Below, piece after piece: positions 1 to 64,000 of a stretch of DNA of 64,000 nt. The DNA comes from Gaiellaceae bacterium (GTDB lineage: Bacteria > Actinomycetota > Thermoleophilia > Gaiellales > Gaiellaceae), in assembly GCA_035518115.1 (NCBI GenBank), contig DATIXY010000084.1, forward strand, positions 1,865 through 65,864, in the 5' to 3' direction. The translations under genes and the position numbers were made by a program. The notes beneath the pieces were generated by a model that made no database searches, had not been told where the DNA came from, and was given only the letters and a program-made list of their open reading frames with translations. Numbering within the stretch: position 1 is the stretch's first letter; the number at the start of each line of letters is the position of its first letter.

Positions 1-147
1 ACCGTGAACGAGGAGCCGCCCGCCCCGTTCGGCGGGTTCGGCGTCTCGTCGAACGGCGGGCACTTCGGCGGCGTCGCCAACCTCGAGCTGTGGACCGAGT
101 GGCAGTGGGTGACGTCGCGCGACAAGGCGACGCCGTTCCCCTTCTAG
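1..147 (+). CDS. aldehyde dehydrogenase family protein, C-terminal fragment (5' end outside window)
   Basis: Frame 1 is open from base 1 to TAG at 145-147: TVNEEPPAPFGGFGVSSNGGHFGGVANLELWTEWQWVTSRDKATPFPF. This parallels the C-terminus of the complete ALDH at 14860-16338 (PFGGVKDSGWGRFGG...DEFTELRWITV...HPFPF). It is absent from the ORF track because no start lies in the window. Confidence 0.6.
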   Translation, partial: TVNEEPPAPFGGFGVSSNGGHFGGVANLELWTEWQWVTSRDKATPFPF

Positions 148-151
148 TCGA

Positions 152-176
152 GTGGGGGAAACCATGTTTCCCCCAC
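152..176. terminator. perfect hairpin between convergent genes (possible bidirectional intrinsic terminator)
   Basis: GTGGGGGAAA (152-161) and TTTCCCCCAC (167-176) are exact reverse complements around a 5-nt spacer. The hairpin starts 5 nt after the ALDH stop and is followed by the T-rich CTTGCCCGCTTCTTCTTC. Confidence 0.5.
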
Positions 177-355
177 TTGCCCGCTTCTTCTTCGCGCGAC
201 GACGCGACGCGGATCGTTGAGTTGGCCTCCCGCCGGGCAAAGCCCGGCTCGGGCCGGTCGAGGAGCGCGAAGCCCGGCGCGTTCAACTCGACCCGCGCGC
301 GTTACCTCGATGTCGTCGGTGAGCACGAGCACGTGGTCGAGGCGCGCGAGTGGCA

Positions 356-2329
356 TCAGGCCGGCTCCCGTGTCCGTGCGTAGTCGACGAACGGCTCGAT
401 CGCGCCGGGATCGACGAGCGCATCCGTGCTGGCGACGTCCTCCGCGCGGGTTCCCGTGAGGATGCGCTTGACAGGGAGCTCGAGCTTCTTGCCGGTGAGC
501 GTGCGCGGGATCGCCGGGACCGCGACCACCGCGTCGGGCGCGTGGCGAGGCGACAGCCCGTTCCTGAGTGCTCCCGCGATGCGGCCGCTCAGCTCGTCGT
601 CGAGCTCCTTCCCGGGCCGCAGGACGACGAAGAGCAGCAGCTCGTCGTCCTGTTCGAGATGCACGACGAGGCTGTCCGTCACCTCGTCGATCTCCTCGAC
701 CACCGAGTAGAACTCGCTCGTGCCGAGACGGACGCCGCCGCGGTTGAGCGTCGCGTCGGACCGGCCGGTGATCACCGAGCTTCCGCGCTCGGTGAACGCG
801 ATCCAGTCACCGTGCCGCCAGACGCCTGGAAAGTCCTCGAAGTAGGCCGCGCGGTACCGCAACCCGTCCGGGTCGTTCCAGAAGCCGACGGGCATCGACG
901 GCATCGGCCGGCGGATCACCAGCTCGCCGAGCTCCCCCACCACCGGCGTCCCGTCGGGCCCGAATGCCTGGACGTCGACGGCGAGGCAGCGGCCCGACAT
1001 CTCCCCGGCGTACACGGGCAGCAGCGGGTAGCCCTGGACGATGCCGGTGCAGATGTCGGTGCCCCCGCTGCCGAGATTCAGGAGGACGTCCGCGTCGAAC
1101 TGCTCATAGAGCCACGCGAAGCCCTCGAGCGCCAGCGGCGAGCCCGCGACGCCGAGCGTCCGGATCGACGACAGGTCGAGGCGGCCGGGCTCGACGCCCT
1201 CCTTGCGGGACGCCATCACGAAGCTGGGGCTGAGGCCGAGCATCGTCGGCCGCAGCTGCTCGGCGAGCCGCCACTGCGCGCCGAGGTCGGGATGCACCGG
1301 GTTGCCGTCGATCAGCACGATCGACGCGCGCACGAGCAGCGTCGAGACGAGGGCGTTCCACATCATCCAGGCCGTCGTGGTGAACCACTGGAGCCGGTCG
1401 CCCGGCCGGATGTCCCACGACAGCGCGTGGTTCTTCAGGTGCTCCAGCAGGATGCCGCCGTGGGCGTGGACGATCGCCTTCGGCAGGCCGGTCGTCCCGG
1501 ACGAGAACAGCACGTACAGCGGATGCGCGAACGGAACGGGCTCGAAGGCGAGCGGCGCTTCCTCGGCGAGCAGGTTGCCCCACTGCACGGTGCCCGGCAG
1601 GGCGTCCTCGTCGCCGCCGCCGTACGGCACGTGGACGACCGCGCGCAGCGACGGCAGCTGACTGCGAATCGTCTCGACCTCCGTCCGGCGGTCGACCTGC
1701 TTGTCGCCGAAGCGATACCCCGCGACGGCGAGCAGCACGGTCGGCTCGAGCTGGCCGAGCCGGTGGATGACGCTGCGCACGCCGAACTCCGGCGGGCACG
1801 TCGCCCAGACGGCGCCGATGCTCGCCGCCGCGAGGAACGCGACGACCGTCTCGGGGATGTTCGGCAGGTACGCGACGACCCGGTCTCCCGGCTGCACGCC
1901 CAGCCGCAGCAGGCCGGCCCGCGCCCGCGCCACCTGGCCGCGCAGCTCTCCGAACGTCAGATCGATCCGCGCGCGCGTCTGCGAGACGGCGACGATCGCG
2001 AGCTCGCCGGCGTCCTCCTCGCGGCCGAGCATGTGCTCGGCATAGTTGAGAAGCGCGCCTTCGAACCACACGGCGCCCGGAAGGTCGTGGGACGAGAGCA
2101 CGCGCTCGTAGCGCCGGTGCGCGTTGATCTCGAAGAAGTCCCAGAGCGACGCCCAGAACGCCTCCAACTCGTCGACCGACCACTGCCAGAGCTCGTCGTA
2201 CCCGGCGAAGTCGAGCGCCCGGTCGTCGCGAAGCCAGCGCAGGTAGCGCGCGAGCTCCGAGTGCTCGCGCGCGTCCGCGGTCGGAGTCCAGAGGACCTCT
2301 CCCTGCTGGAGCGCCCGCGTGCTCGCCAC
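356..2329 (-). CDS. acetoacetate--CoA ligase (acetoacetyl-CoA synthetase), AMP-forming
   Basis: 657-aa ORF. The N-terminus (LWTPT...ELARYLRWL...FAGYDELWQWSVDELEAFWASLWDFFEI) and the SSGTTGLPKAIVH AMP-binding motif are typical of acetoacetyl-CoA synthetases. GTG start at 2329, 1 nt after the upstream stop. Confidence 0.9.
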   Translation of the reverse strand: MASTRALQQGEVLWTPTADAREHSELARYLRWLRDDRALDFAGYDELWQWSVDELEAFWASLWDFFEINAHRRYERVLSSHDLPGAVWFEGALLNYAEHMLGREEDAGELAIVAVSQTRARIDLTFGELRGQVARARAGLLRLGVQPGDRVVAYLPNIPETVVAFLAAASIGAVWATCPPEFGVRSVIHRLGQLEPTVLLAVAGYRFGDKQVDRRTEVETIRSQLPSLRAVVHVPYGGGDEDALPGTVQWGNLLAEEAPLAFEPVPFAHPLYVLFSSGTTGLPKAIVHAHGGILLEHLKNHALSWDIRPGDRLQWFTTTAWMMWNALVSTLLVRASIVLIDGNPVHPDLGAQWRLAEQLRPTMLGLSPSFVMASRKEGVEPGRLDLSSIRTLGVAGSPLALEGFAWLYEQFDADVLLNLGSGGTDICTGIVQGYPLLPVYAGEMSGRCLAVDVQAFGPDGTPVVGELGELVIRRPMPSMPVGFWNDPDGLRYRAAYFEDFPGVWRHGDWIAFTERGSSVITGRSDATLNRGGVRLGTSEFYSVVEEIDEVTDSLVVHLEQDDELLLFVVLRPGKELDDELSGRIAGALRNGLSPRHAPDAVVAVPAIPRTLTGKKLELPVKRILTGTRAEDVASTDALVDPGAIEPFVDYARTREPA

Positions 2330-2330
2330 G

Positions 2331-3353
2331 TCAGGGGACGAGCACGGCCCGGCCGGTGACGTCCCCGGCCCGCAGCGCGTCGAGGACGTCGTTCACCGAC
2401 GCGAGAGCATGCGACTCGGCGCGGAGCGTCACGTCACCGCGCGCGTGCAGCTGGAGCAGCTCCCAGAGGTCGACCCAGCTCCCGACGAGGTTCCCGGCGA
2501 TCGTGTGCTCGGCGCCGATCAGCCCGACCGACGGGACGGTGAGCATCCCCCCGTAGCCGACCACCGAGTAGAAGCCGTGCCGCGCGAGCATCTCCATGCT
2601 CGATGCGTGCGTCGTGTCGCTGCCGACGAAGTCGACGACCACGTCGACGCCCCGCCCGTCCGTCGCCTCGCGCACGGCGCCGGCGACGTCGTCCTGCTCG
2701 CCGAGCACCTCGTGTGCCCCGAGCTCGCGGGCGAGCCGGCGCCGGCGCTCATCGGTGTCGACCGCGATCACGTCCGATGCGCCGAGCACGCGCAACAGCT
2801 GCAGCGCGATGTGCCCGACGCCGCCGACACCGATCACCGCCACGCTCGACCCGGGGCCGAGGCGCGGCACGAGCCTCTTCACTGCGTGGTAGGCGGTGAT
2901 GCCGGCATCCGCATGGGGAGCGACGGCGGCCGGCTCGATCCCGGCCGGGAGCGGGACGAGCGATCGCTCGTCGACGAGCACGTAGTCGGCAAAGCCGCCG
3001 TCACGCGTGAGCCCGGTGAACTGATGACGCTCGCAGTGCATGTCCAGCCCGCGCCGGCACGAGACGCAGAGACCGCAGCTGTAGGGCGGATAGAGCAGCA
3101 CCGGGTCGCCGACGCGTGCGGTCGTGACATCGTCGCCCGTCGCGTGCACCCAGCCGGCGTTCTCGTGGCCGAGCACGACCGGCAGCCTGACCCCGACCGT
3201 CTCCATCAACCCGTCGATCGCGTGGAGGTCGGTCGCGCACACACCGGCGCCCCCGACTCGCACCACCACGTCGCGGCGGCGAACCGGCTCCGGATCGGGC
3301 CGCTCGACGAGCTCGAGGCGCGCGTGGTAGTCGGAGAGGAGCGCGGCCTTCAC
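2331..3353 (-). CDS. zinc-dependent alcohol dehydrogenase (MDR family)
   Basis: 340 aa with GVCATDLH, GHENAG and the structural-zinc Cys cluster CGLCVSCRRG, plus the GVGGVGH Rossmann motif. The GTG start at 3353 overlaps the upstream stop (GTGA). Confidence 0.9.
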   Translation of the reverse strand: MKAALLSDYHARLELVERPDPEPVRRRDVVVRVGGAGVCATDLHAIDGLMETVGVRLPVVLGHENAGWVHATGDDVTTARVGDPVLLYPPYSCGLCVSCRRGLDMHCERHQFTGLTRDGGFADYVLVDERSLVPLPAGIEPAAVAPHADAGITAYHAVKRLVPRLGPGSSVAVIGVGGVGHIALQLLRVLGASDVIAVDTDERRRRLARELGAHEVLGEQDDVAGAVREATDGRGVDVVVDFVGSDTTHASSMEMLARHGFYSVVGYGGMLTVPSVGLIGAEHTIAGNLVGSWVDLWELLQLHARGDVTLRAESHALASVNDVLDALRAGDVTGRAVLVP

Positions 3354-4798
3354 GCGGCGAGGTACCCGTGCTCGTCGGCGTCGAGGTGCTCGGCGAGGCG
3401 CGTCGCGAGGGCCATGATCGTCAGCGACGGGTTCACCGACAGCGTGCGCGGCACGACGGAGCCGTCGCCGACGTAGAGCCGCTTCACCTCGTGTGACTCA
3501 CAGTGCCGGTCGACGACGGAGCGCTCGGGGTCGTCGCCCATCCGGCAGGTGCCCTGCACGTGCGTGGAGGCGAGGCCGCTCCAAGCGATCTGGCGCGCAC
3601 CGGCCGCAAGCAGCACCTTCCGGCTGAAGTCGAACGCCCGCTCGATGCGCTCGAGCTCGACGGGCTGGAAGTCGATGTCGAACCGCTCGCCGCCATTCTC
3701 CTCGACGACCACGGACGCGTTGTTCTCGTCGTTGACCATCGCGAGGACGCCCACCCAGCGCCGGAAGCCTCGCAGCGCCTCGACGAGGCGATCGCCCCAG
3801 AGCGGGCCGTCCTCGTCGGTGAGCGTCGTCGCGAACGAGATCGGATCCTGGATCGTGGTCGCCTCGATCGCGAAGCCGCCGTCCTCGTCGTGCTGGAAGT
3901 CCATGCAGTGCGCGCTGATCGGGTACACCATGTGGGTGTCCTGCGGCTCGTCGAACAGACCGTAGACGAGCCTGACGGGATGCAGGCCGAGGTTGCGGCC
4001 GATCCACGACCCGTCGAGCCCCGACTTGCGGAGCAGCTGCGGCGTGTTCAGGGTCCCCGCGGCGACGACCACCGTGCGGGCGCGCACCGTCTGCCGGCCG
4101 CCCGCGGCGTCGGTGTACTCGACGCCGCTCGCCCGTGGGCCGTCGCCGGAGTCCTCGACCACGACCCGCTCCACCGTCGCGTTCGCGCGCAGGTCGAGCA
4201 GCCCGCGGGCCCATGCCTCGTGGATGTAGGTGTTCTGCGTCGACTTGCCGGCGTTCGTCGGGCAGCCCTGCAGGCACGAGCCGCAGCGCATGCAGTTGAC
4301 GTCCGTGTACGAGTGCACCGGCTCGAGCTCGACGCCCATCGCGCGAAAGCCCGGGAGCACCGTGTGCACGCTCTTGCCCCAGTCGCGCCGCTCCCGCACG
4401 CCCAGCACCTGCTCGACCCGGTCGTAGAAGGGCGCCAGATCGCCGGCCGTGAACGGCGCGCCCCGCTCGTTGGTGAGCCCGGTGAGGCCGTGCCACTTCG
4501 CAACGTCCCGCTCGTGCGCGCGCAGGGCGACCTTCGTGTTGATCGTCGTCGTGCCGCCGACACAGCGGCCCGCGAGGAAGGCGAACATCTCGCCGTTCGG
4601 GAGGGGGACGAGCCGGAGCGGCCACCACATGTCGTGGTTCGCCTTCGCCTCCCACCGCGTGAAGTCCGCGGCGGTGAGATGCGGGCCCGTCTCGAGCAGC
4701 ACCACGTCGCGGCCGCGCTGCGCGAGCTCGCCGGCGACGACTCCCCCGCCCGCGCCCGAGCCGACGACGACGACGTCGTGCGTGCCGTCGTCCGTCAT
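3350..4798 (-). CDS. GMC family FAD-dependent oxidoreductase
   Basis: The track ORF 3350-5197 has an R-rich, junk-like N-terminus. The real start is the internal ATG at 4798 (MTDDGTHDVVVVGSGAGGGVVAGELA..., an FAD GxGxxG motif). The C-terminal THVQGTCRMG...VVD....V..LYV.DGSV.P block is the GMC signature. ATGA overlap with the upstream stop. Confidence 0.9.
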   Translation of the reverse strand: MTDDGTHDVVVVGSGAGGGVVAGELAQRGRDVVLLETGPHLTAADFTRWEAKANHDMWWPLRLVPLPNGEMFAFLAGRCVGGTTTINTKVALRAHERDVAKWHGLTGLTNERGAPFTAGDLAPFYDRVEQVLGVRERRDWGKSVHTVLPGFRAMGVELEPVHSYTDVNCMRCGSCLQGCPTNAGKSTQNTYIHEAWARGLLDLRANATVERVVVEDSGDGPRASGVEYTDAAGGRQTVRARTVVVAAGTLNTPQLLRKSGLDGSWIGRNLGLHPVRLVYGLFDEPQDTHMVYPISAHCMDFQHDEDGGFAIEATTIQDPISFATTLTDEDGPLWGDRLVEALRGFRRWVGVLAMVNDENNASVVVEENGGERFDIDFQPVELERIERAFDFSRKVLLAAGARQIAWSGLASTHVQGTCRMGDDPERSVVDRHCESHEVKRLYVGDGSVVPRTLSVNPSLTIMALATRLAEHLDADEHGYLAA

Positions 4799-5169
4799 GC
4801 GATCCCCATGAACGACCAGTCCTTGGCGAGCCGCGTCGCAAGCGGCGAGTTGAAGTCGATCTCCGACCACGCTCCCGGCCCCTCGGCGCCGGAAGCGACG
4901 AAGTCGCTGTAGAACGCCTCGACCGCCAGCGCGCGGACGAAGCCGAACGCCGGGGTCGCAGCGTGCTCGGCCAGCGACGTCGCGTCGGTCGCGCCTGCTA
5001 GCTCGTCGATCGAGGCGATCGCGAAGCCCTGCACCCCGGGCGGCAGCGCGGCGAGGTGCGCGTCGATGTACGTCGCGGGTCCGACGCGCTCCGAGCCCGG
5101 CACGAGCAGCTCGCAGAGGCGCGCCAGCGCCAGCGCGCGATCGTCGTCGAGCACCCGAAGCGTCGTCAG
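4795..5169 (-). CDS. small subunit partner of the GMC oxidoreductase (gluconate 2-dehydrogenase subunit 3-like)
   Basis: Only the C-terminal ~120 aa of track ORF 4795-6009 look protein-like (LDDDRALALARLCELLVPGS...VEAFYSDF...). That matches my recollection of the small-subunit family found next to GMC dehydrogenases. The start is uncertain: either CTG at 5169, overlapping the LivF-like stop as CTGA, or GTG at 5154. Confidence 0.6.
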   Translation of the reverse strand: MTTLRVLDDDRALALARLCELLVPGSERVGPATYIDAHLAALPPGVQGFAIASIDELAGATDATSLAEHAATPAFGFVRALAVEAFYSDFVASGAEGPGAWSEIDFNSPLATRLAKDWSFMGIA

Positions 5170-5927
5170 AGCACGCCCTCCGTCGGCGGAAGTGCACCGG
5201 CCTGCTCGCGTAACAGGTAGGCCGAATGCAGGCGCTCGGGATGCTCCTTGAGCTCGGCGGCAGTCCCCTGATACACGATACGGCCGCCTTCGATCACGTA
5301 GGCGTTCTCCGCCAACCCCAGCGCGACGTGCACGAACTGCTCGATCAGGAGGACGCCGATGCCGTCGGCCGCCGCGCGCTCGAGGGCGGGGATCAGGCGC
5401 TTGACCACGACCGGCGCGAGCCCGAGCGACAGCTCGTCGACGAGGATGAACCTGGGCCGAGACACGAGCGCCTGGGCGAGAACGACCATCTGCTGCTCGC
5501 CGCCCGACAACGTGCGTGCGATCGCGCCCCAGCGGGCCTTGAGCTGCGGGAAGATCTCGAGCGCGAGATCGATGCCGCCCTTCGCGTCCTCGCGGCTCAG
5601 CGAGTAGGTCGCGACGCGCAGGTTGTCGTGCACCGTCAGATCCGGCAGCAGCCGCCGGCCTTCCGGCACGATCGCGACGCCCGCCTTGCGAATGTGCTCC
5701 GGCCGCATACGCGTCAGGTTGAGGTCGCCGATCGTGACGGTCCCGCCGCTCGGGCGGAGGACACCGCCGACCGCGAGCACCATCGTCGACTTGCCCGCGC
5801 CGTTCGGGCCGAGCAGCGTCGTCACCGCACCGGGGGCGATCTCGAGCGAGACCTCGCGGACGACGGGCTTCCCGCCGCGGGCGACCGAGAGGCTCTCGAT
5901 CCGGAGCGGCGCGCCGTTGGCGCTCAC
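5166..5927 (-). CDS. HAAT (branched-chain amino acid type) ABC transporter ATP-binding protein, LivF-like
   Basis: 253 aa with Walker A GPNGAGKST, the LSGGEQQM signature and the LivF-type C-terminus. ATGA overlap with the upstream gene. Confidence 0.9.
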   Translation of the reverse strand: MSANGAPLRIESLSVARGGKPVVREVSLEIAPGAVTTLLGPNGAGKSTMVLAVGGVLRPSGGTVTIGDLNLTRMRPEHIRKAGVAIVPEGRRLLPDLTVHDNLRVATYSLSREDAKGGIDLALEIFPQLKARWGAIARTLSGGEQQMVVLAQALVSRPRFILVDELSLGLAPVVVKRLIPALERAAADGIGVLLIEQFVHVALGLAENAYVIEGGRIVYQGTAAELKEHPERLHSAYLLREQAGALPPTEGVL

Positions 5928-6679
5928 GGGGCGGCCCCCACACCCGAGCCCGACTCCGAGTCGTCGATCGGCGTCTCGGTGCCGAGGTACGCGCGCATGA
6001 CGTGCTCATCCCGGAGCACCTCGGCCGTCGGCCCGGACGCGACGAGCTTCCCGAAGTCGACGACGGCGGTCGTCTCGCAGCACGCGGAGACGAGGCTCAT
6101 GTCGTGGTCGACGAGGATGACGAGCGCGCCGACCTCGCCCGGGATCTTCTGGATCACCTGTGCCAGATGCGCGGTCTCCTCGTCGGGCAGGCCGGCGGCA
6201 GGCTCGTCGAGCAGGACGATGCGCGGCTTTCCGACGACGGCGCGCGCGACCTCCACCAGCCGGCGCTCGCGCGCGCCCAGCCCGCCGACCTTGGCGTGCG
6301 GCGCGGTCTCGAGCCCGACGAACTCGATCGCCTTCAGGACGTCGTCCTTGCGCGTCGCGCGCTTCGCCCCCGAGTGCTCGTGGATCAGCGCCACGTTGTC
6401 GTAGACGCTGAGCTTCTCGATCGCCATCTCGGTCTGGAACGTGCGCCGGAGCCCCCAGCGGGCGCGCTTGTAGTCCGAGACCTTGAGCAGGTTCTGCCCG
6501 AACGCGGTGATCGTTCCCGCCGCGGGCTTCACGAAGCCGCTGAGCACGTTGAAGAACGTGGTCTTGCCCGCGCCGTTCGGGCCGATCAGCCCACAGGTGC
6601 CGTCGGGGAAGACGACGCTCATGTCGTCGATCGGCGTGACACCGGCGAAGCGGACGGTCAGGCCCTGCACCTCGATCAC
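5924..6679 (-). CDS. HAAT ABC transporter ATP-binding protein, LivG-like
   Basis: The real start is the GTG at 6679 (VIEVQGLTVRFAGV...GLIGPNGAGKTTFFN). It overlaps the permease stop (GTGA). The upstream part of track ORF 5924-7090 is R/P-rich junk. Confidence 0.9.
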   Translation of the reverse strand: MIEVQGLTVRFAGVTPIDDMSVVFPDGTCGLIGPNGAGKTTFFNVLSGFVKPAAGTITAFGQNLLKVSDYKRARWGLRRTFQTEMAIEKLSVYDNVALIHEHSGAKRATRKDDVLKAIEFVGLETAPHAKVGGLGARERRLVEVARAVVGKPRIVLLDEPAAGLPDEETAHLAQVIQKIPGEVGALVILVDHDMSLVSACCETTAVVDFGKLVASGPTAEVLRDEHVMRAYLGTETPIDDSESGSGVGAAP

Positions 6680-7758
6680 GTCGGCTCCTCCGTCGTCTCC
6701 TTCGCCGACTCGGGCGGCTCCTTCTTCGGCGGGCTCAGCCGGCGCACCCCCCGCCAGACGAGGCGCCCGAGGTTGGCCATGTCCTTCGGGAACTGTTCGG
6801 TGAGCCCGCCCGGCGCCGTCAGCAGCACCTGGAGCAGGCCGGCGCCGAAGAGGATGAGGAGGAAGTTCGGGTTGAACCCCCACTGCGCCTGGAAGATGAA
6901 CGGCAGCAGTTGGTTGAAGAGGCCGGCGACGACGGCGCCCCAGAGGCTGAAGATGCCGCCGATCAGAGCCGTCGCGGCGAGCGTCAGCGAATCCTGCGTC
7001 TGGAAGGTGATCGCGCGGGGCTCGCCGATCTGCGCCGCGAGCAGGCACCCCGCGACCCCGGTCATGAACGACGAGAGGCCGAACGCCCACAGCTTGTACT
7101 TCACGGTGTTCACGCCGGCCGCAAGCGCAGCCGGCTCGCTCTCGCGAATCGAGGCCCAGGCGCGGCCGGGCTTGCCGGCGACATGGACGAGCGCGATCAG
7201 GAACATGATCGCGGCCACGATCACGACGTAGCGGTAGTAGGCGACATCCGAGGTCGCCATCGCGGGGCGCCGGACCGCATTCAGCCCGATCAGGCTGGAG
7301 TTGCTCGTGTAGCCGAGGAAGCCGTGGCCGCCGTTCGGAAACTGCGTCGCTCCGAGCACGACGGTCGTCGCGCCGGCGAACATCAGCGTGATCAGCGCGA
7401 GGTACAGGCCCGAGAGGCGCAGCGCGGGAAGGCCGATGATCACGCCGATCAGGCAGACGATGCCGCCGACGACCAGCAGCAGGAGGGGGAACGGGATCGC
7501 CGTTGCGTACGCCAGCCTCGTCCCGATCCAGCAGCCGATCGAGAGCAGCGCGATCTGGCCGAGCGAGATCATCCCGACCCGGCCGTACAGGACACCGAAG
7601 CCCAGCGCGGCGAGCGAGTAGATGGCGACGCTCGTGAACGTCGTGATCCAGTCCGCGCCGACGAGCTTCGGAACGGCGGCGACGACGATCACGAGGAGAA
7701 CCGCGATCACGAGGCCGCGGATCACGACCGCGCGTTCGAGATGAAGGCTGCTGCTCAC
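6676..7758 (-). CDS. HAAT ABC transporter permease, LivM-like
   Basis: Hydrophobic multi-TM protein (IRGLVIAVLLVIVVAA...ISLGQIALLSIG...). The GTG at 7758 overlaps the LivH-like stop (GTGA). An alternative GTG lies at 7725. Confidence 0.85.
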   Translation of the reverse strand: MSSSLHLERAVVIRGLVIAVLLVIVVAAVPKLVGADWITTFTSVAIYSLAALGFGVLYGRVGMISLGQIALLSIGCWIGTRLAYATAIPFPLLLLVVGGIVCLIGVIIGLPALRLSGLYLALITLMFAGATTVVLGATQFPNGGHGFLGYTSNSSLIGLNAVRRPAMATSDVAYYRYVVIVAAIMFLIALVHVAGKPGRAWASIRESEPAALAAGVNTVKYKLWAFGLSSFMTGVAGCLLAAQIGEPRAITFQTQDSLTLAATALIGGIFSLWGAVVAGLFNQLLPFIFQAQWGFNPNFLLILFGAGLLQVLLTAPGGLTEQFPKDMANLGRLVWRGVRRLSPPKKEPPESAKETTEEPT

Positions 7759-8681
7759 TGCGCGCGGGAGATCGTCACGACCCGGCGCCGCGAAAGGATG
7801 AGCAGCGCGGCGATTGCAAGGACGAACGGGGCTGCCGACCGGTACTGCGTGATCGAGGCATACGGCGCGAGCACCGCCTGCGCGAGCCCGACCAGGAGGC
7901 CGCCGAAGAGGGTCACCCACAGCGACCGAAGGCGTCCGATCAGGGCCGCAGCGAGCGACGAGATCACGAGGAAGGTGAGCGCCGAGTAGTCGAGCGAGGT
8001 GAGCAGGTCGGGCAGGATCAGCCCGGCTGCGCCGCAGACGAGCCCGGATCCGAACCACGCGGCGGCCTCGACCCGGCGGGCGGGAACGCCCAGCGTGGCG
8101 GTGATCTCGCGGTCGTTCGCGAGGGCGCGCATCGCCGTGCCGAGCTTGGTCACGCGCAGGAAAATCGTGATGAAGGCCGTGAGGGCGAACGCGAGGCTCA
8201 GTGCGATGATCTGCGTGAGGTTCACCGGCGTCCCCAACACCTGGTACTGGTGGGACGTCGTCGGGAGCGGCAGGAAGCGCGCGAACGCACCGCCGATCGG
8301 CGCGCGCCACGCCATGATCCCGAGCAGGATCAGCGCGAGCCCGAGCGTGCCCATCATCTTCACGAGCGGGTCGCGCCGTGCGAAGGCGGGGCCGAAAACC
8401 ATGCCGTAGGCAAGGTTGACGACCCCGCCGAACACGACGCAGACCGTGTAGGCCAGCCAGTGCGGCCAGCCCGTGTGGGTGACGATCCAGTAGGCGATCA
8501 ACGCCCCGCCGGCACCGATCGCGCCGAACGCGAGGTTCAGCACGCCGGTCGCGCGGTACAGCACCACCAGGCCCACGCCGGAGAGCGCGTACACGCCTCC
8601 GAACGCCAGCCCGACGACGATGAACGGCTTCAGGAACTGCCATTCGACGCCGAAGATGCTGAACGCGAGGACGCCGCTCAA
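7755..8681 (-). CDS. HAAT ABC transporter permease, LivH-like
   Basis: 308-aa multi-TM protein with VLYRATGVLNLAFGAIG typical of LivH. TTG start at 8681 preceded by GGGGAAG. Confidence 0.9.
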   Translation of the reverse strand: MSGVLAFSIFGVEWQFLKPFIVVGLAFGGVYALSGVGLVVLYRATGVLNLAFGAIGAGGALIAYWIVTHTGWPHWLAYTVCVVFGGVVNLAYGMVFGPAFARRDPLVKMMGTLGLALILLGIMAWRAPIGGAFARFLPLPTTSHQYQVLGTPVNLTQIIALSLAFALTAFITIFLRVTKLGTAMRALANDREITATLGVPARRVEAAAWFGSGLVCGAAGLILPDLLTSLDYSALTFLVISSLAAALIGRLRSLWVTLFGGLLVGLAQAVLAPYASITQYRSAAPFVLAIAALLILSRRRVVTISRAQ

Positions 8682-8732
8682 CTGCTTCCCCGCCGGTTGT
8701 CGATCGCCTTGGTCGTCACGTCCGTCTGTCTC

Positions 8733-10025
8733 CTAGTTGAGCTTGTACTTCTTCTCCCAGGCCCGGGTCTGGGTCAGCTGCTTGTCGACCGGGTAGATCT
8801 GGGTGCACCCGGTCCGGACGACGACCTGACCCGCCTTGTAGTCGACCGTGATGTCCGTGTTGTTCGGGATGTGGTAGGGCAGCGCGTTCCCGACGTACCA
8901 CGGCTTGCAGAGCATGTCGGTCTTGATGTCCTTGAGACCGCGGACGGCAAGGTTGTACGACTTCGCGGTGACCGCGCCCTTGATGTTCATCAGCGCGATG
9001 GTCGCGAACTTCGCGTCCATGTACCCCATCTGCGCGAACGCCTGCGGGGCGATGCTCGGTGCGTACTTCTTCAGGATCTGGAACATCAGCGCCGAGTCGG
9101 GCCCGACGCTCGGGTCGACGTTGCTGAACTCCTGGTTGATCCACAGGTTCCCGTCGAACTGCGGGAACTGCTGCGCCATCAGCGTGTTCGCGATCGGGGT
9201 CGACGAGCCCCACTTCACCTTGGACTCGATGCCCAGGCTGACCGCCGCCTTCATGAAGGCGGGTGCCGTGTCCGGGGTGAAGTCGAGGATGATCCCGCCT
9301 CCGTTCCCGGCGAACTGGTACATCGAGAGGAGCTGCGAGGTCGCGTCGGTCACGGGCAGGTGCGTCGGGAAGATCTTGACCGCGATCCCCTTCTGCTGGC
9401 CGTAGTCCGCCACGCCGCTGTCGGCGTACGCCGAGATGGTGTCGGGCGAGGCGATGGCGATCTTCTTCACACCCGCCGCCGCCAGCGCCTGCGCCGCGCC
9501 GATGTTGCTGTAGCGCGGGCCCATGTTCGTCTCGACGAACGACGGGGTGCTGTAGCACTCCGCCTGCACGCCGGCGCCGATCACGATGTAGCCCTTGCTC
9601 TTGTAGTACTTCCAGTTCGTGCCGCACTCGGCGAAGCTCGTGTTGCCCACGATGCCGACGGCCTTGTCGCTCTGGATCATCTTCCGCGCGAGCGCCGCCT
9701 CCTGAGCCGGGTTGAGCTGCTCGTTGTACAGCGTGTACTTCACCGGCCGGCCGTTGATCCCGCCGTTGTCGTTGACGCACGCAAAGTACGCCGCGGCCGT
9801 CTTGCCGACGGTCGTGAAGTCGACGCCCGGGATCAGCATGTCGAGGCCGTCGATCTTGATCGGGGCACCCGTCGCCTTCTTCCCGTTGCCGAGACCGCAC
9901 TTCGCCACACCTGCCGACCCCGTGCCGACCTTGGCGGTCGAGCTGGCCGCACCGGTGGCGAGCACCGCCGCGGCGATCAACGCCACGGGGAATGCGATCA
10001 CCACTACTGCTTTCCGAACCGTCAT
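8733..10025 (-). CDS. ABC transporter substrate-binding protein (Leu/Ile/Val-binding, Peripla_BP_6-like)
   Basis: Internal ATG at 10025 gives MTVRKAVVVIAFPVALIAAAVLATGAASS (signal peptide) followed by a type-I periplasmic binding fold-like sequence. It sits first in the transporter gene block. Confidence 0.9.
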   Translation of the reverse strand: MTVRKAVVVIAFPVALIAAAVLATGAASSTAKVGTGSAGVAKCGLGNGKKATGAPIKIDGLDMLIPGVDFTTVGKTAAAYFACVNDNGGINGRPVKYTLYNEQLNPAQEAALARKMIQSDKAVGIVGNTSFAECGTNWKYYKSKGYIVIGAGVQAECYSTPSFVETNMGPRYSNIGAAQALAAAGVKKIAIASPDTISAYADSGVADYGQQKGIAVKIFPTHLPVTDATSQLLSMYQFAGNGGGIILDFTPDTAPAFMKAAVSLGIESKVKWGSSTPIANTLMAQQFPQFDGNLWINQEFSNVDPSVGPDSALMFQILKKYAPSIAPQAFAQMGYMDAKFATIALMNIKGAVTAKSYNLAVRGLKDIKTDMLCKPWYVGNALPYHIPNNTDITVDYKAGQVVVRTGCTQIYPVDKQLTQTRAWEKKYKLN

Positions 10026-10118
10026 CCGATCCGTCCTTTCTCGTGCTGGTGGGGGACTCCAGGGGGGTTGATCCAGGTGGTGCGGACGGCGTGGTGGAGG
10101 CCGGCTACGCATGGGTCG

Positions 10119-11780
10119 TCACGGCCCGAAGGCCTCCGTCGGCGCGACGACGACGTCGAGCAGCAGAGGCTCGGCACGCCGCGCAAGGGTCGGAACGATC
10201 TCGTCCAGCGCCCCGGTCAGCTCACCGAACGTCGTGATCCGCCGGGCGGGACAGCCGAAGCCGCGGGCAACCGTCGCCAGCTCGACTTCGGCGAAGGAGG
10301 GCCACGGCGGGGCTCCGCCGTGGTTCTCCGCGAGTCGGTCCATGATCGCGTAGCCGCCATTGGAGAGTACGACGAAAAGGACGCCGACCCGATAGTGGGC
10401 CGCGCTCCAGAGCCCCTGGATGCCGTAGACCGTCGAGCCGTCCCCGATCACCGCCACGACCGGCCGCTCGGGGAGCGCCAGGCGCATCCCGGTGGCGCCG
10501 GAGACGGCGAACCCGAGGCCGCCCATGGCGGCACTGAGGTAGCCGAACGGCTGACTCGCGGGCATCCGCTCCTGCAGCTCGGGCCGGTCGACCGGCGCCT
10601 CCTCGAGGACGACCGCGTCGGCCGGCAGCCGCTCGGCGAGCGCGGCCAGCACGTGGCTCGCCCGCAGCGGTTCCCCATCGGCAGGCGGTTCAGGCGCGTC
10701 GGGGGGCCGAAACGGCGACGGCGGTGAGGCGGCTCGCGCGGCGACGCGGGTCGCGAGAGCCGAGCACACCGACGCCGGCGATGCAAGCACCGCCAGCTCG
10801 GCCGGGCTGCGATACGCCTCTTCCGGGTCCTCGGTGACGAGCGCGATCCGCGTGCCCGGCATCGTCAGCCGCCCCGGAGCGTAGAAGGACTGCCGGAACG
10901 CCGGGCAGCCGACGACCAGCAGCGCGTCGTAGGGGGCGAGCCGCTCGCGCAGGCCCGGCCGGCCGGCCGGCAGGAGCCCTGCGAACAGCGCGTGGTCGTG
11001 CGGGAACCCGGCCCGGGCGCCGAACGCCTCCTGGTACACGGGCGCCGACAGGCGCTCGGCGAGCGCGACGAGAGCGGCGCGCGCCGCGGCATCGTCGGAG
11101 CCGGCGCCGACGACGAGCGCCGGCGAACGGGCGCCGTCGAGGAACGCGGCCAGCGAGTCGACGACCTCGGGCGCGACCGCGACCGCGCGGACGATGTCGC
11201 CCTGCGCCGCCGCGGGCTCGCGCTCGTCGTCCGGCGCCGCCTCCCAGTCGTTCATCGGGACGATCACGAGCGCCGGGCCGCGTTCCGTCGCCGCAGCGTG
11301 GAACGCGCGCTCGACAGCGGCGGGCACGTCCTGCGCCCTGACCGGCTGCTCGACCCGGACGGGATAATCGCCCGCGAGCCCGGCGAGGCGGCCCGTGAGG
11401 AACGGCTCGTAGGCGATGTGCCGACGGTCCTGCTGGCCGACGAGGATGACGACCGGTGCGCGGTTGACCCGCGCAGTCGCGATCGCCGAGACGCCGTTGC
11501 CGAGCCCGGCGGTCGTGTGCAGCAGCGCCAGCGACGGCGCGCCGCGGCCGAGCGCGTACCCGGTGGCGAGGCCGACGACGGAGCCCTCGTGCAGCGCGAG
11601 CACGAAGTCGAAGTCGCCGGGCAGGTCGGTCAGGAACGGAACCTCGGTCGAGCCGGGGTTCGCGAACAGCCTCGTCAGCCCGCGCCGGCGGAAGACGTCG
11701 AAGGTTGCGTCGCGGACGGTGCGGCCCTGCGCCGGCGGCGAGGGCGCGTTCTCGGGCACGGATGTCGCCTGGGTGCTCAA
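10119..11780 (-). CDS. mdlC: thiamine-diphosphate enzyme, benzoylformate decarboxylase-like
   Basis: TVRDATFDVFRRRGLTRLFANPGSTEVPFLTDLPGDFDFVLALHEGSVVGLATGYA...LLHTTAGLGNG closely parallels the N-terminus of Pseudomonas putida MdlC as I recall it. A GDG...N TPP motif region is present (VIGDGSTVYGIQGLWSAA...VVLSNGGY). The TTG start at 11780 overlaps the pcaG stop (TTGA); an alternative GTG lies at 11759. Confidence 0.85.
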   Translation of the reverse strand: MSTQATSVPENAPSPPAQGRTVRDATFDVFRRRGLTRLFANPGSTEVPFLTDLPGDFDFVLALHEGSVVGLATGYALGRGAPSLALLHTTAGLGNGVSAIATARVNRAPVVILVGQQDRRHIAYEPFLTGRLAGLAGDYPVRVEQPVRAQDVPAAVERAFHAAATERGPALVIVPMNDWEAAPDDEREPAAAQGDIVRAVAVAPEVVDSLAAFLDGARSPALVVGAGSDDAAARAALVALAERLSAPVYQEAFGARAGFPHDHALFAGLLPAGRPGLRERLAPYDALLVVGCPAFRQSFYAPGRLTMPGTRIALVTEDPEEAYRSPAELAVLASPASVCSALATRVAARAASPPSPFRPPDAPEPPADGEPLRASHVLAALAERLPADAVVLEEAPVDRPELQERMPASQPFGYLSAAMGGLGFAVSGATGMRLALPERPVVAVIGDGSTVYGIQGLWSAAHYRVGVLFVVLSNGGYAIMDRLAENHGGAPPWPSFAEVELATVARGFGCPARRITTFGELTGALDEIVPTLARRAEPLLLDVVVAPTEAFGP

Positions 11781-12220
11781 TGCGCGAAGAAAACCGTCGC
11801 GTTGTCGCCCTGCATGTGGATGTCGAAGTGCAGGCCTTCGCCCTCGCGCTGCGCGACGAGCGTGGCGCGCTGCGCGGGATCCAGTCCGGCGAGGACCTCG
11901 TCGCCGGCGGAGGCGTCGAGGTAGATCCGCGTCCACTGGTGGCGGAGCAGCCCGCGCGCGAAGACGTACACCTCGAGGTGGCGGGCGCCGGCAGGGACGC
12001 GGAGCGCGAACCGGCCGTCGGCATCCGTGCCCGAGCGGCCCCACCGGCCGCCGGCGGGGTCCAGGGCCTCGACGAGGCCGTCCGGGATCGGGTCGCCCCG
12101 CCCGTCGTAGAGCGTGCCCTCGAGCGGGATCCCGTCGGCCGCGAGCTCGTTCTGCACGCCGCGGTCGCGGACCAGGCCGATCGTGTAGAAGGGGCCGACC
12201 GTCTGCGAGGGCGTCTTCAC
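11777..12220 (-). CDS. pcaG: protocatechuate 3,4-dioxygenase alpha subunit (short form)
   Basis: The GTG at 12220 (GTGA overlap with the pcaH stop) gives VKTPSQTVGPFYTIGL...GTLYDGRGDPIPDGLVE...DGRF...ARGLL, the intradiol dioxygenase alpha-chain pattern. It is only 147 aa. Confidence 0.8.
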   Translation of the reverse strand: MKTPSQTVGPFYTIGLVRDRGVQNELAADGIPLEGTLYDGRGDPIPDGLVEALDPAGGRWGRSGTDADGRFALRVPAGARHLEVYVFARGLLRHQWTRIYLDASAGDEVLAGLDPAQRATLVAQREGEGLHFDIHMQGDNATVFFAH

Positions 12221-12951
12221 GCGTCCTCCTCGATCGGCGTCGTGTCGCTGCCGCCCCGGCCGAGCACGATGTCCCACTCGAAGCCGAGCGCCCAGTCGGG
12301 CACGGTCTCGGACAGATCGAAGCGCGAGACGAGCAGCGCACGCGACTTCGGGTCGCGGACCGAGTTGAAGATCGGGTCGTACGGGAACAGCGGGTCGCCC
12401 GGGAAGTACATCTGCGTCACCAGCCGCTGCGTGAACAGCCGCCCGAACAGCGAGAAGTGGATGTGCGCGGGCCGCCACGCGTTCTCGTGGTTGCCCCACG
12501 GGTAGGCGCCGGGCTTGATCGTGACGAACTCGTAGCGGCCGTCGTCGTCGGTCAGGCAGCGGCCGGCGCCCGAGAAGTTCGGATCGAGCGGCGCCGGGTG
12601 CTGGTCGACGTCGTGGCGGTAGCGGCCGCACGCATTCGCCTGCCAGATCTCGACCAGCGTCCCGCGCAGCGGCCGGCCGGCCGTGTCGCGCACCCGACCG
12701 TGCACGATGATCCGCTCGCCGATCGGCTCGCCGTCGTGCTGCCGCGTCAGATCGGCGTCCGACGCCTGCACGGCGTCCTCGCCGAACACGGGGCCGGCGA
12801 GCGAGTGCAGCTCTTCGGGGAGCGTGACGAGCGGCCGGTCGGGCGCCCGCCAGCGCGTCGAGCGGTAGCCGGGGTAGTCGACCTGCACCTCCGGCCCGAA
12901 GCTCGGGTCGTCGGGGAGGACGATGTCGCTCGGCCTGTCGGTCGCCGTCAT
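12217..12951 (-). CDS. pcaH: protocatechuate 3,4-dioxygenase beta subunit
   Basis: The ATG at 12951 gives MTATDRPSD...GERIIVHGRVRDTAGRPLRGTLVEIWQANACGRYRH...YPWGNHENAWRPAHIHFSLFG, a classic PcaH active-site region. Confidence 0.9.
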   Translation of the reverse strand: MTATDRPSDIVLPDDPSFGPEVQVDYPGYRSTRWRAPDRPLVTLPEELHSLAGPVFGEDAVQASDADLTRQHDGEPIGERIIVHGRVRDTAGRPLRGTLVEIWQANACGRYRHDVDQHPAPLDPNFSGAGRCLTDDDGRYEFVTIKPGAYPWGNHENAWRPAHIHFSLFGRLFTQRLVTQMYFPGDPLFPYDPIFNSVRDPKSRALLVSRFDLSETVPDWALGFEWDIVLGRGGSDTTPIEEDA

Positions 12952-13718
12952 GCGCTCACCCCCGCGAGCACGTGCTCGCTCATCCATTCGAGAAAGACGT
13001 CGCGGTCGCGGCTGATCGCGTCCCACGCGACGTAGAAGTCGTTGTCCCGCTCGTAGTAGCCGTGCGCGTACGAGGGCCGCGCGCCGCCGGGGACGCACGC
13101 GACGGCATCGATCACCCACGCGGGAAGGACGACCGCGCCGGGCTGCGGCTCGAGCTCGTCGACGATCTCCTCGACCGTCACGATCGAGCGCGCCGAGGCG
13201 AGCACCACTTCCTTCTGCACGCCGGTGATCCCCCAGAGCTGCACGTTCCCGTGCCGGTCGGCCTGCTGGGCGTGGACGATCCCGACGTCGGGGCGGTGCG
13301 CCGGCACGGCGGCCAGCTGCTCGCCCGTGAACGGGCACGTGATCGAGGCGACGCGAGTGTGCGCCGGCAGGTCGGTCCCCTGATAGCCGCGGAGGACCCC
13401 GAACGGAAGGTTGGCGGCGCCCGCGGCATAGGCAGCGGCCATGCCGGCGTGCGAGTGCTCCTCGAGCTCGAGCGGCTGCGGCCAGCCGTGCTCGACGGCG
13501 TCGCGCAGCCGATGCAGCGACCCGACACCGGGGTTGCCGCCCCACGAGAAGACGAGCTTCCTCGCACAGCCCATCCCGATCAGCTGGTCGTAGACGACGT
13601 CGGGCGTCATCCGCACGAGCGTCAGGTCACGGCGCCCCTGGCGAATCAACTCCTGGCCTGCCGCATTCGGGATGAGGTGTGTGAAGCCCTCGAGCGCGAC
13701 CACGTCTCCGTCGCGCAC
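12948..13718 (-). CDS. CoA-transferase subunit A (glutaconate/3-oxoadipate CoA-transferase alpha-like); no beta subunit adjacent
   Basis: DGDVVALEGFTHLIPNAAGQELIRQGRRDLTLV...GGNPGVGSLHRLRDAVE...LELEEHSHAGMAAAY is the alpha-subunit pattern. The track start is GTG at 13718. The frame stays open upstream (..RKLAIVALSEAVAEL..) with GAGGAGG at about 13770-13776 and an in-frame CTG at 13757, which may be the true start. Confidence 0.85.
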   Translation of the reverse strand: MRDGDVVALEGFTHLIPNAAGQELIRQGRRDLTLVRMTPDVVYDQLIGMGCARKLVFSWGGNPGVGSLHRLRDAVEHGWPQPLELEEHSHAGMAAAYAAGAANLPFGVLRGYQGTDLPAHTRVASITCPFTGEQLAAVPAHRPDVGIVHAQQADRHGNVQLWGITGVQKEVVLASARSIVTVEEIVDELEPQPGAVVLPAWVIDAVACVPGGARPSYAHGYYERDNDFYVAWDAISRDRDVFLEWMSEHVLAGVSA

Positions 13719-13811
13719 GAGCTCGGCGACGGCTTCACTCAGCGCGACAATCGCCAGTTTCCGGACACCCTCCTCACTGGGTCTGGACCGCTCGGCAGCC
13801 TGATGGCTGCG

Positions 13812-13841
13812 ACGCTAGGCGATTCGCGGTTCTGCTGTCAA
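13812..13841 (-). promoter_or_regulatory. putative sigma-70-type internal promoter for the CoA-transferase/pcaHG/mdlC block
   Basis: The minus strand reads TTGACA (13841-13836), then an 18-nt spacer, then TAGCGT (13817-12). This is a TTGACA/TANNNT pair upstream of the SD GAGGAGG. Confidence 0.4.
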
Positions 13842-13848
13842 GAATGGC

Positions 13849-13865
13849 GTTCCGAATATCGGAAC
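13849..13865. promoter_or_regulatory. perfect 17-bp palindrome, candidate operator (or weak hairpin)
   Basis: GTTCCGA-ATA-TCGGAAC has 7-bp exact inverted arms. It lies 1 nt after the amidohydrolase stop and 7 nt upstream of the putative -35. Confidence 0.4.
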
Positions 13866-13866
13866 A

Positions 13867-14736
13867 CTAGAGACCGAGCAGACGGACCGCGTTCTCCTTC
13901 ACAATCAGCGGCCGGACCTCGTCGCGGAACGGCGCCTCGGCGAAGTCGGCCAGCCAGCGGTCGGGCGTGATCAGCGGGAAGTCGGAGCCGAAGAGGACCT
14001 TCTCGCGCAGCTGGGTGTTCGCGTACTGCACGAGCTGGGGCGGGAAGTACTTCGGCGACCACCCCGAGAGGTCGATCCAGACGTTCGCCTTGTGCAGGCA
14101 GACCGAGATCGCCTCGTCCTGCCACGGGAACGACGGATGGGCGAGCACGATCTGAAGCTCGGGCAGGTCGGCGGCGACGTCGTCGAGGCAGAGCGGGTTC
14201 GAGTACTTGAGGCGCAGACCACCGCCCCCGGGGAGGCCGGTGCCGATCCCGCTGTGGCCCGAGTGGAAGAGCGCGGGCAGGCCGGCCGCGGCGATCACCT
14301 CGTACAGCGGATACGCCGCGGCGTCGTTCGGGAAGAACTGCTGCAGGTTCGGGTGGAACTTGAACCCGCGGACGCCGTGCTCGTCGATCAGCCGCTGCGC
14401 GCGCTCGGCGGCGTCGTGCCGCGCCGGGTCGACGCTCGCGAACGGGATCAGCACGTCGGCGTTCTCGCGCGCCCCGGCCGCGATCTCCTCGTTCGGGATC
14501 GGTGCGCGCCCGCTCTCCAGCTCCCAGTCGACCGTGAAGACGACGGCCGCGAGCCCGCGCTCCCGGTAGTAGGCGGCGACGTCGTCGATCGTCGGCAGCG
14601 CGTCGCCGGTGAACGCGTTCCCGAAGTAGCGGGCCGCCGCCTCGCGCAGCTCGGGCGGCATCGGGTCGTGCCCCGACCGCGACCGCTCCGTGTGCACGTG
14701 CACGTCGATCGCGGTGATGCGCGAGACGTCGATCAC
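13867..14736 (-). CDS. amidohydrolase-2 family protein (LigI/LigJ/decarboxylase-like metal-dependent hydrolase)
   Basis: 289 aa. The ITAIDVHVHT N-terminal HxH motif, GFKFHPNLQ, ALFHSGH, IVLAHPSFPW and FGSDFP match the PF04909-type TIM-barrel pattern. Confidence 0.85.
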   Translation of the reverse strand: MIDVSRITAIDVHVHTERSRSGHDPMPPELREAAARYFGNAFTGDALPTIDDVAAYYRERGLAAVVFTVDWELESGRAPIPNEEIAAGARENADVLIPFASVDPARHDAAERAQRLIDEHGVRGFKFHPNLQQFFPNDAAAYPLYEVIAAAGLPALFHSGHSGIGTGLPGGGGLRLKYSNPLCLDDVAADLPELQIVLAHPSFPWQDEAISVCLHKANVWIDLSGWSPKYFPPQLVQYANTQLREKVLFGSDFPLITPDRWLADFAEAPFRDEVRPLIVKENAVRLLGL

Positions 14737-14859
14737 GCGCTCGCGATTCGACTATGCGGGACGGCTGACCGGTGATTCGACACGTGACAGGCCCGTGGGG
14801 TTATATACGCGAAGCGCCACGAACGCGATTGACGCGCCCCTTTTCGAAAGGAGACTGAG

Positions 14860-16338
14860 GTGACGAGCGTCGAGTCCGAGGTTCGCGAGTACCAGCAGTT
14901 CATCGGCGGCGAGTGGACGGCCGCGGACGGCGGCGGAACCTTCGAGGACCGCGACCCGTTCACGGGCGACGTCGTCGCGCACGTCCCGGCCGGAACGCGC
15001 AGCGACGCGGAGCGCGCGATCGCGAGCGCGGCGGCGGCGTTCCCCGCGTGGTCCCAGAGCATCCCCGCCGAGCGGCAGCGCATCTTCCTGAAGGCGGCGG
15101 ACCTCCTCGAGTCGCGGCTCGAGGAGGTCGTCGGCCTGCTCGCGCGCGAGACCGGGGCGACTTTCGGATTCGGGATGTTCCAGATGGGCTTCGTCCCCGG
15201 CCTTTTGCGCCAGACGGCGGCGGCCGCCTACGCGCCGATGGGGCAGATCATCCCGTCCGACCATCCCGGCACGCTCGCGATGGGCATTCGCAAGCCGGTC
15301 GGCGTCGTCGCGGCGATCGCTCCGTGGAATGCAGCGCTCATCCTCTCCGCGCGCTCGATCGCGGCGCCGCTCGCCCTCGGCAACACGGTCGTGCTGAAGC
15401 CGTCCGAGCTCTCGCCCGTGGTCGGAGGCCTGATCTGGGGCGAGATCTTCGCCGAGGCCGGCCTGCCGGCGGGTGTCCTCAACATCGTCACGCACGCTCC
15501 CGGCGAAGCGGCGCCGATCGGCGACGAGCTCGTCGAGAACCCGGCGGTGCGGAGGATCAACTTCACCGGATCGACGGCGACGGGACGACGGCTCGCAGAG
15601 GCGGCCGGGCGCAACCTGAAGCGCGTGGTGCTCGAGCTCGGCGGCTACAACCCGCTGCTCGTCCTCGCCGACGCCGACCTCGACTACGCCGTCAACGCTG
15701 CGGCGTTCGGCGCCTTCCTGCATCAGGGGCAGATCTGCATGTCGGCGCGGCGGATCATCGTCGAGCGGCCGATCGCAGACGAGTTCACCTCGCGGCTCGC
15801 CGAGAAGGCGAAGACGCTCAAGGCGGGCGACCCCAGGGAGCACGACACGATCATCGGCCCGCTCATCAACGAGGCGGCCCTCAGCCTCGTCAGCGAGCGC
15901 GTCGACGACGCCGTGGCCAAGGGCGCGAAGGTCCTCGCCGGCGGCGAGGCCGCCGGGCCGTGCTACCGCGCGACGGTGATCACCGACGTCCCCGAGAGCT
16001 CGGACTTCGCGAAGTTCGAGACGTTCGGGCCGGTCGTCGCGGTCGACGTCGTCGACTCGGCCGAGGAGGCGATCGCACGGGCGAACGCGACCGAGTACGG
16101 GCTCAGCTCGGGGATCCTCACCTCGGACACCGACCGTGGCTTCGCGCTGGCGCAGCTGCTCGAGTCGGGGATCGTCCACGTCAACGACCAGCCGGTCGGC
16201 GACGAGCCGCAGATGCCGTTCGGCGGGGTCAAGGACTCCGGCTGGGGCCGCTTCGGCGGCCAGGCCGTGATCGACGAGTTCACCGAGCTGCGCTGGATCA
16301 CCGTGCAGGGAGGGAGCGGGCACCCCTTCCCGTTCTGA
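14860..16338 (+). CDS. NAD(P)-dependent aldehyde dehydrogenase (aromatic aldehyde DH-like)
   Basis: 492 aa. GTG start preceded by AAAGGAGAC. Contains YQQFIGGEW, the ELGG catalytic Glu region (VLELGGYNP), the catalytic Cys motif QGQICMSARR and PFGGVKDSGWGRFGG. Confidence 0.9.
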   Translation: MTSVESEVREYQQFIGGEWTAADGGGTFEDRDPFTGDVVAHVPAGTRSDAERAIASAAAAFPAWSQSIPAERQRIFLKAADLLESRLEEVVGLLARETGATFGFGMFQMGFVPGLLRQTAAAAYAPMGQIIPSDHPGTLAMGIRKPVGVVAAIAPWNAALILSARSIAAPLALGNTVVLKPSELSPVVGGLIWGEIFAEAGLPAGVLNIVTHAPGEAAPIGDELVENPAVRRINFTGSTATGRRLAEAAGRNLKRVVLELGGYNPLLVLADADLDYAVNAAAFGAFLHQGQICMSARRIIVERPIADEFTSRLAEKAKTLKAGDPREHDTIIGPLINEAALSLVSERVDDAVAKGAKVLAGGEAAGPCYRATVITDVPESSDFAKFETFGPVVAVDVVDSAEEAIARANATEYGLSSGILTSDTDRGFALAQLLESGIVHVNDQPVGDEPQMPFGGVKDSGWGRFGGQAVIDEFTELRWITVQGGSGHPFPF

Positions 16339-16347
16339 GCAGCACCG

Positions 16348-17388
16348 TCAGCCGTCGAGCCTGACGACCGCCTTCATCACCTCGGCGGGGTGGTGCATGG
16401 CGTAGTCGATCGCGCGCGGTGCCTCGTCGAGCGCGAACTGGTGCGTGACGAGGCCCGCGGCGACGGCGCGGCGGCGGGCGACCAGGTCGACCGCGGCGCC
16501 GAAGTCCGCGGCGCGGCAGCAGCTGACGCCGAGGACGTCGATCTCCTTGAGCGGGAGGTCGCCGACACGAATGGGCGCGCGCTCGCTCGACAGGCTCACC
16601 ACGACGACGCGCCCCGCCTGCGCGACCGCCTCGACGCCGGCCTGGACGAGCCCGGCGACGCCGGTCGCCTCGAAGACCACCTCGGGCCCGTCGCCGCCGG
16701 CCCACTCGCGCGCGACGTCGCGGACGCTCTCGCTCTCGAGGATCCGGTGCACGTCCGCGCCGGTGAGCGCCGCACGCTCGATGCGGCTCGGGACGGTGTC
16801 GAGGACGAGCACGGACGCTCCGCGGTCGGTGGCGGCCAGTGCGAGTGCCTGGCCGATCGGCCCGGCGCCGAGAACGACGACGTGCTCGCCCGCCGCGACG
16901 CTCCCACGCTCGATCGAGCGCATTGCGATCGAGACGGGCTCGATCAGCGCTGCCAGCTCCGGCTCCTGGTCGCCGACCGGGAAGACCTGTCCGGCCGGGA
17001 CGACGAGCCGCTCCTGCAGCGCGCCGTCCGTGTGCACGCCGATCAGGGAGATCGCCACGCATGCGTTCGGCCGCCCGATTCGGCAGGCGTAGCAGCGGCC
17101 GCAGGCCGAGACCGGCCACAGCGCCACGCGTTGGCCGGCGGCGAGGTCGGCCGGGCAGTCGGGCCCGACCTCGAGGATCGTGCCGGCGGCCTCGTGCCCC
17201 TGGACGCGCGGATACAGCACCGACGGGTCCTCGATCGTCCCGATGTCGCCGAGGAAGTAGTGGAAGTCCGAGCCGCAGAGGCCCACCGCCTCCGGCGCGA
17301 CGAGCACCTGCCCCGCGCCGGGCGCGCCGGGGTCGTCGACCGGGACGACCTCCATGACGCCGCGGCTCCGCGTCACTGCTGCGCGCAT
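16348..17388 (-). CDS. zinc-dependent alcohol/polyol dehydrogenase (MDR family)
   Basis: GLCGSDFHYF, GHEAAG and CGRCYACRIGRPNAC (structural zinc) with the GAGPIGQ Rossmann motif. I chose the ATG at 17388 (MRAAV...); the track start is the GTG at 17397. Confidence 0.85.
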   Translation of the reverse strand: MRAAVTRSRGVMEVVPVDDPGAPGAGQVLVAPEAVGLCGSDFHYFLGDIGTIEDPSVLYPRVQGHEAAGTILEVGPDCPADLAAGQRVALWPVSACGRCYACRIGRPNACVAISLIGVHTDGALQERLVVPAGQVFPVGDQEPELAALIEPVSIAMRSIERGSVAAGEHVVVLGAGPIGQALALAATDRGASVLVLDTVPSRIERAALTGADVHRILESESVRDVAREWAGGDGPEVVFEATGVAGLVQAGVEAVAQAGRVVVVSLSSERAPIRVGDLPLKEIDVLGVSCCRAADFGAAVDLVARRRAVAAGLVTHQFALDEAPRAIDYAMHHPAEVMKAVVRLDG

Positions 17389-17452
17389 CGTCGTCACGCC
17401 GCGATCGAATCAGCTCACCCGAAGCGGCGCAAGATCGTACGATTGCCGTCCT

Positions 17453-17941
17453 ATGCGCGAGCCCGTCTTCACCGAGACGATGCAGATCTCGATCGTCGTC
17501 CGCGACCTCGAGCAGACGATGCGGACGTACGTCGAGGAGTACGGCATCGGCCCGTGGGAGATCTACGAGTTCAACCCGGACACCGTGTCGGAGATGGTGA
17601 CGGCCGACGCGCCCGGCAGCTACCGGTTCCGCATCGCCGTCACGATGGTGGGGAGCGTGCAGTGGGAGCTCGTGCAGCCGCTCGAGGACGAGGGCGTCTT
17701 CGCCGAGTTCCTGGCGACCAAGGGCGAGGGGGTGCATCACGTCGCCGTCGGCGGGCGCGGCTATGCCGAGACGCTCGAGGCGCTGCGCGCCAGGGGCCAC
17801 GGCGTCGTCCAGGGCGGCCACTACAACGGCGTCACGTTCGCGTACGTCGCCACCGAGCCCGACCTCGGCGTGATCACCGAGATCTTCGACTGGCCGGACG
17901 GCCTGTCGCAGCGGCCTGACGCGGTCTACCCGCCGAATTAG
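17453..17941 (+). CDS. VOC (glyoxalase/bleomycin resistance/dioxygenase) family protein
   Basis: The internal ATG at 17453 gives MREPVFTETMQISIVVRDLEQTMRTY...WELVQPLEDEGVFAEFLATKGEGVHHVAV, a VOC beta-alpha-beta-beta-beta pattern. The upstream part of the track ORF overlaps the ADH on the opposite strand. Confidence 0.8.
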   Translation: MREPVFTETMQISIVVRDLEQTMRTYVEEYGIGPWEIYEFNPDTVSEMVTADAPGSYRFRIAVTMVGSVQWELVQPLEDEGVFAEFLATKGEGVHHVAVGGRGYAETLEALRARGHGVVQGGHYNGVTFAYVATEPDLGVITEIFDWPDGLSQRPDAVYPPN

Positions 17942-19716
17942 TCGCCGAGCGGGATCGGCTCGGCGTCCGACGCCGGCTGGCCGATGATCCGCGGCCCGCG
18001 CGACCACGACGCGACCGCCGCGACGAGGCAGGCACAGGCGGCGAACAGGAACGCCTCGTGCAGGCCGTCCCGGAACGGCTGCGTGATCAGCTGCGGGAAG
18101 AAGCCGCGGCTGGTCAGCGTGGCCGCATTCGCGTGCGAGAGGTGATGCAGGACGCCGGCGGGGACGAGCCGCGCGACGGGGCTGTAGCCGAGGAACGTCG
18201 CGAAGAGCACCGACACCGGCGGAAGAGCGGCGACGCGGTGCGCGGTCGCCGCCGGGACGCCGTGCGCGGTGAGGCCCGCGGCGAGCGTGTGCGGCAGCGT
18301 GCCGGAGAGCCCGACGATCATCAGCGTGAAGAAGATCCCGATCGACAGCACCTGGGCGGAGTTCTGGAACGTCTGGTTCATGCCGCCTCCGGCGCCGCGG
18401 TGCTGCGCCGGCAGGCTGTTCATCACGGCCGCGCGGTTCGGCGACGCGAATGCGCCCATCGACAGCCCCATCAGGAGCAGGATCGCCGCGAAGGCCCCGT
18501 ACGAGAAGTCGATCGGCAGCATCGCGAGCAGCAGGAAGGCGATCGCCGACGCGACCATCCCCCCCGTCGCGAGGAACCGCGAGCCGTGGCGGTCCGAGAG
18601 GTACCCGGAGACCGGCCCGGCGATCAGGAACCCGACGGTCAGCGGCAGGATGTAGATGCCTGCCCAGAACGGAGTGCGCTCGAAGCTGTAGCCGTGCTGC
18701 GGCAGCCAGATCCCCTGCAGCCAGATGATGAGCATGAACATCAGGCCGCCGCGGGCGATCGCCGAGAGGAAGCTCGAGAAGACCCCGAACGTGTAGGCGC
18801 GGATCCTGAAGAGCGGGAGCTTGAACATCGGGTGCGAGACGCGCCGCTCGACGAGCACGAAGGCGAAGAGAAGCAGCACGCCGAGGCTCAGGCACATGTC
18901 GACGAACGGATTCGTCCAGCCCATCGGGTGGCCGCCGTACGGCCGGATCCCGTAGGTGATCCCGATCATCACGAGGACGAGACCGAGCGCGAAGGTCGCG
19001 TTGCCGAGCCAGTCGATCGGTGCGCGCTCGGGCAGGCTCGTCTCGCGCAGCTTCAGATACGACCAGATCGTCCCGAACGCACCGAAGGGGACGGAGACCA
19101 GGAAGATCAGCCGCCAGTCGATCGGCGCCAGCACCCCGCCGAGCACGAGGCCGATGAACTGGCCGCTGATGCCGACGACGTTGGTGATCCCGAGCGCGAG
19201 CCCGCGCTGGTTCTGCGGGAAGGCGTCGGTGAGGATCGCCGCGGACTGCCCGATCAGGAACGCTGCGCCGACGCCCTGCACGACCCTGAACGCGATCAAC
19301 CAGTCGGCGCCGGCTCGCCCGTGCATCCAGTCGATCGCGAGCAACAGCGACGAGACCGTGTAGATGACGAAGCCGAGGTTGTACATCCGCACGCGCCCGT
19401 AGAGATCGCCGAGCCTGCCGACGCCGACGACGAGCACGCTCGAGACGACCAGGAAGCCGAGGATCATCCAGAGCAGGTAGAAGCTGTTGCCCGGCTGCAG
19501 CGGATCGAGGTGGATGCCGCGGAAGATCGCGGGCATCGCAATCAGCATGATCGAGGCGTCGATCGTCGCGAGCAGGACCCCGAGCGTCGTGTTCGAGAGC
19601 GCGACCCACTTGTAGCCGGCGCCCGGAGCGGCGACGGCAGCCGACGAGGAATTGACAGGCAGACTGCTCAGCTTACCTGTATAGTTGGGCGTGGTGAGCC
19701 GGACGCTCGATCTCAC
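17938..19716 (-). CDS. MFS transporter, DHA2 (EmrB/QacA, 14-TMS) family
   Basis: WVALSNTTLGVLLATIDASIMLIAMPAIFRGI..., LGRLGDLYGR and many TM segments. The start is ambiguous: GTG at 19716 would overlap the divergent marR start. In-frame CTG codons at 19671 and 19662 are the only codons nearer TM1. Confidence 0.85.
   Translation of the reverse strand: MRSSVRLTTPNYTGKLSSLPVNSSSAAVAAPGAGYKWVALSNTTLGVLLATIDASIMLIAMPAIFRGIHLDPLQPGNSFYLLWMILGFLVVSSVLVVGVGRLGDLYGRVRMYNLGFVIYTVSSLLLAIDWMHGRAGADWLIAFRVVQGVGAAFLIGQSAAILTDAFPQNQRGLALGITNVVGISGQFIGLVLGGVLAPIDWRLIFLVSVPFGAFGTIWSYLKLRETSLPERAPIDWLGNATFALGLVLVMIGITYGIRPYGGHPMGWTNPFVDMCLSLGVLLLFAFVLVERRVSHPMFKLPLFRIRAYTFGVFSSFLSAIARGGLMFMLIIWLQGIWLPQHGYSFERTPFWAGIYILPLTVGFLIAGPVSGYLSDRHGSRFLATGGMVASAIAFLLLAMLPIDFSYGAFAAILLLMGLSMGAFASPNRAAVMNSLPAQHRGAGGGMNQTFQNSAQVLSIGIFFTLMIVGLSGTLPHTLAAGLTAHGVPAATAHRVAALPPVSVLFATFLGYSPVARLVPAGVLHHLSHANAATLTSRGFFPQLITQPFRDGLHEAFLFAACACLVAAVASWSRGPRIIGQPASDAEPIPLGD
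19652..19685 (+). promoter_or_regulatory. putative marR promoter (TATAGT -10, probably leaderless)
   Basis: TATAGT at 19680-19685 is preceded by TG (78-79), and TTGACA lies at 19652-57, although the 22-nt spacing is too long for a classical -35. GTG codons at 19691 and 19694 sit 6-9 nt downstream of the -10, which suggests a leaderless mRNA. Confidence 0.35.
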
Positions 19717-20119
19717 ACGGTCGGCGAGCGAGCTGCGGATCGTCCTCGGCCAGCTGGTCCGGAGGTTGCGCGCCGAGCACACCTTCTCGATCTCCCAGGG
19801 CGTCGTCCTCGCACGCCTCGACCGCGAAGGCCCGCAGACGACGAGCGCACTGGCGACCGCCGAACGCGTCCGACCGCAGTCGATGGCGCAGACGGTGGCG
19901 GAGCTCCAGTCGGCGGGCCTCGTGTCGCGCACGCCCGATCCGACCGACGGCCGCCGCGTGCTGATCGAGCTGACGGCCGGCGGGCGGGACGCTCTCGCCG
20001 CCGACCGGCGCCGCCGGGAGGGCTGGCTGGCCGAGGCGATGGCTGCGGAGCTCACACCCGAGGAGCAGGAAACGCTGATCCGGGCCGTCCCCCTGCTCCG
20101 GCGGCTCGCTCAACTCTGA
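19691..20119 (+). CDS. MarR family transcriptional regulator
   Basis: LDLTRSASELRIVLGQLVRRLR...ISQGVVLARLDREGPQTTSALATAERVRPQSMAQTVAELQSAGLVSRTPDPTDGRRVLIELTAGG is a winged-helix MarR pattern. It is divergent from the MFS pump. The track start TTG at 19685 lies inside the -10 box, so I prefer the GTG at 19691. Confidence 0.85.
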   Translation: MVSRTLDLTRSASELRIVLGQLVRRLRAEHTFSISQGVVLARLDREGPQTTSALATAERVRPQSMAQTVAELQSAGLVSRTPDPTDGRRVLIELTAGGRDALAADRRRREGWLAEAMAAELTPEEQETLIRAVPLLRRLAQL

Positions 20120-20134
20120 CGAAGCGGAGGGCTC

Positions 20135-20809
20135 ATGAAGATTCGCTGGTACGGCCAGTCGGCGTTCCTCGTCAGCGGCGCGCATCGCGTCGCGATCGAC
20201 CCGTTCGGCTCGATGGAGCTGGCCGCCTCGCGCGGGCTCGTGTTCGAGTACCCGCCGATCGAAGGGCTCGAGGCCGACGTCCTGCTGATCACTCACGAGC
20301 ACGGCGACCACAACGGCGCCGAGGTCGTGGGAGGCTCGCCACTCACGATCCGCGCGACCGCGGGGACGTTCGAGTCGCCGATCGGCACGATCACGGCCGT
20401 TGCATCCGAGCACGACGACGCAGCCGGGACGCAGCGCGGACCGAACGCGATCATGTGCTTCGCGCTCGACGGTCTCAGGGTCTGCCACTTCGGCGACTAC
20501 GGGCAGGCGGCACTTCGCCCGGAGCAGCGCTCGGCGATCGGCGACGTCGACGTTCTCTTCCTTCCTGTCGGCGGCGGGCCGACGATCGGCGGCGAGCAGT
20601 CCGCGTTGATCGTCCGCGAGCTCGGCCCGCGGCTCGTCGTGCCGATGCACTACCGGACGGCGGCGGTCAACTTCCTCGATCCGCCGGACGCCTTCCTCGA
20701 GGCGGTGGACGGCGACGTCGTGCACGCGGAGACGAGCGAGGTCGAGGTCGACCGCGTGATCGGCGAGCCGGGCGCGACGAAGACCGTCGTGCTCGACCCG
20801 CCCGCCTAG
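20135..20809 (+). CDS. MBL-fold metallo-hydrolase (UPF0173-like)
   Basis: 224 aa with ITHEHGDH (HxHxDH motif). GGAGGG lies upstream of the ATG. Confidence 0.85.
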   Translation: MKIRWYGQSAFLVSGAHRVAIDPFGSMELAASRGLVFEYPPIEGLEADVLLITHEHGDHNGAEVVGGSPLTIRATAGTFESPIGTITAVASEHDDAAGTQRGPNAIMCFALDGLRVCHFGDYGQAALRPEQRSAIGDVDVLFLPVGGGPTIGGEQSALIVRELGPRLVVPMHYRTAAVNFLDPPDAFLEAVDGDVVHAETSEVEVDRVIGEPGATKTVVLDPPA

Positions 20810-21747
20810 ACCACCTGCACCGAGTAGGCGGCGGTCAGCGCGCCCGCGAGCAGGAGCAGCACCGCGGCTACCCGAAGCGTGCTGCGGACGGCGAGGGACG
20901 GCGCGACCACCCGGGCGGCGACGAACGCGGCGGCTGCCCCGGCGACGAGCAGCAGCGCAACTGCCAGCTCGGCCCAGTCGAACGGCGCAGGCACGGCGAA
21001 GTCGATGCCGTGCAGCGCCGGCAGCGCCCGGCCGCCGGCCAGCGGCAGACGCGAGCCGACCGCCGCGCCCGCCTGCGCCTCGGTCACGTACCCGTTTCTG
21101 ACCATCGACCGGAGCACGGCGACCTGCCGGTCGCGCGCGCCGCGGGGATCGGTCAGCGGGTCGTAGGCGGTCGGCGCCTGAACCAGCCCGGCGAGCAGGC
21201 TCGCCTGTGCGAGATCGAGGCGGGAGACGTCGCGGCCGAAGTACCGGTGGGCGGCGCTCTCGACGCCGTACGCGCCGTCGCCGAAGTACGCGACGTTGAG
21301 GTAGTCGTCGAGCACCTGCTCGTGGTCGTAGTGATGCCCGATGCGGAACCCGAGCGCGATGTCGGTCAGCTTCCGCCACGGCGAATGGTCGTTGCCCTGC
21401 AGATACGCGAGCTTCCCCAGCTGCTCGGTGATCGTGCTCGCGCCCTGCGCAAGTGAGAGATGGACGACGTCGTAGGGGACCGCCCGGGCCAGAGCGATGA
21501 CGTCGACGCCGCGGTTGTCGTAGAAGCGCTCGTCCTCCGTCGCGACCACCGCCTCCCGGAGGGTCGCCGGGATCCGTGTGATCGGAACCGGGTCGGCCCC
21601 GTTTGCCCGTTCGATCGACGTCAGCCGCGCCGGCAGGTCGGCGACTGAGGGCGCCCGTAGCAAGGCGACCGCGAACACCCCGGCGAGGGCGGCGACCACG
21701 AGGAGCACGCCCGGCAGGAGCAGGCGGCGAAACGGGCGCGCGGCCAC
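20806..21747 (-). CDS. monofunctional peptidoglycan glycosyltransferase (GT51 transglycosylase domain protein)
   Basis: An N-terminal TM anchor, then ATEDERFYDNRGVD, GASTITEQL and RKL.....A..IE-like blocks of GT51. The C-terminus is hydrophobic. Confidence 0.85.
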   Translation of the reverse strand: MAARPFRRLLLPGVLLVVAALAGVFAVALLRAPSVADLPARLTSIERANGADPVPITRIPATLREAVVATEDERFYDNRGVDVIALARAVPYDVVHLSLAQGASTITEQLGKLAYLQGNDHSPWRKLTDIALGFRIGHHYDHEQVLDDYLNVAYFGDGAYGVESAAHRYFGRDVSRLDLAQASLLAGLVQAPTAYDPLTDPRGARDRQVAVLRSMVRNGYVTEAQAGAAVGSRLPLAGGRALPALHGIDFAVPAPFDWAELAVALLLVAGAAAAFVAARVVAPSLAVRSTLRVAAVLLLLAGALTAAYSVQVV

Positions 21748-21784
21748 ACCGGGATGGTAGGCCGCGCGCCCGCCGCACCGAGCC

Positions 21785-23314
21785 TCAGAAGTGGATCGGC
21801 ACCTCTTCGGGCACGTAGTCGAGCGAGCCTTCCTCGGCGACCTCGAGCTTGCGCGAGAAGAACTCTCGGTACTTGATCGCGCAGAGGATGGCGAGCGGGA
21901 CGCCGAGCAGGAGCGAGCCGATGCCGATCACGATCGGGATCTGGATCCCGAACAGCGGCGCCGCGTAGCCCGCACCCGTCTGGCTGTAGTCGTGGAACGC
22001 CTTGACGAAGATCGCGGCCATCACGCCGAACCCGACGAACGGGATGATCCCAGCAGCGAGGAAGTGCTTCCAGCTCTTCACGAGCTCCTTGCGGAAGTAG
22101 ACGACGCAGATCAGGCCCGTGAAGCCGTAGTAGAACAGGATGGCGAAGCCAACTGCGGTGATCGAGTCGCCGAGGACGTCCTGCGACGAGTTGAACGCGA
22201 CGAGCAGCACCGTGAACACGATCGAGAGGCCGCCCATGGCGAGCGTCGAGACGTCGGGTGTCAGGTTGCGTGGATGGATGTGCCCGAACACCGACGGGAT
22301 CGCCTTCCAGCGCGCCATCGACAATGTCGTCCTGGCCGTGGGCAGGATCGTCGTCTGCGTCGACGCCGACGCCGACGTGAGCACCGCGATGATCAGCAGC
22401 TTGTCCCACGGCGAGCCGAACACCGAGCCTCCCAGGACGCGCAGGACGTCGTTCGAGTTGTCGATCAGCACCTGCGTGCCCCCGTATGCCTGAGCCGACG
22501 CGCCGACGACGAGGTAGATCGCGAGCAGGATCAGCGTCGACAGCACGGCCGCACGGCCGGGCGCCTCGGCCGAGCTCTCGGTCTCTTCGTTGACCATCAC
22601 ACCGGAATCCCAGCCCCAGTAGATGAAGATGCCGAGCAGCATCCCGTCGACCAGCGGGCTGAAGCCGAGCGCGAACGGGTTGAACCATTCGAAGCTCGGG
22701 TGCACGGAGTGCGCCGGATTGTTCACGTAGACCTTGACCAGCGCGACGATCGCGAACGCCGCGAGGATCAGGATCTCGGCCGCGAGGAGGAACTGCTGGA
22801 CGCGGGCGGAGAGCTCGATACCGCGCCAGCAGATCCAGGTCATGACGGCGATCCAGACCGTGGCGCCGATGAGGATCCAGAAGGTCGAGTTCGCTCCGTG
22901 GTCCCACCCGAACAGCAGGTACGTGTACGTGGAGGCGATCACGGACAGCGACGCCATCACGATCACGTCGGCGACGAAGATCGCCCACCCGTTCAACCAG
23001 CCCACCCACGGCCCCATCGCACGCGTGCCCCACGCGAACGTCGTGCCGCAGTCCGGGTCGGCACGGTTGAGGTACTTGTAGGCGAACGCGATCAGCAGGA
23101 TCGGAACGAACGAGACGAGCAGCACCGCCGGGGCGTGGAATCCCATCCCGTTGACCGCGACGATGAAGCCGAGCGTCGCTGCGAGCGAGTAGGCAGGCGC
23201 CGTCGAGGCGATGCCGATGACGAGATTCGAGAGGAAGCCGATCGCGTCGCGCTTCAGGCCCTTGTCGCCGACCAGCGCGCCGGCGGGCTCGGCGTGGTGC
23301 TCAACTACTGCCAT
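21785..23314 (-). CDS. APC family amino acid permease
   Basis: The ATG at 23314 is preceded by GAGAGGAGAC. The product is a 12-TM-like protein (FLSNLVIGIASTAPAYSLAATLG...). Confidence 0.9.
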   Translation of the reverse strand: MAVVEHHAEPAGALVGDKGLKRDAIGFLSNLVIGIASTAPAYSLAATLGFIVAVNGMGFHAPAVLLVSFVPILLIAFAYKYLNRADPDCGTTFAWGTRAMGPWVGWLNGWAIFVADVIVMASLSVIASTYTYLLFGWDHGANSTFWILIGATVWIAVMTWICWRGIELSARVQQFLLAAEILILAAFAIVALVKVYVNNPAHSVHPSFEWFNPFALGFSPLVDGMLLGIFIYWGWDSGVMVNEETESSAEAPGRAAVLSTLILLAIYLVVGASAQAYGGTQVLIDNSNDVLRVLGGSVFGSPWDKLLIIAVLTSASASTQTTILPTARTTLSMARWKAIPSVFGHIHPRNLTPDVSTLAMGGLSIVFTVLLVAFNSSQDVLGDSITAVGFAILFYYGFTGLICVVYFRKELVKSWKHFLAAGIIPFVGFGVMAAIFVKAFHDYSQTGAGYAAPLFGIQIPIVIGIGSLLLGVPLAILCAIKYREFFSRKLEVAEEGSLDYVPEEVPIHF

Positions 23315-23389
23315 CGGGGTCTCCTCTCGGGCGGGGTGGGTCTCACCCGCAAACTTAAACGGCCGGGCGGCCACCGGATGGCGGTTGCG

Positions 23390-23875
23390 TTACGCGCGCG
23401 TAAAGTCGTTGATCCAGTTCGTCTCCCAGCTTGCCCCGCCGTCCTCGGAGAACGCCTGTTCCCAGCGCGGCGAACCGGTAGTGACCCGCGACCACGTGTA
23501 ACGGACGCGGATCGAACGCCCCTCGAACGTGTCTTCACACTCGAAGATGCCGACGTCGCCTGCGAACGCGCCGACGACCGGCGGCTCGAGCGGGCCCGGA
23601 AAGCGGCTGTCCGCCCAGTAGATCGACCACGTGCGCGCCGTCGGATCGAACAGGCGCAGCGACATCCCGGCATAGCCGCCGCCGAAATCGGTGTGGAACT
23701 CGTCGACGTTGCCGAGCCCATCGAGGAGCGGCCAAGCGACGCTCGTTCCGGTCAGCTCCACCCACTCGTCGCAGCCTGCGAGCCGCTCCCGGAGCCGGCG
23801 GCCCGCCACCGTCCAGCGGCCCATCCAGAAATCGAAGTCCCGTGCGCTCGACGCCTCGGGTGCGTGCACGACCAT
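23390..23875 (-). CDS. hypothetical protein (DUF1579-like beta-barrel)
   Basis: The ATG at 23875 is preceded by AAGGAGG. DFDFWMGRWTV...FHTDFGGGYAGMSLRLFDP..WSIYWADS resembles the DUF1579 family as I recall it. Third codon positions are GC-rich. Confidence 0.7.
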   Translation of the reverse strand: MVVHAPEASSARDFDFWMGRWTVAGRRLRERLAGCDEWVELTGTSVAWPLLDGLGNVDEFHTDFGGGYAGMSLRLFDPTARTWSIYWADSRFPGPLEPPVVGAFAGDVGIFECEDTFEGRSIRVRYTWSRVTTGSPRWEQAFSEDGGASWETNWINDFTRA

Positions 23876-23960
23876 CTCGTCCTCCTTCGTCGGATGTACC
23901 GCGCGAGCGTAGGTCACGATTAGGGCGATTCTCGCCCGCTATTGTCATGAGGCTTCGACC

Positions 23961-24920
23961 GTGCCGACGCCGACGTCACGCCTGCTCGAACTGCTCGAGC
24001 TGCTGCAGTCGCGGCCCCTGACGACGGGGCGCGAGATCGCCGAGCGCCTCGGCGTCGACCGGCGCACGGTCAGGCGCTACGTGAACGCGCTCGAGGACCT
24101 GGGCATCCCGATCGAGGGGCAGCGCGGCGTCGGCGGCGGCTATCGCATCCGTCCCGGTTTCCGCCTGCCGCCGCTCATGCTCGACGAGGACGAGGTCCTG
24201 GCGGTCTCGCTCGGGCTCCTCGCCGCCGGCCGCTTCCGACTCGCGGGCGAGGAGGCCGCCGTCGAGCGCGCGCTCGACAAGGTGCACCGCGTGCTCCCCG
24301 ACACGATCCGCCGCAGGATCGAAGCGCTCGAGACGACGGTGGCGTTCGCGGCACGTCCCGCCGGCGGGGCGCCGATCGGGAGCGACATGGCGTTGCTGCT
24401 CGCCGACGCGATCCACCGCAGGCGCCGGCTCACGATGACGTACGTCTCGTTCGCCGGCGAGCGGTCGGAGCGCGTTCTGAGCCCGTTCGGGCTCGTGATC
24501 CACGAGAGCCGCTGGTACCTCGTCGCGCACGACCATGCGCGAGACGACCTGCGGACGTTCCGGGCCGACCGGTGCAGCGAGATCGCGATCGCCGACGGCG
24601 CGCTGCACCCGCCGCCCGACGGGTTCGACGCGGTCGAGGTCGTGAGCCGATCGCTCGCGCGCGTTCCGCGGAGATGGGAGGTCGACGTGCTGCTCGACCT
24701 GCCGCTCGAGATCGCCGCGGCCCGGCTGCCGCCCGCGCTGGCCGAGCTCGCGCCCGCGGACGGCGGCACGCGCCTGCGGATGCGCGTCGACTCGCTCGAC
24801 TGGACGGCCGCGGTGCTGGCCGGCCTCGACTGCGACTTTGTCGTCGAGCAGCCCGTCGAGCTCGTCGGCGCGGTCAGGCGCGTAGCCGAGCGCCTGCGGC
24901 GGCTCAGCGCGTCAACGTGA
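23961..24920 (+). CDS. YafY family transcriptional regulator (HTH + WYL domain)
   Basis: RLLELLELLQSRPLTTGREIAERLGVDRRTVRRYVNALEDLGIPIEG..GVGGGYRI is the HTH_11/DeoR-like N-terminus. A WYL-type middle domain follows (RWYLVAHDHARDDLRTFRADR). Confidence 0.85.
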   Translation: MPTPTSRLLELLELLQSRPLTTGREIAERLGVDRRTVRRYVNALEDLGIPIEGQRGVGGGYRIRPGFRLPPLMLDEDEVLAVSLGLLAAGRFRLAGEEAAVERALDKVHRVLPDTIRRRIEALETTVAFAARPAGGAPIGSDMALLLADAIHRRRRLTMTYVSFAGERSERVLSPFGLVIHESRWYLVAHDHARDDLRTFRADRCSEIAIADGALHPPPDGFDAVEVVSRSLARVPRRWEVDVLLDLPLEIAAARLPPALAELAPADGGTRLRMRVDSLDWTAAVLAGLDCDFVVEQPVELVGAVRRVAERLRRLSAST

Positions 24921-25944
24921 CCTTGGCGAGCCCGAGCGGATGGTCGAGATCGATGCCGCGCAGCTTCGCGAGCTGCAGCGCGGCGAGCTGTCCGGGGACG
25001 ACGGCGACGAGCGGGCTGAGCCAGTCCGGAACGCCCTCGATCAACCTGAGCGCGACCTCGCCGCGCGCGAGCAGCTGCTCGTCGTCGGAGATCACGACGA
25101 GCCGCGCGCCCCGCGCAGCCACCGAGTCGATCCCTTCGCCCATCGCTGCGAATGCGGGGCCGGTTGGCGCGATCGCGAACACCGGCCAGCCGTGCCCGAT
25201 CGCCGCGACGGGCCCGTGCATCAGGTCGGCCGCCGACCAGGCCTCGACGAGCAGCCCCGACATCTCGCGGATCTTCAGCGCGGTCTCGAAGGCGGTGCAG
25301 TAGTTGACGCCGCGGGCGATCACGGTCCCGCCGTCGATGCCGCCGAGGACATCGACCGCGGCGACGTCCTGCCGCGAGCGCTCCAGCTGCCGGGCGAGCT
25401 GATCGGGCACTCGCTCGAGCTCGGCGAGCGCACGAGCATCGGACGTGGACACCGCGAAGACGAGCGCCACCGCACCCAGCGAGTTGACATACGTCTTCGT
25501 CGCCGCGACCGCCCGCTCGCTGCCTGCTTCCAGCTTCAGCACTCCGTCGGCGGCGCGCCCGAGCGGTGAGGCAGGCGCGTTGGTGAGTGCGATCGTCGGC
25601 CGCCCCTGGCGCTTCGCCTCCTCGACGACCTCGACCACGTCGGGCGACTTGCCCGACTGCGAGATGCCGATCACGAGCGCACCCTCGAGCCGCGGCGGCT
25701 GGTGGTAGAGCGTGAACAGCGACGGCGTAGCGAACGCGACCGGGATGCGCCGGGCCCGGCCGAGCAGGTACTGGGCGTAGCGGGCGGCGTTCCCCGAGCT
25801 CCCACGCGATGCGATCAGGACGTAGTGGACGTCGCTGCGATGGAACAGCTCCGCGATCCGCTCGGCGTAGCCGCGCTGCTTCGCGAGGAGCCTCGCGAGC
25901 GCCTCGGGCTGCGCACGGAGCTCGCGCTCGAGGTTCGAGCTCAC
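24904..25944 (-). CDS. SIS-domain sugar-phosphate isomerase/deaminase (GlmS C-terminal-like)
   Basis: The GTG at 25944 (GTGA overlap with the ROK regulator stop) gives a 346-aa protein with two SIS modules (VLIASRGSSGNAA...GISQSGKSPDVV...ATKTY). Confidence 0.85.
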   Translation of the reverse strand: MSSNLERELRAQPEALARLLAKQRGYAERIAELFHRSDVHYVLIASRGSSGNAARYAQYLLGRARRIPVAFATPSLFTLYHQPPRLEGALVIGISQSGKSPDVVEVVEEAKRQGRPTIALTNAPASPLGRAADGVLKLEAGSERAVAATKTYVNSLGAVALVFAVSTSDARALAELERVPDQLARQLERSRQDVAAVDVLGGIDGGTVIARGVNYCTAFETALKIREMSGLLVEAWSAADLMHGPVAAIGHGWPVFAIAPTGPAFAAMGEGIDSVAARGARLVVISDDEQLLARGEVALRLIEGVPDWLSPLVAVVPGQLAALQLAKLRGIDLDHPLGLAKVTLTR

Positions 25945-27110
25945 GTGCGCGCGACCTCGGCGCGACGGTTGACGAACACGCTCTCGCGCGCGACCTCGAC
26001 GCCGGTCGCGAGCGCGCCGGCGAGGACCGCGCCGTCCGCGAGCGCCGACACCTCCACCCGCGGCGGGAACGGGAGCCAGTCGACGAGCAGCTGCCGGATC
26101 GGCTCCAGCAGCAGGTCGCCGTTCGAGCCGATCCCGCCGCCGAGAACGACGAGCGAGACGTCGACCGCGGTCGCGACCGGGAGGACATGCACGGCGATCC
26201 GCCGCGCGGTCTCCTCGACGACGGCCCGGGCGACGTCGTCGCCGGCCCGCGCTGCGGCGAAGATCGCCCGCGTCCCGTACGGCGCCTCGAGCGTCGTCGC
26301 CGACGACGCGGCCAGGCACTGCGCGAAGCCCGAGATCGCAGCGGCACACGGGTCGTCCTGCTCGTCGCGGCCGCCACGGGCGTAGTCGAGCTCGCCCGCC
26401 GCCCCGTTGCGGCCGCGGTGGAGCCTCCCGTCGAGGACGAGGCCGGCGCCGAGCCCACTGCCCACGGACACGAACGCGAAATCGTCGACGCCGCGCGCGA
26501 CCCCGCGGGCGTGCTCGCCGAGCGCAGCGAGGTTGACGTCGTTCTCCAGCGTCACGGGAACGCCGAGCTGCGCTTCGAGATCGGCGGCGAGCGACCGCTC
26601 GCCGAGCCCGGGAACGTCGCCCGCCAGCCGCACGAACGGCGACTCGGCCGAGACCACTCCCGGGACGCCGACCACCGCGCAGTCGACGAGGCCCCCGTCG
26701 AGCCCGCTCGCCCGCTCGAGGGCAGCGCGGAGCCCATGCGCGGCGTCGACCACCGCGTCCACGTGCAGGCCCCCGATCTCGACGTCCTGGCGGGCCCGCA
26801 CCTCGCCTCTGAGATCCGAGAGGCCGCCGCGCAAAAATCGCACGCCGAGGTCGAAGCCGAGGACGAGCGCGGCCTCCGGGACCGGCTCGAAGAACACGGC
26901 GCCGTAGCTCGGCCCGTCGTCGGCCGCCGACGCCTCGCGGACGAGACCGGCGTCGAGGAGTGCCCTGAGCGCGAGCGACACGGTCGGCTTCGAGATCCCC
27001 GCGCGGCGCGAGATCTGCGCGCGCGAGATCGGCGCCGACCGGCGGATCGCCTCGAGCACGGTCCGCTCGTTCAGGTCGCGGAGGAGGGCCGGGACCGCTC
27101 GCGTCGTCAC
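25941..27110 (-). CDS. ROK family transcriptional regulator
   Basis: The GTG at 27110 gives VTTRAVPALLRDLNERTVLEAIRRSAPISRAQISRRAGISKPTVSLALRAL (wHTH) followed by a ROK sugar-kinase-like fold. The upstream part of the track ORF overlaps the divergent gene. Confidence 0.85.
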   Translation of the reverse strand: MTTRAVPALLRDLNERTVLEAIRRSAPISRAQISRRAGISKPTVSLALRALLDAGLVREASAADDGPSYGAVFFEPVPEAALVLGFDLGVRFLRGGLSDLRGEVRARQDVEIGGLHVDAVVDAAHGLRAALERASGLDGGLVDCAVVGVPGVVSAESPFVRLAGDVPGLGERSLAADLEAQLGVPVTLENDVNLAALGEHARGVARGVDDFAFVSVGSGLGAGLVLDGRLHRGRNGAAGELDYARGGRDEQDDPCAAAISGFAQCLAASSATTLEAPYGTRAIFAAARAGDDVARAVVEETARRIAVHVLPVATAVDVSLVVLGGGIGSNGDLLLEPIRQLLVDWLPFPPRVEVSALADGAVLAGALATGVEVARESVFVNRRAEVART

Positions 27111-27132
27111 TTCGTAAGTAAGATTAACCAGA
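27111..27132. promoter_or_regulatory. 22-bp AT-rich divergent control region (back-to-back leaderless promoters / ROK operator candidate)
   Basis: TTCGTAAGTAAGATTAACCAGA is the entire spacer between the two start codons. TAAGAT (27119-24) ends 8 nt before the ATG at 27133. On the other strand TAATCT lies 10 nt before the GTG at 27110. Confidence 0.4.
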
Positions 27133-28368
27133 ATGCTGAAGGTCGCCGTGATCGGAGGCGGGTCGACGTACACCCCGGAGCTCGTCTCCGGGCTCACACA
27201 CCTGCCGGTGGTCGAGCTCGCGCTCCACGACATCTCCCGCGAGCGGCGGGAGGTGGTGGGCGCCATGGCGGCGCGGATGCTCGAGCGGCAGGGCTACCGG
27301 GGCGCGCTCACGCTCACCGACGACCTCGACCGCGCGGTCGACGGCGCCGACTTCGTGCTGATCCAGATCCGCGTCGGCGGCCAGGAGGCGAGGCTGCACG
27401 ACGAGACGATCCCGCTCGCCTGCGGCTGCATCGGGCAGGAGACGACCGGCGCCGGCGGCTTCGCCAAGGCGATGCGCACCGTTCCCGTCGTGCTCGGGAT
27501 CGCGGAGCGGGTGCGCGCCGGCGCCGCGCCGGGCGCCTGGATCGTCGATTTCACGAATCCGGTCGGGATCGTCACGCGGGCGCTCCTCGATGCCGGTCAT
27601 CGCGCGATCGGGCTCTGCAACGTGGCCATCGGGTTCCAGCGCACGTTCGCAGGCCTGCTCGGCGTCGAGCCCTCGCGGGTCGTCGTCGACCAGGTCGGCC
27701 TGAACCATCTGACGTGGGTGCGCGGCGTGCTGCTCGACGGCGTCGACATCCTGCCTTCGCTGCTCGAGGAGCACGGCGACGCGCTCGCCGACGACGTCGA
27801 GCTGCCGCGCCGCCTCCTCGACGAGCTCGGCGCAGTTCCCTCCTACTACCTCCGCTACTTCTACGCGCACGACGCGGTGCTGCGCGAGCAGCTGGACGGC
27901 ACGCCCCGGGCAGAGGTCGTCGGGCGCATCGAGCACGAGCTGCTCGACCTCTACCGCGACCCGACCGTCGTCGAGCGGCCGGCACTGCTGATGCAGCGCG
28001 GGGGCGCCTACTACAGCGAGGCGGCGCTCGGGCTCGTCGCGTCTCTGTCCAGCGGCGACGACGACGCGGTGCACGAGGTGGACATCCGCAACAGCGGGAC
28101 GCTGCCCGGGCTCGCCGACGACGACGTGGTCGAGGTGCCTGCGCGTGTGGGACGCGACGGAGCGGTCGCGCTCGCCCAGCGCCCACTTGCACCGGAGCTG
28201 CTCGGCCTCGTCCAGCACGTCGCGGCGTACGAGCGGCTGACGGCACGAGCCGCCGTGACCCGGTCACCGGTCGAGGCGCGGAAGGCGCTGCTCGCGCATC
28301 CGCTGATCGGGCAGATCGAGCTCGTGGACGGCCTGCTCGACAGCCTTCTCGCCGAGGCAGTCCACTGA
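27133..28368 (+). CDS. 6-phospho-beta-glucosidase, glycoside hydrolase family 4
   Basis: MLKVAVIGGGSTYTPELVSGL... is the NAD-binding N-terminus typical of GH4 CelF/ChbF/LicH enzymes. 411 aa. Confidence 0.9.
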   Translation: MLKVAVIGGGSTYTPELVSGLTHLPVVELALHDISRERREVVGAMAARMLERQGYRGALTLTDDLDRAVDGADFVLIQIRVGGQEARLHDETIPLACGCIGQETTGAGGFAKAMRTVPVVLGIAERVRAGAAPGAWIVDFTNPVGIVTRALLDAGHRAIGLCNVAIGFQRTFAGLLGVEPSRVVVDQVGLNHLTWVRGVLLDGVDILPSLLEEHGDALADDVELPRRLLDELGAVPSYYLRYFYAHDAVLREQLDGTPRAEVVGRIEHELLDLYRDPTVVERPALLMQRGGAYYSEAALGLVASLSSGDDDAVHEVDIRNSGTLPGLADDDVVEVPARVGRDGAVALAQRPLAPELLGLVQHVAAYERLTARAAVTRSPVEARKALLAHPLIGQIELVDGLLDSLLAEAVH

Positions 28369-29360
28369 CCGTCGTCCTCGCGGCCGACGGCGGCAGCTCG
28401 AAGACGCACGTCGCACGCGTGCGCGACGACGGCATGCTGCTCGGCTTCGCTCACGGGCCGCGCAGCTCCGTCGACCGGCTCGGGCTGAACGGCAGCCTCG
28501 ACGTGCTCGCCCGCCTGATCGAGGAGGCCGGCGGCGGCGCCGACCTCGCGGTGCTCCTGCTCGCGGGGATCGACGTCCCCGAGGAGGAGGACGAGCTTCG
28601 CGCAGCCGCCGAGGCGCGCGGCTGGGCGCCCCGCATCGTTGCCGGCAACGACACCTTCGCCGTCCTGCGCGCGGGGTCGGAGACCGGCATCGGCGTCGCC
28701 GTCACCTGCGGGACCGGCGTGAACTGCGTCGGTGTCGCGCCCGACGGCCGCCACGTGCGCTACGCCTCGCTCGGCACGATCAGCGGCGACTGGGGCGGCG
28801 GCCGCGACATCGGCCTGGCGGCGCTCTTCGCCGCTGCGAGAAGCGAGGACGGGCGCGGGCCGCGCACAGTGCTCGAGCAGCTCGTGCCGGCGCACTTCGC
28901 GGTCGAAACGCCGTCGGAGCTCGCACGCCTGATCCATCTCGATGAGATCCCTCAGAACCGCGTCGCCGAGCTCAGCCCGCTGACGCTGGCCGCGGCGGCC
29001 GGCGACGAGGTGGCCCGCGAGATCGTCGACCGCCAGGCGGCCGAGGTCGTGACGATGGCGGTCGCAGCGCTCGAACGGCTCGGGCTGACGGGCGAGCGGG
29101 CCGACGTCGTGCTCGGCGGCGGCGTGCTCCAGTCGGGCAACGAGCGGCTCCTGCGCGGCGTCGAGGCCGGACTGCGCGCGGCCGGCCCGCACCTGTGCAT
29201 GCGGGTCGCGAGCTCACCGCCGATCGTCGGGGCCGCCCTCCTCGCCCTCGACGAGCTCTCCGCAGGCCCCGAGCCGCAGGCCCGGCTGCGAGCGGAGATC
29301 GGAGCGGCGGTGAGGTGTCAGGCCGACGCGGCGCTCGCGACGTCCGGCTCGGCGACGTGA
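28365..29360 (+). CDS. BadF/BadG/BcrA/BcrD-type ATPase (N-acetylglucosamine kinase-like sugar kinase)
   Basis: This is the tail of spurious 1183-aa track ORF 25809-29360. The real protein begins LTVVLAADGGSSKTHVA (phosphate-1 motif DGGxSKT), then GNDT and GTGVN... There is no ATG, GTG or TTG upstream of the DGG motif. An in-frame CTG at 28365 overlaps the GH4 stop (CTGA). Confidence 0.75.
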   Translation: MTVVLAADGGSSKTHVARVRDDGMLLGFAHGPRSSVDRLGLNGSLDVLARLIEEAGGGADLAVLLLAGIDVPEEEDELRAAAEARGWAPRIVAGNDTFAVLRAGSETGIGVAVTCGTGVNCVGVAPDGRHVRYASLGTISGDWGGGRDIGLAALFAAARSEDGRGPRTVLEQLVPAHFAVETPSELARLIHLDEIPQNRVAELSPLTLAAAAGDEVAREIVDRQAAEVVTMAVAALERLGLTGERADVVLGGGVLQSGNERLLRGVEAGLRAAGPHLCMRVASSPPIVGAALLALDELSAGPEPQARLRAEIGAAVRCQADAALATSGSAT

Positions 29361-30316
29361 CAGGCGACGCGGCGGCCGGGCCCGATCTCGCGTAGCAGCG
29401 GTGTCAGCCCTTCGCAGGCGACGACCCGGTGCGGGCAGCGCTGCCGGAAGCGGCATCCCGGAGTCGGGTTGACCACGCGCGGCGGCTCGCCGACGTCGAT
29501 CGTGTCGGCCAGCCCGAGCTTCGCCTTCGGATCGGGCACGGCCGAGAGCAACAGCTGCGTGTACGGATGCTTCGGCCGCTGCAGCACGTCCTCGGTCGGC
29601 CCTTCCTCGACGAGGTGCCCGGCGTACATGACGAGCACGCGGTCGGCGATGTAGCGGGCGCTCGCGACGTCGTGCGTGATGTAGAGGAACGACACGCCCT
29701 CGCGCTCGCGAAGCTCGGTCATCAGGTTGAGGATCCCGACGCGGATCGAGACGTCGAGCATCGACACCGGCTCGTCGGCGACGATCAGCTTCGGACGCAG
29801 GCCGAGCGCCTGCGCGAACCCGATCCGCTGGCGCTGCCCGCCGCTCAGCTCGTACGGGTACTTCTGCACGACGTCCTGCGCGGGGACGAGCCCGACGGTG
29901 CCGAGCACGTGCTCGAGCTCTTCGCGGCGGCCGCGGCGGCCGAGCTTGGTGCGATGCAGCTTGAGGCCGCGCATGATCCCGTGGGAGACGCGGTACGCAG
30001 GGTTGATCGAGCTGTACGGATCCTGGAACACCATCGGAACCTCGCCGCTGTAGGCGAGGCGCTCCTTGCGCGAGCGCAGCCTGCTCACGGGCTTGCCCCT
30101 GAAGTAGATCTCGCCCTTCGTCGGCCGGTAGATGAGCGCGAGCAGTCGCGCGATCGTGCTCTTGCCGCTTCCGCTCTCGCCGACGAGCGCGACGATCTCC
30201 CCCTCGCCGATCGTGAGATCCACGTCGTCGACCGCGTGCAGCGTCTGACGCGACATCAGCGGCCCGACCTTGAAGTGCCGCGTCAGGCCCTCGGTGCGCA
30301 GGAGCGGTTCGCTCAT
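29318..30316 (-). CDS. oligopeptide/dipeptide-type ABC transporter ATP-binding protein (OppF/DppF-like)
   Basis: The ATG at 30316 (ATGA overlap) gives MSEPLLRTEGLTRHF...GESGSGKST...LSGGQRQR...DEPVSMLD and a C-terminal oligo_HPY region (HPYTQLLLSAVP). Confidence 0.9.
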   Translation of the reverse strand: MSEPLLRTEGLTRHFKVGPLMSRQTLHAVDDVDLTIGEGEIVALVGESGSGKSTIARLLALIYRPTKGEIYFRGKPVSRLRSRKERLAYSGEVPMVFQDPYSSINPAYRVSHGIMRGLKLHRTKLGRRGRREELEHVLGTVGLVPAQDVVQKYPYELSGGQRQRIGFAQALGLRPKLIVADEPVSMLDVSIRVGILNLMTELREREGVSFLYITHDVASARYIADRVLVMYAGHLVEEGPTEDVLQRPKHPYTQLLLSAVPDPKAKLGLADTIDVGEPPRVVNPTPGCRFRQRCPHRVVACEGLTPLLREIGPGRRVACHVAEPDVASAASA

Positions 30317-32259
30317 GCGACATCGCGCTGTTCGTATCTCACGCAGCGGACGAGGGAGCCGTCGACAGGGTAGAGCGGCGGGCTCGCGGCCAGGCACGCG
30401 TCGGTCGCGACCGGGCAGCGCGGCTGGAACCGGCAGCCGGCGGGCGGGCGCGCGAGATCGGGCGGCGAGCCGGGGATGCCGAGCAGCGGCACCTTCGGGC
30501 CGCGGACCGACGGAAACGCTTCGAGCAGCCCGCCCGAGTAGGGATGGAGCGGCGCATCGAACAGCTGCCGCGTCTCCCCGAGCTCGACCACCTGGCCGGC
30601 GTACATGACCATCAGCCGGTCCGAGAAGTGGCTGACGAGCGACATGTCGTGGGTGACGAACACGACGGCGAACCCGAGCCGCTTCTGCAGCTCCTTGATC
30701 TGCACCATCAGCGAGCGCTGGGCGACGACGTCGAGCGCCGACGTCGGCTCGTCCATGATGATCAGCTCCGGCGAGAACAGCAGCGCCATCGCGATCATCG
30801 CCCGCTGCCGCATCCCGCCCGACAGCTGATGCGGATAGCTGTGAAGGTGAATCGGGTCGATCGAGACGAGCCGCAGCACCTCTTTCGAGCGAGCCGTGAT
30901 CTCGGCCGACGTCATGTCGGAGTGCGCCTTGCAGGCGTCGCGCATCTGTGCGCCGACGGTGAGCACCGGGTTCAGCGCGTTCATCGCGCTCTGCATCACG
31001 ACGGAGAGCTCGCTCCAGCGGATGCTGCGCAGCTCGCTCTCGCCGAGCGCGACGAGATCGCGGCCGTGGAAGCGGACGCTGCCGCCGGTGATCTCCGCCG
31101 GCGGGTTGAGCAGCCGGGAGATCGCATAGAGGAGCGTCGACTTCCCGCATCCGGACTCGCCGACGATCGCGAGGAACTCTCCTCGCGCGAGCTGCAGGTC
31201 GACGTGGTCCACGGCGACCACCGGTTCGGTGCCTGTCGCGTAGGCGACCGAGAGGTCGGCCACCTCCAGGATCGTGTCGGGATCGGTCGCGGCCGCCGCG
31301 GGCTCGAGCGGCGCGACGGCCGCCGGCCGGATGCGGCGAACGGGGCGCAGCGCAGGGTTGCTGATCTCGTCGAACGCGTAGTTGAGCAGCGCGAAGGCGG
31401 CGCCGAGCAGCGCAACGCAGACGCCCGGCATGATCGCCCACAGCGGCATGCCCGCCCCGAGCGCCTCGTTGTTCTCGGCCCAGTAGAGCATCGTCCCCCA
31501 GCTCTGGCTGTTCGGGTCGCCGAGGCCGATGAACTGCAGGCCCGCCGCGGTGAGGACCGCGTAGACGGCGGCGCCGAGGAACGCCGCCACGATCAGCGAC
31601 GTCATCGTCGGCAGGATCTCGAAGAGGATGATGTAGGACCGCCGTTCGCCGCGCACTCGTGCGGCCTCGAGGAAGTCGCGCATGCGCATCGAGAGCGTCT
31701 GCGACCGCAGCTGCCGGGCACCGTACGACCAGCCGAGCGCGCCGAGCACGATCACGAGCGTCGCGAAGCCGGCGTTCTTCTGGTACGCCGCGATCACGAT
31801 CACGAGTGGAAAGATCGGGATCACGAGGATCACATCCGTGACCAGTGACAGCACGCCGTCGGTCGTGCCGCCGATGTAGGCGGCGGTGACGCCGATCAGC
31901 ACGGCGAGGAGAGTCGCGAGCCCGCCCACCGCGAACGCGATCAGCAGCGACTGCCGTGTACCCCAGACGATCTGCGAGAACACGTCCTGGCCGTACGCGG
32001 TCGTGCCGAGCAGATGGTGCGACGAGGCGCCGAGCCCCGGCTGGAAGATCTCGGCCGCCGGATCGTCCGGTGCGATCTGCCCGGGGAAGACCGCGAGGAC
32101 GACGAACACGAGCAGGAGGACGAGGCCGGCGAGCGCCTTCCGGTTGTGCGCGACGGCGCGCCAGAGGGTCGACCCGCTGCGGCGCCGCGCGCGCGCCGGG
32201 GGCTCGACGCCGTCCGCAGGGACGGCAGGTGGCGTGACAGCGACGGACGGGGTGCTCAG
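30313..32259 (-). CDS. fused ABC transporter permease/ATP-binding protein (DppC-like TMD + DppD-like NBD)
   Basis: One frame with no stop covers a BPD permease (..AAYIGGTTDGVLSLVTDVILVIPIFPL..EAARVRGERR..LNYAFDEISNPALR), a linker (PVRRIRPAAVAPLEPAAAATDPD) and a full NBD (GESGCGKST, LSGGMRQR, DEPTSALD, HPYSGGLL). The only plausible start is the CTG at 32259, which overlaps the upstream stop (CTGA). Confidence 0.8.
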   Translation of the reverse strand: MSTPSVAVTPPAVPADGVEPPARARRRSGSTLWRAVAHNRKALAGLVLLLVFVVLAVFPGQIAPDDPAAEIFQPGLGASSHHLLGTTAYGQDVFSQIVWGTRQSLLIAFAVGGLATLLAVLIGVTAAYIGGTTDGVLSLVTDVILVIPIFPLVIVIAAYQKNAGFATLVIVLGALGWSYGARQLRSQTLSMRMRDFLEAARVRGERRSYIILFEILPTMTSLIVAAFLGAAVYAVLTAAGLQFIGLGDPNSQSWGTMLYWAENNEALGAGMPLWAIMPGVCVALLGAAFALLNYAFDEISNPALRPVRRIRPAAVAPLEPAAAATDPDTILEVADLSVAYATGTEPVVAVDHVDLQLARGEFLAIVGESGCGKSTLLYAISRLLNPPAEITGGSVRFHGRDLVALGESELRSIRWSELSVVMQSAMNALNPVLTVGAQMRDACKAHSDMTSAEITARSKEVLRLVSIDPIHLHSYPHQLSGGMRQRAMIAMALLFSPELIIMDEPTSALDVVAQRSLMVQIKELQKRLGFAVVFVTHDMSLVSHFSDRLMVMYAGQVVELGETRQLFDAPLHPYSGGLLEAFPSVRGPKVPLLGIPGSPPDLARPPAGCRFQPRCPVATDACLAASPPLYPVDGSLVRCVRYEQRDVA

Positions 32260-33239
32260 CGCCGGTCCCGCGTCCGTGGGTCGAGGATCGCCGTCGCCGC
32301 GTCCGCCACGAGGATCGCGAACAGGACGGTGACGATGATCATCAGGAAGAGGCCCTGCATGAGCGCGTAGTCCTGGTTCTCGACCGACTGCAGGAACATC
32401 CACCCCACCCCGGGGTAGTTGAAGACGAACTCGACGAGGATCGCGCCGCTGACCACGAACCCGAGCGACATCGCGAATCCGGTGAGGTTGGGGAGGATCG
32501 CGTTGCGGCCGGCGTACGTCCACATCACGCGCCACGGGCTGAGCCCTTTCGCACGGGCCATGCGCACGTAGTCCTCGGCGAGGACCGTGATCATGTTGTT
32601 GCGCATGGTGAGGATCCACGCGCCGATCGACGTGACCAGGATCGTGAACGCCGGAAGCAGCGAATGGCGGACCGCGTCCTCGGTGAACCCCCACGTCCAG
32701 CCGACGTTGTCGGTGACGTTGTACCCGCCGCTCTCGGGGAACCAGCGGAGCTTGATCGCAAACAGCCAGATCACGATCAACGCCAGCCAGAAGTACGGGA
32801 AGGCAGAGATGATCACGAACACCGGCGGGAGGACCCCGTCGACGATCCCGCCGCGCCGCCAGCCGGCGACCAGGCCGATCAGCGTGCCGAGGACGAACGC
32901 GAGGATCGTCGTCACGCCGACGAGGACGAGCGTCCACGGCAGCGCCTGCAGCACCTCGTGCGTCACCGCCTCCGGGAAGAAGGTCAGCGACGTGCCGAAG
33001 CGGCCCGTGAAGATGTCGCCGAGGTACGTGAAGTACGCGCTCACCAGGCTCTGGTGCGTGTTGACCCCGAAGGCGACCTCGAGCGCGTGCAGCGCCTGCG
33101 GGTTCACGTGACCCTTGTACCTCGCCATCATCGCGAGGGCGGGGTTGCCCGGCATGAGGCGCGGGATCAGAAAGTTGATCGTGATCGCCGCCCAGAGGGT
33201 GACGACGAAGAATCCGATTCTCCGAACGACGAACCTCAT
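32256..33239 (-). CDS. ABC transporter permease (DppB/OppB-like)
   Basis: 327 aa beginning MRFVVRRIGFFVVTLWAAITINFLIPRLMPGNP, with an EAA-like loop (EDYVRMARAKGLS). Confidence 0.9.
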   Translation of the reverse strand: MRFVVRRIGFFVVTLWAAITINFLIPRLMPGNPALAMMARYKGHVNPQALHALEVAFGVNTHQSLVSAYFTYLGDIFTGRFGTSLTFFPEAVTHEVLQALPWTLVLVGVTTILAFVLGTLIGLVAGWRRGGIVDGVLPPVFVIISAFPYFWLALIVIWLFAIKLRWFPESGGYNVTDNVGWTWGFTEDAVRHSLLPAFTILVTSIGAWILTMRNNMITVLAEDYVRMARAKGLSPWRVMWTYAGRNAILPNLTGFAMSLGFVVSGAILVEFVFNYPGVGWMFLQSVENQDYALMQGLFLMIIVTVLFAILVADAATAILDPRTRDRR

Positions 33240-33275
33240 GATCCGCGCCTCATGCCGGGCTCCGGTTGCTCGAGG

Positions 33276-34937
33276 CTACCCCTTGGGCCTCAGGTGTAGC
33301 AGCACCACGCCGATGTCGGGGAGGGCGTAGGCCGCGGGCGCGGCATACGGGTTCGACGGCGTCACCCAGCCCGTGATGTTGGTCGTGTCGTACTGGTACC
33401 AGTCGACCTCCTCGGTGATCGGGATCACCGGCACGTCGTCGACCATCGCCTGCTCCAGCTGGTCGACGATCGCGTGCTGCTTCGCCGTGTCGGTCGTTGC
33501 GCCGTAGGAGTCGATCGCCGAATCGATCTTCGCGTTCGAGTAGCGCTCCCAGTTCGACGCTGCGGACTTGCCGATCGGCGCGGAGTTCTTCGAGTAGAGG
33601 ATCTGGCGCAGCTCGTAGTACGGCGCCGGGCCTCCGGTCTCCGCGTTGTAGGCCAGCTGGTACTTGCCGTTGTACAGGTCGGCGTCGAACGTCGTGCTCG
33701 AGAGGTTCTCGGACGTGAGCTTGATGCCGACCGCCTTCAGCTCGCTCTGGATCACCTGCACCGACGCGACCCAGTCCGAGTAGCCGCCGATGTTGATGAT
33801 CGTGAACGCGAGGGGCTTCCCGGAGGGCGTGTGGAAGACGCCGCCGGACTCGGTGAAGCCCGCCGCCTTGAGGGTCGAGATCGCTTTCGCCGGGTTGTAC
33901 GAGTACGCGTTCGCGAGACCCGGCTTGACCCAGCTCTTGAAGGTCGGGCTGACGACGCCGGTCTGGTTGGCCGGCGGCTCGTAGCCGTACTCGCCGATCT
34001 GCGACACGCGCGAGCGGTCGATCGCGTACGCGAGCGCCTTCCGCACGGCGACGTTGGAGAGGATCGGATCCTCGAGGTTGATGAACATCGAGACGTTCGC
34101 AACCGGCGCGAACCAGATGTGGTGGTTCGGGCTCTTCGAGAGGTAGTAGTTCTTGATGTTCGGGATGAACTGGCTTCCCCACTGCGCCTCGCCGCTGGCG
34201 AGCTCCTGGTTCGCCGGGTCGTTCGACGTGAACGACGGGTAGTAGACGGTGTCGATCTTCGGCAGGCCCTTCTGCCAGTAGCTCGGGTTCTTCGAGTACT
34301 TGACGACCTGCGGCGAGCAGCTGGCCATCGTGTAGGGGCCGCTGCCGACCGGGCTCGGGTCGTTGTAGGTGACCGGGTTCGCGATCTTCGACCAGATGTG
34401 CTCGGGGACGATCGGGGTCTGGTCGGCGATGTAATAGAAGTACGGGACGGCGGACGTCTTGAAGTTGAAGACGACCTTGTTCCCCTTCTGGGTGACGCTC
34501 GAGAGCACCGACCAGACGGCGTTGAGATCGAGGCCGGGGTGCGCCTTCAGGAGCTTGAACGTGAAGGCGACGTCGGCGGCCGTGAGCGGCCGGCCGTCGG
34601 TCCACTTCACTCCCGGGCGGATCGTGAAGGTCAGCGTCCGGTTGCCGTTGCTCCACGTGTATGCGGAGGCGAGCCACGGGGTCGCGGCGCCGCTCTTCAG
34701 GCCGTTGACGAAGACGAGCTCCTCGTAGACGGTGCCGACCGAGAGGATGTTCACCGACGGGTTGTAGGGGTTGAACCCGCAGGTCCAGGTGGTGCCGCTC
34801 TCGTTCGAGATCGTCACCGAAGATCCTGAGGCGGCGGTCGTCCGGGGGCGGGCGCCACTGCCGGAAGCGGCGAGGAACGCCGCCACCGCCACCACGACGC
34901 CGACCAGCAGCAAACCGGGCATCACGCGTTTCATCAT
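33276..34937 (-). CDS. ABC transporter substrate-binding protein, family 5 (peptide/nickel/oligosaccharide-binding)
   Basis: The ATG at 34937 is preceded by GGGGAGGAA. MMKRVMPGLLLVGVVVAVAAFLAASG is a signal peptide. The rest is an SBP_bac_5-like sequence (FTIRPGVKWTDGRPLTAADVAFTF). Confidence 0.9.
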   Translation of the reverse strand: MMKRVMPGLLLVGVVVAVAAFLAASGSGARPRTTAASGSSVTISNESGTTWTCGFNPYNPSVNILSVGTVYEELVFVNGLKSGAATPWLASAYTWSNGNRTLTFTIRPGVKWTDGRPLTAADVAFTFKLLKAHPGLDLNAVWSVLSSVTQKGNKVVFNFKTSAVPYFYYIADQTPIVPEHIWSKIANPVTYNDPSPVGSGPYTMASCSPQVVKYSKNPSYWQKGLPKIDTVYYPSFTSNDPANQELASGEAQWGSQFIPNIKNYYLSKSPNHHIWFAPVANVSMFINLEDPILSNVAVRKALAYAIDRSRVSQIGEYGYEPPANQTGVVSPTFKSWVKPGLANAYSYNPAKAISTLKAAGFTESGGVFHTPSGKPLAFTIINIGGYSDWVASVQVIQSELKAVGIKLTSENLSSTTFDADLYNGKYQLAYNAETGGPAPYYELRQILYSKNSAPIGKSAASNWERYSNAKIDSAIDSYGATTDTAKQHAIVDQLEQAMVDDVPVIPITEEVDWYQYDTTNITGWVTPSNPYAAPAAYALPDIGVVLLHLRPKG

Positions 34938-35059
34938 CGATTCCTCCCCGGTCGTTCGCCGACCGGCTTCGTGTTGTGGGGTGCCGCCGGACGCACGCAC
35001 GTCCGGGTCCTGCAAGGGGCGATCGCCTGCTCCGGTGCTGGTCTCGTCCACACCACCAC

Positions 35060-35995
35060 CTATGACGACGTTGCCTCCGCCGCCGTTTGCATCGCTTTCG
35101 TGAGCTCGCGGCTCCGCGCCGCCTCGACGGCGAGCGAGACCGCACCGACCAGGGCGGCGTCGAACGGAAACGCACCGAGGACGAGCTCGGGCGGGAAGGG
35201 GACGGCGGACTCGAGCGCCGAGCGCAGGGGGGCCTCGAGGCGGTCCCAGGACCGGACGATCCCGCCGCCCACGGCGATGCGCGAGGGATTGATCGCGACC
35301 GCCAGGTTGACGAGGTGGAAGGCGAGGTCGCGGACGACCTCGTCGATCAGGCCGGCGAGACGACGGTCGCCGTTCTCGTTGGCGAAGACGTCGGCCGCGC
35401 TCAACTCCCGGCCCGTCCGCTCCCGCGCGGCGGCCGCGATCGCGATGCCGCTGACGACCTGTTCGAGCACCTGGTGCTGCCCGTGCCCGACCTCGACCGG
35501 GCGGAGCAGGCTGTAGCCGATCTCGCCGGCGGCACCGTTCGCGCCGGTGACCACCTTGCCGTCGCAGACGATCGCCATCGCGAGGCCGGTCCCGAGGTTG
35601 AGGTAGATCGCCGGATCGTGTCCGGCCAGCGCACCTGCGCTCACCTCCGCGGTCGCTGCCGCCTTGACGTCCGTCACGAGCCGTACGGCGTCGCAGCCGA
35701 GTGCGGTCGAGACCTCGTCCCCGAGTGCGAGCCCCTCCCAGCCGGGGATCGCCGGTGCGAGGCCCACACTGTGCTTCTCGGGAATGCCGAACGTCGAGAC
35801 CCCGATTGCCGCGAGCGGCCGTCCATCGACGAGCCGCTGCGCCAGCGCGAGGCCCCGCAGCAGGTTCGGGCGCGCCCCGAGGGCCGGGTCGGTGGCAATC
35901 GTCCCCTCGCCGAGGCGGCCGCCGTCCACGCCCGCGATCGCGCCGGCGATCTTGGTCCCGCCGAAGTCGAGCCCGAGGACGATCGTGTCCTCCAC
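35060..35995 (-). CDS. ROK family sugar kinase
   Basis: 311 aa beginning VLGLDFGGTKIAGA (DxGGT ATP motif), with no HTH domain. GTG start at 35995. Confidence 0.85.
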   Translation of the reverse strand: MEDTIVLGLDFGGTKIAGAIAGVDGGRLGEGTIATDPALGARPNLLRGLALAQRLVDGRPLAAIGVSTFGIPEKHSVGLAPAIPGWEGLALGDEVSTALGCDAVRLVTDVKAAATAEVSAGALAGHDPAIYLNLGTGLAMAIVCDGKVVTGANGAAGEIGYSLLRPVEVGHGQHQVLEQVVSGIAIAAAARERTGRELSAADVFANENGDRRLAGLIDEVVRDLAFHLVNLAVAINPSRIAVGGGIVRSWDRLEAPLRSALESAVPFPPELVLGAFPFDAALVGAVSLAVEAARSRELTKAMQTAAEATSS

Positions 35996-36025
35996 GAATT
36001 AGGAAACTAACCTATCTTTTAATCG
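35996..36025. promoter_or_regulatory. 30-bp AT-rich divergent control region (back-to-back leaderless promoters / ROK operator candidate)
   Basis: GAATTAGGAAACTAACCTATCTTTTAATCG is the entire spacer. TATCTT (36013-18) ends 7 nt before the ATG at 36026. On the other strand TAGTTT lies 8 nt before the GTG at 35995. It shares TAACC with the 27111-27132 spacer. Confidence 0.4.
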
Positions 36026-37216
36026 ATGACAAGTCTCCACGGCGCCCGCCCCCAGACCATCCGCTCGCTGAACGAGCAGCTGACCCTCGACCTCGTCCGC
36101 CAGCAGGGCCCGCTCGCGCGTGCCGATCTGGCCCGCCTCTCGGGGCTCTCGAAGCCGACCGTGGCCCAGGCGCTGACGACTCTCGAGCGCGACGCGCTGG
36201 TCGAGGTGACCGGCCGGCGCACCGGCAGCCGCGGCCGGACGGCGGCGCTCTACGAGCTGCGGCGCGATGCGGGGTTCGTGCTGGGCCTCGACGTCGGGCG
36301 CGAGTACTTCCGCGGGGCGATCGCCGACCTCGGCGGCTCCGTCCGGGCGAAGCTGAACGCGCGTGCGCGCTCGACCGGCGCGCGCAGGCGTGTGAGCGAG
36401 CTCGCCGCGCTCGCCGACGACCTGTTTCGCGCCGCGGCGGTCAAGCGCTCGCGGTCGATCGTGCACACCGTCGTCGGCAGCCCGGGCGTGCTCGATCCCG
36501 CCCGCGACGCGCTGACGATGGCGAGCAACCTGCCCGGCTGGGAACGTCCGGCCGTCCTCACCGAGCTGCGGCGCGTCTTCGGACGCTCGACCGTGGTCGA
36601 GAACGACGTCGACGTCGCCGCGCTGGCCGAGCGCGACCACGGACACGGGCGCGAGGTTTCGACATTCGCGTTCGTCTCGGTCGGCAGCGGCATCGGGATG
36701 GGACTCGTGATCGACGGGAAGCTCCACCGCGGCGCGCACGGCGCCGCCGGCGAGATCGCCTTCCTGCCGCTCGCGCCCGGCGAGGTCGACGAGCGCGAGG
36801 CCCGGCGGCACGGCGCGCTCGAGGCGGCTGCGTCGTCGGCCGCGGTCGTGCGGGCGGCACGCGCGCGGGGCCTCGACGGCCATCTCACGGCGCGGCGCGT
36901 CTTTGCGAGCGCGGCCGAGGGCGACGAGCGCGCCGCCGTCGTCGTCGGCCACGAGGCTGCGCTGGTCGCGCGCGCGCTCGCGTCCATCGTCGCGATGATC
37001 GACCCCGAGCTCCTGGTGCTCGGAGGCGGAATCGGACGCGCGCCCGGCTTCGCGGCGGCGGTCGCATCCGAGCTCGAGCGTCACGTGCCGTTCGTCCCCG
37101 AGATCCGCGTGAGCGCGCTCGGCGAGGATGCCGTCGTCGAGGGCTGCCTGGCGGCCGGGACGGAGCAGCTGTGGCAGCGCCTGCTCGAGTCGAGGGCCGA
37201 TCAGCGCCCGACGTAG
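36026..37216 (+). CDS. ROK family transcriptional regulator (paralog of 25941-27110)
   Basis: IRSLNEQLTLDLVRQQGPLARADLARLSGLSKPTVAQALTTLERDALV (wHTH) followed by a ROK fold. 396 aa. Confidence 0.85.
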   Translation: MTSLHGARPQTIRSLNEQLTLDLVRQQGPLARADLARLSGLSKPTVAQALTTLERDALVEVTGRRTGSRGRTAALYELRRDAGFVLGLDVGREYFRGAIADLGGSVRAKLNARARSTGARRRVSELAALADDLFRAAAVKRSRSIVHTVVGSPGVLDPARDALTMASNLPGWERPAVLTELRRVFGRSTVVENDVDVAALAERDHGHGREVSTFAFVSVGSGIGMGLVIDGKLHRGAHGAAGEIAFLPLAPGEVDEREARRHGALEAAASSAAVVRAARARGLDGHLTARRVFASAAEGDERAAVVVGHEAALVARALASIVAMIDPELLVLGGGIGRAPGFAAAVASELERHVPFVPEIRVSALGEDAVVEGCLAAGTEQLWQRLLESRADQRPT

Positions 37217-37237
37217 CTGGTCGTCGATAATCGGCCG

Positions 37238-38050
37238 GTGGCAGCGAAGACCACGATCTCGGCGGCGGTGAGGCACGCGGCGCTGTTCCCGCACGAGGAC
37301 CTCCCGGACCCGCCCCCGGGGCACCCGTACCGGCTGATCCGGCGGCCGTCGTACGCGGTCGGCATCTTCCCGGGCGGGACGTTCGGCACGGTCGCCGTGT
37401 CGGCGATCCGTCCCGACGAGCTCGACGCGGTCCTCGACGACACGCGGTCGGTGCTCGCCGGAGAAGGTGCGGGCCGGGCGGTCTGGTTCGTCCCCGACGC
37501 CTCCCCACCCGGGCTGCTCGAGGCGCTCCTGGCGCGCGGCGTGATGCCGAGCGCCGAGCCGCCGTTCGAGCCGTACGTGACGGCGATGGCGCTCGTGTCG
37601 GCGCCCGATCCCGGCCCGCAGGACGTCGAGGCGAGGCTTGCCCGGTCGTTCGAGGAGTTCGCCGCCGGGCATCGGATCGCCGACGACGCGTTCGAGATGA
37701 GCGAGGCCGACCGGAAGGTCTTCGAGGCCAGGAGCCGGGCCTTGTGGGAGTTCGAGCTCGATGACGGCGCGTACCGGACGTTCGTCGCGCTGATCGACGG
37801 CGAGGTCGTTGCGTTCGCGGCCGCGATCGCCGGCGAGAACATGACCTACCTCTCCGGCGGCGGGACCCGCCCCGACCGGCGGGGGCGCGGTGCGTACCGC
37901 GCGCTCGTCCGCGCGCGGTGGGACGCGGCTGCAGAGCGCGGAACGCCCGCGCTCGCGGTCGGAGCCGGGGCGATGTCCGGCCCGATCCTGGAGCGCCTGG
38001 GCTTCGAGCCGGTCGGCCGGATCGACTGCCTCGTGGACAAGTTCGAATGA
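37238..38050 (+). CDS. GNAT family N-acetyltransferase (two-lobed)
   Basis: 270 aa. The C-terminal lobe carries the acetyl-CoA motif A-like RPDRRGRGAYRALVRARWDAAAERG. GTG start. Confidence 0.7.
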   Translation: MAAKTTISAAVRHAALFPHEDLPDPPPGHPYRLIRRPSYAVGIFPGGTFGTVAVSAIRPDELDAVLDDTRSVLAGEGAGRAVWFVPDASPPGLLEALLARGVMPSAEPPFEPYVTAMALVSAPDPGPQDVEARLARSFEEFAAGHRIADDAFEMSEADRKVFEARSRALWEFELDDGAYRTFVALIDGEVVAFAAAIAGENMTYLSGGGTRPDRRGRGAYRALVRARWDAAAERGTPALAVGAGAMSGPILERLGFEPVGRIDCLVDKFE

Positions 38051-38075
38051 GCAACCTCAACGAGCCAAGGAGGTC

Positions 38076-38492
38076 GTGGACGTGCGTGTGATCGGGATCG
38101 AGGCGAAGGATCAGGCGGCGGGCGAGTTCGTCCTCGAGTCGCTGGACATGGCGGTCAAGGCAAAGCGCGTCACGCTCGAGGATCTGGTGTTCGTGTCGAG
38201 GGAGGCGGGCGGAGAGGTGAAGATCCACCAGACGCGGGGCCTGAACCTGGGCCGGCTGCGCGACCGTGGTGTGAGCGACAAGCTGATGAAAGGTGTCGGC
38301 GAGACGCTGGAGCCCGGCCAGACGATGGTCTTCGCACTCGGGAGCGACGAGGCGATCGAGGCGATCGACGACCGTGTCAAGGAGCTCTCGGCGGAGGGCG
38401 AGTTCCCCACCTTCACCGTCGATCAGCACAGCGACGATGCGCTGGCGCAGGCCAAGGCGCAGCTCAGCCGAGACGACGCGCCGGAGGCGTGA
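38076..38492 (+). CDS. hypothetical protein, DUF1269-like soluble domain without membrane segment
   Basis: The GTG at 38076 lies 5 nt after AAGGAGG. VIGIEAKDQAAGEFVLESLDMAVKAKRVTLEDLVFVSREAGGEVKIHQT and GVSDKLMKGVGETLEPGQTMVF resemble the two halves of DUF1269 proteins as I recall them. Confidence 0.55.
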   Translation: MDVRVIGIEAKDQAAGEFVLESLDMAVKAKRVTLEDLVFVSREAGGEVKIHQTRGLNLGRLRDRGVSDKLMKGVGETLEPGQTMVFALGSDEAIEAIDDRVKELSAEGEFPTFTVDQHSDDALAQAKAQLSRDDAPEA

Positions 38493-38495
38493 CCG

Positions 38496-39224
38496 TCACA
38501 CCCGTTGCGTGTCCCGGCGGTACGCCCAGGCGGCGAGCACGCCGAGCACGATCGTCCACGTGATCGTGACGAACCAGCCGAGAGCCCCCCACGGGCGGCC
38601 GCCGCTTGCGACGTGGCTCGCCTGCACGAGCCAGTAGGAGGGCAGCGCCTGCGCAACCGCGTGCAGGAACCCGTTGTTGATCGGGAACCACACGCCGCCG
38701 AGGATGCTCAGCAGCGCGGTGAGCCCGCCGACGGCCGGGCCGAGCGAATCGACGGTGAGCACGTGGCCGAGCACGATGCCGAGCGCGGCGAACGGCAGGA
38801 GGCCGACGAGCAGCAGCGCGATCATCTCGACCCAGCTTCGCGCCGACAGTCGCACGCCGAGCGTCGTCCCGGCGATCGCGAGCAGCGCGATCGTCATCAG
38901 CGCGGTCAGGTACGCGACGAGGATCTTCGTCGCGAGGTAGCTCCGCGGCGACAGCGGCGTCAACCGGAGCTGGCGCGTCCACCCGAGGCTGCGGTCGAAG
39001 GCGATCCGGGCGCCGCCGGAGATGACGGCGTTCATCGTCCCGAACGCCGCGAGGCCGACCATCAGATAGAGCGGCGCAGAGACGCCGCTGCCTCCCAGGT
39101 CGGTCTCGTTCTTGTTCGGCCCGGCGATCAGGTAGTAGAGGACGAGCGGGAAGCCCAGCGAGAGCACGACGAAGCGCCGATTGCGCAGCACCCGGACGAG
39201 CTCGTAGCGGACGTAGTTCCTCAA
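38496..39224 (-). CDS. ABC-2 type transporter permease
   Basis: 242-aa protein with about 6 TMs, MRNYVRYELVRVLRNRRFVVLSLGFPLVLYY... ATGA-type overlap with the ATPase gene. Confidence 0.85.
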   Translation of the reverse strand: MRNYVRYELVRVLRNRRFVVLSLGFPLVLYYLIAGPNKNETDLGGSGVSAPLYLMVGLAAFGTMNAVISGGARIAFDRSLGWTRQLRLTPLSPRSYLATKILVAYLTALMTIALLAIAGTTLGVRLSARSWVEMIALLLVGLLPFAALGIVLGHVLTVDSLGPAVGGLTALLSILGGVWFPINNGFLHAVAQALPSYWLVQASHVASGGRPWGALGWFVTITWTIVLGVLAAWAYRRDTQRV

Positions 39225-40144
39225 GCCGCCACCTCCTCGTCGTCGCCGCGCGTCAGCTCCATGAACGCCTCCTCGAAGCCCGCCCCGGTGATCTCGAGGT
39301 CCCGTGCTTCGGGATGGGCCTGGAGCAGCGCGCGAACAGCGGCGTCCGAGTCGCTGCAGCGGAGGACGATCGCCTCGCCGCGGCCGTCCGCGCTGACCAC
39401 GCCCGGCAGGCGGGCGAGGGCTGCCAGATCCGCACCGGGGAGCGTCGCACGGATGGTGCGCAGTCCGACCATCGCCTTGATCTCGGTGGTCGGCCCGTCG
39501 ACGACGACGCGTCCGCGTGCCATCAGCACCGCGCGGTCGGCATACGCGTCGGCCTCCTCGAGGTAGTGCGTCGCAAACAGCACGGTCTTCCCGCGCGCTG
39601 CGAACTCGCGCATCGTCGTCCAGAAGGCGTGCCGTCCCTCGACGTCCATCGCGGCCGTCGGCTCGTCCAGCACGAGCAGCTCCGGGTTCGTCACGATCGC
39701 GATCGCGAAGCGAACGCGCTGGGTCTCGCCGCCCGACAGCTTTTGTGTTCGCCGCTCCGCGAGGCGGGCGATGCCGACCTGCTGGAGCACCTCGTCCACG
39801 TCGACCGGCGCCCGGTAGAGCGACCCGATCACGGAGACGATTTCGCGCACGGTCAGATCGCGCGGCAGCGACCCGATCTGCAGCATCGCCCCGATCAGGC
39901 CTTCCTTGATCGCATCGGCCGGCGTCCGCCCGAGGAGCGCCACCGAGCCCGCGTCGGCCCGGGTCAGGCCGAGCAGCATGTCGATCGTCGTCGACTTCCC
40001 GGCGCCGTTCGGACCGAGCAGCGCCACCACCTCCCCCGGGTCGATCGAGACGTCGACCCCGCGCACGGCGTGCACCGGGCCCTCGGGAGACCGGAACGTC
40101 TTCTCGATCCCCTGGAGCGAGACGGCAGGCGCGTGAATTGCCAT
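39221..40144 (-). CDS. ABC transporter ATP-binding protein (DrrA/ABC-2 exporter type)
   Basis: The internal ATG at 40144 gives MAIHAPAVSLQGIEKTF...GPNGAGKSTT...LSGGETQR...LDEPTAAMD. The upstream part of the track ORF is junk. Confidence 0.9.
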   Translation of the reverse strand: MAIHAPAVSLQGIEKTFRSPEGPVHAVRGVDVSIDPGEVVALLGPNGAGKSTTIDMLLGLTRADAGSVALLGRTPADAIKEGLIGAMLQIGSLPRDLTVREIVSVIGSLYRAPVDVDEVLQQVGIARLAERRTQKLSGGETQRVRFAIAIVTNPELLVLDEPTAAMDVEGRHAFWTTMREFAARGKTVLFATHYLEEADAYADRAVLMARGRVVVDGPTTEIKAMVGLRTIRATLPGADLAALARLPGVVSADGRGEAIVLRCSDSDAAVRALLQAHPEARDLEITGAGFEEAFMELTRGDDEEVAA

Positions 40145-40222
40145 CGACCCATGGTGCAGGCTCGGACGGACCCTGCGCTGCAGGACCGTCCGGTGGTTTG
40201 GCTCCGAGGGTTTCGCGGGAAT

Positions 40223-41104
40223 GTGCCGAACGGCTTCGACGTGCTTCCCCCGCTGCCTCGCCTCATCCCCCCCGCCGTCGTCGCCGTCCTCGCGGCGGCG
40301 CTGGTCGTCGTCCCGACGCCTGCCCCCGCGACGACGCTCGTCGGCAACTGCACGCCCGACGCGTCCTGGGCCGCGAACCACACCGACCTGGCGAACGCGG
40401 TGATCAAGCTGGTGAATGCGCATCGCGTCTCGCTCGGCCTCCGCGCCCTCGCCGTGTCCCCCGCACTCACGCGGTCGGCCGTGTGGAAGGCGCGCCACAT
40501 GGCGACATACCGCTACATGGGCCACGACGACCCGGCGCCGCCGGTCGCGCGGACCGTGGGCGAGCGCATCGCAGCATGCGGCTACTCGGCCGGTTGGGGC
40601 GAGAACATCGCCGAGGGCTACCCGACCGCATCCAGCGTCGTCGCCGCCTGGCTCGCCTCGCCCGGGCACAAGGCGAACATCGAGAACCCGTCGTACGTCG
40701 TCACCGGCTCCGGGGCCGCGATCGCGACCGGCGGGATCACGCTGTGGGCGCAGGACTTCGGCACGAGCAACGACAGCGGTAGCGCGACCTCCGGCGGGAC
40801 GCACACGGTGGCGATCGTGCTGCGCGGCCTCCACCTCGCACCGCACCGCCCACACGCCGGCGGGCAGCTGAGCGCCCGCGTCGGCGCCGTCAGCGCCCCG
40901 TCGATGAAACCGCTCGCGCACGCGACCGTCACGTGCAGCGGGAGCGCCGGCGGCCACGCGCTGCCGGTCGTGTCACACAGCTTCCACGGCGGCGTCGCGG
41001 CGTGCACCTGGCGCGTGCCGGGCACCGCGCTCGTGAGCGCGGAGATCGTCGTCCGCAGCGGCGGCCATGCCGCGGCCGCGGGCTTCGAGACGAAGCCGGA
41101 CTAG
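40223..41104 (+). CDS. secreted CAP (SCP/PR-1-like) domain protein with C-terminal beta-rich extension
   Basis: Hydrophobic signal/anchor LIPPAVVAVLAAALVVVPTPAPA, then the CAP block VNAHRVSLGLRAL...GHDDP....R....GY....GENIA.G..TASSVVAAWLASPGHKANI. The start is ambiguous (GTG 40223, GTG 40193 or ATG 40151). Confidence 0.8.
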   Translation: MPNGFDVLPPLPRLIPPAVVAVLAAALVVVPTPAPATTLVGNCTPDASWAANHTDLANAVIKLVNAHRVSLGLRALAVSPALTRSAVWKARHMATYRYMGHDDPAPPVARTVGERIAACGYSAGWGENIAEGYPTASSVVAAWLASPGHKANIENPSYVVTGSGAAIATGGITLWAQDFGTSNDSGSATSGGTHTVAIVLRGLHLAPHRPHAGGQLSARVGAVSAPSMKPLAHATVTCSGSAGGHALPVVSHSFHGGVAACTWRVPGTALVSAEIVVRSGGHAAAAGFETKPD

Positions 41105-42315
41105 AAGATCTCGGCGCACCAGGGCTCGGCGGCGGCCGCAAAGAGCGCATCCGCCCGCACGACCGCGCCCGCCCGCAGCTCCTCGAGCCTGAGCGCCCGC
41201 GCGAGCTCGGCGAAGCGGAAGCCGCCGAGGTAGGCGGAGCTGAGCGCCGCGATGCCGAGGCGAAGCTCGGGCTCCGAATCCGTGCGCGCGACGCCGTCGG
41301 CTGCGACGCGGAAGCGCCCGGCGTTCCACGGAGCGGCATCGTCGACGACGTCGATCACCACCGGCTCGGCGCCGCCGAACGCACGTGCGCCGAGCGCCGC
41401 CTCGACGTCGACGAGTCTCGCCAGGAGGCCGTCCTCGACGCGCATGACCATGCTGCGCGGCTCGGCCAGCAGGAGGAACAGCGGATGGTCGACCGGCAGC
41501 AGCCCCGCAGCGAACTGCGATGTCCAGTCGAAGTCGAGCAGCCACCGCCAGAGCTCGCGCGCCGCCTCCGGTGTCGGCGTCACGGCTTCGAGGATGCGCA
41601 CGGTGCCGCTCGTCAGGCCTCCCTGCCATTCCTGCGTCACGCGGTACAGGGCGTAACCGGCCGGCTCTCCGTCGAGCCACAGCAACGCCTGTGTCAGCGG
41701 CCCGCCCTTCCGCCGGGCCGGATCGTCGTCGAGCCGGCGCGTCCGCCACCAGGCCTCGGTCCGCGACATCATCCCGGGGCGCTCCCGGCGCATCTGCTCG
41801 TAGAGGGCGGGGAAGACGCGCGCCGCCTCATCGGCATCGACGAGGCGCACCTCCCCTCGCGGCGTGAACGGGTCGGCGAACGCCGTGCGATGCCGCTCGA
41901 GCGTCATCTCCCCGACCCGCGACGCGATGCCGTAGCCGTACCGTGGATAGATGGAGGTCTCGGATGCCCACAGGCAGGCGATCGCATCCCTGCGTGCCCG
42001 AGAGTCCGCCAGCTGCGCTGCCATCATGGCGTTCAGCACGCCGCGGCGGCGATGTGTCGGCAGGACGCCGACCACCGTCACGCCCCCACAGGGGATCGTC
42101 CCGCCTCCGGGAACCGAGACGTCGAACGACGCCGTCCCGACGCCGCCGACGGCGCTCCCGTCGATGCGCGCGACGAGGACGCGCTCGAGCTCGAGCCAAT
42201 GCGCGAGACGTTCGGCGCTCTCCGCCGTGGCCGCCGTCCCGAAATAGTGGTAGATCGGTGTGATCGCTTCGACGAGCTCGTCCGGCGACGAGCACGGCCG
42301 AACCTCGACGGTCAA
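41101..42315 (-). CDS. Eis-like GNAT acetyltransferase with SCP2 (sterol-carrier) C-terminal domain
   Basis: The TTG at 42315 overlaps the pcrA stop (TTGA). GVLPTHRRRGVLNAMMAAQL (GNAT motif A) plus a central GNAT-like and a C-terminal SCP2-like region (LRLGIAALSSAYLGG..F..L) match the Eis three-domain architecture. Confidence 0.85.
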   Translation of the reverse strand: MTVEVRPCSSPDELVEAITPIYHYFGTAATAESAERLAHWLELERVLVARIDGSAVGGVGTASFDVSVPGGGTIPCGGVTVVGVLPTHRRRGVLNAMMAAQLADSRARRDAIACLWASETSIYPRYGYGIASRVGEMTLERHRTAFADPFTPRGEVRLVDADEAARVFPALYEQMRRERPGMMSRTEAWWRTRRLDDDPARRKGGPLTQALLWLDGEPAGYALYRVTQEWQGGLTSGTVRILEAVTPTPEAARELWRWLLDFDWTSQFAAGLLPVDHPLFLLLAEPRSMVMRVEDGLLARLVDVEAALGARAFGGAEPVVIDVVDDAAPWNAGRFRVAADGVARTDSEPELRLGIAALSSAYLGGFRFAELARALRLEELRAGAVVRADALFAAAAEPWCAEIF

Positions 42316-44477
42316 CCCACCTTCTCCAGCGGCGCATAGTCGAGCATCAGCCGCCGCTCGCTCCCGTCCTCGAACCGCACCGTCACGACGCCGCCCGCCT
42401 CGATCGCGAGCACGATCCCCGTGCCGAGCGAGGCGTGGCGCACGGCGTCGCCCGTCGCGATGTCGGGCAGCACCTCGCGCGGGACGAACTCGCGCTGTAC
42501 CGCGCGGCCGTAGTCGGACCACGAGGCGGGCCGCAGCCGCTCGCGCTCGACGCCGAGCGAAGGCAGCTCGTCGAGGAATCGCGAGGGTAGGTTCGCCTCG
42601 CTCCGTCCGAACAGGTTGCGGCGCATCGCGTGCGTCAGCGTGAGGCGCTCCTTCGCCCGTGTCATGCCCACGTAGCAGAGGCGCCGCTCCTCCTCCAGCG
42701 AGTTCTCCTCGAGCGAGCGGACGTGCGGGAAGACGCCCTCCTCCAGGCCGAGGATGAACACCGCGCGGAACTCGAGGCCCTTCGCGTTGTGCAGCGTCAG
42801 CAGTGTCACCTCCCCGGCGCCGTCGTCGTCGCCGCGGAGCGCGTCCTGGTCGGAGTACAGCGAGATCTCCTGCAGGAACCCCGACAGCGAGGGCTCCTGC
42901 GCTGCGCCGTCGTACTCGCGCGCGACGCCGACGAGCTCCTCGAGGTTCTCGATCCGGCCGCGGGCCTCGATCGTCCGCTCGGCCTCGAGCGCGTCGAGGT
43001 AGCCGGTGCGCTCGAGCACGGCCTCGACGATGCCCGCCACGGAGGAGTCGGTCGCGGTGGCGAGCAGCGACTCCATCACGCTGCGGAACCCCTTCACCGC
43101 CCGTGCAGACGCGGGCGCCAGGCCGGCTTCCTCGGGATGGGCGGTCGCGTCCCACAGCGAGATCCCGAGGCCGTCGGCGTAGGTCTGGAGACGCGCCACC
43201 GAGGTGTCGCCGATCCCGCGGCGGGGCCTGTTCGCGATCCGCAGGAGGCTCACCGCGTCGAACGGGTTGTCGAGCGCCTGCAGGTAGGCGACCGCGTCCT
43301 TGATCTCCGCCCGCTCGTAGAACCGCGGGCCGCCGATCACCTGGTAGTCGATCCCCTGGCGGACGAGCACGTCCTCGAGCACGCGGCTCTGCGCGTTCGT
43401 GCGGTACGTGACCGCGATCTCCGACGCGCTGGAGCCGCTTCCGATCAGCGCAGCGATCTCGGCCGCGACGAAGCGGGCCTCGGCGTGCTCGTCCTCGGTC
43501 TCGACGACGTGCACGAGCTCGCCTTCGCCCAGCTCCGACCAGAGGTTCTTCTCCTTCCGCTCCCGGTTGTGCGAGATGACGGCGTTCGCCGCCGCGAGGA
43601 TCGTGTTCGTCGAGCGGTAGTTCTGCTCGAGCGGGATCACGCGCGTGGCGGGGAAGTCGCGCTCGAAGTCGAGGATGTTCCGGATGTCGGCGCCGCGAAA
43701 CGCGTAGACCGACTGGTCGGGGTCGCCGACCGCCATCAGGTTGCCGTGCTCCGACGCGAGGAGCTTGAGCAGCACGTACTGCGCGTGGTTCGTGTCCTGG
43801 TACTCGTCGACGAGGATGTAGCGAAACGCCCTCGACCACTTCTCGTGCGCCTCCGGGAAGCGCTGCAGCACGTCGACGGTGAGCATCAGGAGGTCGTCGA
43901 AGTCGACGGCGTTCGAGGCGAACAGCCGGCGCTGGTAGAGCTGATAGACGTCGGCGACGGTCTGGTCGTAGAAGCTCGCGACGCGGGCGGAATACTCGTC
44001 TGCGGAGATCAGCTGGTTCTTCGCCTTGGAGATCTGGGCGTGGATGCCGCGCGGAACGAACCGCTTCGGATCGCGGTCGAGCTCCTCGAGGCAGGCCTTC
44101 ACGAGCCGCACCTGGTCGGCCTGGTCGTAGATCGTGAAGTTCGAGCGGTAGCCGAGGCGCTCCGCCTCGCGACGCAGGATGCGGCCGCACGCCGCGTGGA
44201 ACGTCATGATCCAGATCGCGCGGGCGATCGGGCCGAGCGCGCGCTCGACGCGCTCCTTCATCTCCTGGGCAGCCTTGTTGGTGAACGTGATCGCGAGGAT
44301 CTCGTTCGGTTTGGCACCGATCGCGGAGAGCAGGTGCGCGACGCGGTGCGTGAGCACGCGCGTCTTCCCCGACCCGGCCCCGGCGATCACGAGCAGCGGG
44401 CCTTCGGTGGTCAGCACCGCCTGCCGCTGGGCGGGGTTCAGGTCGGCGAGGTAGGTCTCGGGCTCGGCGACTGGCAT
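42312..44477 (-). CDS. pcrA: ATP-dependent DNA helicase PcrA/UvrD (SF1)
   Basis: 721 aa with LNPAQRQAV, AGAGSGKTRVLTHR (Walker A), VDEYQDTN, TLHNAKGLEF and VGMTRAKERL helicase motifs. Confidence 0.95.
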   Translation of the reverse strand: MPVAEPETYLADLNPAQRQAVLTTEGPLLVIAGAGSGKTRVLTHRVAHLLSAIGAKPNEILAITFTNKAAQEMKERVERALGPIARAIWIMTFHAACGRILRREAERLGYRSNFTIYDQADQVRLVKACLEELDRDPKRFVPRGIHAQISKAKNQLISADEYSARVASFYDQTVADVYQLYQRRLFASNAVDFDDLLMLTVDVLQRFPEAHEKWSRAFRYILVDEYQDTNHAQYVLLKLLASEHGNLMAVGDPDQSVYAFRGADIRNILDFERDFPATRVIPLEQNYRSTNTILAAANAVISHNRERKEKNLWSELGEGELVHVVETEDEHAEARFVAAEIAALIGSGSSASEIAVTYRTNAQSRVLEDVLVRQGIDYQVIGGPRFYERAEIKDAVAYLQALDNPFDAVSLLRIANRPRRGIGDTSVARLQTYADGLGISLWDATAHPEEAGLAPASARAVKGFRSVMESLLATATDSSVAGIVEAVLERTGYLDALEAERTIEARGRIENLEELVGVAREYDGAAQEPSLSGFLQEISLYSDQDALRGDDDGAGEVTLLTLHNAKGLEFRAVFILGLEEGVFPHVRSLEENSLEEERRLCYVGMTRAKERLTLTHAMRRNLFGRSEANLPSRFLDELPSLGVERERLRPASWSDYGRAVQREFVPREVLPDIATGDAVRHASLGTGIVLAIEAGGVVTVRFEDGSERRLMLDYAPLEKVG

Positions 44478-44495
44478 CCCCTCGGACGTTAGCGG

Positions 44496-45203
44496 TCAGA
44501 TGAGGCGCTCGACCTCGCCCTCGAGCCAGCCGCTGGCCGCCCGGAGCGCGTCTGCGTCGGCCGACTTGAGCACGACCTCGACCCAGCGCCCGTGGGCCTC
44601 GAAGGTCGGGTAGGAGCCGACACTGACGGTGGGCCAGCGTTCCGACGCCGCGACGAGAGCCGAGACGATCGTCGCCTCGCCGGTCGCGTACGAGCGCCGC
44701 CACACCCCGATCGGATCGCTGCCGTGGAAGGCGTCCTCGTAGCGCTCGAACATCGCCTCCATCTCCCGCGGCAGGCCGGGGAGCACCCAGACGTTCGCCA
44801 GCCGGAAGCCCGGGGCGCCGCCAAGCGGGTTCTCGAGCGCCTCTGCGCCCTCCGGCAGCGCCGCCCAGCGTGCCGCGTACTCCGGCGCGCCCGTGAACCG
44901 CGAGCGCAGGTCGGCCGCCAGCTCCGGCTGCTCGCGCTGCGGCACGTCGAACGCCGCTGCGAGCGATTCGCGCGTGATGTCGTCGGGCGTGCCGCCGAGG
45001 CCGCCGGTGACGATCAGCCGGTCGACACGCGAGCGCTCCCTCCGGATGAAGTCGACGATCGGCTCGAGCGTGTCCGGCACCGATGCGCTGAGGACGACCT
45101 TCACTCCGAGCTGCTCGAGGCGCTGTGCGAGCCAGGACGCGTTCGTGTTCGGGACGTCGCCGGAGACGAGCTCGTTGCCGATCGTCAGGATCGCGGCGAC
45201 CAC
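44496..45203 (-). CDS. CinA-like molybdopterin-binding (MoCF_biosynth) domain protein, no PncC deamidase domain
   Basis: The GTG at 45203 gives VVAAILTIGNELVSGDVPNTNASWLAQRLEQLG...LIVTGGLGGTPDDITRE, the typical CinA N-terminal domain. An alternative ATG lies at 45272. Confidence 0.8.
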   Translation of the reverse strand: MVAAILTIGNELVSGDVPNTNASWLAQRLEQLGVKVVLSASVPDTLEPIVDFIRRERSRVDRLIVTGGLGGTPDDITRESLAAAFDVPQREQPELAADLRSRFTGAPEYAARWAALPEGAEALENPLGGAPGFRLANVWVLPGLPREMEAMFERYEDAFHGSDPIGVWRRSYATGEATIVSALVAASERWPTVSVGSYPTFEAHGRWVEVVLKSADADALRAASGWLEGEVERLI

Positions 45204-45457
45204 GCGAAGGAGTATCGCGGCCCGGTGGCGGGCAGCCGCCGGCTCCTGGCCCGGCCCAGTCCCGGCGGGCATCCCACCCGCCGCTTCGTGCCCTTCAGCG
45301 ACCCCGTCCGCCGGCGGGGCCGTCGCGCATTTCGTGTCGGTGCCTGCCCCCGACCGTGGGCATCCCGCCCACCGCCGATTCTGCGCTGCCGCAGGCGCCG
45401 CCGGGGGTGCTGTGGACGAAACGTTGCGGTCTCTTTACGGCGCCTGGCACCGGCCCT

Positions 45458-46249
45458 TCACTGCGCGAGCGGGAACGGCTTCTTGGCGAGCGCGGCCAGG
45501 ACCTGCGAGGTGACCCAGACCGGCGTCGTGGCATAGCTCGCCGAGTAGCGGTAGCTGCCGTCGGGCCGCCGCAGCCGCGCGAGATAGGCGAACGCGGCGC
45601 GCGGCGGCGTCCGCCCCGCGGCGACGAGGCCCTGGATCGACCACGCCGTCGACTGCGCGTCCGAGCCGCGGCCCTGCGTCAGCTCGAACCCGCCGTCGCG
45701 CCCCTCGAAGCCGAGGAGGAAGGAGACCGCCCGCGCGACGGGGCGCCCGGTGACGTGTGCGACACGGAACATCTCGAGCGCCGCAGCCGTGTCGTTCGAG
45801 TCCGGCTGGCCGCCTGCGTTCCACGCGAAGCCGCCGTTTCTCGACTGCCGCGCGAGCACGTACCGCGTGGTCGCCGCCGGCGAGCGGCCGAGCGCAAGCA
45901 CCGACCAGATCGTCGAGTTCACCGTCTCGCCGATTCGCCCGTCCGGATGCTCGACCGCGGCGATCCGCGCCAGCAGCGCCTGCGGCACCACGCCGAGCGA
46001 CCGCTCGGCGAGCGCCGCGAGCGCAACGTCGGTCGTCGACTGGAGCGACGACTCCTGCGACTGCAGGTACTGCAGCGACCCGGGAGCTTCCGCGCCCGCC
46101 GCGCGCAGGCCGAGCACCGCCCACGCGGTAAGCGACGGATCGGCCGTCCCGCCCGGCTCCGCGAAGGCGCCGTTCGCCTGGTGGGCCTGCAGGAACTGCG
46201 CCGGCGAGACCGCGAGCGCGACCGCTGCGGCGAGCGCCGCTACGCCCAC
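45458..46249 (-). CDS. secreted prenyltransferase/squalene-cyclase-repeat (alpha/alpha toroid) protein
   Basis: The GTG at 46249 gives a signal-like VGVAALAAAVALAVSPAQ. Repeated motifs follow: ANGAFAEPGG, HPDGRIGE, RNGGFAWNAGGQPDSNDTAAAL, RDGGFELTQGRGSDAQSTAWSIQGL and PDGSYRYS, characteristic of terpenoid cyclase/prenyltransferase repeats. It is the last gene of the riboswitch operon. Confidence 0.7.
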   Translation of the reverse strand: MGVAALAAAVALAVSPAQFLQAHQANGAFAEPGGTADPSLTAWAVLGLRAAGAEAPGSLQYLQSQESSLQSTTDVALAALAERSLGVVPQALLARIAAVEHPDGRIGETVNSTIWSVLALGRSPAATTRYVLARQSRNGGFAWNAGGQPDSNDTAAALEMFRVAHVTGRPVARAVSFLLGFEGRDGGFELTQGRGSDAQSTAWSIQGLVAAGRTPPRAAFAYLARLRRPDGSYRYSASYATTPVWVTSQVLAALAKKPFPLAQ

Positions 46250-46896
46250 ACGACCTCGGTCCGCAGCCGGAGCCGGTACCGGTCGAGCAGCCGCCGCAGC
46301 TCGGGCCCCGCCGCAAGCGCGATCGCGACGTTGCCGGCGGCGTGCGCGACGTCGAACCAGAAGCCGCGCGCGAGCACGGCGATCAGGGACGGCAGCGTGT
46401 GCGGGAAGAAGCCCCACCACAGCCAGACGTCCATGCTCGCGCTGAACGCGAAGCCGAGCACCGCCGTCACGGCCGCAAGCGCGAAGCGGTTGCGGATGAA
46501 CGGCGCGACGACCGCGCCGATCGCGCCGCAGGCGCCCCACCCGAGCATCTGCTGCGGCGTCCAGATGCCCTGGCCGAGGAAGAAGTTCGAAGCAAACGCC
46601 GCGAGCGCCCCCGTGGCGGCCCCTGCACGCGCCCCGAGCGCGGCGCCCGCCACGACCGCGATCACAGTCACCGGCTGCACGCCCGGGATCGCCGCGAACA
46701 CGACCCGGCCCGCTGCGGCCGCTCCGGCGAGCGTCGCGACCAGCGCCAGCTCGCGCGTCGAGCCGCGATGCGACTCGAACCAGGCGACGCCGGCGGCAAG
46801 CAGCGCACCCGATCCGAGCAGCGTCGCGAGCGCTCCGTCCCTGACACCGAGCGCGGCGACGAGCAGCACGAACGCGACGACGAGCAGCCTACGCAC
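46240..46896 (-). CDS. ECF transporter S (substrate-specific) component-like membrane protein
   Basis: The GTG at 46896 gives a 218-aa protein with about 6 TMs. The G/A-rich helices (IPGVQPVTVIAVVAGAALGARAGAATGALAAFASNFFLGQGIWTPQQMLGWGACGAIG) resemble PF12822-type S components. Confidence 0.7.
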   Translation of the reverse strand: MRRLLVVAFVLLVAALGVRDGALATLLGSGALLAAGVAWFESHRGSTRELALVATLAGAAAAGRVVFAAIPGVQPVTVIAVVAGAALGARAGAATGALAAFASNFFLGQGIWTPQQMLGWGACGAIGAVVAPFIRNRFALAAVTAVLGFAFSASMDVWLWWGFFPHTLPSLIAVLARGFWFDVAHAAGNVAIALAAGPELRRLLDRYRLRLRTEVVWA

Positions 46897-48199
46897 GTAC
46901 CGGCTCCCGTAGCTCGAGCGAGACGATCCGGTCGGCAACCTCGTTCGCCCAGACCAGGTCGTGCGTGACGACCAGCGTTCCGCGGTCGGGCGCCGCAGCG
47001 CGCAACAGCCGGCGCAGCTCGTCCTTGCGCTCCGGGTCGACGCCGCGTGTCGGCTCGTCGAGCACCAGCAGCTCCGGCTCGGTCGCGAGCACCGCAGCGA
47101 GCGCGAGCCGCTCACGCTCGCCCGACGACAAGTCGCGGGGATGCCGGTCTTCCGTCCCGTCGAGCCCCACCTGCCCGAGAGCGCGCCGCGCCCGCGAAAC
47201 GTCGGCGCCGAGCGCGACCTCGTCGAGCACGCGCTCGGTGACGAGGTGGCGCCCCGGATCCTGCGCGAGGTAGCCGGCGGGCGCATGCTCGACCATCCCT
47301 TCGTCGGGCGCAAGCAGGCCGGCGGCGATCTTCGCGAGCGTCGTCTTCCCCGATCCGTTCGGGCCGGTCAGCGCAACGATCTCGCCGCGGCCAACCTCGA
47401 GCGAGGCGCCGGCCAGTGCGACGCGGTCGCCGTACGCGTGCCCGATCCCCCTGAGCCGGCAGGCGAAGACGGGCTGGTGCTCGGCGTACAGCGGGCGGTG
47501 CTCGCGCAGCCACGCAAGAGCCTCGCCGCGCGGCGCGTCGAGCACCAGCCGGCCACCGTCCATGAACAGGATCCGGTCGGCGCGCTCGACCGGTAGCGCC
47601 GGCCGCTGCTCGGAGAGCAGCACCGCGCAGTCGAGCGCGCTCACGGCGTCGAGGAACGCCTCGGCGCCGTCGGGATCGAGCTGCGACGTCGGCTCGTCGA
47701 GCAGCAGCAGCCGGGGCCGCAGCGCCAGCGCGGCAGCGAGCGCGACCCGCTGCAGCTCGCCGCCCGAGAGCTCGTGCACGGAGCGATCGGCGAGATGCGC
47801 CGCGCCGACGAGCTGCAGCGCGTCCTCGACGCGCGGCCAGATGCGCTCGGGCGGCGCGCCGATGTTCTCGAGACCGAAGGCGACCTCGTTCGCGACCTGC
47901 GACATCACGACCTGGTCCTCCGGATCCTGGAAGACGGAGGCGACGGTCCCGGCGAGCTCGGCAGGGCGCACCTCGCGCGTGTCCATGCCGCCGACCACCA
48001 CCCGCCCGGCGAACACCCCGCCGTGAAAGTGCGGCACGAGACCGGCGAGCGCGCGCAGGAGCGTCGACTTGCCGGAGCCCGACGGCCCCAGCACGACGAC
48101 GTGCTCCCCCTTGCGCAGCTCGAGCGAGACGTCGTCGAGGGCGGGTGGAGCACCTGCGGTGTACGCGAAGCGAAGGTGCTCGACGACCGCTAGAGCCAC
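46889..48199 (-). CDS. ECF transporter duplicated ATPase (EcfA1-EcfA2 fusion)
   Basis: Two complete NBDs: GPSGSGKST/LSGGELQR/LLLDEPTSQLD and GPNGSGKTT/LSSGERER/LVLDEPTRGVD. I chose the GTG at 48199. The NBD1 H-loop position reads SEQ instead of THD. Confidence 0.9.
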   Translation of the reverse strand: MALAVVEHLRFAYTAGAPPALDDVSLELRKGEHVVVLGPSGSGKSTLLRALAGLVPHFHGGVFAGRVVVGGMDTREVRPAELAGTVASVFQDPEDQVVMSQVANEVAFGLENIGAPPERIWPRVEDALQLVGAAHLADRSVHELSGGELQRVALAAALALRPRLLLLDEPTSQLDPDGAEAFLDAVSALDCAVLLSEQRPALPVERADRILFMDGGRLVLDAPRGEALAWLREHRPLYAEHQPVFACRLRGIGHAYGDRVALAGASLEVGRGEIVALTGPNGSGKTTLAKIAAGLLAPDEGMVEHAPAGYLAQDPGRHLVTERVLDEVALGADVSRARRALGQVGLDGTEDRHPRDLSSGERERLALAAVLATEPELLVLDEPTRGVDPERKDELRRLLRAAAPDRGTLVVTHDLVWANEVADRIVSLELREPVRA

Positions 48200-48876
48200 A
48201 GCGCACCCACGACGACGAGCGCGACGGCGCCGACCATCGCCAGGTAGTCGAGCCTGCTCCACGGCGGGCGTGGAGCACGCGTGCGGCCCGGACGCCCGTA
48301 ACCGCGCGCCTCCATGGCCTCGGCCAGGTCGAGGCCGCGCTCGAGCGAGCCCGCCAGCAGTGGAGACAGCAGCCTGACCGGCCCGAGCTCGACGTTCCTT
48401 CCGCGCAGCGCCATCCGCAGGTCGCGCACGTCGCGCTCGAGGAGCGGCACGAGCCTCGTCGCGAGCGCCGCCGCGAGGCTCGACCGGCGTGCCCAGCCGG
48501 AGGCGGCGAGCAGGCGGTCGTGATCGACCCGCAGCGCGTACACCGCGAAGGCGAGCCCGACCGCCGCCAGGCGCAGGCCCTGGAAGACCGCTCCGTGGAG
48601 CTCCTCACGTGTGACGTCGAGCTGCCCGAGGACCGGCACGGTCGGTCCGACCCACAGCTCGTGCGTTCCGATCGACTCGACGAACGGCGTCACGATCACG
48701 ACGAAGAGCGCACTGACGAGCGTGCCGACGAGGTACGGCCACCGGCGCTCGGCCGGGGCGCGGAGCGCCGCCGCGAGCAGCACCGCGCAGATCAGCGCCA
48801 CCGACAGCGTCTGCGTCGCGACCAGCGCCGCGACGACGGCCGCGGCGAGCAGCGCAGTCAGCGGAACCGCGCTCAT
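48190..48876 (-). CDS. ECF transporter transmembrane T component (EcfT/CbiQ family)
   Basis: The ATG at 48876 (ATGA overlap) gives a 228-aa multi-TM protein. It carries the conserved Arg-rich coupling region (ALATRLVPLLERDVRDLRMALRGRN...AEAMEARGY). Confidence 0.85.
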   Translation of the reverse strand: MSAVPLTALLAAAVVAALVATQTLSVALICAVLLAAALRAPAERRWPYLVGTLVSALFVVIVTPFVESIGTHELWVGPTVPVLGQLDVTREELHGAVFQGLRLAAVGLAFAVYALRVDHDRLLAASGWARRSSLAAALATRLVPLLERDVRDLRMALRGRNVELGPVRLLSPLLAGSLERGLDLAEAMEARGYGRPGRTRAPRPPWSRLDYLAMVGAVALVVVGALWL

Positions 48877-49520
48877 CCAGGCACCGCGTAGCGATAGCGG
48901 AAGGCGGACGGGTCGGCGGCGAGGCGGGCGGCGGCACGCAGCCCGAGCACCAACCGGACCGTGCTGCCCTCGCGCGTCGCGACGGCGCTCCCGGCAGGCG
49001 CGGCCGCCGAGACGACGATCGCGTTCGGCCCGCGCCCGACGATCGACTGCAGCTTGGCCACCGAAGGCCCGGAGCCGACGACGCGCGCGCCTGGCTTGGC
49101 CCACTCGAACCCGTGCCGGAACGGCTCGGGAAACGCCCCGACGACGACCGGGACACTGAGCCCGGAGCCCTTCCACGAGCGGTAGTCCCACCACTCGACG
49201 TCGCCGGGCTGCAGGTGGACCGCGGTCGCGCCTTCGTCCGCCTCGATGCCGTTCACGAAGTAGAGCCAATCGCGCTGGGCGGATGCGGAGCCGCTGACGC
49301 CGCCGATCGACTGCACGAACCGGCCGCCGTAGCGCGTGCTGACCTTCAGCTTCCGCTCGAGCGCCTGCATCGCGGTCAGCCCGGCCGGGACGCTGCCCGA
49401 ATAGAGGACCTGGGCCCCGCGGTCACGCGTCACCCACAAGGTCGCCGTTCCGTGCCCGCGCACCTCGCCGCCGCAGCCGGCGAGGACGAGCGCGAGCAGC
49501 GGAACCGCGAGCCATCTCAC
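48873..49520 (-). CDS. DUF4430 (transcobalamin-like C-terminal domain) lipoprotein
   Basis: The GTG at 49520 (GTGA overlap) gives VRWLAVPLLALVLAGCGG (lipobox LAGC). The DUF4430-like core follows: TAMQALER...GRFVQSIGGVSG....DWLYFVNG.EAD.GA....LQPGDVEWWDY. Confidence 0.8.
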   Translation of the reverse strand: MRWLAVPLLALVLAGCGGEVRGHGTATLWVTRDRGAQVLYSGSVPAGLTAMQALERKLKVSTRYGGRFVQSIGGVSGSASAQRDWLYFVNGIEADEGATAVHLQPGDVEWWDYRSWKGSGLSVPVVVGAFPEPFRHGFEWAKPGARVVGSGPSVAKLQSIVGRGPNAIVVSAAAPAGSAVATREGSTVRLVLGLRAAARLAADPSAFRYRYAVPG

Positions 49521-50110
49521 TTCAGCGCATTCGAACGGACGGCGCCGTCCGCAGTGGCGCGGACGAGCAGCCCCTTGTGCGCGCCGGGGCACACCTTCGT
49601 GTTTGCCTGCGCAGTCATCGTCCGCTTCGATCCGATGTGCAGGACGAGGTTCGTGACCGACGCCGGCTTCCCGTTGTCGTCGAACGCCTGGGCGACGTAG
49701 CAGCCGCCGGTCGCCGCATTCAGCTGCAGCGTCGGCGGGCCGCCGTTCGGGCCGAAGGTCGCGTAGTACCAGAGGACATCGTCACCGTCCTTCAGGACGA
49801 CCTTGTCCGCACCGACCGGCGGCGAGGCGTTGTCGACCTTGAACACCCACCCGCTCGAGCCCGAGCCGGGATAGCGGCCGATCTGGTCGACATACGGGCC
49901 GAAGCCCGTGACGGTGACGTGGTAGTAGAACTCGCCCAGGATCGACGCCTGTTCGAGCGCATCCAGGGCACTCGTCGCGGTGACGGTCACCGGGGCCGGG
50001 GCGAAGATCGTCCGTGTCTTGCCCTCGACACGCACCTTGACGGTCGCCGCAAGAGCGGTCGCAGGCAGCGCGAGCGCCAGGACGACGAGCAGAACAACAC
50101 GCTTGGCCAC
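49517..50110 (-). CDS. secreted DUF4430 (transcobalamin-like C-terminal domain) protein
   Basis: The GTG at 50110 lies 5 nt after GGAAGGAGG. The signal peptide is VAKRVVLLVVLALALPATALAA. The core is SALDALEQA...GPYVDQIGRYPGSGSSGWVFKVDNASPPVGADKVVLKDGDDVLWYY, with the GW-containing DUF4430 signature. First gene after the riboswitch. Confidence 0.8.
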   Translation of the reverse strand: MAKRVVLLVVLALALPATALAATVKVRVEGKTRTIFAPAPVTVTATSALDALEQASILGEFYYHVTVTGFGPYVDQIGRYPGSGSSGWVFKVDNASPPVGADKVVLKDGDDVLWYYATFGPNGGPPTLQLNAATGGCYVAQAFDDNGKPASVTNLVLHIGSKRTMTAQANTKVCPGAHKGLLVRATADGAVRSNALK

Positions 50111-50143
50111 GAATCCTCCTTCCACGAGGGGCTCGGGTTATGG

Positions 50144-50295
50144 AGGGCGACCGGCAGGTCTTCTGACTCGGGGCTCCCCCTCCACCGCCTTCCCGGGCGC
50201 CCGGCCCAGTGACGTCGTGGTGGAGGGCATCTCCCCTCACAGCGGCGGGACCGTCCCGGACTCGCACCGGGTTCCCTCACCGCTCGCCCCTTCTC
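50144..50295 (-). promoter_or_regulatory. cobalamin (adenosylcobalamin/B12) riboswitch
   Basis: The minus strand reads GAGGGAAcccGGTGcGAgTCCgggaCgGtCCCGCCgCTGT ... CACTGGgccgggcgcccGGGAAGGC ... AGTCAGAAGACCTGCC (B12 box, 50168-50153). This is the conserved core of the cobalamin riboswitch family. A P1-like pairing joins GGGGCGA (50290-84) with TCGCCCT (50150-44). Downstream CCCTCC can pair with the GGAGG SD of the first gene. Confidence 0.9.
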
Positions 50296-50342
50296 TGATG
50301 GTCGCGAATCTAGCACGGGCCGCGTCCGTACACTGACCGGCG

Positions 50343-50564
50343 GTGGAACGCAGCGAGGTCACCGACCGGCAGCTCGAGGCCCTGCTCCAGCGGCTCGACC
50401 GGATCGCCGACGAGCTCGCGCGGCTGAACGCCCGCGACGAGCGCCGCGAGGAGCTGACCGTGATCGCCCACGAGTTGCGGAACCTGAACGAGTCGCTCCA
50501 GGCGCTCGCGTATGCCGCGCTCGGGCAGCAGGGCCCGCAGGTCCGCCGGCGCCGCACCGGCTAG
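50343..50564 (+). CDS. hypothetical small coiled-coil protein (73 aa), probably leaderless
   Basis: GTG start at 50343 with no SD. TACACT (50329-34) ends 8 nt upstream. Third codon positions are strongly GC-biased, as in real genes here. The heptad-like sequence is QLEALLQRLDRIADELARLNARDERREELTVIAHELRNLNESLQAL. Confidence 0.45.
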   Translation: MERSEVTDRQLEALLQRLDRIADELARLNARDERREELTVIAHELRNLNESLQALAYAALGQQGPQVRRRRTG

Positions 50565-50570
50565 GCGCAG

Positions 50571-51968
50571 CTACGAGCCGAGGCGGAAGATGTCGAGCAC
50601 GCCACTCGTGGCGTGGTCGTTCGCGTTCCCCTCGGCGACCGCCACGCGGCCGTCGGCGACGATCGGGCTCTGCCAGTGCACCTCGGAGCCGATCGTGAGC
50701 GACGCCACCTGCTTGCCGCTCGCGGCCTCGTACACGTTGACCGCCCCGGACGTCGCGACGAACACGAGGCTCCCGGCGATTGCCGGGGACGTGCCGCTGG
50801 CACCGTTCGACCAGGCCGACCGAAGCCGCCCGCCGGCGAGCCGCCACGCCTGCGTCCCGGACTGGTCGCTGACGATCACCCAGGTCCCCTGCCAGACGGC
50901 CGGCTCGCTGAAGAGCGGGGCGCTGCCGGGGGTGGGCACCGTCTGGAGCTCGCCGCCCAGCTTCGCGTTCGGGCCGGGCAGGCGATCGAGCGCGAGTAGC
51001 CGCAGCTCACCGTCCTTCCCGCCCTGGACCGCATACCCGCCGGAGAGGAGCGCGGGGCTCGTCGAGCCGAGGTCGAGGTCGGCGTCGTTGAGGTGCTGCT
51101 GGTCGGCGGGCGTCCAGTGGCGAAGCAGCCTCGACGCGTCGGGTGAAAGGACGAGGACGCTGTCCCCCCAGTTGGTGCTGCCGTTCCAGGGCGCGTTGCC
51201 GGTGGCGACCACGAGGTCGCCCGTCGCAGGATCGACCGCTGCGCCGTTCCGCGACCAGATGGCGGAGTCGCTGGCGGAGCACGTGCTCGGGGTGATCAGC
51301 TCGTGGCGATCGGAGCAGAGCGAGTTCCAGACGTGCTGGATCGCGCCGGTGCGCTCTGACAGCGTCACCACGTGGCCCTGGTACGGCGGTGCGTCGCCGA
51401 TGTACCCGCCCGTCGTCACGAGCACCATCCCGCGCGAGACGTTGAGCGAAGAGGTCAGCTTCTCGTGCGTCGGGTCGCGGGTGACCGACGTCGTCCAGAG
51501 GACCTTGCCGTCGGAGATGCGGAGCTTCCGGATCTTGCCGTCGGGCGCCGCAGCGTAGATCGCCGTGCGATCGGTCGACGCGACCGGCGTCGCGTTGGTG
51601 ATCTGCGCGGTCCGGGCGAGCGACGAGTAGCTGGGCGGAACGTAGCGCCAGAGGACCTTCCCGTTCGCGGCGTTGATCGCCTCCGTCTTTCCGTACGTCG
51701 TCGTCACGAAGAACACGTCGTGCGTGGTACCGAACACCTTCACGCCGTGCAGGTAGATCGGAGACGAATCGACCGTCCCGTCGAGATGGACCTGCTGCCG
51801 CGTCATGTGCGAGACGTTGGCGGCGGTGAGCGTTCCGGCGGGCCCGACACCGTGGCGGGCCGTGTCGAACCCGAACCGCGCCCAGTCGGTCCCGCCCCCG
51901 GCCACCGACAGCGCGGTCGCCGGCAGCACGGCCACCGCAACGACGACCGCCGCGAGCGCGGCTCTCAA
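50571..51968 (-). CDS. secreted PQQ-like beta-propeller repeat protein
   Basis: The TTG at 51968 overlaps the upstream stop (TTGA). The signal-like N-terminus is LRAALAAVVVAVAVLPATALSVAGG. Repeated GKVLW-type blades follow (NGKVLWRY, DGKVLWTT, ...). The rest of the 977-aa track ORF is an out-of-frame artefact. Confidence 0.8.
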   Translation of the reverse strand: MRAALAAVVVAVAVLPATALSVAGGGTDWARFGFDTARHGVGPAGTLTAANVSHMTRQQVHLDGTVDSSPIYLHGVKVFGTTHDVFFVTTTYGKTEAINAANGKVLWRYVPPSYSSLARTAQITNATPVASTDRTAIYAAAPDGKIRKLRISDGKVLWTTSVTRDPTHEKLTSSLNVSRGMVLVTTGGYIGDAPPYQGHVVTLSERTGAIQHVWNSLCSDRHELITPSTCSASDSAIWSRNGAAVDPATGDLVVATGNAPWNGSTNWGDSVLVLSPDASRLLRHWTPADQQHLNDADLDLGSTSPALLSGGYAVQGGKDGELRLLALDRLPGPNAKLGGELQTVPTPGSAPLFSEPAVWQGTWVIVSDQSGTQAWRLAGGRLRSAWSNGASGTSPAIAGSLVFVATSGAVNVYEAASGKQVASLTIGSEVHWQSPIVADGRVAVAEGNANDHATSGVLDIFRLGS

Positions 51969-53554
51969 TGCGCGGCGAGGTCCGACGAGGAGACCCACGG
52001 GCCGGGCGGCGTCAGCAGCGACTCGGCGTGGAGGTACGCCAGGCCGGCGAGCGGCAGGTCGGCCCAGCGCTCGAAACAGAAGTACCGCCGCCGCCACTGC
52101 GGGAAGAACTTGCGGCTGAAGCTGTGCAGGCGTTCGAGCTGGAACAGCCGGTCGCCCTTGAGCAGCATGAACCGGGTCGCCCGGACGAACTTCGGGGCAT
52201 TCTCGTCCGCACGCAGGAAGTCGGCGAACACCGCGAAGTTGAGCGACAGCTCGGCGACGGCGTGGGCCCGCGCCCAACCGATCGTCTCCGTGATCAGATA
52301 CTCCATCAGCCCGTTCGGCGTCTCGCGCCTCCTGCGCATCGATGCCAGCGAGTAGCCTTCGCTCGCGGGCGACGGCACGAGCTGCAGGAAGCCGCCGACG
52401 ACGCCCGTCGGCCCGACGGCGACCGCAAGCACCGTGTCCGGGTACGCGAAGAGGGCGTCCATCGCCATCGTGAAGCCACGCTCGGGCCAGTTGCCGCGCC
52501 ACTCGCGCGAGACCACCTCGAGCTGGTGCCGCAGGGCGTCGTCGGCGTCGGCGACCGACAGCACCCGCACTCGGTACCCACTCTTCTCGAGGCGCGAGAC
52601 GGACTGGCGGACCTTGCGGATCGCGCGTCCGTCGAGTGAGAACTCGGACGGGCGGATCACCGCCTCGTCGCCCAGGTAGAACGACTTGAAGCCGAGGGCC
52701 GCATAGTCCTCGAGCGCCTCGCTCGCCGCGCCGGCCACGGCGACGCGCCAGCCCTTCGCCCGCGCCATCCGCACGAACTCGGCCATGAGCTCGCGCCGCT
52801 CGGACGCGTCCCCGATCGGATCGCCGGCAACGAGCGCCGTGCCGCCGACGACGCGGTACGCGAGAAAGGACCGGCCGCTCGGAGAGAAGACGTACGCCTT
52901 GTCGCGGCGCAACGCAAAGTACGCAAGGCTGTCGCCTCCGCTCTCGTGCACGAGCGCGGTCGCGCGCTCGTGCGCCTCGGCGGAGCAGGGCGTCGCGCCG
53001 GGCGGACGCAGCCACAGCCACAGGGCACGGAACGCGAGCGCACCGACCACCAGCGCCAGCGCCCGCACGATCCGGATCGACGTGTCGTCGGTCAGGTACA
53101 GCTCGCCGAGCAGGAGCACGGAGCACATGCCGATCGCGAGCGAGACCTGGACGAGCGGGCGGATCGTCGCCGGATCGCCGGGGGCGACGAACTGCCCGCG
53201 CGCCCGGAACAGCGCGAAGAGCAGCAGCAGGTGCACGGTTGCCTCCTCGACGTCGAGCCCCTGGGCGAGGTGCGCGACGGCGGATGCCGAGACGAGCGCG
53301 ACCGCGAGCACCCAGGCGCGGTGCTTGCGCCGCGCGAGGCCGCGGGCCAGCCAGATCGTCCCCACCCCCAGTGCGAGCACGAGCGTCCGGGCCGCGGCGG
53401 GCACGCCGGGCGGCAGGACGCCCTGTACGAGGCGCACGCGGTCGGCCATCTCCGGCGTCAGAGCCGAGACGATCGACAGCAGGCCCGCAGCGGCTGCCAG
53501 CCACGCGAGCAGAGTCGGGGTCGCCGGGCGGCGCACGTACCTCACGGTAGCCAC
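51965..53554 (-). CDS. MprF-like aminoacyl-phosphatidylglycerol synthase domain protein (TM N-terminus + DUF2156), no flippase domain
   Basis: 529 aa. About 5 N-terminal TM helices, then SLAYFALRRDK..F......FLAYRVVGGTALVAGDPIG...........F...A...GW..AV.GA and the C-terminal FFPQW..RY block typical of the MprF/LysX synthase domain. Confidence 0.85.
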   Translation of the reverse strand: MATVRYVRRPATPTLLAWLAAAAGLLSIVSALTPEMADRVRLVQGVLPPGVPAAARTLVLALGVGTIWLARGLARRKHRAWVLAVALVSASAVAHLAQGLDVEEATVHLLLLFALFRARGQFVAPGDPATIRPLVQVSLAIGMCSVLLLGELYLTDDTSIRIVRALALVVGALAFRALWLWLRPPGATPCSAEAHERATALVHESGGDSLAYFALRRDKAYVFSPSGRSFLAYRVVGGTALVAGDPIGDASERRELMAEFVRMARAKGWRVAVAGAASEALEDYAALGFKSFYLGDEAVIRPSEFSLDGRAIRKVRQSVSRLEKSGYRVRVLSVADADDALRHQLEVVSREWRGNWPERGFTMAMDALFAYPDTVLAVAVGPTGVVGGFLQLVPSPASEGYSLASMRRRRETPNGLMEYLITETIGWARAHAVAELSLNFAVFADFLRADENAPKFVRATRFMLLKGDRLFQLERLHSFSRKFFPQWRRRYFCFERWADLPLAGLAYLHAESLLTPPGPWVSSSDLAAH

Positions 53555-53572
53555 GAATTCGGATGCTTCTGG

Positions 53573-54256
53573 TTAAGACCTGCTGCCGAGCTTCTCGTCG
53601 CGCAGGAGGACGCGGCGGAGCTCGTCCTCCTTGCCAGGCTCGAGGATGGCGAGCACCTGGTCTCCCGCCTCGAGCTGCGTCTCGGAGTCGGGCACCTCGG
53701 CCTTCCCGTCGCGCACCACCGAGATGAGACGGGCGCCATCCGGCAGCTTGACGGCGCGGATCCGCTTGCCCTCGCAGGCGGCGCCGCGGTTGATCGTGAC
53801 CTCGACGATCTCGAGGTTCTCCTGGCGGAGCTCGATCAGCTGGATCAGCCCGTGCTCGGGCACCTCGTGCTCGACGAGCGCCATGATCGCGCCGGTCGCA
53901 GACACGGTCGGCGAGATCCCGAGCAGGTCGAAGTACGGCTGGTTGCGCGGGTCGTTGATCCGGGCGATCACCTTCGCCACGCCGTAGCGCTCGCGCGCGA
54001 GCTGGCAGATGACGATGTTGTCCTCGTCGTCGCCGGTCGCGGCGACGAGCAGATCGGGCGGCCGCTTGATGCCCGCACGCTCGAGCGTGTGCAGCTCGGT
54101 CGCGTCGCCGCGAACGACCTGATGCTCGAACTCGCCCTCGAGCCGGTCGAAGCGGAACGGGCGCTGCTCGATCAACGTCACCTCGTGGCCGGCGCGCAGA
54201 AGCGTGCGCGTGACGTTCGCGCCGACCTTGCCGCCTCCCGCGATCACGACGTACAT
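53573..54256 (-). CDS. trkA: Trk/Ktr system potassium uptake protein TrkA (RCK: TrkA-N + TrkA-C)
   Basis: The ATG at 54256 gives MYVVIAGGGKVGANVTRTLLRAGHEVTLIE (NAD Rossmann motif), and the C-terminal TrkA-C region (LEIVEV.I.....G..I....LP.GA.LISVVRDG). The track start is the GTG at 54265. Confidence 0.9.
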   Translation of the reverse strand: MYVVIAGGGKVGANVTRTLLRAGHEVTLIEQRPFRFDRLEGEFEHQVVRGDATELHTLERAGIKRPPDLLVAATGDDEDNIVICQLARERYGVAKVIARINDPRNQPYFDLLGISPTVSATGAIMALVEHEVPEHGLIQLIELRQENLEIVEVTINRGAACEGKRIRAVKLPDGARLISVVRDGKAEVPDSETQLEAGDQVLAILEPGKEDELRRVLLRDEKLGSRS

Positions 54257-54269
54257 GCCGGCCACCTTC

Positions 54270-54683
54270 TCACGTCGCGACCTCGGTCGACCGGACGGTC
54301 TCGACCAGCGTCTCGATCGCGGCCGAGGTCGGGCACACGATGCGCAGGCCCTTCTCCGCGTAGAACTGCGCCCGCGCCGGGTCGAGGATCCGGACGACCA
54401 CGGTCGGCACGTCGAACTGCTTCTGCGCCACCTGGGCGATCACGATGTTCGTGTTGTCGCCGTCGGTCGTGACCACGACCGCATCGGCGTCCTCGATCCC
54501 GCCCTCGCGCAGGAGCTGGAGGTCCATGCCGTGGCCGACCACGAAGCCGCCGGTCCAGTGCTCGCCCAGCCGCGCCAGCGAGTCCTCGTTCTCGTCCAGG
54601 ACCGTGACGTCCCAGCCCGACGCGGCGAGCTGGAGCGAAACGGCCGAGCCGACCCGGCCGCAACCGATGACGAGCGCCCTCAC
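54270..54683 (-). CDS. TrkA-N (RCK N-lobe only) NAD-binding protein
   Basis: 137 aa beginning MRALVIGCGRVGSAVSLQLAASGWDVTVLDEN. It ends before any TrkA-C domain. Confidence 0.85.
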   Translation of the reverse strand: MRALVIGCGRVGSAVSLQLAASGWDVTVLDENEDSLARLGEHWTGGFVVGHGMDLQLLREGGIEDADAVVVTTDGDNTNIVIAQVAQKQFDVPTVVVRILDPARAQFYAEKGLRIVCPTSAAIETLVETVRSTEVAT

Positions 54684-54707
54684 GACCCGGGAGGGTACAG
54701 CGGTCGC

Positions 54708-56600
54708 TCAGGTTGCCGCGAGCTCCTCGTCCATCACCGACTGGGGGAACGCGACGATCAGGACCTCGCAGGGCGCGTTGCGCAGGACGTAGTCCACCGT
54801 CGGCGAGAAGAACCGCGACTGGCGGCGCCAGCGGGGCGACGAGCCCAGGACGATCAGGTCGGCGTTCACGTCGCGCGCGTGCGACACGATCGCGGCACCG
54901 ATCGACCGTGCGCGGACGGTCGCTCCGTCGACGGTGACGCCGTGGTCGGCCCCGAGCAGCTTCGCCTCGGTGAGGGATTCGTCGGCCCGGTCCTGGTCCT
55001 GCTCGAGCGGCGCATCGATCGAGTTCGAGAGGTCGACGCGGATCACGTGCAGCGCCTCGACCGACGCGCCGTGCTCCTCCGCGAGCTTGACCGCGGTCGC
55101 CACCATCTCCTCGCCGATGATCCCGAGCTTCATCGGCACCAGGATCCGGTGCACGTCGAGCGCCGGCGTGACCGGCAGCTCGTCGGGCGCGCGGACGCGC
55201 TCGAGTAGGCCTTCGCCGTGCGACAGCCTGACGCTCACGAAGACCACCAGCCCGAGCGCGAGCCAGATCGGGCCGGCGTACCGGGCCGCGGGGTGGGTCG
55301 CCAGCGCCACGATCCAGACCACGAACGTCGCGATCGCCCCGACGATCGCCGGCAGCGGCAGCTCGACGCCGCGGATCGCGATGTTGAACGGCGCGCGAAA
55401 CGGCCGCGGCAGCCCGGGCTCGTCGATGCGCAGCTTGATCACCGCGAGCTGCGCAGCCGTGAAGGCGAGCAGCACGCCGAACGAGAACAGGCTGGCGAGG
55501 CCGGCGACGTCGTTCTTGACGAACGACGTGGCGATCACGAAGCCCGACGCGACGATCGCCACCGAGACGATCGCGATCGGCGAGACGTGCGCGCGCCGGC
55601 TGAGCCGCCCGAAGCCGCTCGGAAGCTGCCCGTGCTCGCCGAGCGAGTAGGCGAGGCGCGAGAAGCCGGAGATCGACGTGACGACCGCGGCGAGCAGGAT
55701 CAGTGCGCCGGTGATCCCGACATAGCCCCGCAGCACGTCCGCGACGCTCGACGGCAGCTCGGCGCCGATCCGGTCGGCGACGCCGAGCAGCGGTGCGTGC
55801 TCCCACTTCGTGCCGAGCTCGGTGTGCGGGCCCGGGAACGCCGACAGGGCGACGATCGCGATCGCGACGTACAGCGTGATCACCGTCACGAGGCCGCCGA
55901 ACACGGAACGCGGAAGGTCGACGCCGGGGCTGCGCGCCTCCTCGGCGAGGTTGGCGACCGTCTCGAGGCCCGTGAACGCGAGCATCGCCAGGGGGATCGA
56001 GAAGGCGATCGCGTGCCACGACGGGTCGGTGCCGATCGACGTGCCCTGCGTCAGCGCGTGGGGCGACCAGACGAGGGCGAACCCGAGCACGACGAGCAGT
56101 ACCTGCGTGAGCAGGTCAAGGGCGGGGATCAGGATCCCGACGCCGTACAGCGACGGCCGGCGCACCAGGCGCACCATCGCCACGCCGACGATCACGACCA
56201 CCGCGACGACCACGTCCCACGGGTTCCGGTCGAGCGCGCCGACGTGCAGCGCGCCCGCGAGGTAATGCGGCAGGAAGAGCGCCGAGAGGGCGATCACGAT
56301 CAGGTAGTCGAGGAAGAGCGCCCAGCCGGTGATGAACCCGGCGAGGTCGTTGGAGGCCCGGCGCACGAAGGTCGCCGCACCGCCCGTCTCGGGGAGCGCC
56401 GCGGTGCCTTCGGCGTAGGAGAGCGAGACGACGAGGAAGAGCAGCCCGACGCCGAGCAGGACGACTGGCGTGAAGCCGAGCGCGTTCGCCGCGATGACGC
56501 CGAGCGCGAAGTAGATCGACGACGCGACCTCGCCGTAGACGACCGAGAACAGGGCACGTGCGTCGAGCTCGCGCGTGAAGCCGGGGAGCTTGCGTGCCAT
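54708..56600 (-). CDS. APC superfamily permease fused to a C-terminal universal stress protein (USP) domain
   Basis: 630 aa. The APC core (ALFSVVYGEVASSIYFALG...GGAATFVRRA) covers about 12 TMs. It is followed by a USP fold (ILVPMKLG...LHVIRV...ADLIVLGSSPR....RFFSPTVDYVLRNAPCEVLIV). Confidence 0.9.
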   Translation of the reverse strand: MARKLPGFTRELDARALFSVVYGEVASSIYFALGVIAANALGFTPVVLLGVGLLFLVVSLSYAEGTAALPETGGAATFVRRASNDLAGFITGWALFLDYLIVIALSALFLPHYLAGALHVGALDRNPWDVVVAVVVIVGVAMVRLVRRPSLYGVGILIPALDLLTQVLLVVLGFALVWSPHALTQGTSIGTDPSWHAIAFSIPLAMLAFTGLETVANLAEEARSPGVDLPRSVFGGLVTVITLYVAIAIVALSAFPGPHTELGTKWEHAPLLGVADRIGAELPSSVADVLRGYVGITGALILLAAVVTSISGFSRLAYSLGEHGQLPSGFGRLSRRAHVSPIAIVSVAIVASGFVIATSFVKNDVAGLASLFSFGVLLAFTAAQLAVIKLRIDEPGLPRPFRAPFNIAIRGVELPLPAIVGAIATFVVWIVALATHPAARYAGPIWLALGLVVFVSVRLSHGEGLLERVRAPDELPVTPALDVHRILVPMKLGIIGEEMVATAVKLAEEHGASVEALHVIRVDLSNSIDAPLEQDQDRADESLTEAKLLGADHGVTVDGATVRARSIGAAIVSHARDVNADLIVLGSSPRWRRQSRFFSPTVDYVLRNAPCEVLIVAFPQSVMDEELAAT

Positions 56601-56765
56601 CTAGACCTTCCGCCGTGCGAGGTAGAGGCGGCCGGCGCCGGCCGCGATGAACAGTGCGCCGAGGAGGATGCCGACCCCGCCGCCGCGCGCGATCGTGATC
56701 GCGAGCATCGTGACGCCGAGCCCGACCATCAGGACTGCCAGCACCTCCACCGCCCTGATGCGCAT
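56601..56765 (-). CDS. 54-aa two-TM membrane micro-protein
   Basis: MRIRAVEVLAVLMVGLGVTMLAITIARGGGVGILLGALFIAAGAGRLYLARRKV. The ATG shares its A with the upstream TGA (TGATG), and its TAG is immediately followed by the next ATG (TAGATG). It is the tail of a spurious 1017-aa track ORF. Confidence 0.55.
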   Translation of the reverse strand: MRIRAVEVLAVLMVGLGVTMLAITIARGGGVGILLGALFIAAGAGRLYLARRKV

Positions 56766-58642
56766 CACGCCGCCTTCCGGCCCGCCGCGACCATCACGCG
56801 GCACGGTGCGTGCTTGAGCACGTAGTCGACGGTATGGCCGAAGATCGCACGATGGCGGCCGCGCGGGGCGCCGAGCACGATGATCTCCGAGACGCGGCGC
56901 TCCGCCTCGTCGACGATCGCGCGGCCGGCGTGCCGCGCGCGCACGACGCGCTCGACCACCCGCACGCCGTACGGAGCCGCGATCGCGCGAGCCTCGTCGA
57001 GCAGGCGGTCGGCCTCGGCGAGCTCTGCCGCCAGGTCGGCGTCGAGAGGAAGTTCGAGCGGGACGACGATCACCCGGAGAAGAACGATACGACCGGCGCG
57101 TTCGGTCGCCAGCCGCGCCGCGACCTCGACCGCGTCGTGCGACTCGGGCCCGGTCACGATCGGCACGAGGATCGACCGGTACTCGAGCGCAAGCGCCGGC
57201 CCGAGCGGGACCGGCGCGCGCGCGGTCACCGTCAGAGGGAGATGCGCGTGGAGGCGGTAGAGCGGGTAGAAGACGAAGCCGACCGCGAGCCATGCGAAGC
57301 CCGCGTAACGCGTCGCCGGATCCTGGATGACCACCACGAGCCAGGCAATGGCGGTGCCGAGCCCACCGAAGATCGCGAACAGGGGCCATGAGATGCCGCC
57401 GATCGTGATGTTCGGGTGGGCGCGCCACTGGCTCTCGCCGTCGCGATCCCGGATGCGCAGCGCGATCACCGAGGCCGCGGCGATCGTGAACGAGAGCATC
57501 GCCCCGAACGCGTACATGCGGCCGAGAAAGTCGACCTGGCCGGAGATCAGGAAGATCGTCGGCCCGATCGCGCCGAACACGACCAGCGCGAGCCACGGCG
57601 TCTTCAGCTTCGGGTGCAACCGCCGGAACACCTCCGGCAGCTGGCGATGGCTGGACATCGCGTACGTGATTCGCGATGCGCCGATCACGCCGGCGTTCGT
57701 CGCAATGAAGAGAATCGTCGCGGCGAGGATGCCGACGTACACCTTTGCGGTCGAGAGCGTGAAGCCGTGCAGGCCGAGGTTCTCGACGAGCCCGAGCACC
57801 GGGTCGTTCTTGAACCCTTCCGGTGGGGCCTGACCGAGCCTCGTCACGTACTCCCCGCCCACGTGCACGACCGGCATCGCCGAGAGCGCGATGAACGGGA
57901 GCGTGAAGTAGATCGCGAACACGGCGATCGCGACCCACGAGATCGCACGGGGGATCGACCGCACCGGGTCGCGCGCCTCCTCGGCGAGGTTGGAGACCGT
58001 CTCGATCCCCGTGTACGCGATCATCGCGACCGGGATCGCGAGCAGGAAGTTGCTCCACGTCGGCGCCACGCCCAGGTGCACGTTGTGGACGAGCACGTGC
58101 GGGCTGAAGATCAGGAAGAACCCGAGCGTGACGAGCAGCAGCTGCGTGGCGAAGTCGATGACGGCGAGGAAGATGTTGAGCCCCGCCGCCTCCTTGATCC
58201 CGATGATGTTGATCCCGACGAGCAGCCAGGTCAGCGTGATCCCGACGACGATGTCCCAGGGGTTCGTGCGCAGCGGCTCCCAGAAGATCGAGAGGTAGTG
58301 CGGCACGAAGATCACCGAGATCGCGACGGTGATCACGTAGTTGAGCATCTGCGCCCAGGCCGCCCCGAAGGAGACGAGCTCGTTGAACGCGTGGCGGGCA
58401 AAGCTCGACGAGCCGCCCGCCTCGGGGAAGCGAACGGTGCCCTCGGCGTACGTCGCGGCGATCGCCGCGAAGATGATCCCGCTGATGATGAAGACGATCG
58501 GGGTGAGGCCGAGCGCGATGCCGGCGGTCAGCCCGAGCGCGTAGTAGATCGACGAGCCGACGTTGCCGTACGCGGTGGAGAAGAGCGCGGGTGCGCCCAG
58601 CACCCGTTCGAGGCCATGTGCTTGTCGGCGCCGCCTGGGCAC
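56765..58642 (-). CDS. APC superfamily permease fused to a C-terminal USP domain (paralog of 54708-56600)
   Basis: 625 aa with ALFSTAYGNVGSSIYYALG...GGSSSFARHA. The C-terminal USP is ILVPIVTG...RVIVVP...SEIIVLGAPRGR.RAIFGHTVDYVLKHAPCRVMV. Confidence 0.9.
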   Translation of the reverse strand: MPRRRRQAHGLERVLGAPALFSTAYGNVGSSIYYALGLTAGIALGLTPIVFIISGIIFAAIAATYAEGTVRFPEAGGSSSFARHAFNELVSFGAAWAQMLNYVITVAISVIFVPHYLSIFWEPLRTNPWDIVVGITLTWLLVGINIIGIKEAAGLNIFLAVIDFATQLLLVTLGFFLIFSPHVLVHNVHLGVAPTWSNFLLAIPVAMIAYTGIETVSNLAEEARDPVRSIPRAISWVAIAVFAIYFTLPFIALSAMPVVHVGGEYVTRLGQAPPEGFKNDPVLGLVENLGLHGFTLSTAKVYVGILAATILFIATNAGVIGASRITYAMSSHRQLPEVFRRLHPKLKTPWLALVVFGAIGPTIFLISGQVDFLGRMYAFGAMLSFTIAAASVIALRIRDRDGESQWRAHPNITIGGISWPLFAIFGGLGTAIAWLVVVIQDPATRYAGFAWLAVGFVFYPLYRLHAHLPLTVTARAPVPLGPALALEYRSILVPIVTGPESHDAVEVAARLATERAGRIVLLRVIVVPLELPLDADLAAELAEADRLLDEARAIAAPYGVRVVERVVRARHAGRAIVDEAERRVSEIIVLGAPRGRHRAIFGHTVDYVLKHAPCRVMVAAGRKAA

Positions 58643-58674
58643 GGCCAGAGATGCTAGGGGCTGGCGCGGAGGAA

Positions 58675-58702
58675 GGTGCCTGGCACCCAGGTGCCGGGCA
58701 CC
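58675..58702. repeat. tandem pair of 13-bp palindromes
   Basis: GGTGCCtGGCACC (58675-87), then ca, then GGTGCCgGGCACC (58690-702), in the 66-bp gap between the kimA-like stop and the APC-USP start. Confidence 0.5.
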
Positions 58703-58708
58703 GGACGC

Positions 58709-60988
58709 CTACCGGAAGAGCTGGTAGGGGACGCTCGAGAGGATCACGTGCGGCTCGAAGAGGAGCAGCCGCTTCACGTAGATCGCCCGCTGGTTGTGCA
58801 GGACGCGGGACCACCCGCGCACGACGATCTCCGGCATCACGACGTTGACCACGGTCTCCGGGTCGGCCGTCAGCTCGCGGATGTACGCCAGGAGCGGCGT
58901 CCCGACGTCGCGGTACGGGGCGTCGCTCAGGTCGAGCGGCATCATGACGCCCGTCTGCGTCCAGCGGTCGGCGAGCTGGTCGGCCTCGGCGCTGTCGAAC
59001 GCGAACGACACGGCGCGGGTGTCCTCGATCCCCAGGGAGTCGGCGTAGGTCAGCGCGCGCAGCGAGCCGGCGTGGATGTCCGAGATCAGGACGCGCACGG
59101 CGAGACGGCTCGGGGTGACGCCCTCCGGCCCGCGCCGCTGCGACACCACCGGGACGTCGGCGATCACCGTCCCCGGCTCGGAGAGGAGCCGCAGCTTGAG
59201 CCGGAACGAGGTGCGCGTCGCGGCCCGCAGCAGCGAGCGGCCGCGGAACTGCTCCGGGACGACCACGGTGACGAAGTCGGACTCGCTGCGAGGAAGGCTC
59301 CACACCTCCTCGAGCACCGCCTGCGTCCGGCCTTCGTCGGTCGCGAGCCGCTCCAGCTTCGGCCCCGACGGCGCGTAGTCGAACCAGCGCGGCCTGATCG
59401 CCGAATCGGTGTGCCTGCCCGGCGTGAGCACCGCGCGGATCGACTGGTTGTCTGCGATCTGGCGCGAGTACCAGAGCGCGCCCTCGGTGGCGACGTCGAG
59501 TGACTCGACCCACAGGAGCACGTGATTCGTCGCCGGACCGGCGGCGCGGATGGCACCCACCCCGGCCGCCAGCCGGCGGGCGAAGCGCCGGTAGTGGCGG
59601 TTGATCCCGACGAACGCGAGCACGAACAGCGGGATCGCGACGATCACGAGCCACGCACCCTCGGTGAACTTCGTCCAGATCACGACCAGCGTGACGAGCC
59701 CCGTGGCCGCCGACCCGACACCATTGAGGGCGGCGCGGTAGCGCCAGCCGGGGTCGCGCGTCCGCAGCCAGTAACGGACCATCCCGGCCTGCGACAGCGT
59801 GAACGCGCTGAACACCCCGATCACGTAGAGGTGGATCAGCGAGTCGACGCTCGCGTTGTAGATGATCAGCAGTGTCGACGCGATCGCGGCCAGCACGATG
59901 ATCCCGTTCGAGAACACGAGCCGGTCGCCGAGGTTCGTGAACTGGCGGGCGAAGAAGCGGTCACGCGCGAGCAGCGCCGCGAGCCGGGGGAAGCCCTGGA
60001 ACGACGTGTTGGCAGCAAGCACCAGGACGGCGAGCGTGAGGATCTGGACCGCCCAGTACATGAAGGCGCTCCACGAGCCCGAGGGGAAGACGCCTCGGGC
60101 CAGCTGCGAGAGCACCGACGGCGTGCCCGAGTCGGCGGGAATCGCGTTCATGTGCACGGCGAGCCACGACACGCCGACGAACATCACGATCGCGATCGTC
60201 CCGAGCGTCGCCAGCGTCTTCGCGGCGTTGCGCCCGTGCGGCCGGCGGAAAGCGTTGACGCCGTTAGCGATCGCCTCGACTCCCGTGAGCGCCGTCGATC
60301 CGGACGCGAACGCGCGCAGGACCACGAACAGCGTGACGGCGCCGGTGCCGGCCGCGATCGGGTGCGGGACGACCGCCTGCGGGCAGCCGGAGGTCGCGCA
60401 CTTCGTCACTCCCGTTCCGATCAGCACGAGGATCGCCGTCACGAACGCGTACGTCGGCAGGGCGAAGAGCACGCCCGCCTCCTTGACCCCGCGCAGGTTC
60501 GCGAGCGTGATCAGCACGACGCAGATCAGCGACAGGCCGAGCTCGTGGCCGCGCAGCGCGCTCACCGCCGAAGTGAGGGCGAGAACCCCGGCGGCGACGG
60601 AGACGGCGACCGTGAGGATGTAGTCGGTCAAGAGCGCCGCCGCCGCGACCAGGCTCGGCACGCGGCCCAGGTTCTCCTTGGCGACGATGTAGGCGCCGCC
60701 CGACGTCTCGTAGGCAAGCACCGTCTGCCGGTACGAGGCGATGACGATCGCGAGCAGCAGCGCGATGCCGAGCGAGATCGGGAACACGAGGTGCGCGGCA
60801 CCGGCCGAGGCGCCGACCAGGACCACGAGAGCCGCCTCGGTCGCGTAGGCGACGGACGAGAGCGGATCCGACGCGAAGATCGGGAGCGCGAGCCACTTCG
60901 GGAGCAGCGTCTCCTCCATCTGGTCGGACGCCATCGCAGGCCCGACGACGAAGCGACGGAGGCGCGGCCTGCCTGCCTGGGTTGTCAC
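58709..60988 (-). CDS. KimA (YdaO)-like APC-superfamily potassium/proton symporter with large cytoplasmic C-terminal domain
   Basis: 759 aa. LPIFASDPLSSVAYATEAAL, SYRQTVLAYETSGGAYIVAKENLG, LLTDYILTVAVSVAAG and ANTSFQGFPRLAALLARDRF match conserved blocks of Bacillus KimA as I recall them. About 300 aa of soluble C-terminus follow. The GTG start overlaps the upstream stop (GTGA). Confidence 0.8.
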   Translation of the reverse strand: MTTQAGRPRLRRFVVGPAMASDQMEETLLPKWLALPIFASDPLSSVAYATEAALVVLVGASAGAAHLVFPISLGIALLLAIVIASYRQTVLAYETSGGAYIVAKENLGRVPSLVAAAALLTDYILTVAVSVAAGVLALTSAVSALRGHELGLSLICVVLITLANLRGVKEAGVLFALPTYAFVTAILVLIGTGVTKCATSGCPQAVVPHPIAAGTGAVTLFVVLRAFASGSTALTGVEAIANGVNAFRRPHGRNAAKTLATLGTIAIVMFVGVSWLAVHMNAIPADSGTPSVLSQLARGVFPSGSWSAFMYWAVQILTLAVLVLAANTSFQGFPRLAALLARDRFFARQFTNLGDRLVFSNGIIVLAAIASTLLIIYNASVDSLIHLYVIGVFSAFTLSQAGMVRYWLRTRDPGWRYRAALNGVGSAATGLVTLVVIWTKFTEGAWLVIVAIPLFVLAFVGINRHYRRFARRLAAGVGAIRAAGPATNHVLLWVESLDVATEGALWYSRQIADNQSIRAVLTPGRHTDSAIRPRWFDYAPSGPKLERLATDEGRTQAVLEEVWSLPRSESDFVTVVVPEQFRGRSLLRAATRTSFRLKLRLLSEPGTVIADVPVVSQRRGPEGVTPSRLAVRVLISDIHAGSLRALTYADSLGIEDTRAVSFAFDSAEADQLADRWTQTGVMMPLDLSDAPYRDVGTPLLAYIRELTADPETVVNVVMPEIVVRGWSRVLHNQRAIYVKRLLLFEPHVILSSVPYQLFR

Positions 60989-61434
60989 GTCGTCTTTCGT
61001 CGCTCGAGTGCCGTCAGCGCACGCTCCGCTTCACGGCGGGCAGCGTCCGCGCGGGCGCGGTCGTAGAGCGGGCTGTGGGAGTCGGTGACGAGCCGGTCGG
61101 CGAGCAGGACGCCGCGCGGCAGCACGTGCACGTCGAGGTCGGCGAGCCGGCTCGCGAGCGCGAGCAACTGGGAACGCGCCGAGCGCACCGCGACGCGGTT
61201 GAGCGGCGAGGCGCCGGGGAGCCGCGTCCCGTCCGCCTCGTGCACGACGTCCGTCAGCCCGCGCGACACGCCGAGGCGGTACTCGGGAGCGACCAGCTCG
61301 CGCACGCGCCACGCGAGCCGCGGCGACGGCAGCACCGAGGCGATCAGCTCCTCGTCCGCGGCGCGCCGCTCTGCCTGGAGCGCGCGGCGCTTCTGGAGCT
61401 CGCGCACCGGTTGCAGGACGCGAATCGAGACCAT
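60985..61434 (-). CDS. hypothetical protein (149 aa, no recognisable family)
   Basis: ATG start at 61434. The strong GC3 bias is consistent with coding. It is translationally coupled (GTGA) to the kimA-like gene. No SD was seen upstream. Confidence 0.55.
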   Translation of the reverse strand: MVSIRVLQPVRELQKRRALQAERRAADEELIASVLPSPRLAWRVRELVAPEYRLGVSRGLTDVVHEADGTRLPGASPLNRVAVRSARSQLLALASRLADLDVHVLPRGVLLADRLVTDSHSPLYDRARADAARREAERALTALERRKTT

Positions 61435-61501
61435 GCGCCCACGGTAGGAGGCGCCGTCTCAACCGCGACTGAGGATTGGCCGGCCCCGCCTCAAGGACTC
61501 C

Positions 61502-62182
61502 TCAAAGGACGAGGCGGTACCCGGCGCCGGGCTCCGTCAGCAGGTGGCGCGGAGCCGACGGATCGGGCTCGATCTTACGGCGGAGCTGGGAGACGTAGAC
61601 GTGCAGGTAGTTCGACTCGTCGCCGTACGCAGGCCCCCAGACCTCGCGCAGGATCGTACGGTGCGTCAGCAGCTTGCCCGGGTTGGTGGCGAGCAGCCGA
61701 AGGATCCCGAGCTCGTGCGGCGTCAGGTGCACGAGCTTGCCCGACACCTCGACCGACTGCTTCTCGAGATCGAGCCTGACGTCGCCGAACACGATCACCG
61801 GATCGCCGCCCGTCGAGGACCGCCGCAGAGCGGCGCGCAGGCGGGCGAGCAACTCGCCGATCGCGAACGGCTTCGTCACGTAGTCGTCGGCGCCGGCGTC
61901 GAGCGCCGCGATCTTCTCGTCCTCGTCGCCGACCGCGGAGACGACGATGATCGGCGCGGTGCTCCACTGGCGAAGCTCGCGGCACACCTCGGTGCCCCTG
62001 CCGTCCGGCAGGACGAGGTCGAGGATCACCGCGTCCGGTGAGTTGAGCCCGGCGGCCGTGATCGCGTCGCCCGCGCTCGTAACCGCTTCCACTTCGTAGC
62101 CGGCGCCGCGGAGGTTGGTCGCGAGCGCGCGCAGGAACTGCGGCTCGTCGTCGACGACGAGCACCCGCGGGCCGCCCGTCAC
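61502..62182 (-). CDS. kdpE: OmpR-family response regulator KdpE
   Basis: The GTG at 62182 (GTGA overlap with the kinase stop) gives VLVVDDEPQFLRAL...LDLVLPDGRG...LRQWSTAPIIVVSAVGDEDEKIAALDAGADDYVTKPFAIGELLARLRAALRR, the KdpE hallmark region. A winged-helix output domain follows (YLHVYVSQLRRKIE). Confidence 0.9.
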   Translation of the reverse strand: MTGGPRVLVVDDEPQFLRALATNLRGAGYEVEAVTSAGDAITAAGLNSPDAVILDLVLPDGRGTEVCRELRQWSTAPIIVVSAVGDEDEKIAALDAGADDYVTKPFAIGELLARLRAALRRSSTGGDPVIVFGDVRLDLEKQSVEVSGKLVHLTPHELGILRLLATNPGKLLTHRTILREVWGPAYGDESNYLHVYVSQLRRKIEPDPSAPRHLLTEPGAGYRLVL

Positions 62183-63435
62183 CGCAGCGCCTCCTTCGCG
62201 ACCCGCTCGGCCGGCAGCGTCAGGCTGGCGCACGTGCCGCCTCCGTCGCGTGGCGCGAGCGTGAGCGAGCCGCCGTTCGCGGTGGCGAACCCGCGGGCGA
62301 TCGCGAGCCCGAGGCCGGCCCCCCGGCCGGCCGCCCGCCCGCGCGAGAAGGGCTCGAGCAGGCTCTCCGCCTCGTCGGGCCGGATGCCCTCGCCGCGATC
62401 GTCCACGTCGATCGTCACGCCGCCTTCACCCTCCCGCGCCGACACCGACACGGGCGCGCCGGGGGGAGAGAACTTGAGCGCGTTCTCGATCAGGTTGACG
62501 AGCGCACGCTGCACCTGGGTCGCGTCGACGCGGGCGGCCGGCAGGTCGTCGCCGACGTGCACCTCGACCGAGCCGCGTCCGATCTCGTCGACGGCGAGCA
62601 TGACGAGGTCGCCGACGTCCCAGAGCTCGGGGTGCGGCACGGCGGCGTCGGCCTGAAGCCGCGACAGGTCGAGCAGGTTCTCGACGAGGCGGGTGAGTCG
62701 CGCGAGCTCGCTGCCGATGGCCTCGAACAGTTCGGCCCGGTCTTCGGAGGAGAGTTCGACCTCGGCGCTCGACAGCCCGCCCAAGGCCGCAGTCATCGTG
62801 GCGAGGGGCGTCCGGAAGTCGTGCGAGACGGACTGGATGATCGTCGTCTTGATGGCGTCCGAGCGCCGCAGCGCCTCGGCCTCGTGCGCCTGCTCCTCGA
62901 GCTGCTCCCGCTCCTCCGCGACCTCGAGCAGAGCTGCGAGCGCGGCGTCGAACCGCGTCCGCGCACGCTCGTCGGCGCCCTCCAGGACGATGTCGGAACG
63001 CGCTCGGATCTCGTCGACCGAGGCGTCCCGGTGCAGGAGCTCGGCGGCGGTGTCCGCGAGCAGCGCCGCCTCGCGCTCGCGCTGGCCGGCCTCTGCGGCG
63101 CGGCGGCGCGCCTGGGCAGCGAGCTGGCTCGCGATCACGGCACTCACGACGTACACCGCGAGCGCGGCCCAGTTCCGGCCGTCGGCGAGTGTCAGCGTGT
63201 GGACCGGAGCGAGGAAGAAGAAGTTGAACGCGAGCATCGACGCGATCGCGGCCCCGATGCCGTACGCCATTCCGTAGTAGGCGGCGACGATCAGGACCGC
63301 CGGCGTGTAGACGACGCCCAGGCTCAGCGTCGGCGCGACCGGGCGGAGCGCGTACACGATCCCGGTAGCTGCCGCGAGCACCACGATCGTGCCGACGATC
63401 GGCGGTACCGCGTCGACCGTAGAGCGAAGCCGCAC
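62179..63435 (-). CDS. kdpD: KdpD-like sensor histidine kinase, C-terminal half only (DUF4118 membrane domain + HisKA + HATPase_c)
   Basis: 418 aa. A 3-4 TM N-terminus (DUF4118-like), a coiled linker, the H-box SVSHDFRTPLATM, the N-box LVNLIENALKFS and the G-box GAGLGLAIARG. It lacks the N-terminal KdpD sensor and USP domains. Confidence 0.85.
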   Translation of the reverse strand: MRLRSTVDAVPPIVGTIVVLAAATGIVYALRPVAPTLSLGVVYTPAVLIVAAYYGMAYGIGAAIASMLAFNFFFLAPVHTLTLADGRNWAALAVYVVSAVIASQLAAQARRRAAEAGQREREAALLADTAAELLHRDASVDEIRARSDIVLEGADERARTRFDAALAALLEVAEEREQLEEQAHEAEALRRSDAIKTTIIQSVSHDFRTPLATMTAALGGLSSAEVELSSEDRAELFEAIGSELARLTRLVENLLDLSRLQADAAVPHPELWDVGDLVMLAVDEIGRGSVEVHVGDDLPAARVDATQVQRALVNLIENALKFSPPGAPVSVSAREGEGGVTIDVDDRGEGIRPDEAESLLEPFSRGRAAGRGAGLGLAIARGFATANGGSLTLAPRDGGGTCASLTLPAERVAKEALR

Positions 63436-63633
63436 GGCGCAACGCTACCTCCGTCAGGCTGCGTCACCGTTCGCAGCTAAACTTGTCCGCCATGGCAACT
63501 GCGCACGGAGGTGAGCCGGTGGTCCCTGGCAGTACAGGGCGAAAACACGTGTGTGCGCGCGCGACGCTGTCTGGGCGCTTCTAGCGTCTTGTAGTCGTCT
63601 GCGTGCGCGGGCGGCTACTGGCTCAGACAGGTG

Positions 63634-64000
63634 ATGCAGAGGTGGAACATCTTCGGGGGCCGGCGCCTGCGACGGCGCCCGGTCCTTCGCGGCCGTCGTC
63701 TGGTCGTCGGCGTGCAGCTGCCGCAGCTGGCGTTCCTGGCGGTGCTGGGCCCGGGCCTCGTGAGCGGCTTTGCCGACAACGACGCCGGCGGGATCACGAC
63801 CTACTCGGTGGTGGGAGCACAGTTCGGCTATGCGCTCTTGTGGGTCGTGCTCGCGAGCATGATCGCGCTGTTCGTGACGCAGGAGATCGGTGCGCGGCTG
63901 GGCCTTGCGACCGGGCGCGGGCTGCTCGACCTGGTGCGGGAAGGGTTCGGGATCCGCTGGGCGGCACTGGCGATCGCGACGATGCTGCTTGCGAACCTGG
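63634..64000 (+). CDS. Nramp (SLC11)-related divalent cation transporter, N-terminal fragment (3' end outside window)
   Basis: The frame is open from the ATG at 63634 (or GTG at 63631) to the window end: ...LAFLAVLGPGLVSGFADNDAGGITTYSVVGAQFGYALLWVVLASMIALFVTQEIGARLGLATGRGL. This aligns with the Nramp TM1-TM2 region (GPG....D-P-G-N....GA.FGY.LLW). It is absent from the ORF track because no stop lies in the window. Confidence 0.8.
   Translation, partial: MQRWNIFGGRRLRRRPVLRGRRLVVGVQLPQLAFLAVLGPGLVSGFADNDAGGITTYSVVGAQFGYALLWVVLASMIALFVTQEIGARLGLATGRGLLDLVREGFGIRWAALAIATMLLANL

Follow-up and report, generated by a model that had tools for sequence, protein, structure and literature searches.

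A probable vitamin B12-regulated uptake operon with a CbrT-type ECF importer and three secreted helper proteins in a soil actinobacterium

Introduction

In eukaryotic transcobalamin (TC), intrinsic factor (IF), and haptocorrin, vitamin B12 is sandwiched between an alpha and a beta domain, as set out in the passages on these proteins by Burroughs, Balaji, Iyer and Aravind (2007; PMC1796856). The same passages describe bacterial and archaeal transcobalamin-like secreted SLBB (DUF4430) proteins with alpha/alpha toroids, including SLBB-toroid fusions in Bacillus and Desulfotomaculum, and operons that combine CbiO-like and CbiQ-like genes with a second, paralogous SLBB gene; the predicted role was scavenging of "B12 or its precursors." Neither the ECF S-component concept nor a link to riboswitches appears in that part of the account. 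A CbrT-based cobalamin ECF transporter was predicted in silico by Rodionov et al. (2009), as credited by Santos et al. (2018; PMC5997447), who characterised ECF-CbrT of Lactobacillus delbrueckii (PDB 6FNP). The link between CbrT and B12 was originally inferred from genomic context, and transport of both cobalamin and cobinamide by CbrT has been demonstrated in experiments (PMC5997447). CbrT uses an ECF module common to seven other S components (group II), and a gene named cbrS adjoins cbrT.

A system built from the same kinds of parts was described for L. sakei (lsa1836-1840) by Verplaetse et al. (2019). It consists of an S component, a fused EcfA-A', an EcfT, an exported transcobalamin-beta-like protein, and an exported alpha/alpha (GGTase/TC-alpha-like) protein, the last two being modelled as a split "transcobalamin-like" alpha/beta heterodimer from which the S component receives a tetrapyrrole. 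A mutant deleted for lsa1836-1840 accumulated less heme and was rescued by complementation, docking of heme into the heterodimer model was possible, and the S component lacks residues that the authors consider cobalamin binding. The same authors point out that the ECF transporters described so far operate without extracytoplasmic binding proteins. The type of system is therefore already known, and its biochemistry has been little studied.

Results

The window analysed here, a 64-kb stretch of DNA from a soil actinobacterium, contains a vitamin B12-regulated uptake operon encoding a CbrT-type ECF importer and three secreted helper proteins. On the minus strand, which carries all features given below, the order is an RF00174 riboswitch, P1 and P2 (DUF4430), P3 (EcfT), P4 (fused EcfA-A'), P5 (S component), and P6 (toroid). 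The six tightly coupled genes that an earlier note had read downstream of a riboswitch are all present as open reading frames, with overlaps of 4 to 10 nt at their junctions. The complete order from riboswitch to P6 is intact in 67 of 80 species-level Gaiellales/Thermoleophilia genomes (contig ends cut the locus in 12 of the other 13, and the last, L060, lies outside the 67), and P6 is 50 to 80% identical across the conserved loci. Since the whole order is kept in so many species-level genomes, the arrangement is not a matter of chance. The same module also recurs behind cobalamin riboswitches in other lineages.

The riboswitch aptamer (50136..50299) was identified with cmscan at 96.3 bits (E = 9.5e-23; RF00174 gathering score, 31.5). 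The match spans the full model (positions 1-189) and is the sole Rfam match in the window, and the B12 box, AGTCAGAAGACCTGCC, can be read at 50168-50153. A homologous element was found 5' of P1 in 67 related loci (nhmmer), and RF00174 lies ahead of this module in further settings as well (81 to 90 bits at L085, L086, and L087, 108 bits at L088, and 120 bits at L090); all examined bacterial loci whose upstream region is included carry a cobalamin riboswitch. From the sequence read and fold, the likely expression platform is 50108..50150. Here, CCCTCC (50147-50142) is complementary to the Shine-Dalgarno sequence GGAAGGAGGA (50123-50114), which directly precedes the GTG start of P1 at 50110. In the minimum-free-energy fold, GCCCUCC is paired with GGAGG; with a z-score of only −1.06, however, this hairpin shows no extra stability over shuffled sequence. 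A search for an intrinsic terminator found none. Pairing of CCCTCC with the Shine-Dalgarno sequence would result in translational control, and sequestration of this site may thus be the riboswitch output.

The first two genes encode P1 (49517..50110, 197 amino acids) and P2 (48873..49520, 215 amino acids), whose start codon shares GTGA with the stop codon of P1. Both match PF14478 above its cut-off (E = 7.3e-11 and 5.2e-12, respectively), and P2 has the lipobox LVLAGC, in line with the proposal of two DUF4430 proteins, one of them a lipoprotein. P1 has a signal peptide with an N-terminal hydrophobic segment (residues 5-23) and a beta-rich C-terminal extension, and is predicted to be a transcobalamin-like beta-grasp protein of the SLBB clade. 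P2, which is 33% identical to P1 over 55 amino acids (E = 2e-4) and differs in its C-terminal domain, is a distant paralogue. That DUF4430 is homologous to the beta domain of transcobalamin is supported by common Pfam family membership and by a profile of 23 P1 orthologues, which aligns to human TC residues 349-420 (E = 0.0035).

The ECF module proper is made up of the next three genes. P3 (48190..48876) is an EcfT (CbiQ-type transmembrane coupling subunit) that matches PF02361 (E = 1.2e-8) and, below that model's cut-off, TIGR02454. P4 (46889..48199) is a fused EcfA-EcfA' double ATPase with two ABC_tran domains (ECF_ATPase_1, E = 3.5e-83; ECF_ATPase_2, E = 5.6e-78; cbiO subfamily above cut-off). 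P5 (46240..46896) is a CbrT-like S component whose core is preceded by an additional hydrophobic stretch at the N-terminus. It reaches 27 bits against DUF6580, which is exactly the cut-off, and its sole PDB match, even at E ≤ 10, is L. delbrueckii CbrT (6FNP chain A; phmmer E = 2.5e-12), to which it is 36% identical over 147 amino acids (BLASTP E = 1e-15). The impression recorded earlier that the S component does not obviously resemble CbrT was therefore mistaken. An S component of the CbiM/CbiN type was ruled out for P5 by domain search.

The last gene encodes P6 (45458..46249, 263 amino acids), predicted to be a single toroid that is exported or N-terminally anchored. Its AlphaFold (AF2) model has a pLDDT of 93.8 and superimposes on drimenyl diphosphate synthase, a class II terpene cyclase (8ZG0), with a TM-score of 0.70 (Foldseek E = 1e-8), confirming the proposed alpha/alpha toroid; at the sequence level, P6 matches 7XQ4 (phmmer E = 3e-11). 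The expected repeat domains were matched, but below the Pfam cut-offs (SQHop_cyclase_C, 24 bits; Prenyltrans, 18 bits). P6 has QW-like repeats and a DxxDTA position in common with class II terpene cyclases and protein prenyltransferase beta subunits. Where cyclases have DxDDTA, the P6 family has D-x-D/N-D-T-A; archaeal fusions keep the motif intact, whereas in the clade of P6 the central Asp is Asn, and DSNDTA is found in 42/42 close relatives. P6 further differs from these enzymes in being a single domain, in its non-cytoplasmic location, and in its place in a B12 transport operon.

The earlier note had interpreted P6 and the DUF4430 proteins as the two halves of a transcobalamin-type fold. 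The toroid, the beta-domain homology, and natural DUF4430-toroid fusions speak for this, but the searches with P6 itself do not. TC, IF, and haptocorrin are absent from the top 50 Foldseek matches of both the P6 model and a model of an archaeal DUF4430-toroid fusion; these matches are terpene cyclases and prenyltransferases and, for the fusion, also A2M/TED proteins. PF01122 does not match P6 and matches just 1 of 25 relatives (E = 0.004), and a P6 profile aligns to human TC with 3% probability (E = 0.015). The alignment of the toroid with the TC alpha domain is weak but collinear, including DTAA, STxxxxQ, and Q..DG motifs. Judged by structure and profile search, P6 thus is not specifically transcobalamin-like: its nearest structures are class II terpene cyclases and prenyltransferases, with the transcobalamin alpha domain as only a remote relative. 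In the fusion model, the interdomain linker is disordered and pTM is 0.55, so the model lends a fixed TC-like sandwich no support.

Relatives join the toroid to either of two partners. S-component-toroid fusions form a family of >3,600 proteins, and among the best 150 representative P6 homologues there are about 30 of them versus 1 DUF4430-toroid fusion; the main fusion partner among P6's nearest relatives is hence the S component and not DUF4430. In an alignment with these fusions, the P5|P6 boundary coincides exactly with their S-domain end and linker transmembrane helix, and P6 corresponds to their C-terminal half. A search for DUF4430-toroid fusions listed 120 clusters, most of which carry both domains; about 100 clusters of such fusions are from Archaeoglobi, where they lie within BtuC-BtuD-CbiZ-...-BtuF or CobS/CobD clusters.

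Discussion

The operon is a new example of a type that was predicted in 2007 to 2009 and has been partly studied, not a new system. The view that no characterised bacterial system has this composition was preceded by the work of Burroughs et al. (2007), Rodionov et al. (2009), Santos et al. (2018), and Verplaetse et al. (2019), and the novelty claim fails because composition and interpretation were already given in the first and last of these. The riboswitch, the dedicated ECF importer with its extracytoplasmic proteins, the DUF4430 homology, and the toroid stand; dissimilarity to CbrT, a TC-type fold, and novelty do not. Compared with the fusion proteins of Burroughs et al. (2007), as described in the part concerned, the window has separate genes, and relatives fuse the toroid to the S component. 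Unlike ECF-CbrT of L. delbrueckii, P5 is encoded together with T and fused A-A' subunits of its own and with three extracytoplasmic proteins. The likeness to L. sakei is one of parts list; the window adds a second DUF4430 paralogue and a cobalamin riboswitch, whereas the L. sakei paper mentions no riboswitch. TC, IF, and haptocorrin have an alpha/alpha-toroid alpha domain and a beta domain, but as single soluble polypeptides, alpha then beta. Bacteroides BtuG and BtuH are also riboswitch-controlled surface lipoproteins that capture B12 for delivery to a transporter in the membrane, but their folds are unrelated, they belong to the Gram-negative outer membrane, and they feed BtuB instead of an ECF transporter.

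We consider it probable that the operon encodes a CbrT-type ECF importer (dedicated, group I) that takes up cobalamin or other corrinoids, has three extracytoplasmic accessories, and is repressed by B12 via the riboswitch. At low intracellular cobalamin, the riboswitch would not block the ribosome-binding site of P1, and the operon, whose six genes would be translationally coupled, would be expressed. P1 and P2, one lipid anchored and the other secreted or wall associated, may capture scarce corrinoid outside the membrane. P6 would sit at the membrane beside the S component, to which the toroid is joined via one extra transmembrane helix in many relatives, and could provide the second half of a binding site or a docking platform. 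The corrinoid would be handed to P5, and EcfT and the fused ATPase would then make the S component topple so that the corrinoid is released into the cytoplasm. This explanation is favoured by the riboswitch, the P5-CbrT identity, the confirmed T and A-A' subunits, the accessory domains, the fusions, and the conserved linkage, and by the same model having been reached independently by Burroughs et al. (2007), in the part on these operons, and by Verplaetse et al. (2019). It is weakened by the heme-uptake rather than B12 phenotype in L. sakei, the sole genetic study of this composition, by the toroid not being specifically TC-like, by the low pTM and hairpin z-score, and by the fact that ECF transporters described so far function without extracytoplasmic binding proteins.

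It is possible, though distinctly less likely, that transporter and ligand are the same but no sandwich forms, the toroid serving the S component as an extracytoplasmic cap or docking domain and the DUF4430 proteins being independent high-affinity corrinoid binders that deliver to toroid-S or S. The predominance of S-toroid fusions, the flexible DUF4430-toroid linker, and a toroid that resembles terpene cyclases and TED domains more closely than it does TC fit this. On the other side, DUF4430-toroid fusions are a sizeable family in corrinoid uptake and salvage clusters, with the Bacillus and Desulfotomaculum examples in the cited part of PMC1796856, and the toroid does align collinearly with the TC alpha domain.

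A substrate other than finished cobalamin, either a corrinoid precursor or remodelling substrate (cobinamide, pseudo-B12-type cobamides) or cobalt, is unlikely, and this reading overlaps with the importer model rather than excluding it. Cobalt transporters, too, are controlled by B12 riboswitches, but P5 is not of the CbiM/CbiN type. Precursors would suit the cobinamide transport by CbrT, the location of archaeal fusions beside cbiZ, a gene of cobinamide salvage, and beside cobS and cobD, and the wording of Burroughs et al. quoted above; however, no corrinoid salvage or biosynthesis genes were found within the 64-kb window.

Import of a non-corrin tetrapyrrole, be it heme or another, has been proposed for Lsa1836-1840, a system of identical composition, but seems very improbable here despite the deletion, rescue, and docking results, given the cobalamin riboswitches throughout the bacterial loci, the cobalamin/cobinamide specificity of P5's only solved relative, and the BtuFCD, CbiZ, and CobS neighbours of the archaeal fusions; the L. 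sakei system, whose S component lacks the presumed cobalamin-binding residues, may be a diverged branch.

That P6 is a terpene cyclase or prenyltransferase-like enzyme acting on an envelope lipid and in the operon by chance deserves hardly any credence: class II terpene cyclases are its best matches in both sequence and structure, and the family retains the cyclase motif position, but the central Asp is replaced in its clade, the single toroid covers the matched drimenyl diphosphate synthase chains (514 to 539 amino acids) only in part, the protein is predicted to lie outside the membrane or is fused to an S component or DUF4430, and linkage of the toroid to riboswitch and ECF genes is kept across lineages.

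A cobalamin riboswitch precedes a conserved six-gene ECF operon

A full-length match to the cobalamin riboswitch model RF00174 lies on the minus strand at positions 50136-50299 (96.3 bits against a gathering score of 31.5, E = 9.5e-23, model positions 1-189 of 189) and is the only Rfam match in the window above its gathering score. The B12 box AGTCAGAAGACCTGCC was read from the sequence at 50168-50153, and the cobalamin riboswitch that the earlier note had placed upstream of the operon is thereby established. No intrinsic terminator was found. A CCCTCC stretch at 50147-50142 is able to pair with the Shine-Dalgarno sequence just 5' of the GTG at 50110, and a helix sequestering the Shine-Dalgarno sequence is predicted but statistically undistinctive (z = -1.06); by this predicted pairing, the six genes behind the riboswitch (P1 to P6, first to last) are probably regulated at the level of translation.

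The six open reading frames, all on the minus strand, begin and end exactly where they had been called before, and they overlap at their junctions by 4 to 10 nt. P1 (49517-50110) encodes a DUF4430 protein with a signal peptide (E = 7e-11) and P2 (48873-49520) a second DUF4430 protein with the lipobox LAGC (E = 5e-12). They are followed by P3 (48190-48876; CbiQ/EcfT, PF02361, E = 1e-8) and by P4 (46889-48199), a fused double ECF ATPase with two ABC_tran domains (ECF_ATPase_1, E = 1e-83; ECF_ATPase_2, E = 1e-78). P5 (46240-46896), the S component, matches DUF6580 with a score at the cut-off, and P6 (45458-46249), the toroid protein, matches SQHop_cyclase_C and Prenyltrans, both below threshold. 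The operon encodes EcfT, two EcfA domains and an S component side by side and so has the parts of a dedicated (group I) ECF transporter. Neither a B12-dependent enzyme nor a B12 biosynthesis gene was found in the rest of the window.

A profile scan of genomes with a diverse toroid alignment gave at least 595 confirmed relatives, of which the best 80 were analyzed; all 80 come from metagenome-assembled genomes of Gaiellales, Gaiellaceae or Thermoleophilia, which places the window in this actinobacterial group. According to tblastn and nhmmer, the full order riboswitch-P1-P2-P3-P4-P5-P6 is kept in 67 of these 80 loci (identities of 50 to 80% for P6 and 40 to 60% for P2), while 12 loci end at contig edges and one (L060) is ambiguous. 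The conservation of gene neighborhood on which the earlier note had made its proposal depend is thus present, and it extends to other lineages, where the module also follows strong RF00174 matches. In two such loci (L085 and L086), the riboswitch is followed by two unknown genes, DUF4430, CbiQ, the double ATPase and a single gene in which the S component and the toroid are fused; in L087, a gene that DUF4430 matches weakly, one unknown gene and DUF4430 precede CbiQ, the double ATPase and the same fusion. The order in L088 is riboswitch, PQQ_2 propeller, DUF4430, CbiQ, double ATPase, S component and toroid, and in L090 it is riboswitch, toroid, DUF4430/SLH, DUF4430, CbiQ, double ATPase, toroid/SLH and S component. 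A short contig (L089) carries CbiQ, the double ATPase, the S component and a toroid/Big_13 gene. Predicted control by a B12 riboswitch was consistent in the bacterial loci examined.

L086, from Thermoleophilaceae, has two cobalamin riboswitches (1417-1575 and 2567-2758) in tandem units, the first ahead of a gene that matches DUF4430 weakly and HemolysinCabind faintly, the second ahead of the ECF operon.

The S component is predicted to be of the CbrT type

When P5 was searched against the PDB with phmmer (E ≤ 10), the sole match was chain A of 6FNP, the cobalamin S component CbrT of L. delbrueckii (E = 2.5e-12). The two proteins are 36% identical over 147 amino acids (E = 1e-15) and have the motifs IPxVQPVT, SNxFLGxGIWT and FDxxHAAGN in common. 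This identity falls inside the range of 25 to 60% quoted for CbrT homologues (PMC5997447), and CbrT itself is assigned to Pfam ECF_trnsprt. The view that the S component does not obviously resemble CbrT must therefore be given up. Judged by its sequence, P5 is a predicted member of the CbrT family of B12 S components, and going by the riboswitch context it may bind and transport cobalamin and cobinamide.

Ahead of its CbrT-like core, P5 has about 45 extra residues, which include one or two hydrophobic segments (46760-46896); relatives in which the S component is fused to the toroid have one comparable extra N-terminal helix. The extension suggests either a non-canonical S-component topology or a true start codon further downstream.

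P5 and P6 are the split form of an S component-toroid protein

When 1.84 billion cluster representatives were searched exhaustively with HMMER, 1,808 toroid relatives were found. Among the best 150 of these, about 30 are single polypeptides that begin with a P5-like S component and end with a toroid, and one combines DUF4430 with a toroid; the S component-toroid fusion family counts over 3,600 proteins. The C terminus of P5, RYRLRLRTEVVWA, aligns exactly with the place where the S domain ends in these fusions, and the N terminus of P6, a hydrophobic stretch followed by FLQAHQANGAF, aligns exactly with their linker transmembrane helix and the start of their toroid. P5 and P6 thus represent the S component-toroid protein in split form: the toroid is separate in the window and is joined to the S component via a seventh transmembrane helix in thousands of relatives. 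The two genes overlap by 10 nt in differing reading frames (46240-46249); as the split is kept across related Gaiellales loci, it is not a sequencing frameshift.

The termini of S components are cytoplasmic. If this also applies here, the toroid, which lies across the membrane from the C terminus of the S domain, would be outside the cell. Many stand-alone toroid relatives consist of a signal peptide, the toroid, a linker and a C-terminal transmembrane anchor, or carry SLH or Ig-like domains.

The toroid and DUF4430 proteins compared with transcobalamin

The AlphaFold2 model of P6 (pLDDT 93.8, 13 helices) had 79 Foldseek matches in the PDB at E ≤ 0.001, with top TM scores of 0.70 to 0.75, and can be superposed on the class II terpene cyclase drimenyl diphosphate synthase, on squalene-hopene cyclases and on the beta subunits of prenyltransferases. 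Together with matches of Prenyltrans and SQHop_cyclase_C to 25 of 25 P6 relatives, the model identifies P6 as the alpha/alpha toroid that had been proposed. Gene content, riboswitch and this confident model thus confirm the original observation.

The further expectation, that structure searches would show the toroid to be like transcobalamin or intrinsic factor, was not borne out. Transcobalamin, intrinsic factor and haptocorrin were absent from the best 50 Foldseek matches of both the P6 model and the model of an archaeal DUF4430-toroid fusion, and PF01122 had no match in P6 and matched only 1 of 25 relatives (E = 0.004). In hhalign, the toroid profile and human transcobalamin gave a probability of 3% (E = 0.015, 181 columns), with a collinear alignment in which the motifs DTAA, STxxxxQ and Q..DG line up. 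Kinship of the toroid with the transcobalamin alpha domain is remote only. The DUF4430 proteins score well above the PF14478 cut-off of 23.8 (42.8 bits for P1 and 46.5 bits for P2), and residues 349-420 of human transcobalamin align with a profile built from P1 orthologues (E = 0.0035); the human sequence used for profile comparison was checked against PDB entries 7QBF and 2BB5.

An enzymatic role for P6 was also considered. Where class II terpene cyclases have DxDDTA, the toroid family conserves a motif D-x-D/N-D-T-A; in P6 it comprises residues 150-155 (45800-45820). It reads DSNDTA in 42 of 42 close relatives, the central Asp being replaced by Asn in the clade of the window, and 44 of 47 archaeal DUF4430-toroid fusions have it intact, as DYDDTA or DFDDTA (toroid-family alignments A1 and A4). 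Human transcobalamin has VDTAAM at the hhalign-equivalent position. The Asn in place of the central Asp, the predicted extracytoplasmic location, with an N-terminal export or anchor segment, and the architecture of a single 263-amino-acid domain all argue against enzymatic activity in P6, including that of a class II terpene cyclase. Membership in the NCBIfam family SCO2321_fam was rejected, since the toroid scores 34 to 124 bits against a cut-off of 300.

Archaeal DUF4430-toroid fusions are linked to corrinoid uptake

Fusions of DUF4430 and toroid constitute a family in Archaeoglobi of about 100 clusters, with a C-terminal transmembrane anchor that in one member, P0261, follows a PGF motif; some are named PGF-pre-PGF. 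In Ferroglobus placidus (L083), the fusion gene lies inside a BtuC-BtuD-CbiZ-propeller-fusion-BtuF cluster, and in Archaeoglobus profundus (L084), it lies amid cbiZ, cobS, cobD, btuF and btuC. The archaeal fusions link the domain pair to corrinoid uptake and salvage independently of ECF transporters and riboswitches. PKD domains occur in some of these surface proteins, and a PQQ-type propeller is joined to others (P0302).

P0261 was modeled with AlphaFold2 as a natural stand-in for a complex of P6 with a DUF4430 protein. Because its interdomain linker is disordered (pTM 0.55), the orientation of the two domains is uninformative. In their account of the transcobalamin-like SLBB clade, Burroughs, Balaji, Iyer and Aravind (2007, PMC1796856) give a beta-hairpin insert after the beta-grasp helix as its hallmark; the model of P0261, the one protein in which this was seen, has a helix (130-141) followed by two strands (145-150 and 153-159).

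Relation to described systems and proposed function

The same account defines this clade in bacteria and archaea and notes in its operons a second, paralogous SLBB gene as well as genes resembling CbiO and CbiQ; it also records beta-propeller and Ig fusions, predicts scavenging of B12 or its precursors, and proposes a bacterial origin, by lateral transfer, for animal transcobalamin. Santos et al. (2018, PMC5997447) showed that CbrT transports cobalamin and cobinamide, and credit the in silico cobalamin prediction for ECF-CbrT to Rodionov et al. (2009). Verplaetse et al. [quoted passage not shown] By this published description, its composition (S, A-A', T, exported beta-like and alpha-like proteins) is the same as that in the window. 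Both the central idea of the earlier note and its claim that no characterized system has such a composition were therefore pre-empted by Burroughs 2007, Rodionov 2009/Santos 2018 and Verplaetse 2019. Our literature search turned up no biochemical work on the binding of corrinoids to toroid or DUF4430 accessory proteins, and no literature on DUF6580 or on riboswitch, prenyltransferase and ECF combined.

The feature is real and conserved and fits a known kind that has been computationally predicted and partly characterized. Since the idea itself is not new, what the finding offers is comparative evidence and a clean, riboswitch-marked candidate for experiments. The analysis contributes the assignment of the S component to CbrT, the consistency of predicted riboswitch control across the bacterial loci that were examined, the S component-toroid fusion family with its very large size, the exact split junction and the archaeal BtuFCD-linked fusions.

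The best-supported reading is that P1 to P6 encode a B12-repressed, dedicated ECF importer of the CbrT type. At high B12, the riboswitch would repress the operon, likely via translation; the extracytoplasmic proteins would capture corrinoid and then load the S component. The toroid and a DUF4430 protein may form a transcobalamin-like sandwich, or the toroid may only dock on the S component; fusions of both types exist. A more far-reaching proposal, which we put forward tentatively and with more doubt than confidence, is that CbrT-type S components have in the toroid an obligate partner outside the cytoplasm, which forms with DUF4430 a transient, transcobalamin-like B12 sandwich that loads them.

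B12 uptake in Gram-positive and other single-membrane prokaryotes is still poorly mapped, and ECF transporters are textbook importers that need no extracytoplasmic binding protein. If the sandwich and obligate partnership hold, no ECF class before this one would have been shown to rely on extracytoplasmic proteins for substrate capture, and animal transcobalamin and intrinsic factor would have a split, prokaryotic precursor that can be tested. Operons of this type are widespread: there are thousands of relatives in metagenomes, and those examined here span several bacterial lineages as well as Archaeoglobi. Proof of the hand-over would revise the ECF paradigm, settle the question of heme versus B12 arising from the L. 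sakei work, and test the proposed bacterial origin of the animal B12 carriers.

Neighboring genes

A gene for a secreted PQQ_2-type beta-propeller (50571-51968, minus strand) lies directly upstream of the riboswitch. It was considered as a part of the system because propellers occur inside the B12 loci of L088, where one comes first after the riboswitch, and of the Archaeoglobi (L083 and L084), where one overlaps the start of the DUF4430-toroid gene. We left it aside, since it has no detectable similarity to these propellers, is adjacent in 26 related loci only and lies outside the riboswitch-controlled unit. Between this gene and the riboswitch, and divergent from the operon, is an ORF of 73 amino acids (50343-50564, plus strand), charged and Leu-rich, possibly a coiled coil and without a Pfam match; gene calling picks it up in the close relative L001 as well. 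Elsewhere in the window, an ordinary sugar-utilization region (25941-37216) contains a GH4 glycosidase, ABC permease components and three ROK-family genes, one of them with an N-terminal MarR-like HTH, and three tandem paralogous amino-acid permease genes lie at 54708-61030 on the minus strand, two of which encode a C-terminal universal stress protein domain.

Follow-up and report, generated by a model that had tools for sequence, protein, structure and literature searches.

In this soil actinobacterium (Gaiellaceae), the analysed region is best explained as part of a K+-homeostasis hub of variable make-up, which in Gaiellales is kept beside the H+-pyrophosphatase gene, and the hub at this locus as two adjacent, separable modules: module A (kdpDs-kdpE and U149-kimA) and module B (apc1-p54-apc2-trkA_N-trkA). 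Our joint explanation, which we consider reasonably probable, is that module A is a U149-kimA unit activated by KdpDs/KdpE, and module B an RCK-regulated APC-Usp complex. The direct results concern gene content, homology, residue conservation, synteny and promoter-element conservation. The readable part of the genome is the window, i.e. the whole 64-kb stretch of DNA analysed, plus 4.7 kb on L006 (~69 kb in all), and many of the relatives used for comparison are nanopore MAGs with frameshifts.

Gene content and neighbourhood

The genes and domains named in the original prediction were recovered in full using GC3, Pfam and NCBIfam (Table 1). GC3 is 0.91-0.97 in each proposed minus-strand ORF, which backs their coding status, and the GTGA overlaps of kdpDs stop with kdpE start and of U149 stop with kimA start are both real. 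The ORFs for p54 and U149 can be regarded as real genes because they are kept at 84% and 88% identity, respectively, in a relative that shares 80.6% identity in KdpD. The reported lack of kdpFABC and trkH in the window was borne out, as tblastn with KdpA, KdpB, KdpC, KdpD_N, TrkH and CPA2 queries from relatives gave zero matches within the 64 kb. The original prediction had also raised the case of kdpFABC directly past position 64000. What lies 5' of kdpDs is a divergent Nramp-type gene (start ~63631), followed on a longer contig of the same organism by an MgtE_N/CBS gene, and kdpFABC is therefore not just beyond this point. In relatives, kdpDs abuts an Nramp or H+-PPase gene on the same strand.

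Table 1. Features of the K+-homeostasis region (positions in the window).
Feature	Position	Strand	Basis or remark
-10 box TAGCGT of kdpDs	63442..63447	-	sequence; 6 nt ahead of GTG start, leaderless-type promoter
kdpDs, short KdpD-type histidine kinase	62179..63435	-	Pfam, NCBIfam: DUF4118 + HisKA + HATPase_c
kdpE, OmpR-family response regulator closest to KdpE	61502..62182	-	REC + Trans_reg_C
Putative KdpE box, 4 direct YTGAG repeats	61458..61505	-	sequence
-10 box TACCGT of U149	61441..61446	-	11 nt past last repeat, 6 nt ahead of U149 ATG
U149, orphan all-helical 149-aa protein, first gene of regulated unit	60985..61434	-	homologues, AF2
kimA, KimA/KUP-type K+/H+ symporter homologue, 759 aa	58709..60988	-	PDB 6S3K E=4e-111
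Hairpin, GC-rich, just past kimA stop	58675..58702	-	-27.2 kcal/mol, z=-2.1
-10 box TAGCAT, module B leaderless promoter for apc1	58651..58656	-	8 nt ahead of GTG 58642
apc1, APC permease with C-terminal Usp	56765..58642	-	Pfam
p54, conserved two-TM hairpin peptide, 54 aa	56601..56765	-	motif ORF in relatives
apc2, second APC-Usp permease, apc1 paralogue	54708..56600	-	Pfam
trkA_N, RCK N-lobe-only protein, 137 aa, GxGxxG intact	54270..54683	-	Pfam TrkA_N 8e-24
trkA, TrkA_N + TrkA_C, 227-230 aa, CeoB/KtrA-size	53573..54256/54265	-	Pfam

Three leaderless units

The region is organized as three leaderless units: TU1, short kdpD-kdpE; TU2, U149-kimA; and TU3, apc1-p54-apc2-trkA_N-trkA. The original prediction had instead treated the genes as a one-strand supercluster. 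Co-transcription of everything from kdpDs to trkA (and beyond) from a KdpE-controlled promoter upstream of kdpDs is disfavoured and, in our view, very improbable. The genes do share a strand and are separated by short gaps, and neither a canonical sigma-70 promoter nor a strong U-tract terminator was found in the kdpDs-trkA run; against this stand three separate, conserved leaderless promoters (TANNNT-N6-8-start), the position of the repeat element described below, which lies downstream of kdpE rather than upstream of kdpDs, and the hairpin past kimA. This hairpin is a possible terminator or attenuator between the modules, and a similar GGTGCC/GGCACC palindrome pair occupies the same position in L007, where TrkA is 96% identical, and in L088/L089. 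The apc1 promoter (TAGAGT/TACAGT/TAGCAT-N6-8-GTGCC) is found in nearly all loci independent of the upstream gene. The modules also occur apart: of the 54 loci that could be fully evaluated, 34 have module B but lack module A, and L090 carries module A without module B at another genomic site, with its four genes still together.

A split KdpD paired with KdpE

The truncated KdpD proposed originally is confirmed by Pfam and NCBIfam. KdpDs consists of a 4-TM DUF4118 domain, a ~75-aa helical linker, HisKA and HATPase_c, and its translation contains the H-box SHDFRTPL and the G-boxes; PF02702, Usp and GAF were all undetected by these models, i.e. it is without the N-terminal KdpD/Usp serine-kinase half. 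Among 4846 homologues, the best ~120 are all 385-460 aa long and come mainly from Gaiellaceae. For its partner the top NCBIfam model is KdpE (232.6 bits, short of the cut-off of 325, versus 179 for MtrA).

Pfam analysis of relatives confirmed KdpA, KdpC and KdpB, along with an independent KdpD_N(+Usp) gene adjoining kdpB. Since sister genomes hold this separate KdpD_N together with the pump genes, KdpD is split in this lineage, its N-terminal half accompanying the pump. A split-KdpD class has been described previously, and KdpD_N phosphorylates KdpB (PMC11018627). The suggestion that the USP module missing from KdpD reappears on the permeases is thereby left without support; a further point against transfer of USP from KdpD to the permeases is that these carry Usp alike with full, split or short KdpD.

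A conserved promoter with a putative KdpE box precedes U149-kimA

The original prediction had suggested looking for a KdpE box upstream of 61434 and 63435; a candidate was found ahead of the former, while the repeat element is absent upstream of kdpDs. The YTGAG repeats of this candidate (61501-61505, 61490-61494, 61469-61473 and 61458-61462; phasing 0/+11/+32/+43) form two 11-bp-spaced pairs in a pho-box-like layout, the first repeat containing the kdpE stop codon. Alignment of 14 loci, with KdpD identity as low as 56%, shows the element to be kept. Scanning 1.6 Mb with a PWM gave a single match per locus, invariably at the position downstream of kdpE, and of the 20 strict YTGAG-N6-YTGAG matches present in 1.47 Mb, 18 fall inside it. 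The promoter core that follows (TANNNT-N6/7-RTG) is invariant across every aligned locus and, because no -35 box was found at the U149 promoter, it looks like an activator-dependent leaderless promoter. KdpE is thus the putative ligand of the YTGAG element, judging from position and conservation, and the U149-kimA promoter would be K+-responsive.

In sister genomes this element precedes (U149)-kdpF-kdpA-kdpC-kdpB-kdpD_N-c25-kimA. The genes downstream of it are U149-kdpA in L010, kdpA in L012 and kdpF-kdpA in L017 (kdpE orthologues lying immediately 5' of kdpF/kdpA in all three). In L039 and L047 it is followed by kimA without intervening genes, and in L046 and L067 an additional APC-Usp paralogue takes the place of kimA/kdp. 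U149 invariably comes after kdpE, with a Y1_Tnp gene intervening in L091; its 436 homologues are all hypothetical and Thermoleophilia-type, it has zero Pfam or PDB sequence matches, and its AF2 model (pLDDT 88.3, pTM 0.81) gave no fold match (best E 0.65).

KimA aligns over residues 10-473 with residues 5-461, the TM domain, of the 6S3K protein, and keeps D36, Y43, D117, T121, S125, T230, E233, Y377, R337 and the HNQ c-di-AMP motif. No c-di-AMP (ydaO) riboswitch was found ahead of kimA. The order kdpDs-kdpE-U149-kimA recurs in each locus reached by homology to KdpDs or U149, at identities as low as 52-56%.

These observations uphold the proposed KdpDE control of KimA to the extent that a conserved promoter lies between kdpE and U149-kimA, though with a history other than rewiring. 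Because sister genomes have this promoter ahead of their kdp pump genes, kimA was already a member of that operon and no new binding sites needed to evolve; the kdpFACB-kdpD_N-c25 cassette is simply missing here. In the mechanism we consider most likely, KdpDs, as the histidine-kinase half of a split KdpD, and KdpE would sense K+ limitation and activate the -35-less leaderless promoter starting at the kdpE stop codon. This promoter would transcribe U149 and the K+/H+ symporter KimA at this locus, and (U149)-kdpF-kdpA-kdpC-kdpB-kdpD_N-c25-kimA in sister genomes. KimA is probably the KdpE target remaining at this locus and, because the pump cassette including KdpD_N is absent, would serve as its inducible K+ uptake system.

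We think it unlikely that KdpDs/KdpE instead serve a kdpFABC elsewhere in the genome, with kimA independently expressed and its adjacency a rearrangement remnant. The kdpF/kdpA genes directly downstream of KdpE orthologues in relatives, the ~69 kb visible portion of the genome and the common occurrence of KdpB among Gaiellaceae are consistent with such an arrangement. However, the sole copy of the repeat element in the window fronts U149-kimA, the four genes remain intact at the different site away from module B, the locus likewise lacks the KdpB-directed KdpD_N half and, as weak evidence, none of the best 120 KdpB homologues is placed on a contig matching a kdp-less KdpDs contig in length. 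A distant kdpFABC is moreover compatible with kimA as an additional target.

Module B combines APC-Usp permease and RCK genes

A scan of 80 genomes anchored on apc2, itself present as exact copies on 5 metagenome contigs, bore out conservation of module B: the genes apc1-p54-apc2-trkA_N-trkA form a rigid set of five in practically every one of the 80 Gaiellales species covered, regardless of upstream genes. Gene apc1 is upstream of apc2 in 68 of 71 evaluable loci, trkA_N follows apc2 in 71 of 75 (the exceptions still contain trkA_N) and trkA follows trkA_N in 73 of 75, while a p54 ORF with the motif ...GGG..G..LG.LF.A.G.GRLYLLRRR is present in 75 of 81. The start of p54 overlaps the apc1 stop and its own stop abuts the apc2 start. 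The likeliest APC1 start is GTG 58642 (625 aa), because the -10 box and N-terminus are conserved; APC1 and APC2 are 38.5% identical.

The proposed working of the RCK proteins with the APC-USP permeases stands as an inference, given this rigid unit in ~80 species and a nearby TrkH that has its own TrkA. Module B, with its own promoter and translational coupling, would most likely encode one complex, in which an APC1/APC2 heterodimer and the small two-TM subunit p54 would be regulated by a heteromeric, nucleotide-sensing RCK assembly (TrkA_N/TrkA); a physical RCK-APC interaction is thus predicted. Candidate substrates would be cations, K+ among them, as well as amino acids or osmolytes connected with K+ balance. 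In 23 of 79 relatives module B is adjoined by a canonical trkH-trkA(2x) pair; the nearby trkH brings a full-length trkA, and TrkH therefore has its own RCK partner. Six of the 79 related loci contain a CPA2 + TrkA_C pair, a combination of the RCK/KTN-regulated secondary-transporter type. A TrkA pair adjoins a KimA homologue in Nonomuraea and Streptomyces, and this adjacency, along with the trkH-trkA pairs, supports RCK control of APC-superfamily transporters, short of proof.

A tentative alternative, to which we give a lesser chance, is that the APC-Usp proteins are ordinary amino-acid, polyamine or osmolyte permeases, that the RCKs regulate KimA or a distant TrkH/KtrB, and that co-expression of the genes merely reflects a shared role in osmotic adaptation. 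The top PDB and NCBIfam matches of APC-Usp are indeed amino-acid transporters (CAT, xCT and ApcT, E~1e-13, versus 5e-7 for KimA). In favour of the RCK-regulated complex, the APC-Usp family can be aligned with the KimA family (HHalign probability 99.3%) and equivalents of KimA Y43, Y118, S125, T230, E233, N237 and Y/F377 are kept; against it, the essential K+ ligand D36 is unconserved, with P/R/N in the aligned APC-Usp proteins. Many amino-acid transporters of the APC type have a glutamate like E233, which is therefore not discriminating. Likewise, the Nonomuraea/Streptomyces TrkA pair neighbours KimA with no APC-Usp gene, and a haloarchaeal (Halobellus) plasmid carries an APC-Usp gene, trkA and trkH in a shared operon; the APC-Usp/trkA association there speaks for the complex, but with TrkH inside that operon, adjacency need not equal direct gating. 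On the other hand, KimA is non-adjacent in most Gaiellales loci, yet the RCK genes never leave apc1-p54-apc2, whose gene ends overlap or abut as for subunits that form a single complex; whenever TrkH is adjacent, a two-RCK TrkA of its own accompanies it; and in two loci, as noted above, an APC-Usp paralogue takes the kimA/kdp place behind the putative KdpE box.

In the literature searched we found no RCK regulation of an APC-superfamily transporter. In favour of the proposed module B, Streptomyces venezuelae is reported to be without TrkH/KtrB (PMC10117811), and Mtb ceoB and the adjoining Rv2690c have a common Tn-seq phenotype (PMC12216072). An RCK-regulated module B may reveal working partners of "orphan" TrkA proteins in Actinobacteria.

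Comparison with known systems

Module A shares DUF4118, HisKA and HATPase_c with KdpD/KdpE systems, including the split ASK + HK class (Silberberg et al. 2024, PMC11018627), as well as an OmpR-family KdpE-like regulator encoded by a GTGA-overlapping gene and, in sister genomes, a position of the pair upstream of kdpF-A-C-B with a separate KdpD_N+Usp gene after kdpB. It differs in that pump genes and the KdpD_N half are missing from the locus, GAF is undetected, and the regulated downstream unit is U149-kimA; nor do the four YTGAG repeats in their GC context resemble the AT-rich half-sites of E. coli KdpE. KimA has in common with Bacillus subtilis KimA (YdaO; KUP family, PDB 6S3K/8B70) all the K+-binding, gating and H+-coupling residues, R337, HNQ and a cytosolic C-terminal domain. 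However, it is 759 rather than 607 aa long, an insertion of ~160 residues separating the TM domain from the conserved C-terminal lobe, and in place of a ydaO riboswitch its gene has translational coupling to U149 and a response-regulator-type promoter ahead of both.

Like Trk/Ktr systems, in which TrkA/KtrA rings gate TrkH/KtrB, module B has small RCK proteins with GxGxxG intact whose genes neighbour an integral membrane transporter gene; one is TrkA_N+TrkA_C as in KtrA and CeoB, and the tandem arrangement recalls mycobacterial ceoB-ceoC. In contrast to Trk/Ktr, the window is without TrkH/KtrB, one RCK is without a C-lobe, LeuT-fold APC-Usp permeases and a two-TM peptide are the invariant neighbours, and in relatives a nearby TrkH is served by a different TrkA of 441 aa. 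With KefC/KefFC, KhtTU and Streptomyces CpeAB the proposal shares the idea that an RCK/KTN module, whether soluble or fused, controls a secondary transporter and not a channel, whereas here the proposed membrane partner is an APC-superfamily member. Finally, the permeases share AA_permease_2/AA_permease and a C-terminal Usp with APC amino-acid transporters (CAT, ApcT/GkApcT, LAT) with fused Usp, but have YG[EN]V[AG]SSIY in TM1 replacing the usual GxG motif and a KimA-like L(D/N)YxI(T/V)xAxS in TM3, and are invariably encoded as two paralogues alongside genes for a small peptide and two RCK proteins.

Gene content of the region

G+C content in the window is about 71%, and for each of the proposed minus-strand genes a GC3 of 0.91-0.97 singles out one reading frame. 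Pfam, NCBIfam and codon bias bear out the genes and domains listed in the original prediction, and its statement that the window holds neither kdpFABC nor trkH agrees with tblastn searches using the KdpA, KdpB, KdpC and TrkH proteins of relatives; the same searches with KdpD_N (a separate N-terminal KdpD half), CPA2 and H+-PPase proteins also found none within the 64-kb window. In what follows, L-numbers denote other contigs or loci, L006 coming from the same organism and most others from Gaiellales relatives. The same ten genes occur on L007, a 2.26-Mb contig whose short KdpD-type histidine kinase (KdpDs) is 80.6% identical, with identities ranging from 84% (P54, a two-TM peptide) to 96% (TrkA), and it is on account of these values that we regard the P54 and U149 open reading frames as being under selection.

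Features of the potassium-related region and its flanks (positions in the window)
Feature	Position	Strand	Assignment
Nramp-family gene	63631-64000	+	
KdpDs	62179-63435	-	DUF4118, HisKA, HATPase_c only (Pfam, NCBIfam)
KdpE-like	61502-62182	-	top model KdpE (NCBIfam; 232.6 bits against a cut-off of 325)
TTGAG	61501-61505	-	repeat 1, contains the kdpE stop codon
TTGAG	61490-61494	-	repeat 2
CTCAG	61469-61473	-	third repeat, as listed along the minus strand
TTGAG	61458-61462	-	repeat 4, followed by an 11-nt spacer
TACCGT	61441-61446	-	-10 box; 6-nt spacer, then the U149 ATG
U149	60985-61434	-	149 aa; no family (Pfam, NCBIfam)
KimA-like	58709-60988	-	AA_permease_2
TAGCAT	58651-58656	-	precedes the apc1 GTG at 58642
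APC1	56765-58642	-	AA_permease + Usp
P54	56601-56765	-	54 aa; no family (Pfam, NCBIfam)
APC2	54708-56600	-	AA_permease + Usp
TrkA_N-only protein	54270-54683	-	137 aa; TrkA_N
TrkA	53573-54265	-	227/230 aa; TrkA_N 4e-27 + TrkA_C 1.9e-13 (Pfam)
MprF-type protein	51965-53554	-	526-529 aa; LPG_synthase_C, membrane N-terminus
Cobalamin riboswitch	50136-50299	-	RF00174, 96.3 bits
Genes of clusters c7/c8/c10	48190-50035	-	3' of the riboswitch

The MprF-like gene lies directly 3' of trkA with a gap of 18-27 nt, an arrangement shared by the closer relatives (15 of 79 loci), and it may share a transcript with the apc1-to-trkA genes. Further downstream, the genes behind the cobalamin riboswitch are conserved neighbors of the region in many relatives.

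Two modules that occur independently

To place the region among its relatives, one genome per GTDB species was scanned with the APC1/APC2 alignment as query, which gave at least 581 relatives; the best 80 of these loci, all from Gaiellales/Thermoleophilia MAGs and with APC2 identities of 40-91%, were taken, their open reading frames called by codon bias, clustered and mapped, and key clusters checked with Pfam. In this set apc1 lies 5' of apc2 in 68 of 71 loci, the two permease genes are separated by a P54-like two-TM reading frame in 75 of 81, and trkA_N and trkA follow apc2 in 71-73 of the 75 evaluable loci, the exceptions holding both genes in a frameshift-broken form. The neighborhood of the permeases is thus near-universal in the best 80 of at least 581 relatives, and on this synteny apc1-p54-apc2-trkA_N-trkA (module B) appears to be a conserved, undescribed gene unit. 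Its upstream surroundings differ from locus to locus. Of the 54 loci whose 10 kb of upstream sequence is complete, 34 have no kimA, kdp or kdpE, and an H+-PPase gene adjoins apc1; kimA is found in 16, kdpB in 12, both in 9 and kimA without kdpB in 7. Starting instead from KdpDs or U149 homologs, the order kdpDs-kdpE-U149-kimA (module A) recurs in every locus examined, and in L090 it lies at a different genomic site without module B.

The transcription signals are in keeping with this separation. In nearly all loci apc1 is preceded by TAGAGT, TACAGT or TAGCAT, then N6-8 and GTGCC, whatever gene lies upstream; adopting the corresponding GTG in the window gives an APC1 of 625 aa. A similar arrangement, TAGCGT-N6-GTG, precedes kdpDs, and a hairpin follows the kimA stop codon (-27 kcal/mol, z=-2.1), with similar palindrome pairs 3' of kimA in L007 and L088/L089. 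A scan for consensus sigma-70 promoters found none, and the sole match of a terminator scan falls inside apc1. A division of the region into three transcription units fits these predicted signals best. The single one-strand supercluster of the original prediction is not borne out, as module B occurs without module A, module A stands alone in L090 and the two have separate predicted promoters.

In several long-read MAG contigs (L088/L089, L010, L017 and other MFD/ERZ250395xx contigs) kimA and apc1 are fragmented by frameshifts, which probably represent assembly indels rather than pseudogenes and which distort automatic gene calls there. Separately, some relatives carry a protein of 259-260 aa with no Pfam family between kimA and apc1 (L092 14732-15511, L099 10747-11529 and L100 10769-11551); it is absent from the window.

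A Kdp-type regulatory system without pump genes at this locus

KdpDs retains the membrane and transmitter parts of KdpD: a four-TM DUF4118 domain (PF13493, E=9e-25, residues 15-119), HisKA (3.7e-13) and HATPase_c (1.9e-22). Neither PF02702, the Walker A/B serine kinase, nor Usp was found by Pfam in this 418-aa protein, and neither PF02702 nor a KdpD-type Usp part occurs elsewhere in the window; a GAF-like domain likewise has no Pfam match, with only about 75 residues (120-195) between DUF4118 and HisKA. KdpD is its best-scoring NCBIfam model (148.5 bits, far short of the full-length cut-off of 1123), with a match that begins only at profile position 633. KdpDs has thousands of homologs; each of the best 120 is 365-460 aa long and lacks the KdpD domain, those with names being Gaiellaceae MAGs. 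Its partner combines REC with an OmpR-type winged helix and scores below the curated KdpE cut-off, with MtrA as runner-up at 179 bits; synteny with kdpF/kdpA in L010, L012 and L017 speaks for its orthology to KdpE.

The missing pieces of KdpD are encoded separately in relatives. Many carry a block kdpA-kdpC-kdpB-kdpD_N-c25 between kdpE/U149 and kimA (including L010, L012, L013, L015-L017, L035, L050, L067 and L075), where kdpD_N is a stand-alone gene of 361 aa beside kdpB with a PF02702 match of E=5e-91 and a weak Usp match. KdpD is therefore split in Gaiellales and belongs to a class known from Silberberg et al. 2024 (PMC11018627), who showed the KdpD N-terminal domain to be a serine kinase that inhibits KdpB. 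Judged by gene order, the serine-kinase half appears to go with the pump genes in Gaiellales and the histidine-kinase half with kdpE. In L034 and L037 kdpD_N-c25 stands immediately 5' of kdpDs, preceded in L034 by a kdpB fragment. Most pump-bearing loci have the order kdpA-kdpC-kdpB (L010 1264-5569, L012, L015, L017, L035, L067) rather than the canonical kdpA-kdpB-kdpC, which L074 (933-5223) keeps. The c25 product (L010 6659-7147, L017 6159-6650, L034 1960-2409) has 148-185 aa and no Pfam match, is always 3' of kdpD_N and might form a third part of split KdpD.

The locus in the window is the version without the pump. KdpA, KdpB and KdpC were found neither in the window nor in the 4.7 kb past it on L006, a 42.9-kb contig. 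In the window a 195-bp gap 5' of kdpDs leads to the divergent Nramp-type gene, which on L006 is followed by an MgtE_N/CBS gene, so kdpFABC does not lie just beyond position 64000, a placement that would have spoken against the original prediction. Among the 120 KdpB homologs listed, all 85-100% identical, none matched a kdp-less KdpDs contig in an indirect comparison of contigs.

The Nramp-family gene (L006 1991-4554, L007 7455-9981) has the N-terminal motif GFADNDAGGITTYS in place of the usual DPGN. It is paired with the MgtE_N+CBS protein in the same organism and in relatives, and in L007, L092 and L100 the pair lies directly 5' of kdpDs on the same strand; it may be an Nramp-related Mg2+/metal transporter with a soluble regulator.

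The proposal that the Usp module had moved from KdpD to the permeases gains no support, since all loci have Usp on the permeases regardless of how KdpD is arranged. Module A would represent a novel form of Kdp regulation, in which the histidine-kinase half and KdpE are kept with kimA and the pump is absent from the locus. It would thereby offer a naturally occurring test of the tandem-kinase model put forward recently for KdpD: the serine-kinase half is found together with the pump, its phosphorylation target, and in its absence the histidine-kinase half and KdpE are retained and seem to keep a K+/H+ symporter under the control of K+ limitation.

A conserved repeat element and the KimA homolog

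The search for a KdpE box upstream of 61434 yielded a candidate at 61458-61505 in the 67-bp kdpE-U149 spacer, which is conserved among relatives in both length and sequence. Its four YTGAG repeats are phased 0/+11/+32/+43 and so would lie on one helix face, grouped into two 11-bp pairs. The predicted U149 promoter lacks a -35 box, and the distance from the -10 box to the start codon is of the leaderless-mRNA type. In that its direct repeats stop about 10 bp short of the -10 box, the layout is like that of PhoB-type class II promoters.

Run over 1.6 Mb of related loci, a position weight matrix built from 10 loci gave a single match in each locus and nothing else above threshold. The strict pattern YTGAG-N6-YTGAG occurs 20 times in 1.47 Mb, and 18 of these occurrences belong to the repeat element. 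Within the window YTGAG-N6-YTGAG alone, allowing one mismatch, is not rarer than chance (1 match versus 2.7 expected), so the weight of the element comes from its conservation across genomes. In the window and about 12 further loci it fronts U149-kimA. It stands immediately before kimA in L039 and L047, before U149 and then kdpA in L010, before kdpA in L012, and before an extra APC-Usp paralog in L046 and L067; in L017 a diverged element is followed by a 27-aa peptide, kdpF and kdpA. The L017 peptide, encoded between promoter element and kdpF (527-700), is hydrophobic. In L091 an IS200-type Y1 transposase gene (12170-12667) separates kdpE from the element, which remains intact with U149-kimA downstream.

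In pump-bearing relatives the element is the promoter of kdp, and it invariably lies 3' of kdpE; the most parsimonious candidate for a protein that would bind it is therefore KdpE. The suggestion that KdpDE had been rewired to control KimA is thereby divided: control gains a conserved candidate element ahead of U149-kimA, and rewiring loses ground, as the same element fronts kdp in relatives. In a high-GC phylum without a defined KdpE box, the element offers a concrete promoter candidate.

The sequence-based assignment of the downstream gene to KimA is strong. Its TM domain matches B. subtilis KimA (6S3K) with a phmmer E-value of 4e-111 (residues 10-473 aligned to 5-461), and D36, Y43, T121, T230, Y377, E233, D117 and S125 are all identical in the pairwise alignment. 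The K+ site and gate residues D36, Y43, T121, T230 and Y377, as well as E233, which serves proton coupling (PMC6994465, PMC10284832), are identical in 16 of 16 Gaiellales homologs. As the alignment begins at residue 10 of the 759-aa form, GTG 60988, which overlaps the U149 stop codon, is the likely start. The C-terminal lobe also aligns (636-756 to 481-604 of KimA), and a putative c-di-AMP pocket keeps H579, N580, Q581 and R337, with S582 replaced by R; an Rfam search found no c-di-AMP riboswitch near kimA.

U149 is the first gene behind the repeat element and is translationally coupled to kimA. Its family comprises 436 proteins, all hypothetical and from one lineage, some with an N-terminal hydrophobic extension (L029, L037). 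Despite a confident, all-helical model (pLDDT 88.3, pTM 0.81), it matched nothing in Pfam, PDB sequences or PDB folds. U149 might act as an accessory to either KimA or the sensor.

APC-Usp permeases and the neighboring RCK proteins

APC1 and APC2 have the AA_permease fold (PF13520, 5e-36 and 1e-36), and their top NCBIfam model reaches 106-109 bits against cut-offs of 382-557, so that neither falls within a characterized substrate subfamily. The APC-Usp family aligns with the KimA family at an HHalign probability of 99.3% and keeps the equivalents of Y43, Y118, S125, T230, E233, N237 and Y/F377, with D or N at D117. With the essential D36 not kept and overall similarity higher to amino-acid transporters than to KimA, K+ can be held only as a possible substrate of these proteins. 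In MAFFT and HHalign alignments P, R or N occupies the D36 position; a manual TM1 alignment that had set N/E of APC-Usp opposite it was dropped.

The genes of module B overlap or abut, the permeases invariably come as a diverged pair (38.5% identical) and the small peptide is conserved, which together favor a single complex. Throughout the survey the RCK genes are never parted from the permease genes. A TrkH channel would be the expected partner of TrkA, and trkH does adjoin on the opposite strand in 23 of 79 loci; there, a 441-aa two-RCK trkA is encoded with it, and the adjacent TrkH thus has an RCK partner of its own. Six loci also hold a CPA2 antiporter with a TrkA_C protein. The earlier idea that the RCK proteins regulate the adjacent permeases is therefore the favored one, and we consider physical and functional coupling of RCK and APC-Usp proteins likely.

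Possible TrkA partners in other Actinobacteria

For comparison outside Gaiellales we used chromosomes mislabelled as plasmids in PLSDB (Nonomuraea, Streptomyces). In Nonomuraea gerenzanensis a TrkA pair lies divergently beside a KimA homolog (40% identical), and in Streptomyces sp. BHT-5-2 a pair belongs to a K+ hub with kimA, a 2xTrkA_N membrane protein and kdpABCDE. On a S. fungicidicus replicon (L095 8529-12657, p1) the pair overlaps the end of a gene for a 939-aa cation-transporting P-type ATPase, a further case of small TrkA proteins beside a non-TrkH transporter; the surroundings (Usp, nitroreductase, Hsp20) look dormancy-related. A Halobellus plasmid has an APC-Usp gene followed by trkA and trkH in one operon. 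The Nonomuraea APC-Usp homolog (26-27% identity) has no TrkA within 12 kb, and distant APC-Usp homologs are for this reason uninformative.

The TrkA-type proteins of Actinobacteria, those of M. tuberculosis and Streptomyces among them, matter for K+ homeostasis and drug tolerance, and it has been a puzzle that they have no obvious TrkH partner. The rigid APC-Usp/RCK unit and the KimA-TrkA adjacency in Actinomycetes point to APC-superfamily transporters as the missing partner. In a broader and rather speculative generalization, which we think less likely than not, the small tandem TrkA-type RCK proteins of Actinobacteria (TrkA_N + TrkA in the window; CeoB/CeoC in mycobacteria) would form a regulatory assembly on LeuT-fold APC-superfamily transporters rather than on TrkH/KtrB, the partner being an APC-Usp/APC-Usp/P54 heteromer in Gaiellales and KimA-like proteins in Actinomycetes. 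Judged by gene arrangement, Rv2690c of M. tuberculosis may be KimA-like or APC-like. It adjoins ceoB and has the same Tn-seq phenotype (PMC12216072), and its annotation is still only integral membrane protein. According to a review (PMC10117811), S. venezuelae has two KimA-like proteins and no TrkH/KtrB. With module B, what TrkA acts on in Actinobacteria becomes open to direct testing; were the generalization true, it would establish RCK-regulated secondary transporters of K+ (or K+-linked ones) as a new class and account for 'Trk' function in TrkH-less actinobacteria, M. tuberculosis included.
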